A stretch of 64,000 nt of DNA from Candidatus Nomurabacteria bacterium (GTDB taxonomy: Bacteria; Patescibacteriota; Minisyncoccia; Phycocordibacterales; UBA1006): contig JACKGA010000002.1 of assembly GCA_020632195.1 (NCBI GenBank), positions 66,896 through 130,895 on the forward strand. The letters are read 5' to 3'. The translations under genes and the position numbers were made by a program. Every line of letters begins with the position of its first letter. Position 1 is the stretch's first letter. This document shows, one piece after another, positions 1 to 64,000 of the stretch. The notes under the pieces were generated by a model that was given only the letters and a program-made list of their open reading frames with translations, made no database searches and had not been told where the DNA came from.

Positions 1-282
1 CTCAGCTGCTCGCTTTGAAGCATACTCCTCTTTTTTCTTTTCTTTATAAAAAGCTTTATGGATGTCCTTGATAAAATAAGAGTCCATCCTGTGCTCTATT
101 TTTGGAAAAAAGACACCTGGGATGATATCCAGTGTCGTTTCTCCTTTTTCATTGTAAAAATTTGTTGGCATTACATTGGAAAACGCCATAATAAATTCTT
201 TAGATACGTTTTTTCCTAAAAGAGGTCTTAATGTTTCTTTCCAATCTTGAATGGTCATGATATCTTGCATTGAATCACACAT
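1..282 (-). CDS. hypothetical protein, 3'-partial (runs off the window start)
   Basis: The minus-strand ATG at 282 opens an uninterrupted 94-codon frame to position 1 (MCDSMQDIMTIQDWKETLRPLLGKNV...). It is absent from the supplied track because there is no stop inside the window. No family recognised. Confidence 0.35.
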   Translation of the reverse strand, partial: MCDSMQDIMTIQDWKETLRPLLGKNVSKEFIMAFSNVMPTNFYNEKGETTLDIIPGVFFPKIEHRMDSYFIKDIHKAFYKEKKKEEYASKRAAE

Positions 283-543
283 ATTTATTTAATTTTAAAG
301 GTTAAAAATTTAGTTCATCTACCAACATATACTCTCAAAAATATCTTGTCAAATATGATACGTATGTTAGTATCCAGAGGTCACAGTATTAATAAATATA
401 CCTCTGTCCCAAAGACCTCTCTACGATATGTCTTGCCTACTGATGTGGCCAGTAGTACTAACGTTTCTTTTTTATAAGATCCGTGCAGAGCAACATAATC
501 ACAAGTGCTTAGCTGCTCGTTTTGAAAAATAATCTATATTTTT

Positions 544-574
544 CACTTGTAACTTTTCACTTGCAACTTTGTAT
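544..574 (+). promoter_or_regulatory. rpsB 5' leader made of four heptads (CACTTGT AACTTTT CACTTGC AACTTTG)
   Basis: Read directly. The array is also a 14-nt direct repeat (12/14 identical) and ends 3 nt before ATG 575. A TATATT box lies at 535-540. No Shine-Dalgarno sequence. Confidence 0.5.
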
Positions 575-1246
575 ATGAATATTCCTACACAGGAAGCTAT
601 GTATGAGGCGAGTGTCCATGTCGGATATTCTCGTTCTCGTCGTCACCCATCGGTGACATCATCTCTTTTTGGGATGAAGCATCGTATGGACATTATCAAT
701 CTCCAAGCTACTGGAGATCAGATGCAATCCGCACATGATTTCTTGAAAACTGTTTTGGCGACAGGGAAAAAAGTCCTTTTTGTCGGCACCAAGCCAGAAA
801 CCAAACGTATGGTCGAAGACACGGCAAATAAACTCGATATGCCGTATGTCACCAAGCGTTGGGTTGGCGGAACTCTGACCAACTTTAAACAAATTCGTTC
901 TCGTGTTGATATGTTGAACGATTTGCAAGAGCGTACCGAAGCTGGGACACTGGTGTATCGCACTAAAAAGGAACACCTCTTGCTAAAGCGCAAAATGGCA
1001 AAACTCGATCTCAACTTTGGTGGTGTTCAAGATATGAAATCACTCCCTGGGGCTGTTGTAGTCATTGATCCCAAAAAAGAACATCTTGCAGTAGCAGAAG
1101 CACGCCGTCTTGCTCTTCCAGTTATTGCTCTGGCCAATACTGATTGTGATATTAGTATTATTGATTATCCTATTGTGGGAAATGATGCTAACGTGGATAG
1201 CGTAGGACTTGTACTCAATACCCTTACTGATGGGGTAAAAAATTAA
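575..1246 (+). CDS. rpsB: 30S ribosomal protein S2
   Basis: Sequence ...VHVGYSRSRRHP...VLFVGTKPE...KRWVGGTLTNF... matches S2 conserved blocks. The track ORF starts at TTG 569, but ATG 575 is preferred. The gene sits in the conserved rpsB-tsf pair. Confidence 0.95.
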   Translation: MNIPTQEAMYEASVHVGYSRSRRHPSVTSSLFGMKHRMDIINLQATGDQMQSAHDFLKTVLATGKKVLFVGTKPETKRMVEDTANKLDMPYVTKRWVGGTLTNFKQIRSRVDMLNDLQERTEAGTLVYRTKKEHLLLKRKMAKLDLNFGGVQDMKSLPGAVVVIDPKKEHLAVAEARRLALPVIALANTDCDISIIDYPIVGNDANVDSVGLVLNTLTDGVKN

Positions 1247-1355
1247 TATTTCTCAAGGAGTATTAATGTATTAACATAATATGGTTATAAGTAGGTAGCC
1301 AAAGGGAAGCGGTACTCAACTCTACCCATCTACTTGCTGATAACTACTCACTACT

Positions 1356-1817
1356 ATGAATATTTCAACTGAAGATATTAAAAAACTCCGCGATGAGACC
1401 GCTGTATCAATTGGAAAATGTAAAGAAGCGCTCGAAGAAGCAAAAGGCGATATGAGCAAGGCTCGTGAAATCTTAAAAGAATTTTCTCAAAAAGCCGCTG
1501 CTAAAAAAGCTGATCGTGAGCTTGGCGCTGGACTTATCGTCTCATACATTCACAGCAATGGACAAGTCGGGACGCTCCTTGAGCTCGACTGTGAAACCGA
1601 CTTTGTTGCCAAGAATGAAGATTTTGTTGCCCTGGCAAACGATATCGCCATGCATATCACCGCTATGATGCCAGAAGATATGGAAGCGCTTCTTGCGCAA
1701 CCTTTCGTCAAAGACCCAAGCAATACCGTAGAAGAGATGATCAAGCAAGGTATTCAAAAAATGGGTGAGCGCATCGAAATTAAGAAATACACACGCATGT
1801 CTGTAATGGAAGGATAA
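1356..1817 (+). CDS. tsf: elongation factor Ts (short form)
   Basis: N-terminal UBA-like block IKKLRDETAVSIGKCKEALEEAKGDMSKA and the TDFVAKNEDF core. The gene lies directly downstream of rpsB. Confidence 0.9.
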   Translation: MNISTEDIKKLRDETAVSIGKCKEALEEAKGDMSKAREILKEFSQKAAAKKADRELGAGLIVSYIHSNGQVGTLLELDCETDFVAKNEDFVALANDIAMHITAMMPEDMEALLAQPFVKDPSNTVEEMIKQGIQKMGERIEIKKYTRMSVMEG

Positions 1818-1841
1818 TTGATGGTATACTAGAAAAATCGT

Positions 1842-2132
1842 ATGTCTCAGACATTACTTATTCTTTTTTATATTGCACTTGGAGTACTTGCCGTTATCAT
1901 CGGGCGTGGTCTTTTGTTTCCTCAATATATATCAGCCAATGCGAGTAAGTCTATCTTTGATATTGCTACTATTGCACAAGGGGCGCGTGATTTCATGACA
2001 TGGATTCCTCGCATTGTGCGTATGACACTTGTCAATCTTGCAAGCGGAGTAAGTCTGCTGATTAAAAATATCATGCATCGATTAGAACGCTATGGCGATC
2101 GACACGAACAAACAGAACACGATACGCTATAA
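1842..2132 (+). CDS. hypothetical small membrane protein
   Basis: 96-aa ORF with an N-terminal hydrophobic helix (LLILFYIALGVLAVIIG). No family recognised. Confidence 0.45.
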   Translation: MSQTLLILFYIALGVLAVIIGRGLLFPQYISANASKSIFDIATIAQGARDFMTWIPRIVRMTLVNLASGVSLLIKNIMHRLERYGDRHEQTEHDTL

Positions 2133-2136
2133 AAAG

Positions 2137-2164
2137 TTGACTCCCCTTTTAAAATTGCTATTAT
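2137..2164 (+). promoter_or_regulatory. sigma70-type promoter for tRNA-Thr
   Basis: TTGACT (2137-2142), a 16-nt spacer, then TGcTATTAT (-10 at 2159-2164). A leader hairpin (cttgccgtgcac...gtgcatggcaag) lies between the promoter and the tRNA. Confidence 0.6.
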
Positions 2165-2200
2165 GCTTGCCGTGCACATATGACGTGCATGGCAAGACAA

Positions 2201-2276
2201 GCCAGCATAGCTCAGTTGGTAGAGCATCGGTTTTGTAAACCGCAGGTCGTCAGTTCGAGTCTGACTGCTGGCTCCA
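2201..2276 (+). tRNA. tRNA-Thr (anticodon UGU), CCA encoded
   Basis: Manual cloverleaf. The acceptor GCCAGCA pairs with TGCTGGC. D arm is GCTC/GAGC. The anticodon loop is TTTGTAA. The T arm is GTCAG-TTCGAGT-CTGAC. The discriminator is T, followed by CCA. There is one T-C mismatch at 27-43. Confidence 0.9.
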
Positions 2277-2281
2277 AAAAA

Positions 2282-2311
2282 GTAAAAGCTCCCGTTGGGA
2301 GCTTTTACTTT
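2282..2311 (+). terminator. rho-independent terminator after tRNA-Thr
   Basis: Perfect inverted repeat gtaaaagctccc/gggagcttttac followed by TTTG. Confidence 0.75.
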
Positions 2312-2382
2312 GTAAAGTTTCTTATAGTTGAGCTGGCGAAGATTGACACAAGAGAAACGCTCATACCACTTCCCTTACAAAA

Positions 2383-2391
2383 TGCTATACT
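2383..2391 (+). promoter_or_regulatory. extended -10 box (TGcTATACT) 8 nt upstream of the pilin ATG
   Basis: Read directly. The spacing implies a leaderless or near-leaderless transcript. Confidence 0.5.
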
Positions 2392-2399
2392 GTCAGCAT

Positions 2400-3074
2400 A
2401 TGCACAATAAAGGTTTTACACTTATTGAACTTCTTGTCATTATTGCGATTATTGCAATCTTGGTAGGAATTGTTGTGGGAGTATTATTACCTGCACGGCT
2501 TAAGGCAAAAGATGCTGCGGTGATATCATCAGTGGCAAGCTATCGAACACAAGCTCAGCTCGTTTTTGCTGGAGACTTTACAGGACTCTGTGCTAGTAGC
2601 TCATTTGCAGAAATCGAGGACTATATTCTTTCTCAAGGAGCAATACTTGATTCATGTGAAGATTATGATGATTATTATCGTGTTGTGATTGGTCTACCAA
2701 GCGCTTTTGCTGTGAGCTCATTTCCAGCACGCGCCTATGCTGCCGGTGAGGATGGGTATTGTATAAATTCACTTGGTGATTCGAGGCGCGTCATCTTGGC
2801 AGAAGTCTCACAGATAGAAGCTCCATCTTGTACACGCAATAGTGATACAGGAGGTGTCTCTACGGTACCTCTTCAAACAGCCCCTACCTATCAACTCCTC
2901 TGCGAGCCTTCCTGTTCTGGTAGAAAATGTCTTGCAGAATCGTACCGGCCTGCTTGTTATGAAACAAATACTGCATTTGATAAAAAAAACCAAATCACAA
3001 GCACCCAGGTTGACCTATCGTTGTGCACAACAGAACCAGTACGCTGCTCTTCATCTGGAACTATTATACCCTAG
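2400..3074 (+). CDS. type IV pilin-like protein (prepilin N-terminal cleavage/methylation motif)
   Basis: MHNKGFTLIELLVIIAIIAILVGIVVGV carries the G|FTLIE prepilin motif plus a hydrophobic helix. The C-terminal half has several Cys. The track ORF starts earlier (2328), inside the tRNA terminator region. Confidence 0.8.
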   Translation: MHNKGFTLIELLVIIAIIAILVGIVVGVLLPARLKAKDAAVISSVASYRTQAQLVFAGDFTGLCASSSFAEIEDYILSQGAILDSCEDYDDYYRVVIGLPSAFAVSSFPARAYAAGEDGYCINSLGDSRRVILAEVSQIEAPSCTRNSDTGGVSTVPLQTAPTYQLLCEPSCSGRKCLAESYRPACYETNTAFDKKNQITSTQVDLSLCTTEPVRCSSSGTIIP

Positions 3075-3151
3075 TGATTCAATCCTAAGATTTACTCTAC
3101 GAATAAACCACCCTAAAAGAGTGGTTTATTGCACTAGCCTACGGTTATGTC

Positions 3152-3547
3152 CTACTCCTGATCATCTCCATCGACCATATCCTTTACTTTTTCTTTCGTA
3201 TCTTCGATCTTTTCTTTCATGTCTTCTTTCAAGTCAGTTATTTTTTCTTTTGCTGTATCCATCTTGCAAGACGCGCAGGTCCCGTCATCACAACATTTTC
3301 CTGCATCACATGCTCCATCATCACATTTTTTGCCTTTACATTTTTTACATGGACAACCAAAAAGGAGTACCAGGCCTGAAAGCCCAACAGCAATGTATAC
3401 AATATGAGTGAGAATATTAGGAAGGAGCCAAGCTACAAAATCCCAATTAAAAATACCAACCAGAAGCCAGTTGAGCGCACCAATAATAACAAGAATCCAC
3501 ATGATTTTCATACCCATGCAACTTTTTTTTGTACCATTCTTTTTCAT
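3152..3547 (-). CDS. DUF378-like small membrane protein with Cys-rich and charged C-terminal extension
   Basis: IIGALNWLLVGIFNWDFV resembles the DUF378 (YuzA-like) signature. The tail is CPCKKCKGKKCDDGACDAGKCCDDGTCASC followed by a K/E/D-rich segment. The exact start is uncertain (several Met). Confidence 0.7.
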   Translation of the reverse strand: MKKNGTKKSCMGMKIMWILVIIGALNWLLVGIFNWDFVAWLLPNILTHIVYIAVGLSGLVLLFGCPCKKCKGKKCDDGACDAGKCCDDGTCASCKMDTAKEKITDLKEDMKEKIEDTKEKVKDMVDGDDQE

Positions 3548-3705
3548 ATGAGAGGTTATCGGGCTTCTAGAGAGAATAGGACTCTTCTTTAAAAGAAATC
3601 GGTCAGACCCTCTAAAAACCTATTATAATTAATAAATGAATAAAATGAAGTGTTATATCTCCAATGCATACTATTATATCATATACACAAAAAAACCAAG
3701 AGAAT

Positions 3706-3978
3706 TTATAGCTGTACGACGATGACACCCTCGCCTCCTTCATGACGTTTTGCAAAACGATACCGATATCCCCATGCAATAAGGAGCTCTTGTGTCAAAA
3801 CGCGTACTACTGGACCATTGGGGCCGGAGTGATGTCCTTTCCCCACAATAATATGTATCAACATGTATCCATGCTCTTTGGCATCTAACATACATGCCTG
3901 AAGTTCATCAGTGACCTCGTAACTATGTACACCATGTAGATCATAGACGGCTTGTGGTTCCTGAGGATATTTATTCAT
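3706..3978 (-). CDS. Smr domain protein (stand-alone)
   Basis: 90 aa with DLHG...IHIIVGKGHHS, the Smr LHG and GKG motifs. Confidence 0.7.
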   Translation of the reverse strand: MNKYPQEPQAVYDLHGVHSYEVTDELQACMLDAKEHGYMLIHIIVGKGHHSGPNGPVVRVLTQELLIAWGYRYRFAKRHEGGEGVIVVQL

Positions 3979-4061
3979 ACAAGAGATATTTTCTACACCC
4001 TAAAGATGTGTGGCATTCCACAATGTGGTTCTCTCTTCTTCGGGGGAAAGGTAGATCTTAT

Positions 4062-5297
4062 TCAATAATCCAAAAGCTTTCTCACTTTTTCATTTGATCG
4101 AATCTTTTCATGGACCTTGGCTTCAATCTGACGAATACGTTCACGTGTCACACCAAACTCGCGACCCACTTGCTCAAGCGTATGACTAATACCATCATGA
4201 AGTCCATATCGCATTTCAATAATACGTTGTTCTTTTTCGGTCAAGTCTCCAAGAATTTCATGGATCTGGTCATGGAGAATACGTTTTGATACATCAGTAC
4301 TTGGCTGCGCCACCATATCATCCGCAATAAAATCGCTTCGCGCTGATGACTCATCGCTATCATTTGAAATCGGCTCCTCAAGTGAAAGTGTGTTTTGATT
4401 GATTTTTTCAATCATATGGATTTTCTCCACTTCAATTTCCATTTCAGCGGCAATTTCTTCTGGCAATGGCTTTCGCCCTAAATCTTGTGAAAGTTTACGA
4501 TAAATTTGCTTATACTTTGAAATTGTTTCCACCATATGCACAGGGATACGAATAGTCCGCGACTGATCGGCGAGCGCACGAGTAATTGACTGACGAATCC
4601 ACCAGGTCGCATAGGTTGAAAATTTGTACCCTTTGGTCCAATCGAATTTATCAACCGCCTTGAAAAGACCCAAATTCCCTTCTTGAATAAGATCAAGAAG
4701 TGTCAGATCGGGACTACGTCCTACGTATTTCTTGGCAATAGAAACCACCAAGCGTAAGTTTGCTTTGGCCAAGAGGTTACGTGCTTCTTCATCCCCCCGT
4801 TCGATACGCTGGGCAAGTTCACGCTCATCGGCTGCCTTGATCAATGGATACTGTCCAATTTCTTTGAGATACATTTGGATAGAATCGTAGGCACTTCCTG
4901 AGGTACGTTCGTATTCCTTGAGATTCAAAAGCCCGCTCATGGTGTCGTCTTCTTCATCGCCTTCCATCGCTAGAAGGTTGACCCCCTCGGAAATAACCAC
5001 TCCCGCACTCTCGAGCGCCTGATAGATTTCATCCAGAAAAAGAATATCTGTCTCGATCTGTGGAAATGATTTGAGGATCTCATCATAGGTAACAAAACGA
5101 CGATTTTTCCCTTTTTCGACGAGCTGCTGAAGCAACTCTTCCTTAGAAAGCTTTGGTATTGCCTTTTTTGCAGGAGTAGTTTTAGAGGTGCTTTTAATTT
5201 TTTGAGTCTTTGTCGTGGTTGGCTTTTTGGTTGCAGGCGTTTTTTTTGACGCCGACGCGGGAGCCTTTTTGGTTGTGGCTTTTTTCTTGATTGCCAT
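4062..5297 (-). CDS. rpoD: RNA polymerase sigma factor RpoD (sigma-70), with K/T/A-rich N-terminal tail
   Basis: Regions 2-4 are recognisable (...[34 protein letters not shown]..., ...[20 protein letters not shown]...). ATG 5297 (MAIKKK) is preferred over the track GTG 5345. The gene follows dnaG as in the classic operon. Confidence 0.95.
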
Positions 5298-5306
5298 GTG
5301 TTTGGT

Positions 5307-5312
5307 ATTGTA
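5307..5312 (-). promoter_or_regulatory. -10 box TACAAT 9 nt upstream of the rpoD ATG (inside the dnaG 3' end)
   Basis: Read directly on the minus strand: cgTACAATaccaaacacATG. Confidence 0.45.
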
Positions 5313-5344
5313 CGGATTTTCAGTGGTAAGTAAATAAGACAGCA

Positions 5345-7048
5345 CTACACCTCATTCATCTTTTCTCTTACTTCGTGTATCTTTTTGCGTAATGCCTCGA
5401 CTTCTGAGAGCTGTGTAGCTGTATTGAGCTCGCGTTCTTGCCTATATAATTTCCCAAGAACAATCTGCAATCCCAAACCGCGGACAAAGACCCCAGCCGA
5501 ACGCGCATCGGGCTGTTCCATATGTACACGGATAATCAACTCATCAATGAGCGATCCAAACGTTTCATATACATCTGTATACTGTATATCGAGTTGATAT
5601 TCTTGAAAGAGCTCATCCACTTGTTGAATGAGTCTTTCTTTTTGTTCATTATCTTCTCTCCCTTCCAAATACCCAACCAACATTTCTTTAGGGGAAAGGA
5701 GTGACAAAGCCCCGCGAGCTTCTGATGTCTGATCTTTTCTATTTGGAATCTTCCGTATGAACCCCGTTGTCCAAGCTTGGAAATCTTCGTGCACCGCCTG
5801 TATAGAAGTATTCATAATACTCTGTACCCGCTGGAGATAATGATCACGTAAAATAGGATTGGTATAGCCAGCAATCAGATCATAGACATCGGCATGCAGT
5901 GCCTTTAGTCGAGCATGTGGGTCACCTATTTCATCTCGAATACGTTCGAGGCGTACATCAATATAATCCCTCGGCGACGCAATCAATTCTTTCCAGGTGT
6001 CTTTGTTTGCGTGAATAACATCCGCAGGGTCTTTCCCATCGGGCATCACGACTACTTGTACTTTCATATCTTCACCCGTTGCAATACGCACACTGCGCCC
6101 TGCTGCCTTGAGGCCCGCATCATCTCCATCAAGTGCTAAAATTACCGTATTGGTAAAACGCTTGATAAGCTTACAGTGGTATGGAGTCAAAGCGGTACCT
6201 GATAGCGCCACAGCGTTTGTCGCTCCGGCTTGGTGCGCCATCAGGAGGTCAATTTGCCCCTCAACAATATAAACTTTATCTTCTTGCTTCATAACCTGCT
6301 TGGCACGATCATAACCGAAAAGAATTCGAGATTTATCGTACAATTCGCCTTCAGGACTGTTTACATATTTACCGATGCGCGATGTGTCTGTCTGAGAATC
6401 AGGAAGCGTATAAATACGACCAGAAAATGCCACCGGCCTCCCCTGCCCATCAAAGATCGGAAACATAATGCGCTCTCGAAAACGATCATAGATACCTTTT
6501 TTACCGTCTATTGCCAAACCTGCACGCTTGATGAGATCATCAGTAAAACCTTTATTTTTGAGTATATCTGTCAGATGTTGCCAGCCCGCCGGCGCATATC
6601 CCACGTGAAAATTTACCAGTGTCTCTTTGGTAAGCCCACGCTCATTGGTGAGATAGTCGACAATGGCTGGTGTCTTACGCAACTGTACTTCATACCAGCG
6701 CATTGCCAGATCCATAATTTTATATAAATGCTCACGTTCGCTTTTTTGTTCTTTAGCTTCGGAATGATAAGTGAGTTCGACGCCCGCGCGGTCAGCCAAA
6801 AGCTTCAGCGCTTCTTTGAATTCTAGTCCTTCGATTTCCTGGATAAAAGAGAAAATATCCCCACCTTTGCCGCATCCAAAACATTTATAAATACCTTTGT
6901 CGGGTGTCACATAAAAAGACGGGGTTCGTTCGTTGTGAAACGGACAACACGCCCGCATGTTTTTTCCCGCGCCTTCCAATGAAACATATTCACCAACGAT
7001 TTCTTCAATGGTCAGGCGATCTTTGATTTGTTGGACATGGTCGTTCAC
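5345..7048 (-). CDS. dnaG: DNA primase
   Basis: Zinc-ribbon [13 protein letters not shown]...CFGCGKGGD and a Toprim region (IVEGQIDLL...LDGDDAG). The start codon is GTG. Confidence 0.95.
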
Positions 7049-7056
7049 TGTCCTGT

Positions 7057-7062
7057 ACTATA
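7057..7062 (-). promoter_or_regulatory. -10 box TATAGT 8 nt upstream of the dnaG GTG start
   Basis: Minus strand reads ccctcTATAGTacaggacaGTG. Confidence 0.45.
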
Positions 7063-7114
7063 GAGGGTTTTGTGGGGTTGGGCAAGATTAACTCCACCAC
7101 TAAGACCACAACCT

Positions 7115-7143
7115 TGTCATCCCGGGCTTGACCGGGGATCTAG
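7115..7143. repeat. solo end fragment of the GTGTCATCC MITE-like family
   Basis: tgtcatcccgggcttgaccggggatctag resembles the hairpin-bearing end of the elements at 40922, 54832 and 59600. Confidence 0.5.
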
Positions 7144-7155
7144 GGGGATAACTAA

Positions 7156-7909
7156 TTAACCCTCAAGCCATGTAATAACTGCATCATTCACGAGACGAAT
7201 CTGATCCTCATGCTTTCTATAATCATGTTGAACTCCTTTTAAAATCACAAACTTTTTATTTCTTTTAATCTTTTTAAAATAATTTTCTATTAATACAGGA
7301 GGAACCTTTGTATCTTTTTGACCTGCAATGAGAAGGATTGGGCACATGATATGAGTAAGATCTACTCTTTGAGAATATATCTCTTCAACAATTTTGTAAG
7401 GGACTTGGTATATAATCTCAGTATCTTTTTTAGGATGACTCCGTTTACTAATACGAAAACCGCTCTTCCTCCATTCAGTCTTAGTCTCGAGAATATCTCT
7501 ACTTAATGGACACATAATCCCAACAACTTTTTCTATCAAGTGTGGGTATTCTATAGCAAAAGCAACTGAAACCATACCGCCCATACTGTGCCCAATTAAT
7601 GTGATGGGTAATGTGCCATATTCCCTAATTACAAACCGCAGTATGGTATTAATATCATCTTCATATTGCTGAAACCCAAAAGCCCCTATATCCCCATCGC
7701 TTTCCCATGTTCCAAGTGGATCAAAACGGACAACCAAAAAAACCGTTCTTGCGAAGATTTTCTGCAAGTATTACCAAATGAAGATAATCTTTCGAATCTA
7801 GATAACCTTGACATAGAATATCTATACCCTTCGGGGTATTAAGAGGCTCATGAATGGTAAGAGCGAGATTAAGTCCAGTTTGTGATGAGGGGATAAAAAT
7901 ATTTTTCAT
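7156..7909 (-). pseudogene. alpha/beta hydrolase split by a 1-nt frameshift in a T7 homopolymer
   Basis: Two overlapping ORFs (7721-7909 and 7156-7767) join as ...LAENLRKNGF|VVRFDPLGTWESDG... if one T of the run at 7736-7742 is removed. The GHSMGG nucleophile elbow lies in the downstream part. Confidence 0.7.
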
Positions 7910-7921
7910 ACACTATTAAAT

Positions 7922-8704
7922 TTATACCTCCATCTCCCCCTCAAACACAAACGTCGCTGGTCCCTCGAGCCATACATTAGTAAATCCTTGTTCGGGCGAA
8001 TAATCAAAAGAAATCGTCAGTACGCCCCCAGGCATATGAATAGCCACGGGCGATGTGACACCCTTCTGCTCGGCAAGCGCGAGCGCTACTGCGGTCGCAC
8101 CCGTACCACAGGCGAGTGTCTCGTCTTCTACGCCACGTTCGTAGGTGCGCACATGCCATTGACCATCAATGTGTTCGACATAGTTCACATTCACACCATC
8201 CTTTTCGCTACATCGATCACGTAATTTGCGTGCCTCGGTGACAATAGGAAATTCTTTTAAATTTGGAACATATTGAATATGATGCGGAGTCCCTGTAGAG
8301 ACGAATGTCAATCCGTTTTTCTCTTGAATAGCTTTCACATCAATCATATCGATCTTTACCTTTCCTTCGGAAACCAGTATCCCCTGATGAGGAGCATCAG
8401 GACCCATAAAGGTAATTTCTTGATTCTGTTCGATGATTCCTAGTTGGTGCGCAAACGCCACAATACATCGCCCGCCATTACCACACATAGATCCACGACT
8501 CCCGTCACTATTGGCGTAGAACATTTCAAAAGCTTGTTCATCGTGGTTTTGCAAAAGGATAATCCCATCAGCCCCCACGCCAAACTTGCGGTCGCAGAGG
8601 CGTGCAATCAATTCTTTGTTTTCCCAATCAAACCACTCTTCCCTATTATCGAGCATGACAAAATCGTTGCCTGCACCATTGTATTTGTAGAATATGATAT
8701 TCAT
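7922..8704 (-). CDS. dapF: diaminopimelate epimerase
   Basis: FYKYNGAGNDFVMLDN, the catalytic region SMCGNGGRC and the second Cys motif LACGTGATA. Confidence 0.9.
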   Translation of the reverse strand: MNIIFYKYNGAGNDFVMLDNREEWFDWENKELIARLCDRKFGVGADGIILLQNHDEQAFEMFYANSDGSRGSMCGNGGRCIVAFAHQLGIIEQNQEITFMGPDAPHQGILVSEGKVKIDMIDVKAIQEKNGLTFVSTGTPHHIQYVPNLKEFPIVTEARKLRDRCSEKDGVNVNYVEHIDGQWHVRTYERGVEDETLACGTGATAVALALAEQKGVTSPVAIHMPGGVLTISFDYSPEQGFTNVWLEGPATFVFEGEMEV

Positions 8705-8710
8705 ATTCCA

Positions 8711-8716
8711 ATTATA
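8711..8716 (-). promoter_or_regulatory. -10 box TATAAT 6 nt upstream of the dapF ATG
   Basis: Minus strand reads ttgtTATAATtggaatATG. Confidence 0.45.
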
Positions 8717-8718
8717 AC

Positions 8719-8739
8719 AAAAAACACCCCGCAGGGTAT
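8719..8739 (-). terminator. putative terminator after rpoC
   Basis: Minus-strand hairpin ataccc-tgcg-gggtgt followed by a T6 run. The stem is modest (6 bp including one G-U). Confidence 0.45.
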
Positions 8740-8749
8740 TTTTTGAACA

Positions 8750-11700
8750 TTAGGCTTCGAATGTTTCTACTATTTCTTCCTCCTCTTCCTCGGGATACAA
8801 ATCCGTCATATCAATGAAATCATCAGTCAATCCTGTCCCAGCCGGGATCAAATCACCAATAATCACATTTTCTTTCAAACCGCGAAGTACGTCATTGCGC
8901 CCTTCGATTGCAGCTGCAATCAGAACACGATTGGTATGCTGGAATGAAGCCGCAGACAACCATGAAGTCGTCGACAATGAAACATTACTAATACCTTGTA
9001 AAATAACATCTGCCTTGGCAGGAAGCTTGCCCTCTGCTTCCAGTTCTTCGTTCACTCGATTCAGGCGCACAACCTCAACGGTTTCACCCGTCGTGAAGAG
9101 TGAATCTCCTGGATCAGTAATTTCACAACGAGAGAACATCTGACGAACAATCAGTTCCAAGTGTTTCCGATCGACACCGGTACCGTGCAATTCATACACT
9201 TTTGAAATTTCTTCAATGAGGTAATTTTCAGCAGCTTCTTTACCTGCAACTTGAAAAATTGCTTGCGGATCACATGACCCATCGGTGAGCGCTTGTCCTG
9301 CTACAACATTTTCTCCCTTTTTCACAATTGGGATACGGCGCGCATCGATCTGATACGTCACCGTCTGTGAGCCTTTGTTGCTCTTGCCTGCCGCATCTTT
9401 TGTCAGATGAAGCGTCTTGATACCATCTTCGGTCACTATATTGCTAATCATACCATCAGCCTCTGCAATAACCGCAGGCACCTTTGGTGTGCGACGCTCA
9501 AAGAGCTCTTCTACACGTGGGAGACCCTGGGTAATATCACGCCCCGTAACACCTCCAGAGTGAAAAGTTCGTAGGGTCAACTGAGTACCCGGCTCACCAA
9601 TGGCTTGTGAGGCAACCGTTCCGACTGCTTCTCCGAGCTTAACCAAATGATTACGCCCAAGATCAAGTCCGTAACACTGGCTACACAATCCATGCCCGGC
9701 TTCACAGGTCAATGGTGAACGTACGGTGACTTCCTCCACACCTGCAGCTTCGATTGCTGCAGCAACCTCTTTCGTAATCAACGTATTACGATTAAAGACA
9801 TTATTCCCTTTTGGATCTTTTACTGTATCACCAGCAACACGACCAATAATCATATCTGAAAGAGATTTCTCAAGCCCATCGATCACCTGTGCACGCATCA
9901 CGAGACCCTTGGTGGTACCACAATCATCTTCACTGATAACTACTTCCTGTGCCACATCATGCAGACGACGTGTGAGGTATCCGGCTTTCGCTGTGTTGAG
10001 CGCGGTGTCAGTCAGACCCTTACGCGCCGTAGTCGTGTTGATGAAGTATTCCAGCGGGGTAAATCCTTCTTTATAGCAAGAACGAATCGGGAAATCGAGC
10101 ATGTGCCCTTTGGCATTAACAATAATTCCCTTCATACCAGCTACCTGCGAATATGAATTCATATTCCCACGAGCCCCAGAGGTCATCATCATGTCCATGG
10201 CAGCATTCTCGGTCAATTCTCCTTTCAAAAGCTCCATAATTTCATGTTTTACTTCTTCCCATGTTTCAATTGTCATACGATAGCGCTCTTCATCAGAAAT
10301 CAGTCCACCATCATATTGTTCATTGATTTTAGCAACTTTTGCTTCGCCTTCCGCCATTTTTTCATTCTTACCAGCTGGCACGCGTGCTTCATCCATACCA
10401 TGCGTAATTCCCGACATAGTAACGTATTTGTTACCAAAATGCTTAATCTTGTCGAGCATTGCCGGCGCTTCATCCACACCATAGCGATCAATCACTTCAG
10501 AGATGATACGGTTAAGTTGTTTTTTTCCAATAGCCTTATTGATAAAGGCAAAATCATCAGGGAAAATACTATTGAAGATAAGCAGTCCTACTGATGTTTC
10601 GAAGAACCCCCCTTCATACTTTGCATATTTAAGAGTATCACTTCCACGGACTTTGATACGAGCACGGAAATCAATAATCTCATAATCATAGAACATAATC
10701 GCTTCATTTACAGATCCAAAGACGCGTCCTTCACCTTTGGCACCATCGACCATAGTCGTCATCCAATATGCCCCGAGGACAATATCCTGCGATGGAGCCA
10801 CGATAGGATCACCCGTCTGTGGTTTCAAAAGGTTTTTATTTGCCGCAATCAATTCTCGTGCTTCGCGCTGTGCTGGTTCTGACAATGGCAAGTGGACCGC
10901 CATTTGGTCACCGTCGAAGTCTGCGTTGAATGCAGAACATACCAATGGGTGTACCTGAATAGCACGCCCTTCGATCAATACAGGGTTGAAAGCCTGAATA
11001 GATAGACGGTGCAAAGTCGGTGCACGGTTCAAGAGAACATACTTTCCTTTAATGACGTGCTCCAAAATTTCCCATACTTCATCATCGGCTTCTTCGATCA
11101 TGCGGTTCGCTCCACGGATGTTGAAGGCCAATTCACGTTTGATAATTTCTGCCATCACAAAGGGACGGAATAATTCCAATGCCATGTGTTTTGGCAATCC
11201 ACATTGATTCAAATGCAAACGCGGACCTACCACAATCACCGAACGACCCGAGTAGTCGACTCGTTTCCCCAAGAGGCTTTTTCGAAAGAGACCCTCTTTC
11301 CCCTTTAGATTATCGGCAAGTGATTTGAGCTTGCGTGTTTGCGCTTTACTCATCGCCGCTGACCCTGAGTGTTTACGGATAGAGTTATCAATAAGAGAGT
11401 CGACTGCTTCTTGCAAAATACGTTTTTCATTCCGCAAAATCACATCAGGAGCACCAATTTCCTGCAATTTTTTGAGACGATTATTACGATTGATCACACG
11501 ACGATAGAGGTCGTTGATATCGCTTGTCGCATGACGCCCCCCTTCGAGTGCCACCATCGGGCGCAGTGCCGGAGGGATAATAGGGATGACCTGGAGGAAC
11601 ATCCATTCTGGGTTGGTATGTGAACGGATAAGCGAACGGATAAGTACCAGACGCTTCTGGATTTTTTCTCGTTGTGCTTTTGTCGCTTCGACACGTGCAT

Positions 11701-12406
11701 TTTCGAGTTCTTTTTCTAGGGCTGGCAAATCCAGATTCTTGAAGATATCAAAGATAGCTTCAGCCCCGATTCCTGCCTCAAAAAGCGTACTGTACTTCAT
11801 CGAAAATGTATGGTATTCGAGTTCGGTCAAAACTTTGTGGACTTTCAAAGCGGTAATCTCATTCTTGGTCTGACTATAGAGATTTGAAAGTTTTTCCTGA
11901 TCTTCTTCTGATTCAAGTGTTTTGAGCTTTGTCTTGTATTCAGTCTCAAGCTCTTTGAGAATTTTCTTCCGCGCATCATCATCAACTGAGGTGACAATAT
12001 ATCCCGCAAAATAGATAACTTTCTCGAGCTGGGTTACCGGCACGCCGAGCAAAAGACTCATACGTGATGGAATACCACGCAACATCCAAATATGCGCTAC
12101 AGGTGATGCCAAATCAATATGCCCCATGCGTTCGCGACGTACCACGGCACGCGTCACCTCAACATTACACTTTTCACATACGATTCCTTTGTAACGGATT
12201 CCTTTATATTTTCCACAATAACATTGATAATCTTTTTCTGGTCCAAAGATTCGTTCATCAAAGAGTCCTCCACGCTCTGAACGTCCGGTACGATAATTAA
12301 TTGTTTCTGGTTTGACCACTTCCCCGCGAGACCAGCTACGTACAATGTCTGGTGACGCAATAGAAATCTGAAGTGAAGTAAATTCATTTTGTTTCATCTG
12401 TTTCAT
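8750..12406 (-). CDS. rpoC: DNA-directed RNA polymerase subunit beta'
   Basis: Zinc-binding CYCGKYKGIRYKGIVCEKC, the catalytic NADFDGDQMAVH motif and trigger-loop regions. The gene follows rpoB. Confidence 0.97.
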   Translation of the reverse strand: MKQMKQNEFTSLQISIASPDIVRSWSRGEVVKPETINYRTGRSERGGLFDERIFGPEKDYQCYCGKYKGIRYKGIVCEKCNVEVTRAVVRRERMGHIDLASPVAHIWMLRGIPSRMSLLLGVPVTQLEKVIYFAGYIVTSVDDDARKKILKELETEYKTKLKTLESEEDQEKLSNLYSQTKNEITALKVHKVLTELEYHTFSMKYSTLFEAGIGAEAIFDIFKNLDLPALEKELENARVEATKAQREKIQKRLVLIRSLIRSHTNPEWMFLQVIPIIPPALRPMVALEGGRHATSDINDLYRRVINRNNRLKKLQEIGAPDVILRNEKRILQEAVDSLIDNSIRKHSGSAAMSKAQTRKLKSLADNLKGKEGLFRKSLLGKRVDYSGRSVIVVGPRLHLNQCGLPKHMALELFRPFVMAEIIKRELAFNIRGANRMIEEADDEVWEILEHVIKGKYVLLNRAPTLHRLSIQAFNPVLIEGRAIQVHPLVCSAFNADFDGDQMAVHLPLSEPAQREARELIAANKNLLKPQTGDPIVAPSQDIVLGAYWMTTMVDGAKGEGRVFGSVNEAIMFYDYEIIDFRARIKVRGSDTLKYAKYEGGFFETSVGLLIFNSIFPDDFAFINKAIGKKQLNRIISEVIDRYGVDEAPAMLDKIKHFGNKYVTMSGITHGMDEARVPAGKNEKMAEGEAKVAKINEQYDGGLISDEERYRMTIETWEEVKHEIMELLKGELTENAAMDMMMTSGARGNMNSYSQVAGMKGIIVNAKGHMLDFPIRSCYKEGFTPLEYFINTTTARKGLTDTALNTAKAGYLTRRLHDVAQEVVISEDDCGTTKGLVMRAQVIDGLEKSLSDMIIGRVAGDTVKDPKGNNVFNRNTLITKEVAAAIEAAGVEEVTVRSPLTCEAGHGLCSQCYGLDLGRNHLVKLGEAVGTVASQAIGEPGTQLTLRTFHSGGVTGRDITQGLPRVEELFERRTPKVPAVIAEADGMISNIVTEDGIKTLHLTKDAAGKSNKGSQTVTYQIDARRIPIVKKGENVVAGQALTDGSCDPQAIFQVAGKEAAENYLIEEISKVYELHGTGVDRKHLELIVRQMFSRCEITDPGDSLFTTGETVEVVRLNRVNEELEAEGKLPAKADVILQGISNVSLSTTSWLSAASFQHTNRVLIAAAIEGRNDVLRGLKENVIIGDLIPAGTGLTDDFIDMTDLYPEEEEEEIVETFEA

Positions 12407-12426
12407 AAGCAAAATAAGATTAGCGA

Positions 12427-15400
12427 TTAAGCTTCGGCTTCTTCTGAACGTTCATGTCGACTACCACGAATCTCTACATTCAATGACAAACCACGTAAGT
12501 ATTTGAGCAATACATTGAAGGCAGCTGGCGCATTAGGTTCTTTGATACGATTACCATGAATGATGGCATCAAATGTTTCTGAGCGCCCTACAATATCATC
12601 TGATTTCACGGTCAGCATTTCACGCAACGTGTGAGCTGCACCATATCCCTCCAAAGCCCAAACTTCCATTTCTCCAAAACGCTGTCCTCCCGATTGACTC
12701 TTACCACCCAATGGCTGCTGAGTAATCAATGAGTATGGACCGATTGCACGGGCGTGCATCTTGTCCGCGACCATGTGATGAAGTTTCAACATATACATAT
12801 ACCCCACGGCAATTGGCTGATCGAAGCGTTCTCCGGTCTGACCATCGATCAAGGTAACTTTTCCAGAACGATCAAATCCTGCAGCTTCCAATTCATTCTT
12901 AATTTCACTTTCGGTAGCACCAGAAAACGGTGGAACAATCGCCTGATAATCAAGCGTCTGCGCTGCAAGACCGAGGTGCATTTCCAATACCTGTCCGAGG
13001 TTCATACGTGATGGTACACCCAATGGAGTCAGGACAATATCAATCGGTGTTCCATCTTCCATATAGGGCATGTCTTCTTCTGGGAGCACCACTGAGATAA
13101 CACCTTTGTTTCCGTGTCGCCCTGCAAGCTTGTCCCCTACCTGTACGGGACGCAGCTCTGCTACTTCAACATAGATTTTTTTGAGAATTCCTGATTCAAG
13201 TTCGTCACCCTGCTCACGTGCAAATACTTTTACACCAATCACACGTCCTTTTTTACCATGACCAAGACGCAATGAGGTATCCTTCACATCACGAGCCTTT
13301 TCACCGAAAATTGAGCGCAGGAGGCGTTCTTCTGGGCTTAATTCTTTTTCTCCTTTCGGAGTAATTTTACCTACCAAAATATCATTTTCATGAACTTCAG
13401 CTCCTACGCGGATAATCCCATCTTCATCGAGGTTACGGAGCTTGAGCTCAGAAACATTTGGAATGTCGTACGTTGTTTGCTCTTCTCCGAGCTTGGTATC
13501 ACGCACAATACATTCATATTCGTGGACACGGATACTGGTAAATGAATTTTCTTTTACTAAGCGTTGTGAAATAATAATCGCATCTTCGAAGTTGTGCCCT
13601 TGCCAACACATGAAAGCTACCAAAGCATTTTGTCCGACTGCTACTTGTCCGTTGTCAGTAGTAGAGGCATCGGCAAGAATATCTCCTTTCTTTACCTTGC
13701 TCCCAACTGTCAGGTGAGCAAGTGGTCGCTGATGCATGATGGAGTAGTTATTACTTCGAGAATAGTTAACAAGTTTCATCGTGTGGTCTTTTCCTTTACT
13801 ATCAGATACCACAATTTTACGCCCATCAATTTCTTTGATGGTTCCATTCTCAGGAGCAAGAATAAGACGCCCCGTATCGCGCGCAGCTTGCTCTTCAATA
13901 CCCGTCGCTACCAATGGAGCCTGCGGGATAATACATGGGGTTCCCTGCTTCTGCATGTTTGATCCCATAAGTGCACGGTTCGCGGCATCGTTTTCAAGAA
14001 AAGGAATAAGGGAAGTCGCTACCGAGAATGTCTGATTGGTCGCCACATCGATGTATTGCACGTCTTTTGGCTCAACGACAACGGGATCGCCTTTATATCG
14101 TACTTCTACTTGAGAGTCTTTGATTTTACCTTTTTCGTCATAATTAGTACCTGCGTGAGCAATATATTTGCGCTCTTCTTCAAAGGCATTCATATAAACG
14201 ATTTCTCCCGTGATCACACCTTTATCAACTTTGACATAGGGGGTTTCGATCATACCGAATTCGTTGATGCGTGCATACAGCGCAAGGTGAAGAATCAAAC
14301 CAATGTTTGGACCTTCTGGTGTATGAACCGGACAAACACGTCCATAATGTGATGGGTGAATATCACGCACTTCAAAACCTGCACGTTCACGAGTAAGACC
14401 ACCTGGCCCAAGTGCTGAAAGCTTACGAATATCTTCGATTTCTCCAACGATATTTTCCTGACTCATGTATTGTGATAACTGGTTGGTCGAGAAGAATTCT
14501 TTGACGCGTGCTTGTAAAGGACGGGTATTGACGATTTGAATAGGCTGCGTTGTCTCATTGTCAATAGTCGACATCTTATCTTGAATATTACGCTTCATCT
14601 GGCTCATTCCTTTACGGACTTTTTGCTGCAAGAGCTCGCCTGCATATCGAATACGGCGTGAACCGAGGTGGTCAATATCATCAGCCTTTGAGCCCGGAGT
14701 AATATTCAAAAGCACCACGTGTTCTACGATACGTAGTATGTCGTCAGGAGAAAGGGTAGGATCATCAAGGCTCTTTTCTCCCGTCGGCATATCAAAACGC
14801 TTGTTAAATTGATATCGTCCTACACGTGATAAATCGTAGCGCTCATCACTGAAAAGATTATCGATAAATTCACGTGCATTTTCTACTGTTGCCTGTTCTC
14901 CATCACGGAGCTTACGGTACATCTCCACATATGCTTCATCAGCATTTGTAGTCGAATCTTTTGCAAGAGAGTGCGCAAGAAATTTTTGAATATCTTCTTT
15001 TCCTTTGAAAGCTGCAAGAATCTCTTCATTGGTTGAAAGACCCATGATACGCAAGAGTTGCGTTACAGGGAATTTACGTTTTTTATCGATGCGTACTTGG
15101 ATGACTTTATCTTTTTCAGCCTCCATCTCTATCCAGATACCACGTCCTGGGATAATCTTGGCACCGAAGAAAATACCGAACTTCGTTTCGTTGTCAGTAA
15201 AAAAAACTCCGTAACTGCGAGCAATCTGTGGCACGAAGACACGCTCTGCACCATTGATAATGAACGTACCGTGATCAGTGATCATCGGGATTTCGGTCAT
15301 CATGATTTCCTGCTCTACTTCTGTACCCAATGCACGGTTCACCAATTTGATCTTTGACTTAAGGATACCTTGATAGGTCTTTTTATTATCTTTACAAAAA

Positions 15401-15630
15401 TATTCGTCCTCTTCTGGGGCGAGATAGGTAAAGTCAAGAAATTCAAGACGGAATTTCTTGTCGGCATAGTCAGTCAATGGAGAAAATTCGGCAATCGTTT
15501 CGCGAAGGCCGTTTTCCAAAAAGTGACGATATGACTCGACTTGGGTTTCAACCAAGTTTGGAATAGGAACCAAAGGCTCCTTGTACCGTGAAAAGGTTTT
15601 CTTCTCACGAATTGTTGAAGTCTTACTCAT
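12427..15630 (-). CDS. rpoB: DNA-directed RNA polymerase subunit beta
   Basis: Conserved blocks such as GRHGNKGVIS, FGEMEVWALEGYGAAHTLREMLTVKSDD. ATG 15630 (MSKTSTIREKK) is preferred over the upstream track start. Confidence 0.97.
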   Translation of the reverse strand: MSKTSTIREKKTFSRYKEPLVPIPNLVETQVESYRHFLENGLRETIAEFSPLTDYADKKFRLEFLDFTYLAPEEDEYFCKDNKKTYQGILKSKIKLVNRALGTEVEQEIMMTEIPMITDHGTFIINGAERVFVPQIARSYGVFFTDNETKFGIFFGAKIIPGRGIWIEMEAEKDKVIQVRIDKKRKFPVTQLLRIMGLSTNEEILAAFKGKEDIQKFLAHSLAKDSTTNADEAYVEMYRKLRDGEQATVENAREFIDNLFSDERYDLSRVGRYQFNKRFDMPTGEKSLDDPTLSPDDILRIVEHVVLLNITPGSKADDIDHLGSRRIRYAGELLQQKVRKGMSQMKRNIQDKMSTIDNETTQPIQIVNTRPLQARVKEFFSTNQLSQYMSQENIVGEIEDIRKLSALGPGGLTRERAGFEVRDIHPSHYGRVCPVHTPEGPNIGLILHLALYARINEFGMIETPYVKVDKGVITGEIVYMNAFEEERKYIAHAGTNYDEKGKIKDSQVEVRYKGDPVVVEPKDVQYIDVATNQTFSVATSLIPFLENDAANRALMGSNMQKQGTPCIIPQAPLVATGIEEQAARDTGRLILAPENGTIKEIDGRKIVVSDSKGKDHTMKLVNYSRSNNYSIMHQRPLAHLTVGSKVKKGDILADASTTDNGQVAVGQNALVAFMCWQGHNFEDAIIISQRLVKENSFTSIRVHEYECIVRDTKLGEEQTTYDIPNVSELKLRNLDEDGIIRVGAEVHENDILVGKITPKGEKELSPEERLLRSIFGEKARDVKDTSLRLGHGKKGRVIGVKVFAREQGDELESGILKKIYVEVAELRPVQVGDKLAGRHGNKGVISVVLPEEDMPYMEDGTPIDIVLTPLGVPSRMNLGQVLEMHLGLAAQTLDYQAIVPPFSGATESEIKNELEAAGFDRSGKVTLIDGQTGERFDQPIAVGYMYMLKLHHMVADKMHARAIGPYSLITQQPLGGKSQSGGQRFGEMEVWALEGYGAAHTLREMLTVKSDDIVGRSETFDAIIHGNRIKEPNAPAAFNVLLKYLRGLSLNVEIRGSRHERSEEAEA

Positions 15631-15856
15631 AGAAAAACATGAGGGCAGTGCACTATACAAGCGCACTACGACAAAAACACACACTGGACCGATGTGTGGG
15701 AGAGTTGAACTTATACGGTTATGAACGCGGAAATGCGTAGCATGAAATGTATGTTACAACTTAAAAACGCTAATAAATTACTCCGGGCAGGAGTAGTAAC
15801 GCTAAAGCCATAACTCATTCGAGCGTTGATGGAGGGTACTATACTTATTTTTTTGA

Positions 15857-15891
15857 TTTGGTCAAATTTGCTTAGTTTAAGTTTGACCAAA
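15857..15891. repeat. 10-bp perfect inverted repeat TTTGGTCAAA-N15-TTTGACCAAA
   Basis: Read directly in the rpoB-upstream intergenic region. Function unknown. Confidence 0.5.
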
Positions 15892-15957
15892 ACTATTTTA
15901 TGTGATTCAATTGGTTTGAACTTAAAAAAGAATATCATGGATTTAGAAATATTAGAC

Positions 15958-15985
15958 AAGGCCTAGTAGTTATCTACTAGGCCTT
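15958..15985 (-). terminator. perfect 12-bp hairpin (aaggcctagtag-ttat-ctactaggcctt)
   Basis: Lies directly downstream (minus strand) of trmD-end copy C and of the methyltransferase operon. It has no strong U-tract. Confidence 0.55.
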
Positions 15986-15986
15986 T

Positions 15987-16014
15987 AAATCTATCTCCCC
16001 TCATCAGCCTTCCT
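15987..16014 (-). repeat. trmD 3'-end copy C (distal boundary of cassette array)
   Basis: Minus strand reads AGG AAG GCT GAT GAG GGG AGA TAG ATTT. The terminal 16 nt are identical to the real trmD end. There is a 9-nt gap relative to it, and the stop codon is in register. Confidence 0.7.
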
Positions 16015-16082
16015 CTAGGGATGTGGAATTTGAAAAGAGCGATTTGTAATCTAATAAAATATAAGAAACTGTTTAATTAGGG

Positions 16083-17237
16083 CTATTGATAAACTACGAA
16101 CATAGTATTCGTATAGTTAACTTTGATTTCTGGAAATAGAGTAATAATTTCTTTTTCATGTTGGTAATAATTGTTTAAGTCCATTTCAAACCATAGACGC
16201 ATAGCCTTATATAATTCAGATCCATCTCGAGCCTCAAGAGTACAATCAATATCTATCTCTTTAAATTTAGTACCGAGTTCGGCCAGGGCAGATTGCAACT
16301 TATCATAAGTGTAAAAATACTTCTTTCCTTGGAAGCCGAATACATAATCCTTTAATCTCTTGTAGTTTCCCTCTGGTTTATTTAACACAAAAATAGCTCT
16401 ACCCCCTTCATTCAAATGAGATAATACTTGCTCAACAGCCTTCTTTTTATCTTTTAAGTAGAATAAGACGTGAGAAGCTATAATAAAATCATATTTTTCA
16501 TCACTTTCCCATTTTTCAAAATCTGAATGAATAACGGTAGTTTTTTCATCAGTATAAGAACTTACAAAACTAGTATTTTTCTCAACAATAGTTATATCTT
16601 TTACACTCCCAGGGAATGATGGCGATTGGGAAAGCGTATCAAACCCAGCACCAATATTTAACATATTTTTTGGCTTTACTTCGTTTAGCAGTGAAAGAAT
16701 TTGTTCCTCTACCTTTTGATTTTCATCAGAATGATTAATGAAGTTTTCAAAAAGAATTTCAGGTAAATAGAAATTTCCCCTCTTCTCCAGTTCAGCAACA
16801 GCAACAGTTGAAGACCACATAAGATTGAAATACTCTCGATAGCTGTCAGCAATATACTTATCTTCAATAACTATAACTTTTGGATTTATCGGATTACTCC
16901 AATCAAGCATATCAATAGTATCCCTATAGATATTCACTCCTACTTTTGTAATAAGACCCATAGGCATATAACGAACCTGCACCAATGGAATTTGTTCATA
17001 TGTTTTTCCAAGAGCACTAACATCCTCGTTATATAAAATTTTGGTTTTTATATCTTTTGATGATCTATCGTGAATATAATTGACAAAAAAATCAATAGCA
17101 TCTTGAAAATTAGAATTACCAGAACGTGCACCAAAGACCAACACCTCCTCATTTTTTTCAAGAGCGTTGTTTATTGAGTAATAATATTCTTTAATATTTT
17201 CAAATCCTTCAATTGTTTTTACCTTTGTATTATTCAT
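16083..17237 (-). CDS. two-domain protein: N-terminal TrmB-C/PLD-like-looking domain plus C-terminal class I SAM methyltransferase
   Basis: The C-terminal half has SAM motif I MLNIGAGFD and acidic loop VEKN. The N-terminal half (…VLVFGARSG…KVIVIEDKYIADSYREYFNLMW) only loosely recalls TrmB C-terminal domains. Its start overlaps the upstream gene by 8 nt. Confidence 0.65.
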   Translation of the reverse strand: MNNTKVKTIEGFENIKEYYYSINNALEKNEEVLVFGARSGNSNFQDAIDFFVNYIHDRSSKDIKTKILYNEDVSALGKTYEQIPLVQVRYMPMGLITKVGVNIYRDTIDMLDWSNPINPKVIVIEDKYIADSYREYFNLMWSSTVAVAELEKRGNFYLPEILFENFINHSDENQKVEEQILSLLNEVKPKNMLNIGAGFDTLSQSPSFPGSVKDITIVEKNTSFVSSYTDEKTTVIHSDFEKWESDEKYDFIIASHVLFYLKDKKKAVEQVLSHLNEGGRAIFVLNKPEGNYKRLKDYVFGFQGKKYFYTYDKLQSALAELGTKFKEIDIDCTLEARDGSELYKAMRLWFEMDLNNYYQHEKEIITLFPEIKVNYTNTMFVVYQ

Positions 17238-17919
17238 ATAAATTAATTATTTTCTTAAATCTACAGATTAAGAATGTCGGATAATAATCTCCATTTACCT
17301 GTTGTGCACTTGTATCAGCAAAATCAGAACCTTCATAGATTTCCAATAATTGAAGTTTTTTAAGAATACTTGAAGAAAAATATTCACTAAAAGTATGAGA
17401 TGGTTCTTCGGCAACAATACTTCCCTTAAATAGTACCGAACCAACCTTTTCCTGCTTATAATAATCACGATGTTTTGATTTCTTTTCCATAAACTGTCGT
17501 AAAGGATGCACTGTTAAGAATACCAACTCTCCATCAGCTTTTAATACCCGAACCATTTCTTGAATACTTGTCTCAATATCTTCTGAAGTTTGAAGAGCAT
17601 ATTTACTCAAAACATAATCAAACTGGTTATCTTCAAAGGGCAGGCTTTCAAATAAACCAACTTTTATATCTCTATCTGGTAAACGTTCCTGAGCGATTTT
17701 AATCAACCTCTCTGAAGCATCACAACCAGAAATGATAGCTCCTTGTTCTTCGTAGAAAACCAAATCTGTACCATCTCCACAACCAGCATCTAAAATAAAT
17801 TTTTGCTTCAAATTTATTTTTTTAAGTAGTTTGTAAAATTGAATACGACTTACTAGTGAATTATCTACAGAACCAGAAAAATCATCAGCAAATTCATTAT
17901 ATTGTTTAGCTATACTCAT
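17230..17919 (-). CDS. class I SAM-dependent methyltransferase
   Basis: Motif I ILDAGCGDGTDL, post-I ISGCDASE and motif III-like LKADGELVFL. There is an ATGA start/stop overlap with the upstream gene. Confidence 0.8.
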   Translation of the reverse strand: MSIAKQYNEFADDFSGSVDNSLVSRIQFYKLLKKINLKQKFILDAGCGDGTDLVFYEEQGAIISGCDASERLIKIAQERLPDRDIKVGLFESLPFEDNQFDYVLSKYALQTSEDIETSIQEMVRVLKADGELVFLTVHPLRQFMEKKSKHRDYYKQEKVGSVLFKGSIVAEEPSHTFSEYFSSSILKKLQLLEIYEGSDFADTSAQQVNGDYYPTFLICRFKKIINLYE

Positions 17920-18320
17920 ATCTCTGCACTTACATTAAGGTCTTCTAATTCTTGAATACTACTAAATTCAATAACAGCATTTGCAATATCTTTTAAGTAG
18001 TTTGCCTCTACTCCTTTTTTTATAAGAAGGATTATTTTCTTATTTCTTGCAATTGCATAGCCAATTTCAATAAGCACACCCTCACTTTTTTCACTTGAAT
18101 TAAGAAAAACTAGAACAACATCACTCTCATCCATTTTTTGAATAGTATGGTCGAGGATTTCTTTGTTTGTAGGTTTATTTTTTTGAAACCACTCTTCGTC
18201 TTCAAGTGACGAATAGACTGAATGACCGTTATTTTTTAAAGAGTTTTCTATTATTCCTATATTATGAACTAGCTCCTCATACGGTTCTCCAGTGAATTTA
18301 TATGAAATAAAAAAATGCAT
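17916..18320 (-). CDS. nucleoside 2-deoxyribosyltransferase-like / TIR-like flavodoxin-fold protein
   Basis: 134 aa with an N-terminal FFISYKFTGE strand and SEGVLIEIGYAIARNKKIILL, which resembles the NDT-family SxGxxxExGyA motif. The assignment is by motif only. Confidence 0.55.
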   Translation of the reverse strand: MHFFISYKFTGEPYEELVHNIGIIENSLKNNGHSVYSSLEDEEWFQKNKPTNKEILDHTIQKMDESDVVLVFLNSSEKSEGVLIEIGYAIARNKKIILLIKKGVEANYLKDIANAVIEFSSIQELEDLNVSAEI

Positions 18321-18326
18321 ATATTG

Positions 18327-18332
18327 ATTATA
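18327..18332 (-). promoter_or_regulatory. -10 box TATAAT 6 nt upstream of the NDT-like gene ATG
   Basis: Minus strand reads gaTATAATcaatatATG. Confidence 0.45.
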
Positions 18333-18369
18333 TCATCTGAAATGATGATGTCGTAGGCTCTCAAGAGCT

Positions 18370-18409
18370 GAATCTAGTACACATCCCTCCACCCATCAAT
18401 CTTCTTATA
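18370..18409 (-). repeat. trmD 3'-end copy B (between the two cassettes)
   Basis: Minus strand reads TAT AAG AAG ATT GAT GGG TGG AGG GAT GTG TAC TAG. It is 31/40 identical to the real trmD end in an ungapped alignment, with the stop codon in the same register. It begins 2 nt after the yafQ stop. Confidence 0.7.
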
Positions 18410-18411
18410 CA

Positions 18412-18699
18412 CTAATCGAAAATATCCGCATGTGTTCCAATATCAACTAATAACAAAACTAACGAATTCTCGATAATTTGATACATTAACAATATATCAT
18501 ATCGGATATGGCATTCTCGATAGCCTTTGAGCTTGCCCTGCAATTGATGATCTTTGTATTTAGGTGGTAATTGTTCCCCAGCCAACAAAAGCCTAACAAC
18601 GTGGTCAGCCTCGGCAATCATCTTTTTATTTAATTTCCCAGATCGTTCAAGTCTTTTGTAAGATTTATTAAAATCTCTCGTTCGGCGCAAAATATACAT
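18412..18699 (-). CDS. yafQ: type II toxin, YafQ/RelE family mRNA interferase
   Basis: FNKSYKRLERSGK...LPPKYKDHQLQGKLKGYRECHIRYDILLMYQI...LLLVDIGTHADIF matches the YafQ pattern. It lies downstream of a DinJ-like gene. Confidence 0.85.
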   Translation of the reverse strand: MYILRRTRDFNKSYKRLERSGKLNKKMIAEADHVVRLLLAGEQLPPKYKDHQLQGKLKGYRECHIRYDILLMYQIIENSLVLLLVDIGTHADIFD

Positions 18700-18724
18700 A
18701 TGTCTTCATCATAGTTATTTTTTA

Positions 18725-18982
18725 TTAATTTTTCATATCGTCAATCATCTCTTGAAATGAGCTATAAGCTTTCCCATTCTGTAACGCATCCTGCACCTGC
18801 GCATCCCAGCGTCGCCTGAGGACTTCTTCGTTGTGGGTTGGAAGAAAAGGTAAACCTTTTTCAAAAACAACTTGCTTAAAAAACATCTTGATTGCAGTAG
18901 ACATGTCCAATCCCTGTTTTTCAAGGGTTTTTTGTGCTTTCTTTTTTAATTGTTCGTCAATACGAATAGTAACAGTGCTCAT
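18725..18982 (-). CDS. dinJ: type II antitoxin, RelB/DinJ family
   Basis: TVTIRIDEQLKKKAQKTLEKQGLDMSTAIKMFFKQVV is a ribbon-helix-helix DinJ-like N-terminus. It lies upstream of yafQ. Confidence 0.8.
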   Translation of the reverse strand: MSTVTIRIDEQLKKKAQKTLEKQGLDMSTAIKMFFKQVVFEKGLPFLPTHNEEVLRRRWDAQVQDALQNGKAYSSFQEMIDDMKN

Positions 18983-18990
18983 ATATTATG

Positions 18991-19018
18991 AGTATATACA
19001 TTGTTAGTACATTGTCAA
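18991..19018 (-). promoter_or_regulatory. promoter/operator of the dinJ-yafQ cassette
   Basis: Minus strand reads TTGACA, 16 nt, TATACT, 8 nt, ATG. An 8-nt direct repeat ACAATGTA occurs twice (13-nt period) across the spacer and is a candidate antitoxin operator. Confidence 0.6.
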
Positions 19019-19047
19019 TGCAATCAAATTATCGGAAAAGAAAGAAT

Positions 19048-19087
19048 AAATCTATCTCCCCTCCCTCCACTCATCAATCTTCTTGTG
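19048..19087 (-). repeat. trmD 3'-end copy A (the functional gene end)
   Basis: CAC AAG AAG ATT GAT GAG TGG AGG GAG GGG AGA TAG ATTT. This is the reference for copies B and C. Confidence 0.7.
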
Positions 19088-19717
19088 ATCGCCCGACATC
19101 AATACATCGGGTACATCGTAATTTTTTCCTTTCCATGTAAAACTCGCTGGACGTGTATACATTTCGTGCGAAGAGACACGCTCTTCTTCCAGTGATTCCT
19201 GATTCCCCAAAACACCTGGTACTTGTCGCGCGATAGAATCACACATCACCATCGCTGCCAATTCGCCACCGGTAAGCACATAATCCCCTATCGATACCAG
19301 TTCAGCTCCCGTGATTTGAGCAACACGCGCATCAATGCCTTCGTATCGTCCGCAAATAAAAATAATGTCAGTATAGTCGTGTGCAGTTTTCTTGGCATAC
19401 GAAGTCGTAAATTTTTCTCCACCGGGCGAAAGGAGGATGGTTTTAAACTTTGGTGACTTTTCCAACCCAACTTTCTGCATAAGGTTCTTGTGTGTAATAG
19501 ATTCCCACGCATCAACAATAGGCTGCACGGTCATCACCATGCCTGGACCACCGCCATAGGGCTCATCATCAACCTTGCGATGTTTGTCAGTTGTAAATTC
19601 CCGTGGGTCATATAGTGAAAAAGCAATCGCACTCGATTCTTGGGCACGTTTCATAATCGAATCAGCAAGATACGATTCGAACATGTTTGGGAAGATAGTA
19701 ATAATGTGGAAATGCAT
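19052..19717 (-). CDS. trmD: tRNA (guanine37-N1)-methyltransferase
   Basis: MHFHIITIFPNMFESYL, DDEPYGGGPGMVM and CGRYEGIDARV motifs. ATG 19717 is preferred over the track start 19762. Confidence 0.93.
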   Translation of the reverse strand: MHFHIITIFPNMFESYLADSIMKRAQESSAIAFSLYDPREFTTDKHRKVDDEPYGGGPGMVMTVQPIVDAWESITHKNLMQKVGLEKSPKFKTILLSPGGEKFTTSYAKKTAHDYTDIIFICGRYEGIDARVAQITGAELVSIGDYVLTGGELAAMVMCDSIARQVPGVLGNQESLEEERVSSHEMYTRPASFTWKGKNYDVPDVLMSGDHKKIDEWREGR

Positions 19718-19720
19718 AAA

Positions 19721-19748
19721 GGAAGTGTAAAGTGGAAAGTGAAAAGTA
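19721..19748 (-). promoter_or_regulatory. trmD 5' leader heptad array (TACTTTT CACTTTC CACTTTA CACTTCC)
   Basis: Read directly on the minus strand. The array ends 3 nt before the ATG. No Shine-Dalgarno sequence. Confidence 0.5.
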
Positions 19749-19844
19749 GCAACCCTTTCCACTGGTCCTTTGTCGCCAAGAATAACAAAACTCCACTATT
19801 ATGTGGAGTTTTGTTGAACTATCTTAAATGTAGCAAAGCGAAAA

Positions 19845-20195
19845 TTAAAATTCGTTTTTCAAATCAGCAATAGCATCATCCACATCTTCAGCAGAAGCTG
19901 CTTCTACCGTTGGGGCAGAAGAAGCCTGATCTTGACCATAGCGCATACCGCCTTCTGGTTCGTTGATCTTCATATTTACACGCTGTTGTTCTTTCATGCC
20001 TACGACGCGCAAAAGGGTGCGAATAGATTTCGCTGTTGCTCCCTGACGACCAATAACTTTCCCCATATCTTCTGGAGAAACATCAACCGTCATAAGGACA
20101 CCCATTTCGTCGACCGTACGAGTAACGTTTACGGCATCTGGATTATCTACCAGCGCCTTGAGGGTCATAGTAAGAAATTCTTGTGCTTGATCCAT
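19845..20195 (-). CDS. KH-domain RNA-binding protein (YlqC/UPF0109-like) with acidic C-terminal tail
   Basis: GKVIGRQGATAKSIRTLL GxxG loop. It sits between rpsP and trmD, as in the conserved operon. Confidence 0.85.
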   Translation of the reverse strand: MDQAQEFLTMTLKALVDNPDAVNVTRTVDEMGVLMTVDVSPEDMGKVIGRQGATAKSIRTLLRVVGMKEQQRVNMKINEPEGGMRYGQDQASSAPTVEAASAEDVDDAIADLKNEF

Positions 20196-20396
20196 AATAA
20201 ATAAAATAGATTATATCTGAATAATACGACAGTCCTGAGAGATCTGTACACCAACATTGTACGCGAAGCCGAGAATCAACGCAATCCCAACAACCCACCT
20301 TCGTCATGCAGACAGAACTCTGGTTGAAAAAATCATAAATGTTATCTCATAAAAAATGAAATCCCCATTTTCATGAGGATAGCATCGTAAGGTTTT

Positions 20397-20867
20397 TTAT
20401 ACGTCTTCTTCAGTCTTTTCTAATGCTGGAGCTTCTTCTGCTGGAGCTTCTTCTGCTGGAGCTTCTTCTGCTGGAGCTTCTTCTGCTGGAGCTTCAGAAG
20501 TTTGCTCTGCTTCTGCTTCGGAGGCAACCTCTTCGGCTGATGTTTCGGCAGGAGCAGTAGCTGGAGCTTCTTCTACTGGTTTTTCAGTAACGATAGGCGT
20601 TTTCTTTGGTAGAGCATTGATCTTATCAGCTTTCACAATTTCTTTATCTACCAAGAAATTATGCACCGTGTCTGATGCCTGTGCACCAACTCCCAACCAA
20701 TATGTAATGCGATCAGCATCAAGAGTAATATCGCCAGACTTGGCATTATAACTTCCAAGGATTTCTTTGAATCCACCTGATTTTGGTCCGCGACGACCAT
20801 CCGTCAATACCACACGGAATTGCGGGTCGTGACGTCGTCCAATGCGTTGTAGTCGAATCTTTAACAT
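20397..20867 (-). CDS. rpsP: 30S ribosomal protein S16 with A/P/E-rich C-terminal extension
   Basis: MLKIRLQRIGRRHDPQFRVVLTD S16 N-terminus. ATG 20867 is preferred. The tail contains (EAPAE)n. Confidence 0.93.
   Translation of the reverse strand: MLKIRLQRIGRRHDPQFRVVLTDGRRGPKSGGFKEILGSYNAKSGDITLDADRITYWLGVGAQASDTVHNFLVDKEIVKADKINALPKKTPIVTEKPVEEAPATAPAETSAEEVASEAEAEQTSEAPAEEAPAEEAPAEEAPAEEAPALEKTEEDV
20425..20495. repeat. 15-bp tandem repeat, about 4.5 copies (gctggagcttcttct)
   Basis: Read directly. It encodes the APAEE repeats of the S16 tail. Confidence 0.85.
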
Positions 20868-20877
20868 AACGCCCAGG

Positions 20878-20906
20878 ATAGTAACGAAATTGATGCGGAA
20901 AGTCAA
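20878..20906 (-). promoter_or_regulatory. rpsP promoter TTGACT-17-TACTAT, 10 nt before the ATG
   Basis: Minus strand reads TTGACTttccgcatcaatttcgtTACTATcctgggcgttATG. Confidence 0.55.
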
Positions 20907-20945
20907 CAAAAATTCATAAGGCTTTATAAATGTACATAATAAACG

Positions 20946-20951
20946 TATACT
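20946..20951 (+). promoter_or_regulatory. -10 box TATACT 6 nt upstream of the rnr ATG
   Basis: cgTATACTgtgtacATG. Confidence 0.45.
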
Positions 20952-20957
20952 GTGTAC

Positions 20958-22877
20958 ATGTCAAAATCTAAACCAACACAACAATTCGAAGGAACGTTTT
21001 ATTCAGGTCGCAATGGTATTGGCTTCGTCCGTGTCCCCGAGATGGAGCACGTGATTGAAATCCCAGCCCACGCGACTGGCGAAGCATTCCACCGCGACCG
21101 TGTACGTGTCGAGGCAACAAAACCAAAGAACTCAACAGGATACACAGGTCACGTCTTGGAGGTTACCCGCCCGTCTCTCAAACATCATATCGGAACCGTT
21201 CTCAAAAAAGGTGGTGAATGGTATGCGGTTCCCACGGATCGACACAACAGTCAAGTAGAAATTATTCTCCCTCGTCCTGATATGACTCTTCAGGAAGATG
21301 ATTTGGTACTTGTCGATATTACTCACTGGACCAAAGCAGGACCAGTAGGAAAGATACTCAAAATACTCGATAAGAAAGATGTGCATGAAAACTTCGCACT
21401 GGTGTACGGTTTCGAAAGTGATTTTCCAGAGGATGTACAAGCTGAAGCAGATGAGTTAGCTAAGCTTGATAGTTTTGATCCAAATGAACACGATCGTACC
21501 GACCTGCGATCAATAACGACATTTACTATTGACCCTGACGATGCTAAAGATTTCGATGATGCTCTATCGGTAGAATTCTTGGATGGAGGAATGGTACGTA
21601 TAGGTGTACATATTGCTGATGTTGCTCATTATGTTCGCCCTGGGACAGCGCTCGATGCAGAAGCATTAGAACGTGGGACATCAGTGTATCTGGTCGATCG
21701 AACTATCCCTATGCTACCAGAAATCTTATCAAATAATCTCTGCTCACTAAGACCCAATGAGGTCAAACGTGCCTTTTCGGTTTTAGTAACACTCAATGAA
21801 GAGTTCGAGATAACGGACCAATGGTTCGGACGCACCTGGATCGAATCTGATCGACGATTTTCATATGAAGAAGCCCAAGACGTCATCGAAGGGGCTTCAC
21901 AAGAATTAGTAAAAGAGATTCTCTACACCAATCGTCTTGCTCACCACCTGCGCGAAGAACGCTTTGCCAATGGCGCACTCGCTCTGGAAAAAGAAGAATT
22001 ACGTTTTGTGCTCGATGAAAATGGAAAGCCTCTGGAAGTACGTACCAAAGTCCGCAAAGATGCCCATAAAATGATCGAAGAGCTGATGTTGCTCGCGAAT
22101 CGCCTCGTCTCAAAATACATGTTCGAACAGCGCCCCAAGGATGCGCTCGTCTATCGTGTGCACGATCGTCCAGAACTCGAACGCGTCGTCGAGCTCAAAA
22201 ATTTCCTCAATGCCATGGACTACGATGCGCGCATTATCAATAATGTCATTCCTTCAAAATACTTGCGTACCATTGTCGAAGATATCGAAGACCCAGCCGT
22301 GCGTGATGCGGTATCACTATCTATTGCCCGCTCGATGGCAAAAGCTATTTATACGACACAGAATCGTGGACACTATGGACTTGGCTTTCAATTCTATACT
22401 CATTTTACTTCTCCTATTCGTCGATATCCTGATGTGATGGTACATCGAAGCCTCTGGGAAATCCTTCAGCATATTCCTCAATCAAAAAAAGAGTTTGAAA
22501 ATATGGAAAAACAAGCTATCGAAAGCTCAGCACGCGAGCGTGATGCAGCCGAGGCAGAGCGCCACTCTATTGCCCATACGCAAGCACTCTACATGGAAGA
22601 TAAAATTGGTGAGATTTTTGATGGTATGATTACCGGTGTAATGAAATCTGGTGTCTTTGTCGCAGAAAGGAGTACTCATACGGAGGGCATGGCACGTTAT
22701 CGTGATATCGAAGGAAAAGGATATTGGAATTTTGATGAAAAGAAAAACAAAGCCATCAATCGTGATACCCGCGAAGAATTGGCTATTGGCGACATGGTGC
22801 GTATTGAATTATTGAAAGTGGACGTCCCGAGTCGCATGATTGATTGGAAAATAACCGAATTACCACCCCAAGAATAG
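20958..22877 (+). CDS. rnr: ribonuclease R / RNase II family exoribonuclease
   Basis: RNB-domain motifs (TIDPDDAKDFDDALS, HYGLGFQFYTHFTSPIRRYPD) and a C-terminal S1-like segment. ATG 20958 is preferred over GTG 20952. Confidence 0.9.
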   Translation: MSKSKPTQQFEGTFYSGRNGIGFVRVPEMEHVIEIPAHATGEAFHRDRVRVEATKPKNSTGYTGHVLEVTRPSLKHHIGTVLKKGGEWYAVPTDRHNSQVEIILPRPDMTLQEDDLVLVDITHWTKAGPVGKILKILDKKDVHENFALVYGFESDFPEDVQAEADELAKLDSFDPNEHDRTDLRSITTFTIDPDDAKDFDDALSVEFLDGGMVRIGVHIADVAHYVRPGTALDAEALERGTSVYLVDRTIPMLPEILSNNLCSLRPNEVKRAFSVLVTLNEEFEITDQWFGRTWIESDRRFSYEEAQDVIEGASQELVKEILYTNRLAHHLREERFANGALALEKEELRFVLDENGKPLEVRTKVRKDAHKMIEELMLLANRLVSKYMFEQRPKDALVYRVHDRPELERVVELKNFLNAMDYDARIINNVIPSKYLRTIVEDIEDPAVRDAVSLSIARSMAKAIYTTQNRGHYGLGFQFYTHFTSPIRRYPDVMVHRSLWEILQHIPQSKKEFENMEKQAIESSARERDAAEAERHSIAHTQALYMEDKIGEIFDGMITGVMKSGVFVAERSTHTEGMARYRDIEGKGYWNFDEKKNKAINRDTREELAIGDMVRIELLKVDVPSRMIDWKITELPPQE

Positions 22878-22912
22878 ACACCTGCTGACTTCCCTGAGAA
22901 AAAAGCGTGTTG

Positions 22913-22918
22913 TATACT
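22913..22918 (+). promoter_or_regulatory. -10 box TATACT 6 nt upstream of the carboxypeptidase ATG
   Basis: gttgTATACTccacccATG. Confidence 0.45.
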
Positions 22919-22924
22919 CCACCC

Positions 22925-23770
22925 ATGTCAAAATCTATGGGCGTTGCTATTGTCATTATCTGGGGGGTACTTGCACTGGTGATTGGTGCAGGTGTTTTAC
23001 ATACGCTCTTTGCCTCTGAATCTGAAATCTCACAAGACACCTCTAAAAATACTGCTTCTCAAGCTCAGTCGCAAAATGAAAAGATACAGGAAGAATCTCT
23101 CAATCGATCAAACAAACAGGAAGAAAATCAAACAGAATCATCGACAGACGAACTATCTCTACCACTCTCTACGCTGGATCTCAAACGTGGCAATTGCCCA
23201 CGCCCCGAAACGCTCTCCTCCACACCGTATGGACTACGCGTCGATAAAGAAAATACCATTGGCGAATATGAGCCGAGTTTCCTCGTCGACATTACTCCCC
23301 ACCTCCCTACCAAGGATGGGCGCTTTATCTGTCTGGATCAGGCAGTGGCTTTGTATCTGGACGATCTCTTGCAAGCTGCAAAAAATGATGGACACACCAT
23401 CGTGATTACCTCAGGATATCGGTCGTATTGGACCCAGAGTATTTTACGTGAAAAATCAGAAGAAAATCACGGCGACCCAGAATACGACCGCGTCGCCAAA
23501 CCAGGACATTCCGAGCACCAGCTCGGTACGGCTATTGATATTGCTGGAGCAACCAATGGATATATTTCTGCGGGGGCCAACTTTGCTAATACTCCAGAAT
23601 ACCAATGGATGCTCGAACATGCTCATGAATATGGTTTTATTCTGAGTTATCCCGAAGGAAAACAAGACGAAACGGGATATATTTTCGAACCATGGCATTG
23701 GCGATTTGTGGGGGTTGAGAATGTAGATAAGTTTCAAAAAATAGAAAAAGAAATTGATGTGGTTGAGTAG
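22925..23770 (+). CDS. membrane-anchored D-alanyl-D-alanine carboxypeptidase (VanY/peptidase M15B-like)
   Basis: N-terminal TM helix. SGYRSYWTQ, GHSEHQLGTAIDI and EPWHWRFVG zinc-peptidase motifs. Confidence 0.85.
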   Translation: MSKSMGVAIVIIWGVLALVIGAGVLHTLFASESEISQDTSKNTASQAQSQNEKIQEESLNRSNKQEENQTESSTDELSLPLSTLDLKRGNCPRPETLSSTPYGLRVDKENTIGEYEPSFLVDITPHLPTKDGRFICLDQAVALYLDDLLQAAKNDGHTIVITSGYRSYWTQSILREKSEENHGDPEYDRVAKPGHSEHQLGTAIDIAGATNGYISAGANFANTPEYQWMLEHAHEYGFILSYPEGKQDETGYIFEPWHWRFVGVENVDKFQKIEKEIDVVE

Positions 23771-23808
23771 TAAACAAAAACCCAGATACTATCTGGGGTT
23801 TTTGTTTA
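23771..23808 (+). terminator. rho-independent terminator
   Basis: taaacaaaaacccagat-act-atctggggtttttgttta (one bulge), T-rich 3' arm. Confidence 0.75.
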
Positions 23809-23856
23809 CTGATTGACATCTAGATCTAAAGTTGTATTCTTAAAAAAAACTAAAAA

Positions 23857-24306
23857 ATGAAAATATTAAGACCAAATGAGCGATTCAAGATTAATGTTCC
23901 TGGGATACTAGATCCGGTAAACATACAAGAGTTTGAATTATTAGTAAAGCCTGGCAAACTTACTTATGGGGATATAATTAAGGACCTAGAGACGTTGTAT
24001 AAATTAGATCTAATTACTTTTCAATCAGATTTATTCCATGAGCTTATATATGAACAACACTCTTTTGTGAAAGAAAAATGTCAAAAGGGAGTTGAGTTGT
24101 ATCTTCTAACCAAAGGACTTTGGCTTGTAAATGGCGATCCTGACTTCGATTATATTGGCTTACAGCGAATATATACTTTAGGTGATAGTATAGGTGCCTC
24201 CCAGGGGCCAAATGAGAATTATCTACTTGAGCCGTGGCAACGAGATAAAGCGAAATATGAGGATAAGAAATACTGTTTCCTGACAAGAATTCAAAACTCC
24301 GTTTAA
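23857..24306 (+). CDS. hypothetical protein (AT-rich singleton)
   Basis: 149-aa ORF between two terminators. An upstream TTGACA-16-TATTCT promoter-like pair is present. No family recognised. Confidence 0.5.
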   Translation: MKILRPNERFKINVPGILDPVNIQEFELLVKPGKLTYGDIIKDLETLYKLDLITFQSDLFHELIYEQHSFVKEKCQKGVELYLLTKGLWLVNGDPDFDYIGLQRIYTLGDSIGASQGPNENYLLEPWQRDKAKYEDKKYCFLTRIQNSV

Positions 24307-24321
24307 AAATCTATCAAAGAA

Positions 24322-24355
24322 AGAGGCCCTACTACAGGACCTCTTTTCTTTTTGC
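24322..24355. terminator. bidirectional terminator between convergent genes
   Basis: agaggccc-tactaca-ggacctct hairpin (one mismatch) flanked by A-run and T-run. Confidence 0.6.
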
Positions 24356-24359
24356 CTAT

Positions 24360-26681
24360 TTATTTAGCATACACCAACGCATCATCAAACTTGACCGAAA
24401 GCAATTGCGATGAATCATCGCCGCCAAGCGTTACTCCATAGAGCACATGGGCGCGGGACATGGTCTCACGATTGTGAGTAACGACCATCAGCTGAGATAC
24501 TTTCGAAAGACTTTCAATCATATCGCCATATTTTTTACTATTCGCCTCGTCCAGTGCGGCATCGGTTTCATCGAGTACCAAAAATGGCGGCGGGTTTACC
24601 TGTGAAAGCGCGAAAAGAAGTGCGATAGATGTCAGAGATCGTTCCCCTCCCGACAACATAGCGAGATCTTGTACCTGTTTGCGTGGAAGTTTGACATTGA
24701 TATCAATACCGTATTCGGCAGGTTGATCGTCTTCGTTGTCCTCTCCTTCTGTGTCTTCACTTTCTTCTTCGGTCTTGCGACGGCGCTGTTTGATAGGTAC
24801 GAGCGAAAGCGATGCTTTCCCTCCACCAAACATAAGCGTAAAGAAACTATTGAACTCAGTATTGATCTTGCCAATACCGAGCTCAAACTCGGTATGAAGC
24901 TGTGCTTTGAGATCACGGATGACTTCATTGAGCGAAGCCACGGTATTTTCCATATCAGTAATTTCACGCTCGAGAAATTGGTCACGCTCCACAGTATCGT
25001 TGTATTCTTGCATCACATCATCACCCGATCCTCCACCAATTTCTTCGATTTTGATTTTAGTGCGTTCGATTTCTCGACGTGTCTGTTCGAGGGTATTTTC
25101 AATAGCGCCAAGGTCCAAATCAGCGAGATCACTGGTACTGAATGATGCATCCACGCGATCAACATCGGCTGCCAACAGTACTTTTGCTTCGTCATATTCT
25201 TCTTGCAGACGAGCAAGCTGGCGATCGATTTGCTCTTCACGCATTTTGTGAGTATTGGTTTGTGACTGTAGCTCATTGAAACGCTTGGTCAGGGCAAACA
25301 TGGCGTGCTCTTGGTCACGTGATGCTCCACGCTCGCGGGCAAGCTCACTTTCTAGTTCTTGTTGTTCTGTATGTAAGTGTTTTTCTTGCTGGAGGACACT
25401 ATTCAGTGCCTCAGAAAGTTCGTGATATTGTTGCTGAAGATCTGCTAATTCTTTTTCAAAGGCAGTCGTATCAGGTGCATCGGGTATAGGAGGGTCTTTT
25501 TCTTTATATTTATGTACGAGTCGAGAGAGCGTGTCGAGCGAAGCATCGATAGCTTTATGTACCAATGCGACATTATCGCTCCCGCGTGCCTGCGATAGCT
25601 TCTCCTTAACCAAAGCAAAAGTTGTTTCAATCTCATCGAGTCCTATCCGCACAATAGCCTTCACTCCAGGGATGGGTGGTTGAGCGAGACGCTTAAGGGT
25701 GCGCTCAGCTGACTCAATCATTCCTTCGATGCGTCCTATGTTGCGTGTGATTTCATTCTTCTCGACAACGAGTGCTGTAGCGCGCGATGTCAGAGCATCC
25801 CAGGCTTCTTCATTTGGACTTTTGGTTCCTGTTTCGAGGCGTGTTTCGTAAGCTTCGAGTTCATGCTTGAGCTCGAGCATTTCGGTTGATGATGCCTGCC
25901 TAGCTCGGGCACTTTCTGATTTTTGTGCTTCATAGAGCGCACGTGCATCAGCATAGTAGTGTGCAAATGATGTAGTCAATTCATCTCGCAATTGCTGGGC
26001 GCGTTCGATTTTATCTACCTGTCGTTTGAGAAAACGCAAATGCGGTGCGATTTCGCGGCGCAAGAGATTCGATTCTATGAGATTATCGGCAGTTTTTTCG
26101 AGTTTGCGTTCTGTTTCGCGGATACGATACTGGTACACTTTCAAGCCCAACGCATCTTCGAGCATTTCACGGCGCTCTTTGGTATTGGAATTAAGGAGTC
26201 GGTCTGCTTCCCCTTGAGAAATAATGTGGTGTCCTGATGATCCAATATTGACTGATGCAATCAATTCCATGATATCTTTCAAGCGCACTTCATCGCCATT
26301 GATCTGATAGCTATTTTTCCCATCACTATATACTTCACGAGTAATCGTAATTTCATCAAAATCAACAGGGATTTTAGCATCGCTTGCAGAAGAGAGCGAA
26401 AAAATACGATCAGTATTGTCAAAAGTAAGCGACACCGATGCACGATTCATCGAGCGTGTCGAACCAGAGCCAGAGCCTTTATAAATAAGATCTGTTCCTG
26501 CTGATCCGCGCAATGATTTCATAGACTGTTCACCCAGCACAAAACGAATAGACTCGACGACATTGGATTTCCCCGAACCGTTGGGTCCAACAATAGACGT
26601 AATAGGCGTATCAAAAACAAATTCGCTCGGGTGGGCGAATGATTTGAATCCATGGAGTTTCAATCGTTTGAGTTTCACCAT
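24360..26681 (-). CDS. smc: SMC-family ATPase, unusually short (773 aa), no recognisable hinge
   Basis: The N-terminus LKLHGFKSFA...GPNGSGKSN (Walker A), the C-terminal LSGGERSLTSIALLFA signature and LVLDETDAALD Walker B. The middle is heptad-rich coiled coil. Confidence 0.85.
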   Translation of the reverse strand: MVKLKRLKLHGFKSFAHPSEFVFDTPITSIVGPNGSGKSNVVESIRFVLGEQSMKSLRGSAGTDLIYKGSGSGSTRSMNRASVSLTFDNTDRIFSLSSASDAKIPVDFDEITITREVYSDGKNSYQINGDEVRLKDIMELIASVNIGSSGHHIISQGEADRLLNSNTKERREMLEDALGLKVYQYRIRETERKLEKTADNLIESNLLRREIAPHLRFLKRQVDKIERAQQLRDELTTSFAHYYADARALYEAQKSESARARQASSTEMLELKHELEAYETRLETGTKSPNEEAWDALTSRATALVVEKNEITRNIGRIEGMIESAERTLKRLAQPPIPGVKAIVRIGLDEIETTFALVKEKLSQARGSDNVALVHKAIDASLDTLSRLVHKYKEKDPPIPDAPDTTAFEKELADLQQQYHELSEALNSVLQQEKHLHTEQQELESELARERGASRDQEHAMFALTKRFNELQSQTNTHKMREEQIDRQLARLQEEYDEAKVLLAADVDRVDASFSTSDLADLDLGAIENTLEQTRREIERTKIKIEEIGGGSGDDVMQEYNDTVERDQFLEREITDMENTVASLNEVIRDLKAQLHTEFELGIGKINTEFNSFFTLMFGGGKASLSLVPIKQRRRKTEEESEDTEGEDNEDDQPAEYGIDINVKLPRKQVQDLAMLSGGERSLTSIALLFALSQVNPPPFLVLDETDAALDEANSKKYGDMIESLSKVSQLMVVTHNRETMSRAHVLYGVTLGGDDSSQLLSVKFDDALVYAK

Positions 26682-26762
26682 GATAGTATAGCATGAAAGA
26701 AAATGAGCGAAATAGAAAAAGGACTTTGCTAAGTCCTTTTTTGAGAAATCTTTTTGAAAAAA

Positions 26763-27509
26763 CTATTCCCCCACTTTCCATCCCATTTTCATCAGCGCAG
26801 CTTTTGCAGCCTTCTGTTGTGCTTCTTGTTTGCTGTGCCCAGTCCCTTCGGCAACAATATCATCATGAAAGACCACTCCAATAGTAAACAATTTATCATG
26901 ATCGGGACCAACTTCATTGACCACGACATAGGTCGGAGTAATCGAAAGTTTTTCTTGGGCTTTTTCCTGAAGCCATGATTTGGCATCTTTCCAACTTCCC
27001 TCGTGCACAATATCATCAATTTTGGCAAAGAGTTGGTCGCCGATAAATTTTTTGGCTCGATCATAGCCTTGATCGAGGTAGACGGCACCAATAAATGATT
27101 CGAAACTGTTAGCGAGAATATATGCACGCGCCTTTCCTGTGTCTTTTGCTTCGCCTTTTGACAAGAGTAAGTATTCTTCGAATCCAAGTGCTCGGGCAGC
27201 ATCGGAAATAGACTCAGTACGCACAAGTGATGCACGATATGCCGTGAGTTGCCCTTCCGGTGTGTCTGGATATTTAGCAAAAAGATAATCGGTAATGACG
27301 AGTTCCAGCACAGCATCGCCAAGAAATTCAAGGCGCTCATTGTGACGCAAGTCAGTACCAGGATGTTCATTGATATACGAACGGTGAGTAAAGGCACGCT
27401 TTAAAAGCGCTTTATCATTAAAGATAATTCCAAGCGATTGTTCGAGGAGTGTGAAATCTGTTTTTTCTGTACTCATAGAATGAGGAAGGTATCCAGGAAA
27501 ATGCATCAT
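26763..27509 (-). CDS. rnc: ribonuclease III
   Basis: NERLEFLGDAVLELVITDYLF signature and a C-terminal dsRBD. ATG 27509 is preceded by GAAGGAGG (a good SD) and is preferred over GTG 27524. Confidence 0.93.
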   Translation of the reverse strand: MMHFPGYLPHSMSTEKTDFTLLEQSLGIIFNDKALLKRAFTHRSYINEHPGTDLRHNERLEFLGDAVLELVITDYLFAKYPDTPEGQLTAYRASLVRTESISDAARALGFEEYLLLSKGEAKDTGKARAYILANSFESFIGAVYLDQGYDRAKKFIGDQLFAKIDDIVHEGSWKDAKSWLQEKAQEKLSITPTYVVVNEVGPDHDKLFTIGVVFHDDIVAEGTGHSKQEAQQKAAKAALMKMGWKVGE

Positions 27510-27651
27510 GCCTCCTTCGTGCACAAAGACACTAAAAGCAACGAGAGATAATGCAAATACCCGATACTATTAAACTAACAATGGCACACGTTCTGTCACA
27601 AAACATGTGAAACGCACACTAGCAAATTGAGCATAGGAGAGCAAGGGGAAA

Positions 27652-27691
27652 TGGGCAAAAGCGGCGCGTCTTACGACGCGCCGCTTTTGCC
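27652..27691. other. 18-bp perfect GC-rich hairpin (gggcaaaagcggcgcgtc-ttac-gacgcgccgcttttgccc)
   Basis: Read directly. It lies downstream of the nusB-nudix gene on the minus strand and has no U-tract on either side. Confidence 0.6.
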
Positions 27692-27732
27692 CAGATTACT
27701 CAAACAATGAAATATCTTACTTTTTCTTATCT

Positions 27733-28626
27733 TTAAGAAAGGAGTTTCTCAATAGCCTGCGCCATCAATCCTGTCACATCTTCGTACATACGCAATTCGG
27801 CAATTTCATGTGCAGCAAACCATTGCGCACCATCCAATCCGCCTGTTCCCTCCTCGAGAGTCAGTGGCTTGAAGTCTGCCCTGGCGAGGAAATAATGCAC
27901 CTGCTTGCGGACTTTGCCACGTTCTGGGTGATTGGCAATATATTCGTTTTCACCAATTTTTTCTTCAACGACAATATCGGCATTAATTTCTTCTTTTACT
28001 TCACGTACTACTGCTTGCTCTGCAGTTTCTCCGTCCTCAACTCCTCCCTTTGAGAGGGTCCAAAAACCAAAAACATCATGCACCATAGCAAAATGAAGGT
28101 CATTACTTTCATCATAGGCATAGACGACAGCGCCCGCTTTCTGATCAATCGGCATGTCTTCGTAGGCGACTTCTGCTTGTTTTTTGGTCTTTTGTTCTTT
28201 GCCAGGCTCGCCGATCTCTTTATACACCGCACCAAGAACGCCATTGACGAAACGACCTGACGATTCCCCACCAAATGATTTTGCTAATTCAATAGATTCG
28301 TTGATAGCAACTTTTGGAGGGACTTGGTCATAATCACCAAAAAGAAGCTCATAGAGGCCCAATCGCAATACATTACGATCGACGCCATTGATCTTATCAA
28401 GAGGCCATTCTGGAGCTGCCTTGGTAATGACCTCATCAATAATGCTCTTTTTCTTGAGCACTCCATCAAGGAGTGATTCCATAAAAGAAAAGTTTTCAAT
28501 ACCAGGAGCAAATTGATCAGCATTGTATGCAAGTGCCTCTTGTGCGCCAACAGTATTCAACTGAGAAAAATCAGCTGAGAAGAGAGTTTGCATTACAATT
28601 GAACGTGCAAGGTGTCGGTTGGCCAT
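27733..28626 (-). CDS. nusB: NusB antitermination factor fused to a C-terminal Nudix hydrolase domain
   Basis: The N-terminal about 140 aa are NusB-like (ARSIVMQTLF...DRNVLRLGLYELLF...AINESIELAKSFGGESSGRFVNGVLG). The C-terminus has Nudix box GGVEDGETAEQAVVREVKEEINA. An SD-like AGGAGA lies upstream. Confidence 0.85.
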   Translation of the reverse strand: MANRHLARSIVMQTLFSADFSQLNTVGAQEALAYNADQFAPGIENFSFMESLLDGVLKKKSIIDEVITKAAPEWPLDKINGVDRNVLRLGLYELLFGDYDQVPPKVAINESIELAKSFGGESSGRFVNGVLGAVYKEIGEPGKEQKTKKQAEVAYEDMPIDQKAGAVVYAYDESNDLHFAMVHDVFGFWTLSKGGVEDGETAEQAVVREVKEEINADIVVEEKIGENEYIANHPERGKVRKQVHYFLARADFKPLTLEEGTGGLDGAQWFAAHEIAELRMYEDVTGLMAQAIEKLLS

Positions 28627-28732
28627 ACGTATATCTCCTGGTTATAAAGTAACTCAGTGTACAAATAATAGCATGGAGTAATAAAAAAGTGAACCTCTCT
28701 ACAGAAAAACACCCTTGCGGGTGATTTTTGAT

Positions 28733-28954
28733 TTAGCTTTCTTGTCGAGCCTTTAGCTTTGCCTGTCTGCGTGTAGTTTTAGCAACTACATCGATAACTT
28801 GGCGCCCGCGATAGTGACCACATTCGGTACATACACGGTGTCGCAATTTCCAATCAGAACAATGATCACACTTTACCAAGTGTGGAGATGTCAGTGCGTG
28901 GTGTGAGCGACGATTTTTTGTATGAGCACGTGTGTGCCGCATTCGAATTACCAT
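28733..28954 (-). CDS. rpmF: 50S ribosomal protein L32
   Basis: HTKNRRSHHAL and a CxxC...CxxC zinc ribbon (CDHC...CTEC). Confidence 0.9.
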   Translation of the reverse strand: MVIRMRHTRAHTKNRRSHHALTSPHLVKCDHCSDWKLRHRVCTECGHYRGRQVIDVVAKTTRRQAKLKARQES

Positions 28955-29006
28955 ATGAGGCAGTAGTATACATATAAATTAAAAATGGGCAAGACTTTGT
29001 ACTCCA

Positions 29007-29621
29007 TCATTTCTGTATCCAACTTACCCTATGCAATTCGCATACACCAGAGCGCTTGATAGCTGCATAATGCTGCCTCGTCCCATATCCTTTGTGCTGG
29101 GCAAAGCCGTATTGAGGATACTTTTTATGCATTTTAACCATATAACGATCACGCGTTACTTTCGCCAGAATTGATGCTGCAGAAATGAGGGGCTCAATAT
29201 CATCCCCCTGTATAATAGTTTCTTGATGGAGATATATAGCAGGCGCTTTTAATGACCCATCCAAAAGGACATTGCATGATTCTGGGGAAAAGCCGAATCG
29301 CCTCAGACCTGTAGCAATAGCGCCCCTAATCGCGCGACTAATCCCTTTTTGTTCAATAATTTTTGCGGATACCGACACCGTCGTCATGCGAATATCTGGA
29401 GACTCTGCAGATATTTTTTGTGTGAGATGAAAGAGTTCTTCACGCCGAGCTCTGGTCAATTTTTTTGAGTCACGCACACCAGAGAGTAATTGTTTAATCT
29501 GGGGATTTTTCTTCCCTGCTGATGTCACTGCGAAAAAGCCAAGTGTTACGGGTCCTGCCAAGGGCCCACGCCCTGCTTCATCGATGCCTATATGCCATTC
29601 AATTTTTGGGTAAGGTTTCAT
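29007..29621 (-). CDS. rnhB: ribonuclease HII
   Basis: IGIDEAGRGPLAGPV catalytic N-terminus and SKKL, ASILAK motifs. Confidence 0.9.
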   Translation of the reverse strand: MKPYPKIEWHIGIDEAGRGPLAGPVTLGFFAVTSAGKKNPQIKQLLSGVRDSKKLTRARREELFHLTQKISAESPDIRMTTVSVSAKIIEQKGISRAIRGAIATGLRRFGFSPESCNVLLDGSLKAPAIYLHQETIIQGDDIEPLISAASILAKVTRDRYMVKMHKKYPQYGFAQHKGYGTRQHYAAIKRSGVCELHRVSWIQK

Positions 29622-29654
29622 TAATACTTTAGATTATAGCCTAGCAAAAAATAA

Positions 29655-29684
29655 AAACACCCCCAAAGTTTTCAAGGGGTGTTT
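29655..29684 (-). terminator. rho-independent terminator (minus strand)
   Basis: aaacacccc...ggggtgttt stem followed on the minus strand by TTTTTATTTTTT. It lies downstream of the 39-aa ORF. Confidence 0.65.
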
Positions 29685-29716
29685 AGGCTCTTTTTATGTA
29701 TCTTATTATACAGAAC

Positions 29717-29836
29717 CTATTTTCTCCATCCTCCCCACTTTATATGCTGTTGATCGCGGTAGCCTGTTGTCAGCAATGCTACTATGAAAAAAAGAAGATC
29801 AAAGGGAAAGAAACATGCCTTTTTTACTACTCTCAT
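29717..29836 (-). CDS. 39-aa hydrophobic peptide (MRVVKKACFFPFDLLFFIVALLTTGYRDQQHIKWGGWRK)
   Basis: Below the track size cutoff. It is bracketed by a consensus promoter and an intrinsic terminator. It could equally be a small RNA. Confidence 0.35.
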   Translation of the reverse strand: MRVVKKACFFPFDLLFFIVALLTTGYRDQQHIKWGGWRK

Positions 29837-29859
29837 GATTAAAAATTTTATTTGATTAA

Positions 29860-29887
29860 ATTATACATATATAATTTAATATGTCAA
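29860..29887 (-). promoter_or_regulatory. consensus sigma70 promoter TTGACA-16-TATAAT
   Basis: Minus strand reads TTGACAtattaaattatatatgTATAAT, 23 nt upstream of the small-ORF ATG. It is divergent from dnaE. Confidence 0.6.
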
Positions 29888-29956
29888 ATCTCTAGTGTTC
29901 TAATATAGAATATCTTTTTGCCTTACGCTATTTATCATATATACTGCCACTATTGT

Positions 29957-32900
29957 ATGTCTATGGATTCTTCACCAAAGAACAAACCTTTTGTGCACCT
30001 GCACTGTCATAGCCACTATTCCCTTCTCGATGGACTCTCGAAGATTCCTGATCTTGTGCAGCGCGCAAAAAAATTCGGCATGAATGCACTTGCTCTGACC
30101 GACCATGGCTATATGTATGGCGCCATGGAGTTTTATCGTGAATGTCAAAAGCACGATATCAAACCGATTATCGGTATGGAGGCGTACATGGCCGAGCGTT
30201 CACATCTCGACAAAGATCCAACTGTAGATCGCAAAAATTACCACCTGACGCTCTTATGTAAAAATGCTACCGGCTATCGCAACCTCATGAAATTGAGCTC
30301 TATCGGCGCAACTGATGGGATGTACTATAAGCCACGTATTGATGAGGCATTGTTGAAAGAATATGGTGAGGGATTGATTTGTCTATCCGGCTGTCCTGGA
30401 AGTCGATTTATTCAGAATCTGAAAGATGGGAACGAAAAAGAAGCACGACGCCTCCTCGAGCACTATATCGACTGCTTTGGAAAAGATCATGTTTTTATCG
30501 AGATTATGAACCACAAAGAAACTGACTGGGCGCAAGAATGGTATCTCCCCCTAATCCCCACCTTGCGTAACTTTTCAAAGGAATATGATCTTCCGCTGGT
30601 AGCAACCTGGGATAGTCACTATCTGACTCCCGAAGATAAAGAAGCCCATGATACACTCCTGCTGATCAACACCAATAATGCAAGTTTCAAAATGGATGGT
30701 GACTACTCACTCATTAGTCCAGAATATGCCTATGAAGTTTTTGAAGGGCTCGAGGACGCCTGTATACAAACTCAAAACATTGCCGATATGGTTGATATTA
30801 ATATTGATATTGATGACTGGGCATTCCCTACTTTCGAAATTCCTGAAGACAGGACTCATGATGAGGTTTTGAAAGAAAAAGCCTATGCCGGCATCAAAGG
30901 GCGTGGCCTTGAAAAAAGTGACGAACTTACTACGCGTATCGAATACGAACTGGGAGTTATTGCGAGTAAAGGTTATGCGACGTATTTCTTGTGTATGGCA
31001 GACTTTATCCAGTATGCCCGCGAGCAGAGTATCCCAACCAATACGCGTGGATCGGCAGCCGGATCGATGGTGTCATACCTATGTGGTATTACCAATATCA
31101 ATCCGATGGATTATGATCTGATTTTCGAACGCTTCTTGAACCCAGAGCGTCCCTCGCTCCCTGATATTGACCTCGATATCGCCGATAATCGTCGTGATGA
31201 TCTCATCGATTATGCACGTGAAAAATATGGTGAACAGGCAGTCGCGCAAATTGGAACTTTCGGAAAAATGCTCGCGCGTGGTGTGGTGCGCGATGTCGCG
31301 CGTGCCCTTGGTCATCCATATGCCGTTGGTGATCGCTTGGCAAAACTCATCCCCATGGGATCTCAAGGATTCGCCATGACGATTGATCGCGCCCTAGAGC
31401 TAGAGCCTGAACTCAAAGCTATCTATGATTCAGAACGCGATACACAGGAAATTATTGATCTTGCAAAAAAAATTGAAGGCTGTGCCCGACATATCTCCGT
31501 ACATGCGGCAGGAGTGGTGATTTCCTCGACAGGCGATGTGTCTGATTTTTCTCCGATTCAAAGAGATCCCAAGGGGGGCAAGCTTATTACGCAATACAAT
31601 ATGTATACGGGTTTCAAGAATGAAAATGTTGTTGGTATGCCAAAATTCGACTTCCTCGGATTGCGCAATCTTGCCATCATGGCGGATGCACGCAAGCGTG
31701 TGAAAAAAATACGTAATATCGATATCATTATCGAAGATATTCCCGAAGGAGACGAACTTACCTACGCGATGCTGGGTGAGGGCGGGACACTAGGTGTTTT
31801 CCAGATGTCCAGTGATGGTATGACCAAATGGGTCAAAGAATTGAAACCTACCAGCCTCGACGATCTGATCGCGATGGTGGCTTTGTATCGACCAGGGCCG
31901 ATGGAATTTATCCCCGAATATATTGCCCGCAAACGTAATCCTCAAAAAATCACCTATCTCGATGAGCGACTCAAGCCAATTCTCGAACGTACCTATGGAA
32001 TTATTATCTACCAAGAACAGATTCTCCAGATCGCGGTGAACCTAGCTGGCTATTCGTGGCTCGAAGCGGATGGTTTTCGTAAGGCAGTGGGAAAAAAAAT
32101 CCCAGAAAAAATGCGTGCCGAGAAAGAAAAATTTACCACCGGTGCTCTTGCTCATGGAATGGCAGAAAAAAATGTACACGAGCTCTGGGACCAAATTGAA
32201 ACTTTTGCTGCCTACGGATTCAACAAATCCCATGCTGGTTCCTATGGACAACTCGCCTATCGTACTGCATATATGCGTGCGCACTTCCCTGCCGAATACT
32301 TGACTGCCATCATGTCAGCCGAGTCGGGAAATATTGAAAAGGTTGCCGAAGTGATTCGGGAAGCACGGTCACTTGGCTTCACGATGTTGCCACCAGATAT
32401 CAATGAATCGTTCGCAGACTTTACGGTTGTTGTCGATGATGAGCGCAGTGAGCAAATGCCTGATCATGACAATTTTTATCCCCATGGCGACTTCACTCCA
32501 GATGGGCGCAAGATTACACGCAACATGCGTTTTGGGACTCATAATATCAAAAACTTTGGGCACGATATCGGAAAAGCTATTGTTGATGAACGTAAAGCAA
32601 ATGGACCGTACGCGACGCTTGAGGATTTCCTCGAACGTGTACAACACAAAAATCTCAATCGCAAATCATTAGAAGCACTCATCATGGCAGGTGCTTTGGA
32701 TCGTTTTGGATATAGCCGTGGTCAGCTCATGCACAATATTGATACCCTTCTTATCTTTCACAAAGATAGTGGCGTTGCGAATGAGAATCAGGGTTCGCTT
32801 TTTGATATGCTCGACGAACAGGTCAAAGGAGTATTGCAGCTCAGCAAAGCCGAACCCGTCAGCAAGGCGCAGATTCTAGCATGGGAAAAAGAATTGCTGG

Positions 32901-33241
32901 GGTTATACATTTCTGGACATCCGCTCGATGAGTATGCAGATAAATTAAAGGCAGCACAGCTCGATACTCAAAGCGCTCAAAATCCTGAAACAGTAGGCAG
33001 AAGCACGGTGCTTGCTGGAATTATCGAAGATGTCCATGAAATTATTACCAAGAAAAATGAAAAAATGGCTTTTGTAAAACTCCGCGATCTGGCTGGCACC
33101 ATTGAAATAGTAATGTTCCCGAGTGTCTATGTCGAATACAAGCGCCAGATTAGATTAGATAAAATTGTTGCTATCAAAGGTAAATTAGCTGAGCGAGATG
33201 GAGTAGTAAATATGCTGGGCGAGATGGTAAAAGAGTTATAG
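29957..33241 (+). CDS. dnaE: DNA polymerase III subunit alpha
   Basis: PHP-domain N-terminus FVHLHCHSHYSLLDG, then palm/fingers blocks and a C-terminal OB fold. The start is uncertain (ATG 29957 or 29963; the track TTG 29918 is unlikely). Confidence 0.95.
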   Translation: MSMDSSPKNKPFVHLHCHSHYSLLDGLSKIPDLVQRAKKFGMNALALTDHGYMYGAMEFYRECQKHDIKPIIGMEAYMAERSHLDKDPTVDRKNYHLTLLCKNATGYRNLMKLSSIGATDGMYYKPRIDEALLKEYGEGLICLSGCPGSRFIQNLKDGNEKEARRLLEHYIDCFGKDHVFIEIMNHKETDWAQEWYLPLIPTLRNFSKEYDLPLVATWDSHYLTPEDKEAHDTLLLINTNNASFKMDGDYSLISPEYAYEVFEGLEDACIQTQNIADMVDINIDIDDWAFPTFEIPEDRTHDEVLKEKAYAGIKGRGLEKSDELTTRIEYELGVIASKGYATYFLCMADFIQYAREQSIPTNTRGSAAGSMVSYLCGITNINPMDYDLIFERFLNPERPSLPDIDLDIADNRRDDLIDYAREKYGEQAVAQIGTFGKMLARGVVRDVARALGHPYAVGDRLAKLIPMGSQGFAMTIDRALELEPELKAIYDSERDTQEIIDLAKKIEGCARHISVHAAGVVISSTGDVSDFSPIQRDPKGGKLITQYNMYTGFKNENVVGMPKFDFLGLRNLAIMADARKRVKKIRNIDIIIEDIPEGDELTYAMLGEGGTLGVFQMSSDGMTKWVKELKPTSLDDLIAMVALYRPGPMEFIPEYIARKRNPQKITYLDERLKPILERTYGIIIYQEQILQIAVNLAGYSWLEADGFRKAVGKKIPEKMRAEKEKFTTGALAHGMAEKNVHELWDQIETFAAYGFNKSHAGSYGQLAYRTAYMRAHFPAEYLTAIMSAESGNIEKVAEVIREARSLGFTMLPPDINESFADFTVVVDDERSEQMPDHDNFYPHGDFTPDGRKITRNMRFGTHNIKNFGHDIGKAIVDERKANGPYATLEDFLERVQHKNLNRKSLEALIMAGALDRFGYSRGQLMHNIDTLLIFHKDSGVANENQGSLFDMLDEQVKGVLQLSKAEPVSKAQILAWEKELLGLYISGHPLDEYADKLKAAQLDTQSAQNPETVGRSTVLAGIIEDVHEIITKKNEKMAFVKLRDLAGTIEIVMFPSVYVEYKRQIRLDKIVAIKGKLAERDGVVNMLGEMVKEL

Positions 33242-33264
33242 ATTGATTTCTATCAACCTATAAA

Positions 33265-33296
33265 AATGGCCTGAGAAAATATTTTCTCAGGCCATT
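33265..33296. terminator. perfect 32-nt palindrome (aatggcctgagaaaat|attttctcaggccatt), bidirectional terminator
   Basis: Read directly. It lies between convergent dnaE and the NADAR gene. Confidence 0.65.
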
Positions 33297-33314
33297 ACTC
33301 TCAATGTCGTTAAT

Positions 33315-33938
33315 TTAAAATTTGAGGAATAGTTTTTTGTTAACTTCTCCTCTTTCGTATTTTCCATAGAACTCTCTGACTTCAGAAAATTGGAAAGACC
33401 CAGAAAGTGCAGTCTGTAGAAAATTTTCAGAGAGAAAGACAAAACTAAGATATCTTTCTTTTTCAAGAAAAAGCTCAGTTCGTCTTTGTGTCAAAAGTCT
33501 ACCAAGATGATTTTCGCCTTTCCCTTGATATACACCAAAGAATTCATCTCCCCAAGTGTTTCTCTCAATAAGCTCGGCTGTTTTGGTATCCATAATCAAC
33601 CCAGCTAAATTTGGATTGAATATTGGGTGGAACTTTTGGTAAAGTAAAATTCTCATAACTCCGATTCTCATTTCATCAGACCAGTCTGATCGAATGTTTA
33701 TTTTTTGGTTTTCGGGATTCTCATCTTCAAAAAAATACTCTCCCCGGCCAAATTTCTTTGCATTGCTCGCTGAGAGCCTTGCCACCTTCTCCCGTATCCA
33801 AGGCATGTGCTCAGGAACTTTTGCAGCGACATAAGCTGCTTCAACCGAGTTAAACTTTATTCCAAATAAATAAATGGTGCACGGATAAAAATTAGACAAA
33901 AAACTATAGTCGTCTCTAAATGAATGAATAGTACTCAT
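33315..33938 (-). CDS. NADAR (YbiA/DUF1768) domain protein with C-terminal extension
   Basis: YSFLSNFYPCTIYLFGIKFNSVEAAYVAAK and later WGDEFFG..GENHLGRLL match the NADAR pattern. AT-rich singleton. Confidence 0.75.
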   Translation of the reverse strand: MSTIHSFRDDYSFLSNFYPCTIYLFGIKFNSVEAAYVAAKVPEHMPWIREKVARLSASNAKKFGRGEYFFEDENPENQKINIRSDWSDEMRIGVMRILLYQKFHPIFNPNLAGLIMDTKTAELIERNTWGDEFFGVYQGKGENHLGRLLTQRRTELFLEKERYLSFVFLSENFLQTALSGSFQFSEVREFYGKYERGEVNKKLFLKF

Positions 33939-34006
33939 AATTTTTGTATTTAAATTTAAAAAATATTTAAGTCAAAATACTCTTATTCTCAGATTGAGTC
34001 AATATC

Positions 34007-34035
34007 TTGCCCCGCCCCTCCTCTCCTGCTATATT
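34007..34035 (+). promoter_or_regulatory. thrS promoter TTGCCC-17-TGcTATATT
   Basis: Read directly. It implies a leader of about 40 nt. Confidence 0.5.
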
Positions 34036-34080
34036 GAAACTCTATTCATTTAACGCACATACTGCCATTCGTACGGCGGT

Positions 34081-35922
34081 ATGCAGATGCATATGTGTCC
34101 ACAACACCATAACGCGCTCGCGGCGAAGCGCCATTCCCTCGCCCACCTTTTAGCAGCAGCAACGCTCCAGTTATATCCACATGCCAAGATTACACTTGGA
34201 CCTGCCGTCGATAATGGATTCTATTATGATATCGATTTCGGCGAGACGAAGATTTCTGACAAAGAATTACCAAAAATTCTAAAAGCAATGAAGAAGAGCA
34301 TCAATACATGGGAGGTTTTTCATCAAATTCCTGTTTCTGCTGACGAAGCACGTCAGCTCTTTGCAGATAATCCATATAAATTAGAATTGATCGAAGAAAT
34401 CGCACAGCGTGGTGAAGATATTACCCTCTACTACTCTGGTCCAGAGGCAAACATCCCTACCAAAGATAATCTCCTTGCTCATGGGTTAGACATAAAGCCT
34501 GGGTTTGTTGATCTCTGCCGTGGTGGACATGTCGACAATATGAAATCAGAAGTCTCTACCGACACCTTTATACTCGATCGTGTCGCTGGTGCCTACTGGC
34601 GTGGCGATGAAAACAATCCTATGCTTACCCGCATCTATGGCCTCGCTTTTAACTCAAAGGAAGAACTCGATGCGTATCTAACCCTGCGTGAAAAAGCAAA
34701 ACAACGAGATCATCGTAAAATAGGACAACAACTCAATCTCTATACCATGTCCGATCTTGTCGGACCAGGACTTCCGCTCTTTACACCAAAAGGAACACTC
34801 TTGCGTGACTTGATTATGGATAAAATCCAGACACTTCAAAAAGAACTTGGATATCAGCGTGTTGCTACTCCCCATATTACAAAAAAAGAATTATATGAAA
34901 CTTCTGGACACTGGGCAAAATTTGGTGATGAATTGTTTAAAGTCAAAGGCCAAAGCGATCAAGAATTTGTAATGAAACCAATGAACTGTCCTCACCATAC
35001 ACAAATTTATGCATCGCAAAACCGTAGCTATCGCGATCTCCCTATTCGATTTATGGAGCTCGGTGTGGTCTATCGTGATGAACAAGCGGGAGAACTTCTC
35101 GGGCTTTCACGTGTACGATCAATTTCACAAGATGATGGTCACGTCTTTTGTCGGCCTGATCAAGTCGAGCAAGAGATAAGCAATATCGTAACCGTCATTC
35201 AGGAATTCTATACCTCGCTCGATATGCTCAATGATGGAGACTATTGGGTATCAGTATCGGTTCGTGACCCACAGAATCTTGAAAAATATCTTGGGAAAGA
35301 TGAAAATTGGGAAATTGCTGAAAAGGCACTCACTGAAGTTGCTGAAAAATTTAATCTTCCATTCAGGCGAGTCGAGGGTGAAGCTGCTTTCTATGGTCCC
35401 AAGCTCGACTTCCAATTTCGTGATGCGCTCGGGCGTGAATGGCAACTGGGAACGGCACAGCTTGATTTCGTTATGCCTGAACGATTTGGACTAGAGTACA
35501 CCGACACCGATGGAGAAAAGAAGACTCCCGTTATGATTCACCGCGCCATCGCCGGATCTCTTGAGCGTTTTCTTTCAGTAGTGATCGAACACTTTGCAGG
35601 TCATTTTCCTCTCTGGCTCTCTCCAGTACAAGTGGCCGTATTGCCAATCAGTAGCGATAATCATGGCGACTACACGTCTGATGTTGTGAAGCAGTTACAC
35701 ACCGCTGGAATCCGGGTCGAACACTATGATGAAAATGAAAGTCTCGGCAAGCGCATCCGCAATGCGAAGATGCAAAAAATCCCGTATCTCATCATTGTGG
35801 GCGATAGCGAAATACAGAGTAATGTTATTACCGTCGAAGGGCGTGATGATCTCAAGCTCGAGAATATTACAGTTGATGATTTTATCACAAGACTCAATAA
35901 TGAGGTCGAAGGAAAAAAATAA
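34081..35922 (+). CDS. thrS: threonine--tRNA ligase (no N-terminal TGS domain visible)
   Basis: HSLAHLLAAA...GFYYD editing-domain block. Class II motifs (FVMKPMNCPHH, YRDEQAGELLGLSRVRSISQDDGHVF, GTAQLDF). An anticodon-binding C-terminus. Confidence 0.93.
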   Translation: MQMHMCPQHHNALAAKRHSLAHLLAAATLQLYPHAKITLGPAVDNGFYYDIDFGETKISDKELPKILKAMKKSINTWEVFHQIPVSADEARQLFADNPYKLELIEEIAQRGEDITLYYSGPEANIPTKDNLLAHGLDIKPGFVDLCRGGHVDNMKSEVSTDTFILDRVAGAYWRGDENNPMLTRIYGLAFNSKEELDAYLTLREKAKQRDHRKIGQQLNLYTMSDLVGPGLPLFTPKGTLLRDLIMDKIQTLQKELGYQRVATPHITKKELYETSGHWAKFGDELFKVKGQSDQEFVMKPMNCPHHTQIYASQNRSYRDLPIRFMELGVVYRDEQAGELLGLSRVRSISQDDGHVFCRPDQVEQEISNIVTVIQEFYTSLDMLNDGDYWVSVSVRDPQNLEKYLGKDENWEIAEKALTEVAEKFNLPFRRVEGEAAFYGPKLDFQFRDALGREWQLGTAQLDFVMPERFGLEYTDTDGEKKTPVMIHRAIAGSLERFLSVVIEHFAGHFPLWLSPVQVAVLPISSDNHGDYTSDVVKQLHTAGIRVEHYDENESLGKRIRNAKMQKIPYLIIVGDSEIQSNVITVEGRDDLKLENITVDDFITRLNNEVEGKK

Positions 35923-36073
35923 TAAACCTTCAAAATGAATCCATCACATTCTTCATGACAACCCCAAGGTCCGAAATAGAGGGATTCTGTACAAGCTTCT
36001 CAGTTCAAAGATAAAGAAACGGTGCTTTATATAACTTCCCTATTTTCTCCTCTCCCTACGTCGCTCATAAACG

Positions 36074-36082
36074 TGCTATAAT
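36074..36082 (+). promoter_or_regulatory. extended -10 TGcTATAAT
   Basis: 33 nt upstream of ATG 36116. Confidence 0.45.
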
Positions 36083-36115
36083 AAACACATAGTAACCTAA
36101 TTATATTTATTTTCT

Positions 36116-36307
36116 ATGGACAACAATCATCTCTACAATCTCGCAACTCAATTGACTCAAGAAATGAAAAGCCTCTGGCGTATCGAGAAACACTACATTG
36201 AACAATCAGAATCAGAAGAAGAGAAGGTATTCTGGCGCAACATGAAAAACGACAAAGAAAACCATATCAAGGAGTTAAAAGAACTTGTAAAAAAAGCACT
36301 CGGGTAA
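36116..36307 (+). CDS. hypothetical small helical protein
   Basis: 63 aa and charged, with its own -10 box and a terminator whose loop contains the stop codon. Confidence 0.5.
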   Translation: MDNNHLYNLATQLTQEMKSLWRIEKHYIEQSESEEEKVFWRNMKNDKENHIKELKELVKKALG

Positions 36308-36322
36308 TCCCGAGTGCTTTTG
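36292..36322. terminator. 13-bp perfect hairpin (aaaagcactcggg-taat-cccgagtgctttt)
   Basis: Read directly. It lies between convergent genes. Confidence 0.7.
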
Positions 36323-36335
36323 CTCATCTCGATTT

Positions 36336-37454
36336 CTATAATGCCTCAATTTCAAGTCTTTTTTCATCCACTTGTCGCTCCACAATTCTAAACCGTAACT
36401 GCCCAAGCTCTTGGTCGCGCTTCGTCAGGAAACGAACACGCCAGCGCCCCGGCCAGACATTGCTCTTGGTAGAAAATCCCCGATAACCGCCATCGCGCCC
36501 ACCGACAATCGTAATCGGGATACAGGTAGCTGATTTCCATGCACGAGCTGCATCATCGAACCACTCCCAGCAATGACGTATTTGCGCGTGAATATTATTT
36601 GGAGCAAATACCGAAGCAAAAACATACACTCCCTTGCCATCTTGCCATGCAATACGATGTGATCGTGTGCGTATCACATTATACCAGGGGGTCTTTTCAT
36701 ATGCAGTATGGTAGATGAGACCATCGGATGTCTCTTCTTTTGTAATAGAGAGGTACGGCGCCTTGTTCTGTAAAGAGAGAGGAATGGGTGGGATGATATT
36801 CATAAAATAGAAAAAATTCATAATCACGACAATACCAAGGATGCCAGCCACAATACCAGCACTTCTCTCACGAATGCCATATCGGTCGAGCCACCACAGC
36901 ACCCACACAAAACACCCAGCAACTGCCAAGCTAACAAGACTACTTAAGATAAACATCCCTGCCGAAATCTTGTTGGTAAGAATAGGTATCAAAAAAATCG
37001 AATAGCATAAAAGTGCAAAATAGTAGACACCAATTTGTACGGTACGATGGAGAAAGTAATTTTGCTTCCACTCAGTCGCCAGCATAATCGCCAATAAACC
37101 CAATACTAAAAACCAGCTCGTTAGAAATGAGGCACTGCGAAGATAAAAAATAAAAAAACCACTATACAAAGCCCCAAAAGAAAAAAGCATGATTCCCTGC
37201 GCCCAGCGTCGCCATGTTTCTACTTTGGGATGATCTTGTAAATATTCAAAATCGGTCGCATGCAAAAAAGCAATAGCCGTACCCGAAAGCACCAAATGGA
37301 TGACGAAGATAAGGTTATCAAATACCTGATCGATCCGATTGAGGGTAAACCAGTCTGCCACAAAACCACCAATCAAAATAAGCGGCATCGTGAGGTGTTT
37401 GTGTGTCGCGATAAAGTCTTTGATGGTGTCGCGTGTTTGAGTGAGAGTGCTCAT
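36336..37454 (-). CDS. polytopic membrane protein with DUF2914-like C-terminal domain
   Basis: About 7 hydrophobic helices. The C-terminal GGRDGGYRGFSTKSNVWPGRWRVRFLTKRDQELGQLRFRIV resembles DUF2914. Confidence 0.65.
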   Translation of the reverse strand: MSTLTQTRDTIKDFIATHKHLTMPLILIGGFVADWFTLNRIDQVFDNLIFVIHLVLSGTAIAFLHATDFEYLQDHPKVETWRRWAQGIMLFSFGALYSGFFIFYLRSASFLTSWFLVLGLLAIMLATEWKQNYFLHRTVQIGVYYFALLCYSIFLIPILTNKISAGMFILSSLVSLAVAGCFVWVLWWLDRYGIRERSAGIVAGILGIVVIMNFFYFMNIIPPIPLSLQNKAPYLSITKEETSDGLIYHTAYEKTPWYNVIRTRSHRIAWQDGKGVYVFASVFAPNNIHAQIRHCWEWFDDAARAWKSATCIPITIVGGRDGGYRGFSTKSNVWPGRWRVRFLTKRDQELGQLRFRIVERQVDEKRLEIEAL

Positions 37455-37499
37455 GGTGTGTAGGATAGCAGAATTGAGTAAAAATAAAACTCAGAATCA

Positions 37500-38006
37500 T
37501 CAAGGATCCTGAGTTAGATTTTTTAGAGCTTCTAAAAATTCTTGATAAGTAAGAATACCCCCTCTTGCTTTTGCAACAATACTGAGGTGAAATAATGTTT
37601 CTGAATCTATAGTATCAGACATCCATTTCGTAACTTGCTCTGTTTTCGATTTTTCTTTAAACATATTTTCTTTAGAAAAATATTCTTTGAACTCAAAAAT
37701 AAATTTTGAAAGCTCGAAATCTGATACACCTGGAATCAATTTCTTGCAACGTTCTAGGACTATAACTTTATATGTCTCAAAATGATTAGAAATCCGCTTG
37801 GATCCAAGTTCGGTCTCTGTCTTTAATTGTTGATTGATATATGGTCGAATACTTTCTGAATTTTTACCAAAAAAAGTATTCTTCTTACTTGATACATTAA
37901 CTGCAAAGTTAGCAAATTCGGTCTGGGTTTTAAATAATACCTTATTGTCAAGGATTTTATGTTGCGCTTTGGTCAAAAAATACTTTATTTTACTAATTGG
38001 TTTCAT
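37500..38006 (-). CDS. hypothetical protein (AT-rich singleton)
   Basis: 168-aa ORF. No family recognised. Confidence 0.45.
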   Translation of the reverse strand: MKPISKIKYFLTKAQHKILDNKVLFKTQTEFANFAVNVSSKKNTFFGKNSESIRPYINQQLKTETELGSKRISNHFETYKVIVLERCKKLIPGVSDFELSKFIFEFKEYFSKENMFKEKSKTEQVTKWMSDTIDSETLFHLSIVAKARGGILTYQEFLEALKNLTQDP

Positions 38007-38073
38007 TTTTATCTTCTTTTTAAATTGTTAAGAATCCAAACAGAAAATACTACAGTGTGTCATTATTGTCAAT

Positions 38074-40188
38074 CTACACATCCAACTCCGCCATTTTTGC
38101 ATTTCCTTGGATAAATGATTTACGCGACGCCACATCATTCCCCATCAAAATATCAAAAATACGGTCAGCTTCTTCGGCGTCTTCTACGGTCACCTGTTTG
38201 AGCTGGCGTGTCGCTGGGTTCATGGTTGTTTCCCACAATTCTTCGGCATTCATTTCTCCCAAACCTTTGTATCGCTGGATATTGATCTTGGCAGATCGCT
38301 TTGTCTTAGTTTCTTCTTCTGTCTCTTCGTTCTCTTCCTCATCAGCAGAAGTCTCTGGGTCATCCGCATTGTTGGCTATAGCTAACTCATCAGCCGACCC
38401 TCCCATATCGATAAATGCCGCATCTTTCTCGGTATCGCTGTAGACATAACGTATATCTTTCCCTTTTGAAAGTTTATACAGTGGTGGCTGGGCAATATAT
38501 AAAAATCCTGCATCAATAACTTCGTGGAAATAACGGAAGAAGAGGGTCATAAGGAGCGTCTGGATGTGTGCCCCATCGACGTCGGCGTCGGTACCGATGA
38601 TGATTTTTTTGTAGCGGATTTTTTCAAGGTCAAAAGTCTCTCCAATTGATGTTCCTAATGCAATCACAAGATTTTTAATTTCATTGTTCGCAACCATACG
38701 ATCCAAGCGTGCACGCTCGACATTCAATGGCTTACCACGCAGTGGGAGAATAGCCTGCGTGCGGCGATCACGCCCCTGTTTGGCGGTACCACCCGCAGAG
38801 TCTCCCTCTACGATCAATAATTCTGATTCGTCGGCACTACGTGATGAACAGTCGGCGAGTTTTCCTGGGAGCGTCATCCCTTCAAGCGCTCCTTTACGCA
38901 AAATTGAATCCTTAGCAGCTTTGGCAGCTTTGCGAGCCTTGAGAGCAAGAACCGCTTTGCGAATAATTGATTTCGCATCGTCAGGATTTTCTTCTAAGAA
39001 ATAATCAAAAGCTTCACCAAAAACACTTTCTACAGCACCACGCGCTTCGGGACTTCCCAATTTATCTTTGGTCTGTCCTTCAAATTGGATTTCTGGCATT
39101 TTTACAGAAATAACTGCGACAATACCCTCAAGCAGATCATCGCCAGCAAATGATCCATCTTTTTCTGAAAGAATCTTGTTCTTTTTATTATAATTATTGA
39201 GCAGGCGTGTCAGAGCTGTCTTGAAACCGGTCACATGCATACCACCACCTGGGGTTGAGATATTGTTGGCAAAGCCGACAATCTTAGGATTCACATCATC
39301 GACATATTGCAAAGCTACTTCTACCTCGATATCCATTCCGTCGTGCGCTGGGTCTGGCACTTCTTTGACGACATGAAAAATATTCTTATGAACCTTTTTT
39401 TCATGAAGCGTAAAATGCTCCACCATCGAAACAAGCCCTCCTTCAAAATAATAGGTCTGAGAGAGCACATCAAGCCCCAGATCTTCACGCAAGTAGTAGG
39501 CATTCTCATGATCGATTTTTCCTTCGTATTCGCGCGCATCCAAAAGAACAATGCGTGTCCCTGAAACGAGATACGCCTGCTGGCGATAGTGGTGAACGAT
39601 ACTTTCCCAGTTATATTTTACGCTTGAAAAAATTTCTTCATCGGGACAAAAAGTTACGATAGTTCCTGTGCGATCAGACGTACCTATTTTCTTCACATCA
39701 GCCTTTTTCTTTCCAATAGAATATTCTTGCATATACCTACCGCCATCACGATGCACTACCACGCGTGTATGGATAGAGAGCGCATTAACCACCGATGCTC
39801 CCACACCATGAAGCCCTCCTGATACTTTGTATCCACTATCTGCTCCACCAAATTTACCTCCAGCGTGGAGTGTCGTCATGATAGTCTCGAGAGCGGACAC
39901 ACCTGTTTTCTTGTGTTTATCTACTGGAATGCCACGTCCATTATCAGCCACACGCACATAGCCACCTGGTAGCAAGGTAATCTCGATGTGGTCGCAGTGT
40001 CCTGCCATGGCTTCGTCGCGACTATTATCGAAAATTTCTTTAATCATGTGGTGTAAACCAGTCGAACCAGTCGAACCAATATACATCCCCGGGCGTTTGC
40101 GTACCGGTTCCAATCCTTCAAGAACCGAAATATCATCGGCAGAATAGTTAGATGTTACTTTCTTTGAATCGTCTTTTTTCTTGGGCAT
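38074..40188 (-). CDS. gyrB: DNA gyrase subunit B (with an acidic insertion near the C-terminus)
   Basis: GLHHMIKEIFDNSRDEA, Toprim LIVEGDSAGG, PLRGKPLNV and YKGLGEMNAEELWETTM. There is an E/D-rich insert ...ADDPETSADEEENEETEEETK. Confidence 0.96.
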   Translation of the reverse strand: MPKKKDDSKKVTSNYSADDISVLEGLEPVRKRPGMYIGSTGSTGLHHMIKEIFDNSRDEAMAGHCDHIEITLLPGGYVRVADNGRGIPVDKHKKTGVSALETIMTTLHAGGKFGGADSGYKVSGGLHGVGASVVNALSIHTRVVVHRDGGRYMQEYSIGKKKADVKKIGTSDRTGTIVTFCPDEEIFSSVKYNWESIVHHYRQQAYLVSGTRIVLLDAREYEGKIDHENAYYLREDLGLDVLSQTYYFEGGLVSMVEHFTLHEKKVHKNIFHVVKEVPDPAHDGMDIEVEVALQYVDDVNPKIVGFANNISTPGGGMHVTGFKTALTRLLNNYNKKNKILSEKDGSFAGDDLLEGIVAVISVKMPEIQFEGQTKDKLGSPEARGAVESVFGEAFDYFLEENPDDAKSIIRKAVLALKARKAAKAAKDSILRKGALEGMTLPGKLADCSSRSADESELLIVEGDSAGGTAKQGRDRRTQAILPLRGKPLNVERARLDRMVANNEIKNLVIALGTSIGETFDLEKIRYKKIIIGTDADVDGAHIQTLLMTLFFRYFHEVIDAGFLYIAQPPLYKLSKGKDIRYVYSDTEKDAAFIDMGGSADELAIANNADDPETSADEEENEETEEETKTKRSAKINIQRYKGLGEMNAEELWETTMNPATRQLKQVTVEDAEEADRIFDILMGNDVASRKSFIQGNAKMAELDV

Positions 40189-40299
40189 AAATATGGGTTT
40201 TCAGAATGTCTGAAGGTTCGGTTAGCTTTATAAAATAAGGACTTTAGTGTCTTTTTGACAGAACTAGTATAGCAAAAATATTAGGCTACGTCACTTCTA

Positions 40300-40308
40300 T
40301 GTTATAAT
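40300..40308 (+). promoter_or_regulatory. extended -10 TGtTATAAT 9 nt upstream of ATG 40318
   Basis: Read directly. Confidence 0.45.
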
Positions 40309-40317
40309 CGTGTTTGT

Positions 40318-40902
40318 ATGCAACATCAAGAAATTGAATACACATTCACGAATATTGAACCCAAAATACTGGAACAGCAACTTATTGATCTAGGCGCCGA
40401 AAAGCAATTTGATATGGTTTTTGAATCAGTGGTTTTTGATTATCCTGATTTCCGCCTCAATGAAAAAAGCGCCTGGGTTCGTCTGCGCAAAGAAGGTGAA
40501 AAAATTATGCTCGCCTATAAGGAGCGCCTCGGTGTCCATGGCAACGAAAATGCGCACCATGATGGAACAAAAGAGATTGAGTTTGGGGTTACTGATTTTG
40601 AAGCGGCAATTGAATTTATGAAATCTCTTGGTCTCATTATCAAATACCACCAAGAAAAACGCCGTATCCGCTATACGAAAGATGGTGTAGAATTTGATAT
40701 TGATTTTTGGCCATATATTGACCCCATCCTTGAAATCGAATCTGATAGCGAAGAAAAGATAGATGAAGCCGCCGCAGCGCTCGGTTTTGAGCCCGAAGAT
40801 AAAAAAAGCGTCAATTCATTTTTTCTTTATAAAGAAGCTGGGATTGATCTATTGGAATACGAAAAGATTACATTTAGTGAGCTGAAGAAAAGAGAACAAT
40901 AA
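40318..40902 (+). CDS. CYTH-domain protein (class IV adenylate cyclase / triphosphate tunnel metalloenzyme family)
   Basis: N-terminal EIEYTF (ExExK-like), WVRLRKEG and later EFDIDFWP...LEIE strands, typical of CyaB/CYTH proteins. Confidence 0.75.
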   Translation: MQHQEIEYTFTNIEPKILEQQLIDLGAEKQFDMVFESVVFDYPDFRLNEKSAWVRLRKEGEKIMLAYKERLGVHGNENAHHDGTKEIEFGVTDFEAAIEFMKSLGLIIKYHQEKRRIRYTKDGVEFDIDFWPYIDPILEIESDSEEKIDEAAAALGFEPEDKKSVNSFFLYKEAGIDLLEYEKITFSELKKREQ

Positions 40903-40921
40903 GTACCGAGTACTTCAAATC

Positions 40922-41027
40922 GTGTCGTCCTAGAACTTTTCTGAGAAAGGAAAAAAATATCTTGGATCCAGGATATCGTAACCGCACCCTACCGCACCCT
41001 GGGTCCCCGCCTGCGCGGGGATGACAC
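40922..41027. mobile_element. MITE-like element, 106 bp, GTGTCGTCC...GGATGACAC inverted ends
   Basis: The ends and about 49 nt plus 27 nt of flanking interior align with the reverse complement of the 59600 copy. It contains GGATCC, a tandem accgcaccct x2 and a CCCCGC-ctgc-GCGGGG hairpin. Confidence 0.7.
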
Positions 41028-41047
41028 GTTGGAGGTATTTTGAGTAT

Positions 41048-41230
41048 CTACAACTCCAATGCCTCATCAATCATTTCCTGATGCTCTTCAACATGAGTGG
41101 CAATAGGTCCTGCGATCACACTTTCGGCTTTCCCTTTTACTATAATGAGAAAGAGCACGAAAAAGAGTACAAGGGCAAACAATGCCATGACTGCTCTATG
41201 ATTTCTTTCCTGTGAAGTGATTACTGTCAT
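41048..41230 (-). CDS. possible small membrane protein
   Basis: 60-aa ORF with one hydrophobic helix, directly downstream of the FAD-oxidase gene. Weak support. Confidence 0.3.
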   Translation of the reverse strand: MTVITSQERNHRAVMALFALVLFFVLFLIIVKGKAESVIAGPIATHVEEHQEMIDEALEL

Positions 41231-41247
41231 AATCTATTAACTCTTAT

Positions 41248-42993
41248 CTACGCAAGATATTTCCTCATATCCTCTTTCGTCATGCCGACTTTTTTTCCAG
41301 GGTTAAAGATATTATTGGGATCAAAAATACGTTTTACTTTCGCAAAAAGCGCTGTCATCGAGCTGCCAAACATTTTTTGGATATAGGGGGTACGGACAAT
41401 ACCATCATTATGTTCAGCCGTGAGAGATGCACCATACGAAAGGGCGAGATCATATACCCGGTCAGAAACTTCAAAAATTTTATCTCGATTTTGCTGTTGA
41501 TTCATATCCATTAACGGTACCACATGGAAATTCCCATTCCCGAGATGTCCTGCGATCGTATAGTTCAAATCATACTCAACAAGAATATCAATCAATTTGG
41601 GTAAGTATTCAGGTAGATACTCAGGATTGATTGCGATATCGTCGATAAAGGGGGCTGTGCGCGTGCCGTCGCCAGAAGTACGTGTTGCCAGTGTGTGTTC
41701 GGTCAGAAGCTTGAACGAATCGTGTCGAAAATCCCAAAAACGTTCTTCGCCATGCTTGTGGCGAACCTGTCGCATCCGCATACCGAGCGACTTGATATGG
41801 TCAAATGCTTCTTGCATTTCGATATGAAGCCCTTCTTCATCATTGGAGACAAATTCGGCAAGCACAATGAGCTTGGGAATTTTCCAACGGGTAACAATCA
41901 TCCATACTTCGGGCAAGAACCGTAATGCATATTTAATCGCACCAAAAAACCCTTTGTCTTTGATAAAATCTTTGAAAAACGCAATTCCTGTTTTGAAAGT
42001 CTGATCGTCATACATTTCAAGCATTTCTAGATCTGACTGCATGAGTTTTTCTACCAATTCTGGCACCGTATCTAAGTCATCCACAAACACAACTAGAAGA
42101 TCTGATTCTTTTTCGACCTCAACTAATTTATAGGTAATTTCAGTAATCAATCCTGTGGTCCCCTGCGCACCGACAAAGAGCTTTGTCATATCAAAATACC
42201 CTTTCCCTTGTACAAACGCATCGAGAGAATCTGCCTGAATAACATCCCACAAAAAATATCCTGATGAATTTTTAGAAGTCTGTGGTTTTTTTGATTGAAT
42301 CAGTTCATAGTTATCACGCACCAAATTCCAAATTTCTTTATATATATTCCCCTCAAAATCTTTTTGCTTGATCTTTTCTTCAAGTTCTTTTTTTGAGAGA
42401 GGCTTGATTATGTATTCATTCCCATCGGCTAGTACAACTTTTAGCTCTTGAACAAAGTCTTTATTCTGTCCGTATTTTAATGATTTTTCACCAGCGCCAT
42501 TATTGGCAACCATACCTCCTACCGCACACAGCGCCTTGGATGCTGGGTAGCATGGCAAAACCAGATTATGTGCTAATGTTGCTGGTTCAAAATCACGATA
42601 AAATGTCCCGGGTAATACGGTTGCTTGTCCTGCAATACGATAATCGTGACCCCAAAATGAAGTTTGATTTGGGTACTCGTTTGTACGCGATACCTCTAGT
42701 ACTCCTGATAGGTATCGTGTCACATCCATAATAATTCCATGATTCAGTGGCCCGCCCGTCATATCGGTCCCTGCGGCACGCGCGGTAATCGAGAGTTGTC
42801 CCTCCTTCCACTTTCCACTTTCTAGGTGCTGACGAACCCATGCCACAAGTGCTTTGATATCCTCTGTATCTTTCGGATATACCACTGCACTTGGCATGAT
42901 TTTAAAGAGGCTCCAGTCGGTCGAGTACTTTTGAAGTACCTCATCTGTATATTCAATATCGCCTTTCAATTTTTCTTGGAGTGATTCAAACAT
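41248..42993 (-). CDS. FAD-binding oxidoreductase (GlcD / D-lactate dehydrogenase family)
   Basis: N-terminal PCMH-type FAD-binding pattern (ITARAAGTDMTGG, VGGMVANNGAGEKS). The C-terminus ends in RIFDPNNIFNPGK. Confidence 0.8.
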   Translation of the reverse strand: MFESLQEKLKGDIEYTDEVLQKYSTDWSLFKIMPSAVVYPKDTEDIKALVAWVRQHLESGKWKEGQLSITARAAGTDMTGGPLNHGIIMDVTRYLSGVLEVSRTNEYPNQTSFWGHDYRIAGQATVLPGTFYRDFEPATLAHNLVLPCYPASKALCAVGGMVANNGAGEKSLKYGQNKDFVQELKVVLADGNEYIIKPLSKKELEEKIKQKDFEGNIYKEIWNLVRDNYELIQSKKPQTSKNSSGYFLWDVIQADSLDAFVQGKGYFDMTKLFVGAQGTTGLITEITYKLVEVEKESDLLVVFVDDLDTVPELVEKLMQSDLEMLEMYDDQTFKTGIAFFKDFIKDKGFFGAIKYALRFLPEVWMIVTRWKIPKLIVLAEFVSNDEEGLHIEMQEAFDHIKSLGMRMRQVRHKHGEERFWDFRHDSFKLLTEHTLATRTSGDGTRTAPFIDDIAINPEYLPEYLPKLIDILVEYDLNYTIAGHLGNGNFHVVPLMDMNQQQNRDKIFEVSDRVYDLALSYGASLTAEHNDGIVRTPYIQKMFGSSMTALFAKVKRIFDPNNIFNPGKKVGMTKEDMRKYLA

Positions 42994-43020
42994 GTGAGTA
43001 TTATACTAAATCGCTTTCAC

Positions 43021-43914
43021 TTATGAAAGAAACAACGCAATCCTCCCTTTCACCAATTCTTTCACCGCATCTTCACATGCCGGGAGATAGTGTGTCGGCG
43101 ATACTGATGGGTCGCTCGCCAGTTGTTGTTCGAGGGTTTCGCGATATATTTTACGGATCTCGGTACTCAAATGAATAATTCTGATACCTGCTTTGATGGC
43201 TTTGACAAAATCTTCATCGCTCACACCCGATCCACCATGCAAGACGAGTGGGACCCCTGTCGCCTCGGCAACCTCAGCAATACGCGTATGGTCAAGTGCT
43301 GGATTTCCAGACTTGATCATGCCATGCACATTCCCCACCGATGGCGCCAACGCGTCGATCCCTGTTGTTTCGACAAATTTCTTTGCCTCTGCTGGGTCAG
43401 TCATGGCTTCAGGGCCAATCCCTTCGGGAAGTGAGTCTTTCAAATCTGAGCCTGAGCTAATAAACCCGAGCTCAGCCTCAATAATGCATTCTGGATTGAC
43501 ATCATTTTTATAAACAACAACTTCGTTAGTCTTTTTCAGATTGGTTTCGTAGCCTTCTTTGATCCCATCATAAATAACCATGTCATAACCAAGGTCAATA
43601 ACTCGAAAAACTGGGTCCAGTGATTCTTTACCATGCGTATGATCTGCATCGATAAAAATCGGATACTCATACACCTCACGCATCATCTTGACTAATGATA
43701 CTGCTTCAATTTCGCCAAAGATTTCCCTGTCTCCTTCCGAGACACCAACAATAATCGGTATTTTCCCATCGACAAATGGGTGGTCGAGTTCGTCTGATGC
43801 TTCTTGGGCAGCTTTCAAAATCCCTCGCAACATCGTCATGGTACCAAAATTGAAATGCCCGATACCAACATGGTGTTGGTGTGCTTCTTTGATATATTCA
43901 CGTAGTGTTTTCAT
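43021..43914 (-). CDS. fba: class II fructose-bisphosphate aldolase
   Basis: GIGHFNF, IFIDADHTHG and LVLHGGSGVSDEDF motifs. ATG 43914 is preferred. Confidence 0.9.
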   Translation of the reverse strand: MKTLREYIKEAHQHHVGIGHFNFGTMTMLRGILKAAQEASDELDHPFVDGKIPIIVGVSEGDREIFGEIEAVSLVKMMREVYEYPIFIDADHTHGKESLDPVFRVIDLGYDMVIYDGIKEGYETNLKKTNEVVVYKNDVNPECIIEAELGFISSGSDLKDSLPEGIGPEAMTDPAEAKKFVETTGIDALAPSVGNVHGMIKSGNPALDHTRIAEVAEATGVPLVLHGGSGVSDEDFVKAIKAGIRIIHLSTEIRKIYRETLEQQLASDPSVSPTHYLPACEDAVKELVKGRIALFLS

Positions 43915-43990
43915 GGAAGAGTTGCAAGTTGCAAGTTGCAAGCAAGGAGTCAGTAAAAAACCTTAAAACTTGAAACTTAAAACTTGTATA
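43915..43990 (-). promoter_or_regulatory. fba 5' leader with two heptad arrays that are mutually complementary
   Basis: On the mRNA strand, (AGTTTYA)x3 lies at 43964-43984 and (TTGCAAC)x3 at 43921-41. CAAGTT in the first array is the reverse complement of AACTTG in the second. The second array ends 6 nt before the ATG. Confidence 0.5.
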
Positions 43991-44040
43991 TATAACTAAA
44001 TTCTAATATAGGGGGATAGTGTATTCTTAAAGAAATTTCA

Positions 44041-44898
44041 TTAACTCATAATCGCATTCCAGTCATCTGCAAATTTTTGGAGGCCTGTATCAGTCAATTC
44101 GTGAGTAATATCCATATCATGCCAATTGGTGACTGTGTCGAGATTTTGATACTCAATCATCTCCCTCTCTGGCATATCTACAGACATATCTTCCATTACC
44201 GTAAAATTGTGCTCTGCCCACGGAGCAAAAAGTTTGTATGGGATAGTCAGGATATCTGCCCCTGCATACACCGAGAGCGAGATATGTTCAAGACTCCGAA
44301 TACTTGCGGCCAAAACAGCAACATGACTCCCCGCCTCACGATACATCTGCGAGATATTTTTTACCAAAGACACGCCGTCGATTCCTCGGTCATCCAGGCG
44401 TCCGATAAATGGCGAAACACACACCTGCCCTGGTTTGGCGCCGAGAGTTGCCAAGTGTACTGCCCAAGCTTGCCCTTGAGTAAAGCACAGTGTCATATTG
44501 ACATTGGTGCCCTCGTCGACTAGTTGTCGTGCGGCTTCCAGTCCAGCTACCGTAATGGGTAGTTTAATATGTGGATTGGGTAGCCATGCGCGCATGGTGT
44601 GTGCTTGGTCAATCATTTCTTGGGCAGTGGTGTTGGCGTCGGCATAGACTTCGATCGAAATTGATCCATTGGGAATATAGTTATGAATCCGTTCGACAAT
44701 AGATTGATATCCAGCAAGTAGCTGATCTTGCGAGAGCTTCCCTCCTGCTTGGAGTTCTTTGATAATTTCACTTTGTGCGACAAGTGAAGGATTGGTGGTC
44801 TGACCGTCGAGAAAACCTAGCCGGGCTAGAACTTCCTGAGTATGTGAAGGATCACCACTGTCGAGAAATATTTTGGTTGAGGTATCTGATATATGCAT
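44041..44898 (-). CDS. tal: transaldolase family protein
   Basis: FLDSGD...GQTTNPSL motif and TIM-barrel-length protein. It lies next to fba, tkt and rpi genes. Confidence 0.85.
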   Translation of the reverse strand: MHISDTSTKIFLDSGDPSHTQEVLARLGFLDGQTTNPSLVAQSEIIKELQAGGKLSQDQLLAGYQSIVERIHNYIPNGSISIEVYADANTTAQEMIDQAHTMRAWLPNPHIKLPITVAGLEAARQLVDEGTNVNMTLCFTQGQAWAVHLATLGAKPGQVCVSPFIGRLDDRGIDGVSLVKNISQMYREAGSHVAVLAASIRSLEHISLSVYAGADILTIPYKLFAPWAEHNFTVMEDMSVDMPEREMIEYQNLDTVTNWHDMDITHELTDTGLQKFADDWNAIMS

Positions 44899-44906
44899 AT
44901 GGTTTC

Positions 44907-44912
44907 ATTATA
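44907..44912 (-). promoter_or_regulatory. -10 box TATAAT 8 nt upstream of the tal ATG
   Basis: Minus strand reads tctgaTATAATgaaaccatATG. Confidence 0.45.
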
Positions 44913-44932
44913 TCAGACAATTCCCCCCAACC

Positions 44933-44962
44933 AAAAACACCACTCTTTTGAGCGGTGTTTTT
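44933..44962 (-). terminator. terminator after the giant surface-protein gene
   Basis: aaaaacacc...ggtgttttt stem with an inner ctc/gag extension. T-run on the minus strand. Confidence 0.6.
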
Positions 44963-44978
44963 CTCAAGAGCAAATGAA

Positions 44979-47900
44979 TTATCCCGTATACCGTTCAGTC
45001 AAGGTAACCCCATTATCAAGGGTTACCACATCATCACAACCAAGGAGTTCATTCATCCATCGTTCTGATGATTGATAGAAGAATCCTGTAGCATGGGTAA
45101 GGTTCCATGGGGTGAGGACTTGGGTGTAGTGTTTGGTTTGCCATTGTCCTACAGCTTGTGCTGTTTTGATACCATAGATACCGTCTATGGTACCTGGATT
45201 GAATCCTTGTTCCAAGAGAGTTTGTTGGAGGAGTTTTACTTCTTTAATAATCGTTGATACTCCTACCTCTTGTTTTGCTTGTCCGGTAGATCCATCACGG
45301 TCTCCTTTCTTTAGGTGTTGGGTAAAGATAGGGCAAGTGTTGTTCTCTGCTGATACATTACCTGTTTGTACTGATCCTTCAGTAAGGTTTGAGTTGATTT
45401 CTGCATTGTATTCATATTCACAGAGTGATTGTTTGTGACGGCCAAAGTTTGAGTCGTCGTAGTTGGTGGCTGAGGGGTCTTGGCAGAGATAGCGGACGGA
45501 GCCTCCGTGGGAGGTTGAGGCTGAAGGAAGTACATAGGTGCCTACGGAGGTGTTTCCTGCAGTATCCGTAGCCGTAGCGGTAATAGTGTCACCTGTACGT
45601 GGTGTTGGTTGTGGGTTTTGACATTCCCACACCCCTCCTGTGACAACGATGGGGTCGTTGTCACAGGTAATACCGGTGAGGGTGATGGTTGATCCGTCTT
45701 CTCCTGTTCCAGAGATAGTGGTGTCACCTTCTGCTACAGGATCAATGATGGGAGTGGTTGGTGCAGTGAGGTCGATACCACCTGGGGCTGTAGCGGCTGA
45801 GATATTACCAAAGTCATCCGTAGCAGTAGCTGTAAGGTCTTCTCCATCCACAGGGGTTGGGGTAAGAGTACAGCTGTAGTTCCCTGCCGTGTCTGCGGTA
45901 GTGGTACAGGTGGCACCACTAGGGGTGGTAATAACTACAGTACTATTGGGTTCTGCGGTACCTGATGCAGGTGTGCCGGTGGTAGGGCTGTTGAGGGTGG
46001 TTGTGGTAATCGTAGTGTCGATCGTGATTGTTAATGCTGGTGATGCCACTGAGGTGTTGTTGAAGCTGTCTGTTTCGGTGGTGGTAAGGGCGTAGACACC
46101 ATCAGAGAGAGCTATGGGGATGGGAGTGGTACCAAGGGCAGTACATGCAACCGTATCTGTAGAAACACTATCAACAAAGAGTTCGATTGTTGAATTGAGT
46201 TCAGTACAGATAACATCAATAGTAAGTGACGTGAGGTTGGTTTGATTGTCAGTATCTGATGGTCCTGCGTCTGAGGTAGCTTGGAGGTCTGGTAGTGCTG
46301 GTTGTGCAGGTGGTGTCACATCAATTGCATATCCTGTTTCTGTTACGGTATTGGTATTCCCTGCAACATCAAGAGCGTTTACTTGGATATCTCCAGTACC
46401 AGTGTTGGCATCGACTTGGAGTGTACAGTCAACACGTGTAGCGGTGGTTTGGGTACAGATAGTATTTGAAAGTGAGAATGATCCCGTGGTGTTGGTTGCA
46501 GTGATGGTAATATCATTGGCATTGATGGCCGTATCATCAGTAATGGTGATGGTGGTGTTGGTGATGATATCATTGTTGGTTTTGGTAGGTGCGGTAACGG
46601 TGATGGTTGGCGGTATGGTTTCAATGATGAATGATTGGTTGTTTTTACCTACCGCTGTGTTGATGAAATCGACAGCAGATACGGTGATGGTTCCTGTAGA
46701 GGTAACACCAAGAATTTCACAGGTTACGGGTTGTACCAATGGAACAGAGGCAAGGTTGATGAGAGTGTTGTTTCCATCAGTACAATCACCAAAAGTAGCC
46801 CCGGTACCACCATCATTCAAAGAGATGAGTCCGAGACTATTGCCTGATGGGGTTGAGATGGTTACGGAAGCATCGTTGATGGTGGTGTTAGAGATTGTCG
46901 TTGGGGTGTTGAAGGTTACGAGAGGTACAAAGCGTACTTCTGATTCACTACTGTTCCCTGCGGTGTCATATACCCGTACGGTGATCTCGTGATAGAACGG
47001 AAGGATGAGGAGTCCGTTAGGGTCAAGGGCAAGGGTAGCGGGTGAAGTGGCGGGAGTGAGTGTAGTGGGAGTACCCGTGCTATCAACATAGTCGATTTCA
47101 TAGTAGTCGATAGCGACATTATCAAGTGATGAGAAGGTGACGATCGGGTTGTTTTCTCCATTGGTAGTAACGTCAATGGATACACTTGGTGTTTGTGGGT
47201 CTACCGTGTCGATAATGTAGTTTGATTCGATAGCATAGCCACCTTGGGTAGTGGTGAGAATGAGATCTCCTGAAGTGTCGATAGAGATGGTGCAGTCTAC
47301 TTGGGTAGTCGTGGTTTGGGTACAGTTCAGGTTTGAGTAGCCTGCGGTGTTATTGGTATGTACTTGTACCTCACTTGCGAGAATACCATTGTCATTGGTG
47401 ACTTGGATGGTGGTGTCGGTGATAGAGGTGTTGTCGAGTTTGGTGGTGGGAGTGATGGTGATGTTGGTGGCCCAGGCGAGGCGAGCGATGCGGTTAGTGG
47501 TGGTGCCGTTGTAGGAGGTGAATTGCCCGCCAACAACAATCTTGCCATCTTGCTGTAACGCAAGACCGTAAACATAATGGTTAAAACCAGTTCCAATATT
47601 AAAAGTAGTATCAAGTGAACCATCGGGGTTGAGAGAAAGAATACGATTACGATTAGCACCAGTGAAGGATCCTCCTGCAAAAACTCTCCCGTTTAAATCA
47701 AGTCCGAGGTCGTAGATATAGCCACTAAATGAGGGGGTAGTAAAAGTAGAATCAAGAGAACCATCGGAATTCAAACGGGGGACACGGGTAGAGATTCCAT
47801 TAAAAGATGTGAAAAGACCACTTACTAGAATTTTAGCATCTGGCTGAATTTTAATGGCTCGAACAATGTTATTAAAACCAGTTCCAATATTAAAAGTAGT

Positions 47901-48641
47901 ATCAAGTGAACCATCGGGGTTGAGGCGAGCAAGACGTACTCGAGAAGCCCCGTTAAAGGATGAAAAACTCCCCCCAGCCAGAATCTTTCCATCAGGCTGT
48001 AACGCAAGACTGTAAACATAATGGTTAAAACCAGTTCCAATATTAAAAGTAGTATCAAATGAACCATCGGGGTTGAGGCGGGTGATGGACCTGCTCAAGA
48101 TACCATTATATGAAGAAAACCCGCCGCTGAGAATAATCTTCTCATCAGGCTGTATTGCAATAGATAATACTAGGTTATTTAGACCTAATCCTGTATCAAA
48201 AGTAGTATCTAAAGTTCCATCAGAATTAAGGCGAGTAATATTAGATACCAAACCACCATCATAAGTAGTAAACTGACCTCCTACTAAAATCTTACCGTCT
48301 GATTGAATAGCAGTAGTGTACACAGTTCCATCAAACCCTGTCCCTGTATTAAAAGTAGTATCAAGTGAACCATCGGGGTTAAGGCGGGTGATGCGATTAG
48401 CAACAACTCCCTGATAAGCGGTAAACTGACCTCCTACTAACATTTTTCCATCTGGTTGAATTTCCACAACTCGAACAATACCATTAAAACCAGACCCACT
48501 ATCAAACGTAGCATCCAACGTCCCATCAGAAGCAAAAGCTGTTCCCGTGAAGAAGAGGAAGGATGTGAGGGTGATGGCTATAGTAGCGAGGATAAGCAGT
48601 ATATTTTTAATATGGGGCGTGGTGGTGAAAAAGTTTTTCAT
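44979..48641 (-). CDS. giant cell-surface protein: N-terminal anchor, about 7 delta-60-type beta-propeller repeats, T-rich Ig-like domains, C-terminal peptidoglycan-binding domain
   Basis: Hydrophobic N-terminus ILLILATIAITLTSFLFF. The repeated LNPDGSLDTTFNxGTGFN...LQPDGKILVGG units resemble the delta-60 repeat. Several DxAGN(T/S)S Ig-like modules are present. The C-terminal LLQQTLLEQGFNPGTIDGIYGIKTAQAV resembles a PG_binding_1 motif. Confidence 0.88.
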   Translation of the reverse strand: MKNFFTTTPHIKNILLILATIAITLTSFLFFTGTAFASDGTLDATFDSGSGFNGIVRVVEIQPDGKMLVGGQFTAYQGVVANRITRLNPDGSLDTTFNTGTGFDGTVYTTAIQSDGKILVGGQFTTYDGGLVSNITRLNSDGTLDTTFDTGLGLNNLVLSIAIQPDEKIILSGGFSSYNGILSRSITRLNPDGSFDTTFNIGTGFNHYVYSLALQPDGKILAGGSFSSFNGASRVRLARLNPDGSLDTTFNIGTGFNNIVRAIKIQPDAKILVSGLFTSFNGISTRVPRLNSDGSLDSTFTTPSFSGYIYDLGLDLNGRVFAGGSFTGANRNRILSLNPDGSLDTTFNIGTGFNHYVYGLALQQDGKIVVGGQFTSYNGTTTNRIARLAWATNITITPTTKLDNTSITDTTIQVTNDNGILASEVQVHTNNTAGYSNLNCTQTTTTQVDCTISIDTSGDLILTTTQGGYAIESNYIIDTVDPQTPSVSIDVTTNGENNPIVTFSSLDNVAIDYYEIDYVDSTGTPTTLTPATSPATLALDPNGLLILPFYHEITVRVYDTAGNSSESEVRFVPLVTFNTPTTISNTTINDASVTISTPSGNSLGLISLNDGGTGATFGDCTDGNNTLINLASVPLVQPVTCEILGVTSTGTITVSAVDFINTAVGKNNQSFIIETIPPTITVTAPTKTNNDIITNTTITITDDTAINANDITITATNTTGSFSLSNTICTQTTATRVDCTLQVDANTGTGDIQVNALDVAGNTNTVTETGYAIDVTPPAQPALPDLQATSDAGPSDTDNQTNLTSLTIDVICTELNSTIELFVDSVSTDTVACTALGTTPIPIALSDGVYALTTTETDSFNNTSVASPALTITIDTTITTTTLNSPTTGTPASGTAEPNSTVVITTPSGATCTTTADTAGNYSCTLTPTPVDGEDLTATATDDFGNISAATAPGGIDLTAPTTPIIDPVAEGDTTISGTGEDGSTITLTGITCDNDPIVVTGGVWECQNPQPTPRTGDTITATATDTAGNTSVGTYVLPSASTSHGGSVRYLCQDPSATNYDDSNFGRHKQSLCEYEYNAEINSNLTEGSVQTGNVSAENNTCPIFTQHLKKGDRDGSTGQAKQEVGVSTIIKEVKLLQQTLLEQGFNPGTIDGIYGIKTAQAVGQWQTKHYTQVLTPWNLTHATGFFYQSSERWMNELLGCDDVVTLDNGVTLTERYTG

Positions 48642-48774
48642 GATATATGTGTATTTTTTTAATTAAAAATATTCATCTGGAAAAGGATGAATGTTTACTA
48701 ATAAATTAATGCTTGTATTGTAGCATAAAATAATACAATTATAAACTACTTGTGTGTGGCGTCTTTCTGAAATC

Positions 48775-48783
48775 TGCTATACT
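48775..48783 (+). promoter_or_regulatory. extended -10 TGcTATACT 8 nt upstream of ATG 48792
   Basis: Read directly. Confidence 0.5.
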
Positions 48784-48791
48784 AGCTCCAT

Positions 48792-49820
48792 ATGACTACT
48801 AAACCACAGGTACAATTCATGTCTATCGGTGATATCCTTATCGATGCCTTTATCAAACTTGATCCTCATTTCGCCCATACTGAAGTCGAAGAAAACGAAA
48901 CCGAGCTTTGTATGCCCTGGGGCAGCAAGGTTCCCTATCAACGTGTCGATGTGGTAAAAGCAGTCGGTAATGGTCCCAATGCTGCGGCTAGTGCAGCACG
49001 CCTAGGATTGTCCTCAGCAAGCATGTGCCATGTTGGTAATGACGAATTCGGTACTGATTGTATCAAAGCGCTTGAAAAAAATGGTGTTGTTACTGATTTT
49101 GTCACGACTGAAGAAGGACAACAGACCAACTACCATTATGTCCTCTCGCTCAATGCTGAGCGAACCATCCTCATCAAACATGCACACTTCACGTATGATC
49201 TCAAAAAACAGCTGGCAGATGCGCCGGTTCCAGAGTGGGTATACTTTACCTCGGTAGCTGAAAACGCACTTCCCTATCACGAAGAAATTGCCCAGTGGGT
49301 GCAAGAAAATAATATCAAAATGGCATTCCAGCCTGGTTCATACCAAATTTTCCTCGGATATGAAAAACTCAAATCTATCTACGAGGCAACTGAATTGTTT
49401 TTCTGTAATGTAGAAGAAGCACGTAGTATCTTGAAGCCGGTTATTGGCAACAGTGCGCAAGACCTATCGGTTGAGGATTTGTTAAAAGAAATGCATACGC
49501 TGGGTCCGAATATTGTCTGTATTACTGACGGCGCACAAGGCGCCTACGCATATGATGGCGAGCACGCGTGGTTCATGCCGATCTACCCTGACCCTGCACC
49601 ACCAGTCGACCGCACGGGAGCGGGCGATAGTTTTTCTAGCACCTTTACCTCAGCGCTTGCGCTTGGGCACGATATACCAACAGCACTCTCATGGGGGCCT
49701 ATCAATTCAATGTCGGTCGTGCAATATATTGGCGCACAAGAAGGACTTTTGTCGCGAGAAAAACTCGAAGAATATCTTGCACATGCACCAGAGAACTATG
49801 TAGCGAAACAACTTTTCTAG
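48792..49820 (+). CDS. PfkB-family carbohydrate kinase
   Basis: N-terminal GDILIDAF, GNGPNAA and the C-terminal PfkB signature DRTGAGDSFSSTF. Confidence 0.85.
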   Translation: MTTKPQVQFMSIGDILIDAFIKLDPHFAHTEVEENETELCMPWGSKVPYQRVDVVKAVGNGPNAAASAARLGLSSASMCHVGNDEFGTDCIKALEKNGVVTDFVTTEEGQQTNYHYVLSLNAERTILIKHAHFTYDLKKQLADAPVPEWVYFTSVAENALPYHEEIAQWVQENNIKMAFQPGSYQIFLGYEKLKSIYEATELFFCNVEEARSILKPVIGNSAQDLSVEDLLKEMHTLGPNIVCITDGAQGAYAYDGEHAWFMPIYPDPAPPVDRTGAGDSFSSTFTSALALGHDIPTALSWGPINSMSVVQYIGAQEGLLSREKLEEYLAHAPENYVAKQLF

Positions 49821-49856
49821 TCCATCTGTTTCTTTCTATCGTAGTTTCATCACCGT

Positions 49857-50636
49857 ATGAACTTTAACCCCGACCACAAACCACAACACGAAACAGACCA
49901 TGAAGAAAACCAGGCTCTTCTTGATTTTAATTATGCCTATCACTATTATGAGAATAGCTTAAAAGACAAAGCAGATGCGCTGGTCTCTACTTTGTCTCCA
50001 GAAGAAAGAGACCTATTGACGAACCATGAAGTTACTAAGCTTAAATACAAGCACTATCAAAGTCTTCTTGAGAAAGGTGATTTTAAAGACGACCCCCAAC
50101 AAGAAGATTTTTATCTCAAGAAGCTCATAGTATTACAGCCTCAATACCTCACGCTCTCAAAGGATTTTCAAGAAAATAAGGCAATACAAGAAGTATTACA
50201 GAAAAGAAAGGATCTTCTTTCTTCTATAACACCTCAGAAAGATCTTTTTCCGCATGAACGGCAAGAGATTGAAGAGTCCTATTACCAACATCTTGTCATG
50301 CGAGCCCAGGATATCCTGGACGGTCTCGATGAAGAAGATCAGACAAGATATCGCTACTATCTCGAACTCATTGATGAGTATCAAATGATACAAGATGAAA
50401 TTGAGACGCTTGAAACTCAGAAGAAAATAAATGAAGAACTCAAAGAAATTCCACGGCTCAATGCTGCAACACCCTTTACAGAAGCAGACGGGGCTCATCT
50501 GCGTAATCTCAATTCTTCTCTGTCTTCCCTCGATGCCGTATTACAAGACCTTGATGAGTATTTTGAACAAAGCCCGGAACTCACAGAAATTTTTGAGATT
50601 CACGAATATGCGAGGCGCCACCATAAGCAATTATAA
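49857..50636 (+). CDS. hypothetical helical/acidic protein
   Basis: 259-aa ORF, E/Q/L-rich, followed by a strong terminator. No family recognised. Confidence 0.5.
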   Translation: MNFNPDHKPQHETDHEENQALLDFNYAYHYYENSLKDKADALVSTLSPEERDLLTNHEVTKLKYKHYQSLLEKGDFKDDPQQEDFYLKKLIVLQPQYLTLSKDFQENKAIQEVLQKRKDLLSSITPQKDLFPHERQEIEESYYQHLVMRAQDILDGLDEEDQTRYRYYLELIDEYQMIQDEIETLETQKKINEELKEIPRLNAATPFTEADGAHLRNLNSSLSSLDAVLQDLDEYFEQSPELTEIFEIHEYARRHHKQL

Positions 50637-50693
50637 AAACCGCATAGGTAGTTTTTATTAACAATGAAGACCGAAGGATGAGACAGGAAGCAT

Positions 50694-50731
50694 AAGATAA
50701 AAGACCATACGAAGTATGGTCTTTTATCTTT
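50694..50731. terminator. 17-bp perfect hairpin (aagataaaagaccatac-gaa-gtatggtcttttatctt)
   Basis: Read directly. Confidence 0.7.
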
Positions 50732-50774
50732 GAGCTATCAGAGTTTCTTTATATTGGGTGTTTTTAGAAAAATC

Positions 50775-50888
50775 CTATCCCTCACAACTCGTACATACTT
50801 CACCGACGGTTTGAACTTTTTGTTCACCTATTGGCGAGTCGCTCGTAAAGGGATCTTGAAATTGTTGTGTAGTATTTAATGTATGCAT
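50775..50888 (-). CDS. possible 37-aa peptide (MHTLNTTQQFQDPFTSDSPIGEQKVQTVGEVCTSCEG)
   Basis: Below the track cutoff. It sits about 45 nt upstream (minus strand) of the 50694 hairpin in an otherwise ORF-free 450-bp gap. There is no SD or clear promoter. Confidence 0.2.
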   Translation of the reverse strand: MHTLNTTQQFQDPFTSDSPIGEQKVQTVGEVCTSCEG

Positions 50889-51085
50889 ATACCATACATC
50901 ATATCACATATGAAAATATATTTACAAATGCTGATCGTCTTTCTCAAAAAGGTTAGATACAAGAATAGTAAACTCTTTTTATACCGCTCATGACACCTCG
51001 TATACGATCTTGATAGTCCTATCTTTGGTATCAGAGCTATTTCTTAGGTTCATTCAAACAATCAATAACGTTTATCTCCTTATTT

Positions 51086-52066
51086 TTAACTGGCAACATT
51101 TTTAATAACATTTTTAATATTCTCTATATCCAATCCATATTCTGTATATAATTCTTCTTTGTTCCCCGACTGTCCAAATCTATCATGGATCCCGATAAAG
51201 GTGATGGGCTTTGGTAATTCTTGTGCCAGTAATTCTGCCACCGCACTCCCCATCCCACCAGCGATTTGATGTTCTTCGATAGTGATCACCTGGCCTGATT
51301 TTTTCACGTGTTCAAGAATGGTTGTCGAATCCAGCGGCTTGATCGTCGCGAGATTGATCACCGTTGTATCGACTTGATGCTCAAGTGCTTTTGCTGCTTG
51401 CAGCGCCTGATAGACCATATCTCCACAAGCAATAATCGTAACTGCAGGATCTTCTGATTGCCACACCACTTGTGCTTTGCCGATTTCAAAGGGTGTTTCA
51501 TCTGTCGTGAAAACGGGGGCTTTTTCGCGTGCCAAACGAATATATACGGGACCATCGTGTGTTGCTGCGGCATGTGTGGCTTTATAGGCTTCATTACTAT
51601 CAGCTGGTACGAGTACAGTCATATGTGGCAAAACACGTGTAATTGCAATATCTTCGAGTGCTTGGTGTGTCGCCCCATCGGGACCAACAGAAATCCCGGC
51701 GTGGCTGCCGACGATTTTTACATTGGTTTCATTCAGACAGATAGTCGTGCGGATTTGTTCCCAATTACGTCCAGGATTGAATGTCGCATAGCTAGCAATA
51801 AACGGAATTTTTCCAGCAGCGGCCATGCCCGCTCCCACGGTTGCGAGATTTTGCTCAGCAACACCAATTTCTACATAGCGATCAGGAAAGGTTTCCTGAA
51901 ACCACTGCATGCGTGTCGATTCTGCCAAATCAGCACAGAGTGCTACAATATTTTCGTCTTTTTTCCCTGCATCAACGAGCCCTCTACCAAAGCCATTACG
52001 TGTCGGCTCAAGCGGTAGATCAGGAGTAAATATGTTTGGATTGAGGTGCTGGTTGTGTGGAATCAT
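51086..52066 (-). CDS. tkt: transketolase, C-terminal subunit (pyrimidine-binding plus C-terminal domains)
   Basis: FPDRYVEIGVAEQNLATVGAGMAAAG and GPDGATHQALEDIA motifs. Confidence 0.92.
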   Translation of the reverse strand: MIPHNQHLNPNIFTPDLPLEPTRNGFGRGLVDAGKKDENIVALCADLAESTRMQWFQETFPDRYVEIGVAEQNLATVGAGMAAAGKIPFIASYATFNPGRNWEQIRTTICLNETNVKIVGSHAGISVGPDGATHQALEDIAITRVLPHMTVLVPADSNEAYKATHAAATHDGPVYIRLAREKAPVFTTDETPFEIGKAQVVWQSEDPAVTIIACGDMVYQALQAAKALEHQVDTTVINLATIKPLDSTTILEHVKKSGQVITIEEHQIAGGMGSAVAELLAQELPKPITFIGIHDRFGQSGNKEELYTEYGLDIENIKNVIKNVAS

Positions 52067-52077
52067 GCTAGATCAAA

Positions 52078-52416
52078 TTATGCGGCATCATCGAAATGAG
52101 AAAAATCTTTATGAGGAAAAGTGCGCTTGAGGAACTCAAGAACTTGATCTTTCGTCACTTCTTCAAATTCAGGATCTTCGGTAAAATTTTTGTTGCGTTC
52201 TTGAGCGGCAGCAAATTCTTCTGGAAAATCTTCTCTATAACGAGCAATCTTTTTCTTTTCTTCATCAGAAAAAAGATCGATTTCACCACTTTCTTGGCGA
52301 TCAAGAAGCTCTCGTAATTCATCAACAATACTTTCTGCAAGTTGTGGTTTCAGCTGCTCCTCCAGAGAAGGGGTCGTTGGCTGCTTTGTTTGTGGCGCTT
52401 CAAAATTAAATTTCAT
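52078..52416 (-). CDS. hypothetical acidic protein inserted between the two transketolase halves
   Basis: 112 aa and E/D/K-rich. It is tightly packed, 11 nt from tktC and 21 nt from tktN. No family recognised. Confidence 0.5.
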   Translation of the reverse strand: MKFNFEAPQTKQPTTPSLEEQLKPQLAESIVDELRELLDRQESGEIDLFSDEEKKKIARYREDFPEEFAAAQERNKNFTEDPEFEEVTKDQVLEFLKRTFPHKDFSHFDDAA

Positions 52417-52437
52417 AGATATCTATACTATAACTAC

Positions 52438-53295
52438 TTATGCAGTTTCTTCAAGTCTTCCCTGCAAAGTTCTCAACTCATTAAGCCATTTTTGTTCTTC
52501 TTCGGTGCTTGGTGGTTTGCCATGCCAATGATAGTCGTACTCGATTTCTTTAATTCCTTTCCCTGCAATGGTCCGTGCAATGATTACGGTCGGCTTTTCG
52601 ACCACCGCCTGCGCTTCACCAATGGCATCGATAAACTGCCTGATATTGTGCCCATCAACTTCCAATACATGCCAACCAAAAGCTTTCCATTTGTCTACCA
52701 AGGGTTCGAGCGGCATGACATTTTCGGTCATACCATTGATTTGGATATTATTTCTATCTACCACCACAATCAAGTTGCCAAGTTTCTGAGCTGCTGCAAA
52801 CATCATACTTTCCCAGATATTTCCTTCATTCAGCTCACCGTCACCCGTCAGGCAGTATACAAAATGCTTTTTATTATCCATACGCGCTGCCAATGCCATC
52901 CCTGCTGCTTGCCCAAGCCCCTCACCTAGTGGACCCGATGTCGTCTCAAGCCCAGGAAGTGCCAAGCGCTCTGGGTGCCCCTGAAGGCGTGAGCCGAATT
53001 TACGCAATGTCGCAAGTTCGTCTAGGGGGAAATACCCAGCATGTGCCATCGTCGCGTAACGCACCGGTACAATATGCCCATTGGAAAGAATCAATCGATC
53101 TCGTTCGTCCCAATTCGGATTCTTTGGATCATGATTGAGAATATGAAAATACAATGCCGTAAAAATATCAGCCATATCCAAAGGTCCTGCAGTATGCCCT
53201 GAACCAGCGTCTTCGAGCATGTCGATAATGCTCATGCGGACTTCGTTGGCTTTGATTTGTAGCTCATGCTCTTTTTCGGAAGTAAGGGGTATCAT
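52438..53295 (-). CDS. tkt: transketolase, N-terminal (ThDP-binding) subunit
   Basis: GSGHTAGPLDMADI, LSNGH and GDGELNEGNIWE motifs. ATG 53295 is preferred. Confidence 0.92.
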   Translation of the reverse strand: MIPLTSEKEHELQIKANEVRMSIIDMLEDAGSGHTAGPLDMADIFTALYFHILNHDPKNPNWDERDRLILSNGHIVPVRYATMAHAGYFPLDELATLRKFGSRLQGHPERLALPGLETTSGPLGEGLGQAAGMALAARMDNKKHFVYCLTGDGELNEGNIWESMMFAAAQKLGNLIVVVDRNNIQINGMTENVMPLEPLVDKWKAFGWHVLEVDGHNIRQFIDAIGEAQAVVEKPTVIIARTIAGKGIKEIEYDYHWHGKPPSTEEEQKWLNELRTLQGRLEETA

Positions 53296-53301
53296 GAGTA
53301 C

Positions 53302-53310
53302 ATTGTAGCA
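53302..53310 (-). promoter_or_regulatory. extended -10 TGcTACAAT 6 nt upstream of the tktN ATG
   Basis: Minus strand reads cttgcTACAATgtactcATG. Confidence 0.5.
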
Positions 53311-53400
53311 AGAAAACAAGGAAAAAACAGCATCAAAAATACCCATCCGTAAGATGAATGGGTATTTTAAAATAAATAATAGTACTTGCGCTGGGTGCGC

Positions 53401-53637
53401 TTATTTTTTTATATCTTCCTGATTTCTATGCAAAAGAAGAAAAGATATTATAGAAATAAAAAGGATTCCAAGCCAAGATACAATGAGAGCAATATCTCCT
53501 TTTATATCTGTTGGGAAATTTAAAAAATCCTTGAATTTATCACTGAATACATCATTCGGCAACAGGAGATATAACAATATCCAAACTGCAGTAGCAGCCA
53601 ATACTATAGTACTTACAAATCTTATAAACTTTTTCAT
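53401..53637 (-). CDS. hypothetical two-helix membrane protein
   Basis: 78 aa with two hydrophobic segments. Confidence 0.4.
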   Translation of the reverse strand: MKKFIRFVSTIVLAATAVWILLYLLLPNDVFSDKFKDFLNFPTDIKGDIALIVSWLGILFISIISFLLLHRNQEDIKK

Positions 53638-53741
53638 AACTTTTTGTTTTTCTTTTTAATGAACAATATGTTTACCATAGCATTAACCCAGAGAATAACA
53701 AGTTGCGAGTATGCAAAAAATGTCTATGATGAGGACTATCT

Positions 53742-54815
53742 ATGCATAAAGAACTCAAAAATACTCTTTCCCGCACAGAAGGGATGGCAAAGCTCGCTGC
53801 CGAGAGTTTTGATCGCGTCACGGTTTCTTTTTATAAATATGTTCGTCTCGATAACGTACATACTTTGCGCGATGAAATATTTGCCCGATGGGATACCTTG
53901 GGTGTACTCGGACGTATTTACCTCGCCGAGGAAGGCATCAATGCACAATGTTCAGTCCCTGAACATCATTGGGATACTTTTGTCGCAGATCTCTATTCTA
54001 TTCCCGCATTCAAAGATATACCTTTCAAAATTGGGGTTCTCCAGAATCCAGCATCTTTCTGGAAGCTTATTATCAAAGTCAAAAAGCAAATTGTTGCCGA
54101 TGGGCTGACGATTGAGGATTATGATATCGAAAACGTAGGTACACACCTCACTGCCGAAGAATTTAACACTGCTCTGCAAGATCCCGACACAATCGTGGTG
54201 GATATGCGTAATCACTATGAATCAGAAATTGGACACTTCAATGGTGCATGGTGTCCACCCGTCGATACATTCCGTGAGCAATTACCTATGGTTGCTGAAG
54301 AATTGAAAGAGAAAAAAGATAAAAAAGTCCTGCTCTACTGTACGGGCGGAATCCGTTGTGAAAAAGCCAGCGCCTATCTCAAGCATCAAGGATTCGAAGA
54401 TGTGAATCAGCTCCATGGCGGCGTCATAGCATATACTCATCAAGTGCGCGAAAAAGATCTCGATTGTAACTTCAAAGGATCAAATTACGTCTTCGACGAT
54501 CGCATCCGAGAAAATATCTCTGGTGAAGTCATCTCACACTGTCATCAATGTGGCAATACGTGTGATCTTCATACCAACTGTATCAATCGTGCGTGCAATC
54601 TCCTATTCATCCAATGCTCTTCTTGCAAGGAAAAAATGAATAATACATGTAGTAAAAAATGTAAAAAGATTTCTCTCTGGCCAGAAGAAAAACAAAAAGC
54701 TTATGTCAAAAAACATGGCGCCATGACTCAGGCAAAATTCTCGAAATCTTTGCAGGCCAAAAAAATGCTAGGAAAGAAAAGTCCGTGGGAAAAATTGGTA
54801 GGAATTTTTAAGTAG
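53742..54815 (+). CDS. trhO: rhodanese-domain tRNA uridine(34) hydroxylase (TrhO/YceA, UPF0176)
   Basis: Rhodanese active-site loop CTGGIRCEKASAYL and a Cys-rich C-terminal tail typical of the family. Confidence 0.85.
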   Translation: MHKELKNTLSRTEGMAKLAAESFDRVTVSFYKYVRLDNVHTLRDEIFARWDTLGVLGRIYLAEEGINAQCSVPEHHWDTFVADLYSIPAFKDIPFKIGVLQNPASFWKLIIKVKKQIVADGLTIEDYDIENVGTHLTAEEFNTALQDPDTIVVDMRNHYESEIGHFNGAWCPPVDTFREQLPMVAEELKEKKDKKVLLYCTGGIRCEKASAYLKHQGFEDVNQLHGGVIAYTHQVREKDLDCNFKGSNYVFDDRIRENISGEVISHCHQCGNTCDLHTNCINRACNLLFIQCSSCKEKMNNTCSKKCKKISLWPEEKQKAYVKKHGAMTQAKFSKSLQAKKMLGKKSPWEKLVGIFK

Positions 54816-54831
54816 GATATCTCTCCTCGGG

Positions 54832-54897
54832 GTGTCATCCCCGCGAAAGCGGGGATCTAAGTAATTGCGTTGGATCCTGACATTCGTCAGGATGACA
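54832..54897. mobile_element. MITE-like element, short 66-bp copy
   Basis: gtgtcatccccgcgaaagcggggatc...tggatcc...caggatgacaa shares the ends, the CCCCGC hairpin and the GGATCC core with the other copies. It lies between convergent trhO and the rpe-like gene. Confidence 0.65.
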
Positions 54898-54914
54898 AAT
54901 TGAAGTTAGTCTCT

Positions 54915-55631
54915 TTAAATTAAAAAACTATCCAATTCCTCCACACCCTCCCGTGGATTATCACCAGCAAAAATTGCCGAGCCTACTACAAAGCGCTCTA
55001 CCCCTGCATCACGAAAGCGTTCGATGGTTGAACGATTGACTGACCCATCTACCTGAATAGGTATATGGGGTGCATGAATTTTTATGGACTGGATATGTTC
55101 AAATACTCGCTCATCAAGCCCTTCGCCCTGATAACCAATACGCGCAATACCCATTACCTGCACACAATCAATCATTTCTAGATGTGGAAGAATTTCCTGA
55201 AAATCAGTATCATTATTGAGAGAAAGACCGATTTCTATAAAACTTCGAATTCCCTGTACTTCATTCAGAAGTTTTTCAATATTGTTGAGTGATTCGATGT
55301 GAAAAATGATACGCTTGGGACCAAGTGCAATCCATTGGTCGAGATACAGATCAGCATCCTGCACCATCAGATCGAGTTCGTAATCCATATCCTGCCAATA
55401 TGGCCAACCGATATCTTCATTCTGGAGATCGCGCCAAGCGTAGTCAGTAATCTGATTCATATCAGAACGTTTGCTTTTAAACTCCTTAAACGGCCATGTT
55501 TTTTCTGGCACAAAAACACCGTCCATAATATCCAACTGTACACAACCAGCAACGTCGAGCACAATTTCGACATGTTTTTCTATATCACGAAAAGATTGTG
55601 GCATGATTGCGGGGATAATAGTATTCTCCAT
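54915..55631 (-). CDS. rpe: ribulose-phosphate 3-epimerase-like protein (divergent, with an insertion)
   Basis: IMPQSF...VQLDIMDGVFVP...YELDLMV pattern follows the Rpe barrel strands. An extra segment of about 30 aa follows the DGxFVP motif. Confidence 0.7.
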   Translation of the reverse strand: MENTIIPAIMPQSFRDIEKHVEIVLDVAGCVQLDIMDGVFVPEKTWPFKEFKSKRSDMNQITDYAWRDLQNEDIGWPYWQDMDYELDLMVQDADLYLDQWIALGPKRIIFHIESLNNIEKLLNEVQGIRSFIEIGLSLNNDTDFQEILPHLEMIDCVQVMGIARIGYQGEGLDERVFEHIQSIKIHAPHIPIQVDGSVNRSTIERFRDAGVERFVVGSAIFAGDNPREGVEELDSFLI

Positions 55632-55640
55632 AAGTATCTC

Positions 55641-56102
55641 TTAATCAAACTTATTCATTCTCCTGATATGTCTATTCTCTTCGCTAAATTCAGTAGAAAG
55701 CCACAGCTCAATTGCTTCGAGGGCTTCATACTCGGTCACAAAACGTGCCCCCAGGGAAAGCACATTGGCATTATTGTGTTGTCGTGAAAGCTCAATAATA
55801 TCGAGCGACCCACCGTACCACACCACCGCACGTACCCCTGGCAAGCGATTGGCAACCATGGCTTCACCTTGTCCCGATCCACCAAGGATAATTGCCCGAT
55901 CTTCCGGATTCTGTGCGACAGCGTGGGCTGCGGGTATTATAAAATCAGGATAATCGTCATTCTCATCATACTCAAAAGCGCCATGATCAACGATAGCGTA
56001 TCCGCGATCGATGAGCCATTGTTCGATTTTTTCTTTAAGCTCAAAACCAGCATGATCGGTGGCGAGGTGGACACGTGTTTTGTTGAGGTCATTTTTCATC
56101 AT
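55641..56102 (-). CDS. rpiB: ribose-5-phosphate isomerase B
   Basis: HLATDHAGFELKEKI and ILGGSGQGEAMVANR RpiB/LacAB motifs. Confidence 0.9.
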   Translation of the reverse strand: MMKNDLNKTRVHLATDHAGFELKEKIEQWLIDRGYAIVDHGAFEYDENDDYPDFIIPAAHAVAQNPEDRAIILGGSGQGEAMVANRLPGVRAVVWYGGSLDIIELSRQHNNANVLSLGARFVTEYEALEAIELWLSTEFSEENRHIRRMNKFD

Positions 56103-56104
56103 AA

Positions 56105-56782
56105 TTATTGAATGCTTCGGCGGATTTTTTCTGTCTCACGAACAAATTCAGTATAGTCTTCCCTGTTGCTTTCAAAATCAGCACGACCAGATTCCATACT
56201 TTCTTTACGTTCTGATAAAAATTCTTGAATTATTTTGTATACATCATACGGCATCTTAATATTGTTCATCTGGTCAAAACTTGTTTGGCTACCACCTTTA
56301 CTCGTCGAGGTCATTCGTCCTGTATCAATCATGATGCGTCCTGTATTGAGCATCTTCCCTACCAATCCAACATTTACAAAAACACTACGCACCTGATCGT
56401 AATAAATCGACCTCATATCAGCTCCGATAAGCCCAGAACGTAAAATAATACGCTTATTCGTAATCACATACACCGATGTGATCGCAGCAATAAATTGTAA
56501 GGCAAAAATAAAGATTGGAGCGCCAATAAATATTGGACCAAAAATCCTGGACGCATTCCTACATGCTTCCCCCACGTGCTCGACCCCATTGATAGTACAC
56601 GTTGCATCTGGCCCGCTTGCAAGACTCGGTATAAAAACTCCGACAATAAGAAAGATAACGAGGATAAGCGTCAGAGGACTCAGTACTGTGGTAAAAATCA
56701 TCGAAAGAAAATTTTGCCGATCGCACCATGCTACCTCTTCTTCTTTTTCAAGAATATGTTGTATTTCGGTTGGTGTCTGCAT
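56105..56782 (-). CDS. membrane protein with bacterial PH (bPH_2/YdbS-like) domain
   Basis: Two TM helices, then YVITNKRIILRSGLIGADMRSIYYDQV. Confidence 0.7.
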   Translation of the reverse strand: MQTPTEIQHILEKEEEVAWCDRQNFLSMIFTTVLSPLTLILVIFLIVGVFIPSLASGPDATCTINGVEHVGEACRNASRIFGPIFIGAPIFIFALQFIAAITSVYVITNKRIILRSGLIGADMRSIYYDQVRSVFVNVGLVGKMLNTGRIMIDTGRMTSTSKGGSQTSFDQMNNIKMPYDVYKIIQEFLSERKESMESGRADFESNREDYTEFVRETEKIRRSIQ

Positions 56783-56794
56783 AGAGATTATCTT

Positions 56795-57853
56795 TTACGA
56801 ATTGAACTTCTTCCCCGCTTTCACTACGTGCTCTACCAAAGAGTTCGTATAGCCCATTTCATTGTCATACCAAGCCAAAACTTTTACCAAATTACCATCG
56901 ACAACTTTAGTAAACGATAAATCAACAATCGAGGCATATGTCGAGCCGATAATATCTGAAGAAACAATTGGGTCTTCATTGACGGTAAAGATATTGTGCC
57001 AGCGCTCATCTTCAGCAGCCTTTTTCAAAATATTATTGATTTCTTCTACCGAGGTATCACGCGACGCGATAAAGGTGATATCAGCAATAGACCCAGCCAC
57101 CACTGGCACACGCATAGCAATACCATCAAATTTATCCTTAAGCTGTGGCAAAGCCAGCGCTGTCGCTTTTGCAGCCCCCGTCGTCGTTGGGATAATGTTT
57201 TGTGCAGCGGCACGCCCGCGACGATAATCTTTTTTATCGGGACCGTCCACAAGTGATTGTGTGGCGGTATATCCATGAATGGTATTGAGCATAGCTTTTT
57301 CGATACCGATTGATTCTGACAAAATCGTCATCACCGGAGAGCCGGAGTTCGTCGTACATGAGGCATTCGATGTAATGGAACATGTCGCCAGCTGATCATC
57401 ATTGACACCCATCAATACGGTTGCTGATACACCATCGACGGCTTCCCCTTTAGCTGGAGCCGAAATCACGACATGCTTTGCCCCAGCGTCGAGGTGCATT
57501 TTTGCATCATTGTAGTCGGTAAAAAATCCCGTTGATTCAACGACAATATCAATATTCATATCTTTCCATGGTAATTGTGCAGGATCACGCTGCTGGAGGA
57601 ACATAACCTTTTGCTCATCAATCGTTAATGATGAACCGTCTTCAGCATAGTCGATATGATAATCGGTGTAGCCCTGCGCAGAATCATACTGGAGCAAATA
57701 ACCAAGATTATGTGCATCCGAAAGGTCGTTGATAGCGACGATTTCTAATTCGGGTCGTTCGAAGGCGAGCTTGAAAAATGCGCGACCAATACGACCAAAG
57801 CCGTTGATAGCAACGCGTGTTTTTTTGATTTCTTGTGGTTGGGTTTCTGACAT
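56795..57853 (-). CDS. gap: glyceraldehyde-3-phosphate dehydrogenase
   Basis: INGFGRIGR Rossmann N-terminus, active site SNASCTTN and WYDNEMGY. ATG 57853 is preferred. Confidence 0.95.
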   Translation of the reverse strand: MSETQPQEIKKTRVAINGFGRIGRAFFKLAFERPELEIVAINDLSDAHNLGYLLQYDSAQGYTDYHIDYAEDGSSLTIDEQKVMFLQQRDPAQLPWKDMNIDIVVESTGFFTDYNDAKMHLDAGAKHVVISAPAKGEAVDGVSATVLMGVNDDQLATCSITSNASCTTNSGSPVMTILSESIGIEKAMLNTIHGYTATQSLVDGPDKKDYRRGRAAAQNIIPTTTGAAKATALALPQLKDKFDGIAMRVPVVAGSIADITFIASRDTSVEEINNILKKAAEDERWHNIFTVNEDPIVSSDIIGSTYASIVDLSFTKVVDGNLVKVLAWYDNEMGYTNSLVEHVVKAGKKFNS

Positions 57854-57920
57854 AAATTTAGAGGTTAGGTTTGAGTATGGAGACATTATAGCAAAATATG
57901 TCTTGTGCTCCTACTTACTT
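57733..57920. repeat. 188-bp direct repeat, copy 1 (functional gap 5' end plus promoter)
   Basis: Ungapped alignment with 58980-59167 shows 13 mismatches in 188 by hand count. Confidence 0.85.
57885..57893 (-). promoter_or_regulatory. gap promoter, extended -10 TGcTATAAT
   Basis: Minus strand reads ttttgcTATAATgtctcc. The leader is about 25-30 nt. Confidence 0.5.
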
Positions 57921-57995
57921 GATCCCTATACTGACCCTAAAAAAATACTGGACAAAATTAAATATATGGTGTATCGTGAAAAAAATATAGTTTTT

Positions 57996-58043
57996 ATTTG
58001 GTTACTAGGCAAGATACTTACTTGTCTTGTGTGGTAACCAAAT
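57996..58043. repeat. imperfect palindrome upstream of the repeat-protein gene (outer arms atttggttac / gtaaccaaat perfect)
   Basis: Read directly. It ends 9 nt before ATG 58053. Confidence 0.5.
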
Positions 58044-58052
58044 AAAATAGAA

Positions 58053-58622
58053 ATGAATACTATCAAAATTTTAGAGACACTCTTGGCACAAGGGGAGTAT
58101 GAATTAGCTAGAACAAGAGCTTCTCTACTTCCAGAGCCACAGCGTACCGAACAACTGATACGTATACTGGATAAGTGTATTGAGGAAGGTTCGTGGTTTG
58201 GGGCACGTAATACTGCGGATCTACTTCCAGAGCCACAGCGTACCGAGCAACTGATCCGTATACTGGATAAGTGTATTGAGGAAGGTTGGTCGGGTGATGC
58301 ACGTAATACTGCGGATCTACTTCCAGAGCCACAGCGTACCGAGCAACTGATACGTATACTGAATAAGTATAGTGAGGAAGGTTCGTTGGGTGGGGCACGT
58401 GAGACTGCGGATCTACTTCCAGAGCCACAGCGTACCGAGCAACTGATACGTATACTGAATAAGTATATTGAGAAAGGTTTGTTGGGTGGGGCACGTGAGA
58501 CTGCGGATCTACTTCCAGAGCCACAGCGTACCGAACAACTAATCATTGTGCTGGATAAGTATATTGAGGAAGGTTCGTTGGGTGGGGCACGTAAGACTGC
58601 AGGTTTGATATCTAAAAAATAA
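58053..58622 (+). CDS. tandem-repeat protein, five 32-aa alpha-helical-looking repeats
   Basis: The unit is ARxTADLLPEPQRTEQLIRIL(D/N)K(C/Y)IEEGxxxG. The plus strand is chosen because it has an ATG, a stop and an intrinsic terminator 40 nt downstream. Confidence 0.7.
   Translation: MNTIKILETLLAQGEYELARTRASLLPEPQRTEQLIRILDKCIEEGSWFGARNTADLLPEPQRTEQLIRILDKCIEEGWSGDARNTADLLPEPQRTEQLIRILNKYSEEGSLGGARETADLLPEPQRTEQLIRILNKYIEKGLLGGARETADLLPEPQRTEQLIIVLDKYIEEGSLGGARKTAGLISKK
58125..58604. repeat. 5 x 96-bp tandem repeat
   Basis: ctacttccagagccacagcgtacc recurs at 58125, 58221, 58317, 58413 and 58509 (exact 96-nt period). Confidence 0.9.
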
Positions 58623-58660
58623 TCATTACACCCTAAAAACTAGGGTACGGACTAGAATTG

Positions 58661-58693
58661 AAAAAAACGGAATCATTGTGATTCCGTTTTTTT
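58661..58693 (+). terminator. rho-independent terminator of the repeat-protein gene
   Basis: acggaatc-attgt-gattccgt flanked by A7 and T7. Confidence 0.8.
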
Positions 58694-58735
58694 GTAATAA
58701 GATTTACTTACACAGTGAAGAGTAAGAATTTCTAC

Positions 58736-58979
58736 TTATCTATTTGCATTCAACCAATCGTTTAGGTATTTATATGCTTCCTCCGTTGGGCCTCTATAAC
58801 TGGCAAGCTCAACACCTTGGGTGTTGAAAATTACATATATCCCACCATAATCTGGATTATATTCCCAGGTTTTTTGCCCAATAGCATATCCATCAGCAGT
58901 AAAATGCGTAACATGTAAATAAGTTTGTGGATAAATAGGCTTCCCTGTTTTATCTATATGACAGAAGTCGTAGCGACGA
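58736..58979 (-). pseudogene. start-less C-terminal gene remnant (possible WG-repeat-type protein)
   Basis: The open frame reads ...HIDKTGKPIYPQTYLHVTHFTADGYAIGQKTWEYNPDYGGIYVIFNTQGVELASYRGPTEEAYKYLNDWLNANR*. It has no ATG/GTG/TTG upstream and is joined out of frame to the duplicated gap fragment. IDKTGK is reminiscent of WG/KWG repeats (weak). Confidence 0.4.
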
Positions 58980-59100
58980 TTTCTAATTCGGGCCGTTCGA
59001 AAGCGAGCTTGAAAAATGCGCGACCGATACGACCAAAGCCGTTGATAGCGACACGTGTTTTTTTGATTTCTTATGATTGAGTTTCTGACATACGTGTATA
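58980..59100 (-). pseudogene. duplicated gap 5' fragment with premature stop
   Basis: ATG TCA GAA ACT CAA TCA TAA compared with the functional ATG TCA GAA ACC CAA CCA CAA. The rest is colinear with gap codons 8-40. Confidence 0.8.
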
Positions 59101-59167
59101 GGTTAGGTTTGAGTATGAAGACATTATAGCAAAATATGTCTTGTGCTCCTACTTACTTTATTTTTCC
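58980..59167. repeat. 188-bp direct repeat, copy 2 (decayed gap 5' end plus retained TGcTATAAT box)
   Basis: See copy 1. Confidence 0.85.
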
Positions 59168-59278
59168 GAACATCATACAACTACTGGAGTATATTGACAA
59201 ACATACTAAATTATAATTAAATACTCTATAAAATCCTTTTTAGTCTGCATATAATTATTTAACTAAAATTACAAAATA

Positions 59279-59458
59279 ATGAAAAAAACTGAAATCTTAC
59301 TTTTATTACTAGGTGTTTTATTCTTTTCATCCTTCTGTCTTGGGCTCGGTTCAACAGGAGAATCAAAAAAATATTATGGGATAGTCTGTTTTTGCATTTT
59401 AGGAGCTTCATTCCTTAAAATCTTGTATCTATCTTATAAAAGATACATAAAAAAATAG
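59279..59458 (+). CDS. possible 59-aa two-helix membrane protein
   Basis: MKKTEILLLLLGVLFFSSFCLGLGSTGESKKYYGIVCFCILGASFLKILYLSYKRYIKK. It is one codon below the track cutoff. Confidence 0.35.
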   Translation: MKKTEILLLLLGVLFFSSFCLGLGSTGESKKYYGIVCFCILGASFLKILYLSYKRYIKK

Positions 59459-59599
59459 CTACTCTAGTTAGTAAAATTAAATACTCACAAGAAATTTGTG
59501 GGTATTTTATTTTGTTGCTTCCTTCCGAGCTTTACATAAATTCAATAGTCGCTCCGCTCTTTTCTTCATTTAATACCAACTAGTCATGACGTCTCTCAT

Positions 59600-59738
59600 G
59601 TGTCATCCCCGCGAAGGCGGGGACCCATTTATGGACCGAAAGATCAAATAGTTGAAATTGCATCTAATAATTCTATAAGAATAAGAAATGGATCCCAGAT
59701 ATTTTTCTTCGTTCCTCAGAAAAATTCTAGGATGACAC
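59600..59738. mobile_element. MITE-like element, longest copy (139 bp), GTGTCATCC...GGATGACAC
   Basis: 9-bp perfect terminal inverted repeats, a subterminal CCCCGC-gaag-GCGGGG hairpin and an internal GGATCC. It has no coding capacity. Confidence 0.7.
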
Positions 59739-59751
59739 GGTCGGAGCTTTC

Positions 59752-62700
59752 TTAATCAAACAAACTTCCCTGCACCACTTCCCCCCTCATCACTTCTAGG
59801 AATGCTAGTAATTCTTCATTTCCTGGGTCCTGTGAAAAATCTTTTTCGAGCAATGTACCATCGAGGATATCCTGAACTAATTGATTAATTTCTTCGCGTA
59901 GTTCTGCTACATCGGTATCTGTAATTTCGAAAACTTGCTGTTCAAATTCACCTTTACTATTGGGCTCAATAAAATCAAAAATTGCCTCACGGAAATCATA
60001 CTGCCCGGCAAAAGCGTCATGAAGGAGTAATTTATAAAAAGTCGCCTGGCGTTTGATCTTGGCGCGACGATCTTTGTCCATATCAGAATATGCGCGCCCG
60101 GTTTTATAATCCCACACCGTAAACGTACCATCTTCATTTCGTGTAATTTTGTCGATCACTCCAGAAAGCAAAAGCTCGTGCTCGCCAAATGTTCCAAATG
60201 AAATACCCGTAATACGTTTTTCATTAAATGTCGGGATCATGAACTCTGTATGATAGTGCTGTACATAGGCTTCGAGGATCTTCCAACCACGGTCTTCGAA
60301 CTCGGCATAATGAGGATTGCTCTCGAGCGTAGACTGAAAACAAGACCTGAGTATTGTCATGTCGGGTATCTCGAGGCTGCGTGCCGCCTGGTCAAAGTAT
60401 TTTTCCAATGTACCGTGAATGAGATTACCAAAATCAAGAAAATGGCTACGCGCTTCAGGAAGTGCTACTAGATTGCGGAAAAAATATTTCAGTGGTGATT
60501 CTATGTAATTATTGAGCGCAGAAACTGAAAGCGATTTTGAGAAGAACAAGCGCGTAGTGTATTCTGTATCCATAAGACTCGTAATATGACTGTGCTCTTC
60601 AGAAAAAAAGTCAATAATATCACGAGTGTGTGTACTCTCCCATGATGTCATATCTACATGTTCAATCTCTGGGATATCTGCAATAAGCGCCGAAGCACTT
60701 TTTTCTTTTCCTTGAGCATCAATAATATACGAAGAAATGTGACATTCTTTTTTGGCACGTGTCATAGCAACATAGAGCAGACGTCGTTCATCCTCTGTAT
60801 CACCATCGCTAAAAGTATCAAGTGGGAGCGAAATAGTATCGGACATACCGCGTTTATGCATAAGCTTGGTAATATACACCGTATCAAATTCCAACCCCTT
60901 GGATCCATGGAATGTCATCAATTGCACACCGTGCGTCATCGTATGAGCAAGATTCATAGTGATGTGGTGTCTGCGCAGAGTACTAAAATACTCAATAGCA
61001 TCATCAAAAGAGAAATGCCCGCGGGCAAGAGATTCCTTTTTGATTTCATCAAAGACTTTTTCAATAATCGCAATGCCCTGTGAAGAGTCTTTGCGACCCA
61101 ACACATACGACAGTATTCCCGATTCACGAATAAACCAAGAAAAAAAAGTCATCATGTCGGAATTTTCTGATTCACTTTTCGCCTGGATTAAAAACATCGA
61201 AAGATCACTAAACGCCTGTTGTTGTTCTGGGGAAATGTCGAGATCTTTCAGGCGAGCCTGATCGGAAATAATTGAGTATATTCGTTTACGCGTTTGTTTT
61301 TTTGCTGATTTTGCTGCATTGATAGCTTTCTGTACGGCATATACATCAAGATTAAGAAAATCAATAAAGAGCACCTTGGCGAGCATTTCATCATTTTCAA
61401 GATCATGGATAGAGACAAGGAGAAGAAACATTTTGAGCACAAGAGGATCTTTGAGAATATCTTTTTTTGAAAAATCCTGTATAGGGATGTCATACACCGC
61501 AAGCAAATGCCTGATATCATCAGCATCTTTATTATTACGATACAAAACTGCAATATCATCAGCATGTTCACCTGCTTCAATGCGTCGCTTGATATCCTGG
61601 GCAACCCAGAGTGCCTCTAATTTATAATTCTGAAATTGTCGGTACGCGATGGTGCCACCATGGTCAAAAAAAGCCTCGAGCTGTACTTCAGACTCATGAT
61701 AGGGCGACTGAGAAATAAGAGCATGAGCGTGATCAAGGATATTTTGGTGCGATCGATAATTATGAGAGAGCTCGATAATCCTTGTTGTAGGAAGCTTTTG
61801 AAGCAGTGTCTGGTAACTTTCTTCGCTAGCTCCAGCAAAACGAAAAATCGATTGTTTGCTATCTCCTACGACAAAGATATTGGGGTTTCCTTCCCATACT
61901 GGATGATCGATCAAAGTCCAAAGAATACGGTTTTGCGCATCATTGGTATCCTGATGTTCATCTACCAGAATATAGTGATACTGCTCTTGCATATCTTGTT
62001 TGAAGTCATCATTAGTTTCAAGTAAGGTGACAAGCGAGAGTATGAGATCGGCAAAATCATAGAGTTTTTTCTGATTGAGGGCCTGTTGATAAGCACTATA
62101 TATCTGAACTAGTTCCAATGCTTTGTCACGACGATTCTCAAGTTTTTTCATTTCACTGGGCTTACGATCTCCTTTTTTGAATTCTCGATAGGCACGTTTG
62201 TAAAACATGTCTGGGTGATCTTTATCTTCATCACATTGCATATGAATACGGTCTCTAAGACCTTCAGGAGTCTCTCCCTCCCCTTTCACTTTGCCGAGCG
62301 AAAAAGCAATGTCTTTGATCGTTGAGTCGCGGCGTTTGAATTTTGAAAAAAACTCAAGGGAGTCCATGCTATCCACCAGCCCTTCGAGGATTTCAATTTG
62401 TTCCACAGGAGAAATCAAACGAGCACTACTCAACTGAGGAAAATATTCAGGATAGGCTTTGATGGTGTCTTCAGCGAACGAATGAAAAGTAGCAATCGTT
62501 ACACGATAGGCAAGTTCGCTCCCCACAATACTCGCCAGGCGCTGACGCATGTTGTAAGCAGCAGCATTGGTAAAGGTTAGTGCCAAAATATTCTCGGGCT
62601 CCATGCCATCCTGGCGCAGAATATTGGCAATACGTAGAGTCAGAATCTGTGTTTTTCCTGTCCCTGGACCTGCTACAACCATCACCGGGCCTTCGATAGT

Positions 62701-62766
62701 GTCGACTGCCTGACGCTGAGCATCATTGAGTATGCTATAGAGTTTTTCAAATTGATCCGTATTCAT
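59752..62766 (-). CDS. UvrD/PcrA-type helicase fused to a C-terminal PD-(D/E)XK (RecB/AddA-like) nuclease
   Basis: Walker A AGPGTGKTQ, motif II DEHQDTN and later helicase motifs. The C-terminal VIDKITRNEDGTFTVWDYKTG nuclease motif is present. ATG 62766 is preferred (7 nt after TATAAT). Confidence 0.88.
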   Translation of the reverse strand: MNTDQFEKLYSILNDAQRQAVDTIEGPVMVVAGPGTGKTQILTLRIANILRQDGMEPENILALTFTNAAAYNMRQRLASIVGSELAYRVTIATFHSFAEDTIKAYPEYFPQLSSARLISPVEQIEILEGLVDSMDSLEFFSKFKRRDSTIKDIAFSLGKVKGEGETPEGLRDRIHMQCDEDKDHPDMFYKRAYREFKKGDRKPSEMKKLENRRDKALELVQIYSAYQQALNQKKLYDFADLILSLVTLLETNDDFKQDMQEQYHYILVDEHQDTNDAQNRILWTLIDHPVWEGNPNIFVVGDSKQSIFRFAGASEESYQTLLQKLPTTRIIELSHNYRSHQNILDHAHALISQSPYHESEVQLEAFFDHGGTIAYRQFQNYKLEALWVAQDIKRRIEAGEHADDIAVLYRNNKDADDIRHLLAVYDIPIQDFSKKDILKDPLVLKMFLLLVSIHDLENDEMLAKVLFIDFLNLDVYAVQKAINAAKSAKKQTRKRIYSIISDQARLKDLDISPEQQQAFSDLSMFLIQAKSESENSDMMTFFSWFIRESGILSYVLGRKDSSQGIAIIEKVFDEIKKESLARGHFSFDDAIEYFSTLRRHHITMNLAHTMTHGVQLMTFHGSKGLEFDTVYITKLMHKRGMSDTISLPLDTFSDGDTEDERRLLYVAMTRAKKECHISSYIIDAQGKEKSASALIADIPEIEHVDMTSWESTHTRDIIDFFSEEHSHITSLMDTEYTTRLFFSKSLSVSALNNYIESPLKYFFRNLVALPEARSHFLDFGNLIHGTLEKYFDQAARSLEIPDMTILRSCFQSTLESNPHYAEFEDRGWKILEAYVQHYHTEFMIPTFNEKRITGISFGTFGEHELLLSGVIDKITRNEDGTFTVWDYKTGRAYSDMDKDRRAKIKRQATFYKLLLHDAFAGQYDFREAIFDFIEPNSKGEFEQQVFEITDTDVAELREEINQLVQDILDGTLLEKDFSQDPGNEELLAFLEVMRGEVVQGSLFD

Positions 62767-62773
62767 ACGAATC

Positions 62774-62779
62774 ATTATA
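62774..62779 (-). promoter_or_regulatory. -10 box TATAAT 7 nt upstream of the helicase ATG
   Basis: Minus strand reads ctgaTATAATgattcgtATG. Confidence 0.45.
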
Positions 62780-62801
62780 TCAGAAGTACGTAGCGAAACA
62801 C

Positions 62802-62847
62802 GTCGCGGCGGCGTGCCTCTGTAGATACAAAAGAACGCCGCCGCGAC
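62802..62847. other. 13-bp perfect GC-rich inverted repeat (gtcgcggcggcgt-N20-acgccgccgcgac)
   Basis: Read directly. It lies in the divergent intergenic region, upstream of the helicase -10 box. Confidence 0.6.
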
Positions 62848-62929
62848 TCGCAACTTGATTTATTTCAGAGAATAGTTATGGTTGTTGGGAATAAAAAATA
62901 TTTTTAAACAAAAAAAACAAAAGAAACTT

Positions 62930-63229
62930 ATGGGAAAAGGAAGTAAAGAGTTAAGAGAGAAAGCATTGGAAGCAGCACGTGTGGTAGAGCGCTGGGAAGA
63001 AACAGTCTCTAGCAAAAATCCGCATGGAAGCGCAGTCATTCTAGCAAAATTTATTAATTACTTTAGAGATAATGATTTAAGTTGGAATAAGATCGGATTG
63101 GCTAGTAAAAAAGATAGTATGATTTCAGCCAAGGAGTATTTCCTGACACATAATGTCTTGAGTGAAAAATTCCCTCAAAAAAATAAGCATAAAACTATTT
63201 TTATCAAAGAAAGAGAACATGTTTCCTAA
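62930..63229 (+). CDS. hypothetical protein
   Basis: ORF from ATG 62930 (MGKGSKELREKALE...), with a terminator downstream. No family recognised. Confidence 0.45.
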   Translation: MGKGSKELREKALEAARVVERWEETVSSKNPHGSAVILAKFINYFRDNDLSWNKIGLASKKDSMISAKEYFLTHNVLSEKFPQKNKHKTIFIKEREHVS

Positions 63230-63250
63230 AGTGGTAAAAAAGCTGATTTT

Positions 63251-63278
63251 AAAGCACCAGACCTCTGTCCGGTGCTTT
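63251..63278 (+). terminator. rho-independent terminator
   Basis: aaagcaccagac-ctct-gtccggtgcttt (one mismatch) followed by AATTTTT. Confidence 0.7.
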
Positions 63279-63360
63279 AATTTTTACTCATGTGCATAAC
63301 TCAGATTTGACACCTTTGCAATAGAGGCGTAAATTAAAAGAGAATCAAATTTTCTAAACT

Positions 63361-63543
63361 ATGCCAAACACATCTGAAGTACCTGAACTTTCTTGGGAAG
63401 ACTTAAGTCTTCAAAGACTAAAAGCCCGAGAAGATCTAAACAAGACACGTAAAAAAATACACGTACCTCTTGTTGAAGATCCAGACAACCAAGAAAGACT
63501 TGGGGCACAGATGAAGCAAATTCATCACAATGCCCAAAAATAA
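63361..63543 (+). CDS. hypothetical small protein
   Basis: 60-aa charged ORF followed by a hairpin. Weak support. Confidence 0.35.
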   Translation: MPNTSEVPELSWEDLSLQRLKAREDLNKTRKKIHVPLVEDPDNQERLGAQMKQIHHNAQK

Positions 63544-63552
63544 ATTCCTAAC

Positions 63553-63595
63553 AGGCACACAAAATTGTTATACATTATATCAATTCTGTGTGCCT
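63553..63595. terminator. bidirectional hairpin between convergent genes
   Basis: aggcacacaaaattg-N13-caattctgtgtgcct (one mismatch). Confidence 0.55.
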
Positions 63596-63620
63596 AAAAC
63601 TTTGTCTTATTTTTTGATAC

Positions 63621-64000
63621 TCACCCCTTTTTTTTCTCAAGAAAGCCCTCATCTATCATTTGGTCAATGATTTTTTTATACCGTATTTTTTCACTGCCAA
63701 GCTGATTAAAAAGTTTTGTCTGAGGAATCTTCTCTTCTTTTAATACAATCTCGAGAATTTTGCCACGTATCTGCCGATCACTCCCTTCGAATTTTGACTG
63801 TTTCGTATAATGCTTTGAACGTACATTAGGATTCTTTTTAAGAATTTTTGGCAATGTCGAACCATAATCCATCAATGCTGAATACCACGTGAATATCTCA
63901 TGATCTGGCACGCTATACGCTACTAACTCCAAAATCGCATGGTCATCAACTCCTTGTGTATCATGAAAAAAGTGATAAATAAACGCACGACGAATATTTG
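63621..64000 (-). CDS. HhH-GPD-type base-excision glycosylase (MutY/Nth-like), 5'-partial
   Basis: The frame stays open to the window end (...NIRRAFIYHFFHDTQGVDDHAILELVAYSVPDHEIFTWYSALMDYGS...). NIRR and ALMDYG resemble the (D)NVxRV and MDLGA blocks. No Cys4 cluster loop is visible. The track Met is a TTG artefact. Confidence 0.5.
   Translation of the reverse strand, partial: NIRRAFIYHFFHDTQGVDDHAILELVAYSVPDHEIFTWYSALMDYGSTLPKILKKNPNVRSKHYTKQSKFEGSDRQIRGKILEIVLKEEKIPQTKLFNQLGSEKIRYKKIIDQMIDEGFLEKKKG

Follow-up and report, generated by a model that had tools for sequence, protein, structure and literature searches.

Duplicated gap 5' ends around a small accessory segment in a Patescibacteria genome: a probable recombination scar

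Within the 64-kb stretch of DNA analysed here (the window), which belongs to a small uncultured bacterium of the Paceibacteria/Nomurabacteria group, the 5' end of gap, which encodes type I glyceraldehyde-3-phosphate dehydrogenase (GAPDH), occurs twice: a working copy adjoins the rest of the gene, and a dead copy lies beyond a 1,050-bp segment (57921-58970) that carries a helical-repeat protein gene and the remnant of another gene. Judging from the sequence, we interpret this arrangement as a scar and not a working device, on balance probably left by one-sided homologous and illegitimate recombination with diverged donor DNA.

The two gap 5' ends and the segment between them

The repeat is direct and ungapped, pairing 57733-57920 with 58971-59158 at a start-to-start offset of 1238 bp, and its copies differ at 13 of 188 positions (93.1% identity). 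Self-comparison of the window with blastn recovers it at E=3e-76, and the tool extends the match to 57923 in the proximal and 59161 in the distal copy. The 188 bp comprise 67 nt 5' of the ATG, including TGCTATAAT, followed by 40 gap codons and 1 nt. The first-pass annotation had reported this duplication with the correct length, mismatch count and content, but had placed the distal copy 9 nt too far along, at 58980-59167 with an offset of 1247; it had ended the homology at 58980 instead of 58971, and the adjoining start-less remnant, itself correctly recognised, at 58979 instead of 58969. Once the distal coordinates are moved by 9 nt, the remaining structural claims are borne out. Across the 64 kb, pairs of at least 30/36 identity lying 100-3000 bp apart are confined, intragenic tandem repeats aside, to the repeats at gap and at trmD, and ten Markov shuffles of the 64 kb yielded no pair reaching 30/36.

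The gap gene itself (56795..57853, minus strand, 352 aa) is intact. Its product matches both GAPDH Pfam domains (Gp_dh_N, 2.8e-33; Gp_dh_C, 3.4e-55) and is identical to NCBI MCB9809041.1, with the same 352 aa and the same start, and the ATG at 57853 is consistent with the starts in two related contigs (L161, L164). These matches agree with the description of the proximal copy (57733..57920, minus strand) as the working 5' end, with promoter (extended -10 TGCTATAAT at 57885-57893), leader, ATG and codons 1-40. The distal copy (58971..59158, minus strand) retains an intact TGCTATAAT at 59123-59131 and the ATG at 59091 and is dead, as had been claimed: codons 5-7, CAA CCA CAA in the proximal copy, read CAA TCA TAA, giving P6S and a stop at codon 7. 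At codon 40 this dead start runs, with a change of frame, into the final 77 codons of a WG-repeat gene.

The WG-repeat fragment (58736..58969, minus strand; 77 codons plus stop) belongs to a secreted protein of the PF14903 family; its open reading frame (ORF) has no in-frame start codon and lies in a frame different from that of the dead gap start. A word-indexed search with the fragment returned no homologue, and a full HMMER search then recovered several, all matching over the C-termini (the last ~70 residues) of proteins of 220-253 aa (P0132, P0141, P0146 and P0159); WG_beta_rep is present in all three that were scanned (P0132, P0141 and P0146). As judged by these alignments, the ORF adjoining the distal copy is a true C-terminal gene remnant, in line with the earlier call. 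The closest homologue, P0132, sits on a 1.1-kb contig.

Between the remnant and the cargo gene lies a bidirectional intrinsic terminator (58661..58693, both strands) composed of A7, an 8-bp stem and T7, which folds at -17.3 and -16.4 kcal/mol on the two strands (z = -6.0 and -7.1) and also shows as a palindrome in the self-blast; the tandem-repeat gene thus has the terminator of its own that had been ascribed to it. The cargo gene (58053..58622, plus strand) encodes a protein of 189 aa with 5 copies of a 32-aa repeat (96-nt period, 91% matches in TRF). Its AlphaFold model is all helical, with six helical hairpins and a pLDDT of 95.5; a fold search gave generic TPR-like or designed-repeat matches alone (TM <=0.49), and Pfam gave sub-threshold noise alone. 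Ten distant homologues were found (identity <=48%), and the three whose genomic contexts were looked up lie in unrelated accessory regions. In the divergent gap/cargo intergenic region, a very stable hairpin (57992..58047, plus strand; -30.2 kcal/mol, z = -7.5; inverted repeat I1) ends 5 nt before the cargo ATG. Searches for a phage or viral origin gave zero matches among viral contigs and phage records, and a Pfam screen of about 50 of the 55 window ORFs, the insert included, detected no integrase, transposase or resolvase domain. The marks of a transposon or insertion sequence are missing: the duplication measures 188 bp where such elements make one of 2-14 bp, the ends of the segment lack terminal inverted repeats, and those ORFs gave no transposase.

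Upstream of the distal copy, an AT-rich spacer (59162..59751; 31% GC) extends to the helicase stop codon and contains a 59-aa hydrophobic ORF (59279-59458, plus strand), a terminator-like hairpin (59479-59507) and a palindromic repeat element of ~140 bp (59600-59739). Beyond it lies a UvrD/PD-(D/E)XK helicase-nuclease gene (59752..62853, minus strand), assigned by Pfam and recognised by synteny with L164-L169 as the conserved upstream neighbour of gap.

A second assembly and related genomes

The contig comes from a metagenome-assembled genome, and its two copies differ by ~7%, as strain variants might; both facts would suit an assembly artefact in which the sequences upstream of gap from two strain variants had been stitched together serially. 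We consider such an artefact highly unlikely. A separately assembled 916-nt contig (L174, from the Logan assembly of SRR15882951) contains the distal copy along with the segment upstream of it, the junction and the remnant, and shows 4 single-nucleotide differences in 916 nt. The codon 40/remnant junction has no k-mer in common with intact gap and offers an assembler no misleading shared sequence, and the analogous duplication of a relative with 85% identity is found in three assemblies from different samples. As a second witness L174 covers the distal junctions, the proximal junction being read from the window contig only.

L174 also bears on the age of the decay. Codon 22 of its distal copy reads ATT, and codon 7 is still CAA, so that the distal stop codon is a recent polymorphism. 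The changes specific to the distal copy of the window relative to L174, one nonsense and one synonymous, fit a decay that would have started only after displacement. Gene conversion was considered as the source of the differences between L174 and the window, and was rejected because two intervening variable sites had not been converted.

Related gap loci were compared for presence or absence of the insert, as the first-pass annotation had proposed. The relative with 81% GAPDH identity (six contigs, L164-L169) has the order helicase, 160 bp, gap, rpiB, rpe and rhodanese with a single gap 5' end and no insert, so that the duplication and insert are probably derived. The 85% relative (L161-163) has a gap 5' duplication of its own, in which the gap promoter and 12 codons are duplicated and the 12 codons are fused in frame to a 144-aa membrane ORF; the break falls at codon 12, where that of the window falls at codon 40, and the two duplications also have unlike limits on the upstream side. 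The cargo of the helicase-gap spacer changes from each lineage examined to the next, and so does that of the gap-rpiB slot. The best match of the distal copy is the proximal copy of the window (93%, against 86% for L161), a closeness that an old in-place duplication also predicts. Scans of genome and metagenome contigs with GAPDH gave none above 65% identity among the matches listed, exact-protein look-ups of GAPDH (352 and 363 aa), the cargo and the 59-aa ORF gave zero matches, and neither a same-species empty-site allele nor a donor genome was found in the collections searched.

Origin of the second copy

The codon test compared the proximal copy of the window with the distal copy of L174, which is less decayed than that of the window. 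Five of the six coding differences are synonymous, giving a pN/pS of 0.06 where ~0.5 would be expected from a neutral copy after in-place duplication (p ~0.03). Pooled with the gap 3' pairs of L013, L077 and L056, 32 of 44 differences are synonymous (pN/pS 0.11, P=4e-7), the excess at the window locus alone amounting to 6 differences and the pooled test assuming the same origin at the other loci. When polarised with L161 and L164, the synonymous changes fall on both copies. This excess points to two alleles that would have diverged under selection, and it favours recombination with diverged donor DNA, one of two mechanisms offered in the first-pass annotation.

The same figures weigh against an insertion in place, in which a break at the gap 5' end would have received the segment, with the 188-bp target copied on both sides, for instance through the filling in of long staggered ends or through template switching, and with initially identical copies diverging by 6-7% afterwards. 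Its architecture, with repeats above 30 bp and no mobility genes, is that of insertion with long target duplication (PMC2853133), the distal copy is nearest to the proximal copy of the window itself, and near-identical pairs occur in relatives (44/44 in L161, 94/97 in L047 and 126/129 in L065) that could be in-place duplications. However, neutrality from birth conflicts with both the local and the pooled pN/pS, and two novel junctions are needed where a donor requires one. A divergence of 6-7%, where the 85% relative differs by 15%, would moreover make the duplication old, and a 188-bp direct repeat 1.2 kb apart would need to have persisted all along. We regard insertion in place as possible, though rather unlikely.

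Under recombination with a diverged donor, a Paceibacteria lineage would have taken up DNA of a related, diverged strain or species, differing by ~6% in the conserved stretch. Integration would have combined a single homologous exchange, in gap or close to it, with a single illegitimate junction that fused gap codon 40 to the middle of the WG-repeat gene. Since resident and incoming DNA would each have carried a gap promoter and 5' end, both would be kept and the product would hold two: one attached to the rest of gap and functional, the other 1.24 kb away and decaying. The travelling DNA would have comprised the truncated WG-repeat gene, the bidirectional terminator and the helical-repeat gene divergent from gap. 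Its substrate may have been linear, with homology-facilitated illegitimate recombination anchored in gap or on the helicase side, or a circularised fragment, brought in by one Campbell-type crossover within the 188 bp of homology. Among Patescibacteria, natural competence has been demonstrated for the Saccharibacteria group (PMC10633639).

Only one novel junction is present, that of gap codon 40 with the remnant. It falls within an ORF that is truncated and has no start, as would be expected if a DNA fragment had ended in a break there. The other repeat boundary lies just 5' of the promoter, where cargo already varies between lineages. At the illegitimate joint a single base is shared; CGAC is common to both sides but displaced by 4 nt. 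A single join of codon 40 to mid-gene sequence could also come from a 1,238-bp tandem duplication running from the middle of the WG-repeat gene to gap codon 40, followed by deletion of the upstream unit up to the promoter. We find this very unlikely: the later deletion must stop at precisely the upstream boundary of the repeat, tandem repeats of 1.2 kb are unstable, the synonymous excess counts against it too, and the sequence upstream of the distal copy retains no trace of cargo.

The first-pass annotation had drawn a parallel with trmD and suspected a recurrent mechanism; the parallel is real and the suspicion is strengthened. In the window, the trmD 3' end and a 36-nt duplicate (18371..19084, minus strand) bracket a relB/yafQ toxin-antitoxin pair (18412-18982). 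The copies, at 19049-19084 (trmD end) and 18371-18406 (duplicate), are identical at 30/36 positions, retain two blocks without mismatch, of 13 and 9 nt, and correspond to the last 10 codons plus the stop, which stays in register in the duplicate. Further accessory segments with duplicated core-gene ends, for which a search had been suggested, were met in other Paceibacteria loci: gap 3' ends in L077, L052 and L056, the first ~26 codons of tktC in L096 (61/68 identical), and the promoter and ~18 codons of an ABC-ATPase gene around 2.2 kb in L047. Each site in the window has one displaced copy (gap, trmD), and the relative L013 has a two-copy array of displaced gap 3' ends in series. Compared with 168 other gap ends, the gap 3' remnants have lineage-specific residues in common with the host copy, which implies that the donors were related lineages; at 60 nt the segments are too short for a reliable ranking. 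Other matches of the survey were set aside as LamG-like repeats inside upstream genes (L014, L107), pilin N-terminal paralogues (L125, L041), or palindromic or unassigned intergenic repeats and not gene-terminus duplications (L106, L143, L012, L164; L106 and L143 alone were checked at the sequence level).

Site-specific capture, the other mechanism on offer, would have a cassette with a surrogate gap 5' end enter at an attachment site in gap by a recombinase acting in trans. Direct repeats of a gene end on either side of the insert, the repetition of the pattern at several gene ends and the exact 13- and 9-nt blocks at trmD all suit such a process. Against it, the screen of about 50 of the 55 window ORFs gave no recombinase domain, the independent gap 5' events at codons 40 and 12 have unlike upstream limits, the targets (gap 5', gap 3', trmD 3', tktC 5' and ABC-ATPase 5') are unrelated, and one junction cuts into an ORF; we think it very doubtful that capture of this kind took place. 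A more ambitious reading, which we judge distinctly unlikely, is that of mobile cassettes that manage without a recombinase and integrate by means of an arm copied from the terminus of a conserved housekeeping gene. Host recombination between the flanking repeats would free a circle of cargo plus one repeat, the circle or a linear form would spread by natural DNA uptake, and one crossover at the conserved gene end, in a new host among the Patescibacteria, would re-insert it and leave the gene unharmed; serial entry would build arrays like that of L013. If true, small genomes with few classical mobile elements would have here a general way of gaining genes.

Comparison with known systems

The genomes of Patescibacteria are very small and contain few recognisable mobile elements, and yet small variable genes are scattered through their gene order. 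The gap locus and ~10 parallel cases point to one route of entry, with a housekeeping gene as anchor and a sloppy second joint, and an acquisition event survives because the incoming DNA supplies a spare gene end. Displaced gene ends may serve as dated markers of past transfer between related lineages, and in L161 such an event appears to have made an expressed chimeric gene whose promoter and initial 12 codons come from gap. If the pattern is genome-wide, genes that uncultured bacteria acquired recently could be recognised by a simple signature in the sequence.

Insertion with long target duplication is reportedly the subject of Nobusato et al. 2000. The present locus resembles it in having long direct repeats (188 bp exceeds its 30-bp mark) and no transposase or integrase among the ORFs screened, and in both settings some repeats lie over gene 3' ends. 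In the published cases the repeat is single-copy where the insert is missing; here a single gap 5' end is seen in the 81% relative, and the collections searched gave no same-species empty site. Published repeats measure 30 to ~420 bp around inserts of a few kb or less, pairs are 95-100% identical with restriction-modification cargo (PMC2853133), and the hosts are proteobacteria, cyanobacteria, Thermus and actinobacteria, mainly naturally competent (PMC2853133; Furuta, Abe & Kobayashi 2010, NAR). In contrast, the host here is outside those groups, the cargo is a helical-repeat protein gene with a gene remnant (a toxin-antitoxin pair at trmD), and the gap copies, which such an insertion requires to be near-identical at birth, are 93% identical with mostly synonymous differences and a pN/pS of 0.06.

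Rhs, CDI and T6SS effector loci show terminal displacement, which has been explained by homology-facilitated illegitimate recombination (Jackson et al. 2009; Kirchberger et al. 2017, PMC5361080). There, as at gap and trmD, an intact gene end stands beside cargo with an orphan copy beyond, since incoming DNA with the constant part of a gene brings a new end and cargo and orphans the old end; the serial gap 3' ends of L013 recall the arrays of such loci. The genes concerned here are, however, housekeeping genes (gap, trmD, tktC, ABC ATPase) and not polymorphic toxins. The terminus is the GAPDH N-terminus and not a toxin domain, and the cargo is a helical-repeat protein and not a recognised immunity protein. 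Nor does the displaced piece, which at gap is a promoter-bearing 5' end, have any function that could diversify.

Homology-facilitated illegitimate recombination in natural transformation is reportedly the topic of de Vries & Wackernagel 2002, Prudhomme et al. 2002 and Meier & Wackernagel 2003, and it is also referenced in PMC5361080 and PMC3240628. The likeness lies in one homologous anchor, a nearby illegitimate joint and the trapping of adjacent non-homologous DNA, whereas the usual microhomology of 3-10 nt is not evident at the gap joint and part of the anchor is duplicated where deletion is the usual outcome. That process was defined by experiment, and the gap case is known from its product alone.

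Elements of the SXT/R391 type integrate at the 5' end of prfC and rebuild the target gene with a replacement promoter and first codons; they measure ~100 kb and carry an integrase and a fixed attachment site. Insertion at the 5' end of a housekeeping gene that is kept working is common to both, but the insert at gap is ~1 kb, the window ORFs screened encode no integrase, and the breakpoints vary. In conclusion, the scar at gap is best read as a product of recombination with a diverged donor; if the pattern is genome-wide, two phenomena so far met mainly at restriction-modification or toxin loci would reach a new phylum and housekeeping genes.

Anatomy of the gap locus

The start of gap is present twice in the window, as a gap-free direct repeat 188 nt long (191 nt when extended by the tool) with 13 mismatches, at 57733–57920 and 58971–59158 (offset 1238). 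The first-pass annotation set the distal copy, at 58980–59167, 9 nt too high but had the length, the mismatch count and the rest of its description right. Throughout the window, with gene-internal tandem repeats set aside, this repeat and a 36-nt one of the trmD end were alone in reaching at least 30/36 identity in pairs 100–3000 bp apart, and ten Markov shuffles yielded zero pairs at 30/36 identity and that spacing.

Read on the minus strand along gap transcription, a UvrD/PD-(D/E)XK helicase gene (59752–62853) is followed by an AT-rich spacer (59162–59751, 31% GC) holding a ~140-bp palindromic element, a 59-aa hydrophobic ORF on the opposite strand and a hairpin. The distal copy comes next (58971–59158); as first described, it keeps the TGCTATAAT box, along with the leader and the ATG (at 59091), and its 40 codons include P6S and a stop at codon 7. 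Beyond it lie a start-less 77-codon ORF (58736–58969) in a frame different from that of the dead gap start, a bidirectional terminator (58661–58693), a convergent plus-strand gene for a 189-aa tandem-repeat protein (58053–58622), a very stable hairpin (57992–58047), the proximal copy with the working promoter and start (57733–57920), and gap itself (56795–57853, 352 aa). That the proximal copy is the working 5' end is borne out by the gap product, which has both GAPDH Pfam domains and is identical in sequence to NCBI MCB9809041.1 (Candidatus Nomurabacteria bacterium). We regard the duplication locus as a passive scar that serves no evident function in itself.

The start-less ORF matches the C-terminal ~70 residues of 220–253-aa proteins, and WG_beta_rep repeats were found in all three scanned proteins among its homologues. 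This alignment to C-termini indicates that the ORF is a true C-terminal remnant, as originally proposed, missing ~150 N-terminal codons. The bracketed tandem-repeat gene and its terminator were likewise recovered; its product is predicted to form six helical hairpins (pLDDT 95.5), matched nothing more specific than generic TPR-like folds in fold comparison, and has few homologues, at most 48% identical. The three homologue contexts looked up were unrelated accessory regions, e.g. adjoining Fic, SWIM and HigBA-like genes. The hairpin at 57992–58047 (23-bp arms, −30 kcal/mol, z = −7.5) sits 5 nt upstream of this gene's ATG, between the divergent promoters of the gene and gap, and may act as an operator, as an insulator or by blocking translation.

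Other elements were observed in passing. The strongly hydrophobic 59-aa ORF in the AT-rich spacer 5' of the dead gap copy has its own terminator-like hairpin, the two together spanning 59279–59507, and no homologue on record. The ~140-bp structured element, which resembles REP- or MITE-like repeats, ends in the hairpin GTGTCATCCCCGCGAAGGCGGGGACCC; this motif has three intergenic occurrences in the window versus none expected by chance (59600–59739, 40921–41027 and 54832–54858), most of the element being matched only at the first two, and one copy lies at the equivalent rpe/rhodanese spacer of a relative (contig L164, 8512–8559). A 1,220-aa protein with DUF5122 beta-propeller repeats, Big domains and a peptidoglycan-binding domain is encoded at 44979–48641 by a gene with diverged 153-nt tandem repeats, which by comparison with L164 is an insertion between PfkB and transaldolase, and the C-terminal tail of ribosomal protein S16 consists of 15-nt tandem repeats (20404–20508) encoding EAPAE-type units.

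A second assembly and relatives at the locus

A HMMER match, P0131, turned out to be a spurious ORF spanning the distal copy on another contig, L174, a 916-nt Logan assembly of SRR15882951 whose source may be the same or a similar community. L174 runs from the AT-rich spacer through the distal copy and its codon-40 junction into the remnant, and differs from the window (58702–59627) at 4 of 916 positions; its gene calls do not include the 59-aa ORF. It was assembled separately and has variants of its own, and the sequence at the codon-40 junction contains no shared k-mer from which a mis-join could have come, so that an assembly artefact is a very unlikely source of the duplication, though this second witness covers the distal side only and the proximal junction is seen in one assembly. 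In L174, codons 7 (CAA) and 22 (ATT) of the distal copy both match the proximal copy. The CAA at codon 7 shows the stop to be a polymorphism that arose recently in the window strain; the older proximal/distal divergence is 11/188. Three of the four L174/window differences, a small number, fall inside the 188-nt dead copy and one in the remaining 728 nt. Gene conversion from the proximal copy was rejected as their source because the intervening variable sites are unaltered.

No other same-species genome was found in public collections. Among more distant relatives, six contigs (L164–L169, GAPDH 81% identical) are syntenic with the window (helicase, 160 bp, gap, rpiB, rpe, rhodanese, transketolase) and have a single gap 5' end. 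Their single end and 160-bp spacer argue that the duplication and all else in the window's 1.9-kb helicase–gap spacer are derived rather than ancestral. Contigs from three further samples (L161–L163, GAPDH 85% identical) carry two additional genes between helicase and gap. One of these, a 144-aa membrane ORF immediately 5' of gap, is headed by 44 nt that reproduce exactly the leader, the ATG and the first 12 codons of gap, and upstream of it the −10 region of gap recurs in diverged form (L161 2493–3050 for the whole); the coding part of the duplication is 100% identical and the promoter part ~66%. This appears to be a second gap 5' duplication, with an in-frame fusion and a breakpoint unlike the window's, and the ORF looks like a chimeric gene born of it.

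The content of the gap–rpiB slot also varies: the window has a 225-aa membrane bPH-domain protein there (56105–56782), the 81% relative a 23S_rRNA_IVP protein (L164 6826–7107) and the 85% relative no gene (L161 4070–4126); no flanking duplication is visible at the window's slot.

Displaced gene ends at other loci

The parallel first drawn with trmD held: its last 10 codons and stop (19049–19084) recur at 18371–18406 (30/36 identical, stop in register), so that 36-nt direct repeats flank a relB/yafQ toxin–antitoxin pair directly after trmD (18371–19084). The search for further duplicated ends covered 1.6 Mb of Paceibacteria loci collected for gap, with paralogue motifs and palindromic intergenic repeats discarded. 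Duplicated gap 3' ends bracket small gap–rpiB inserts in contigs L077 (6948–7341), L052 (7027–7310) and L056 (5034–5376), while L013 (6950–9354) has two displaced gap 3' ends one after the other, separated by accessory ORFs, the last ~60–85 nt of gap occurring three times (working end, 7541–7592 and 9300–9351), each with the stop in register; these two remnants resemble one another more than either resembles the working end. At 5' ends, the promoter and first ~18 codons of an ABC-ATPase gene (94/97 identical) surround 2.2 kb in L047 (2987–5375), the first ~26 codons of tktC (61/68) surround a 102-aa ORF in L096 (8098–8935), and a 129-nt duplication of a membrane-protein gene, possibly a paralogue pair instead, occurs in L065 (6296–7690). 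In every case the outer repeat boundary is a gene edge (promoter edge or stop codon), and the inner boundary falls within coding sequence at a position that differs from case to case.

These further cases strengthen the earlier suggestion of a recurrent mechanism. Its site-specific capture variant, in which a recombinase would insert segments at defined targets, is disfavoured: a Pfam screen of ~50 of the 55 called window ORFs returned no recombinase domain, breakpoints differ between events, target sequences are unrelated, and one junction cuts an ORF short.

Origin of the duplicated ends and comparison with known systems

Two readings are then left to weigh, a duplication made in place at insertion and recombination with donor DNA that brought along its own copy of the gene end, and the substitutions help to separate them. 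Had the displaced copies been free of selection since birth, at least about half of the differences would be non-synonymous (average omega ~0.5). Between the proximal copy and the L174-type distal copy we counted five synonymous and one non-synonymous (pN/pS 0.06, p ~0.03), the youngest two changes in the window's distal copy being one nonsense and one synonymous. Ratios for gap 3' pairs were 0.05 (L013), 0.18 (L077) and 0.13 (L056), and with the window's pair pooled in, 32 of 44 differences were synonymous (P = 4e-7 versus omega 0.5). Polarised with L161 and L164, synonymous changes fall on both copies. This synonymous excess suggests that the copies diverged mostly as parts of working genes, i.e. 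in different lineages, and favours the diverged donor first put forward. Displaced remnants carry lineage-specific residues of their host copy, which points to related lineages as donors.

We therefore lean, with modest confidence, towards one homologous exchange and one illegitimate joint with DNA of a diverged relative, which would displace the gene terminus; either copy may be foreign. The substrate could have been linear DNA, taken in by homology-facilitated illegitimate recombination, or a circular fragment that integrated through one crossover. Our confidence is modest because the test confined to this locus is a weak one and because in several other cases the copies are nearly identical, which duplication in place at insertion would also explain.

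We attach moderate significance to the duplication, since the architecture recurs at the ends of housekeeping genes in a phylum poor in mobile elements and since there is evidence that the duplicated ends are alleles from different lineages. No paper linking Patescibacteria with illegitimate recombination was found in the literature searched; natural competence has been demonstrated in Saccharibacteria (PMC10633639). The closest structural match to the window's gap locus is insertion with long target duplication, a process reported for restriction-modification systems (PMC2853133), which shares long direct repeats, lack of mobility genes, frequent gene-end overlap and a bias to competent species, but whose published pairs are 95–100% identical and carry other cargo. 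The L013 array, in turn, resembles the orphan arrays of terminal displacement at Rhs, CDI and T6SS loci, whereas the genes involved in Paceibacteria are housekeeping genes.
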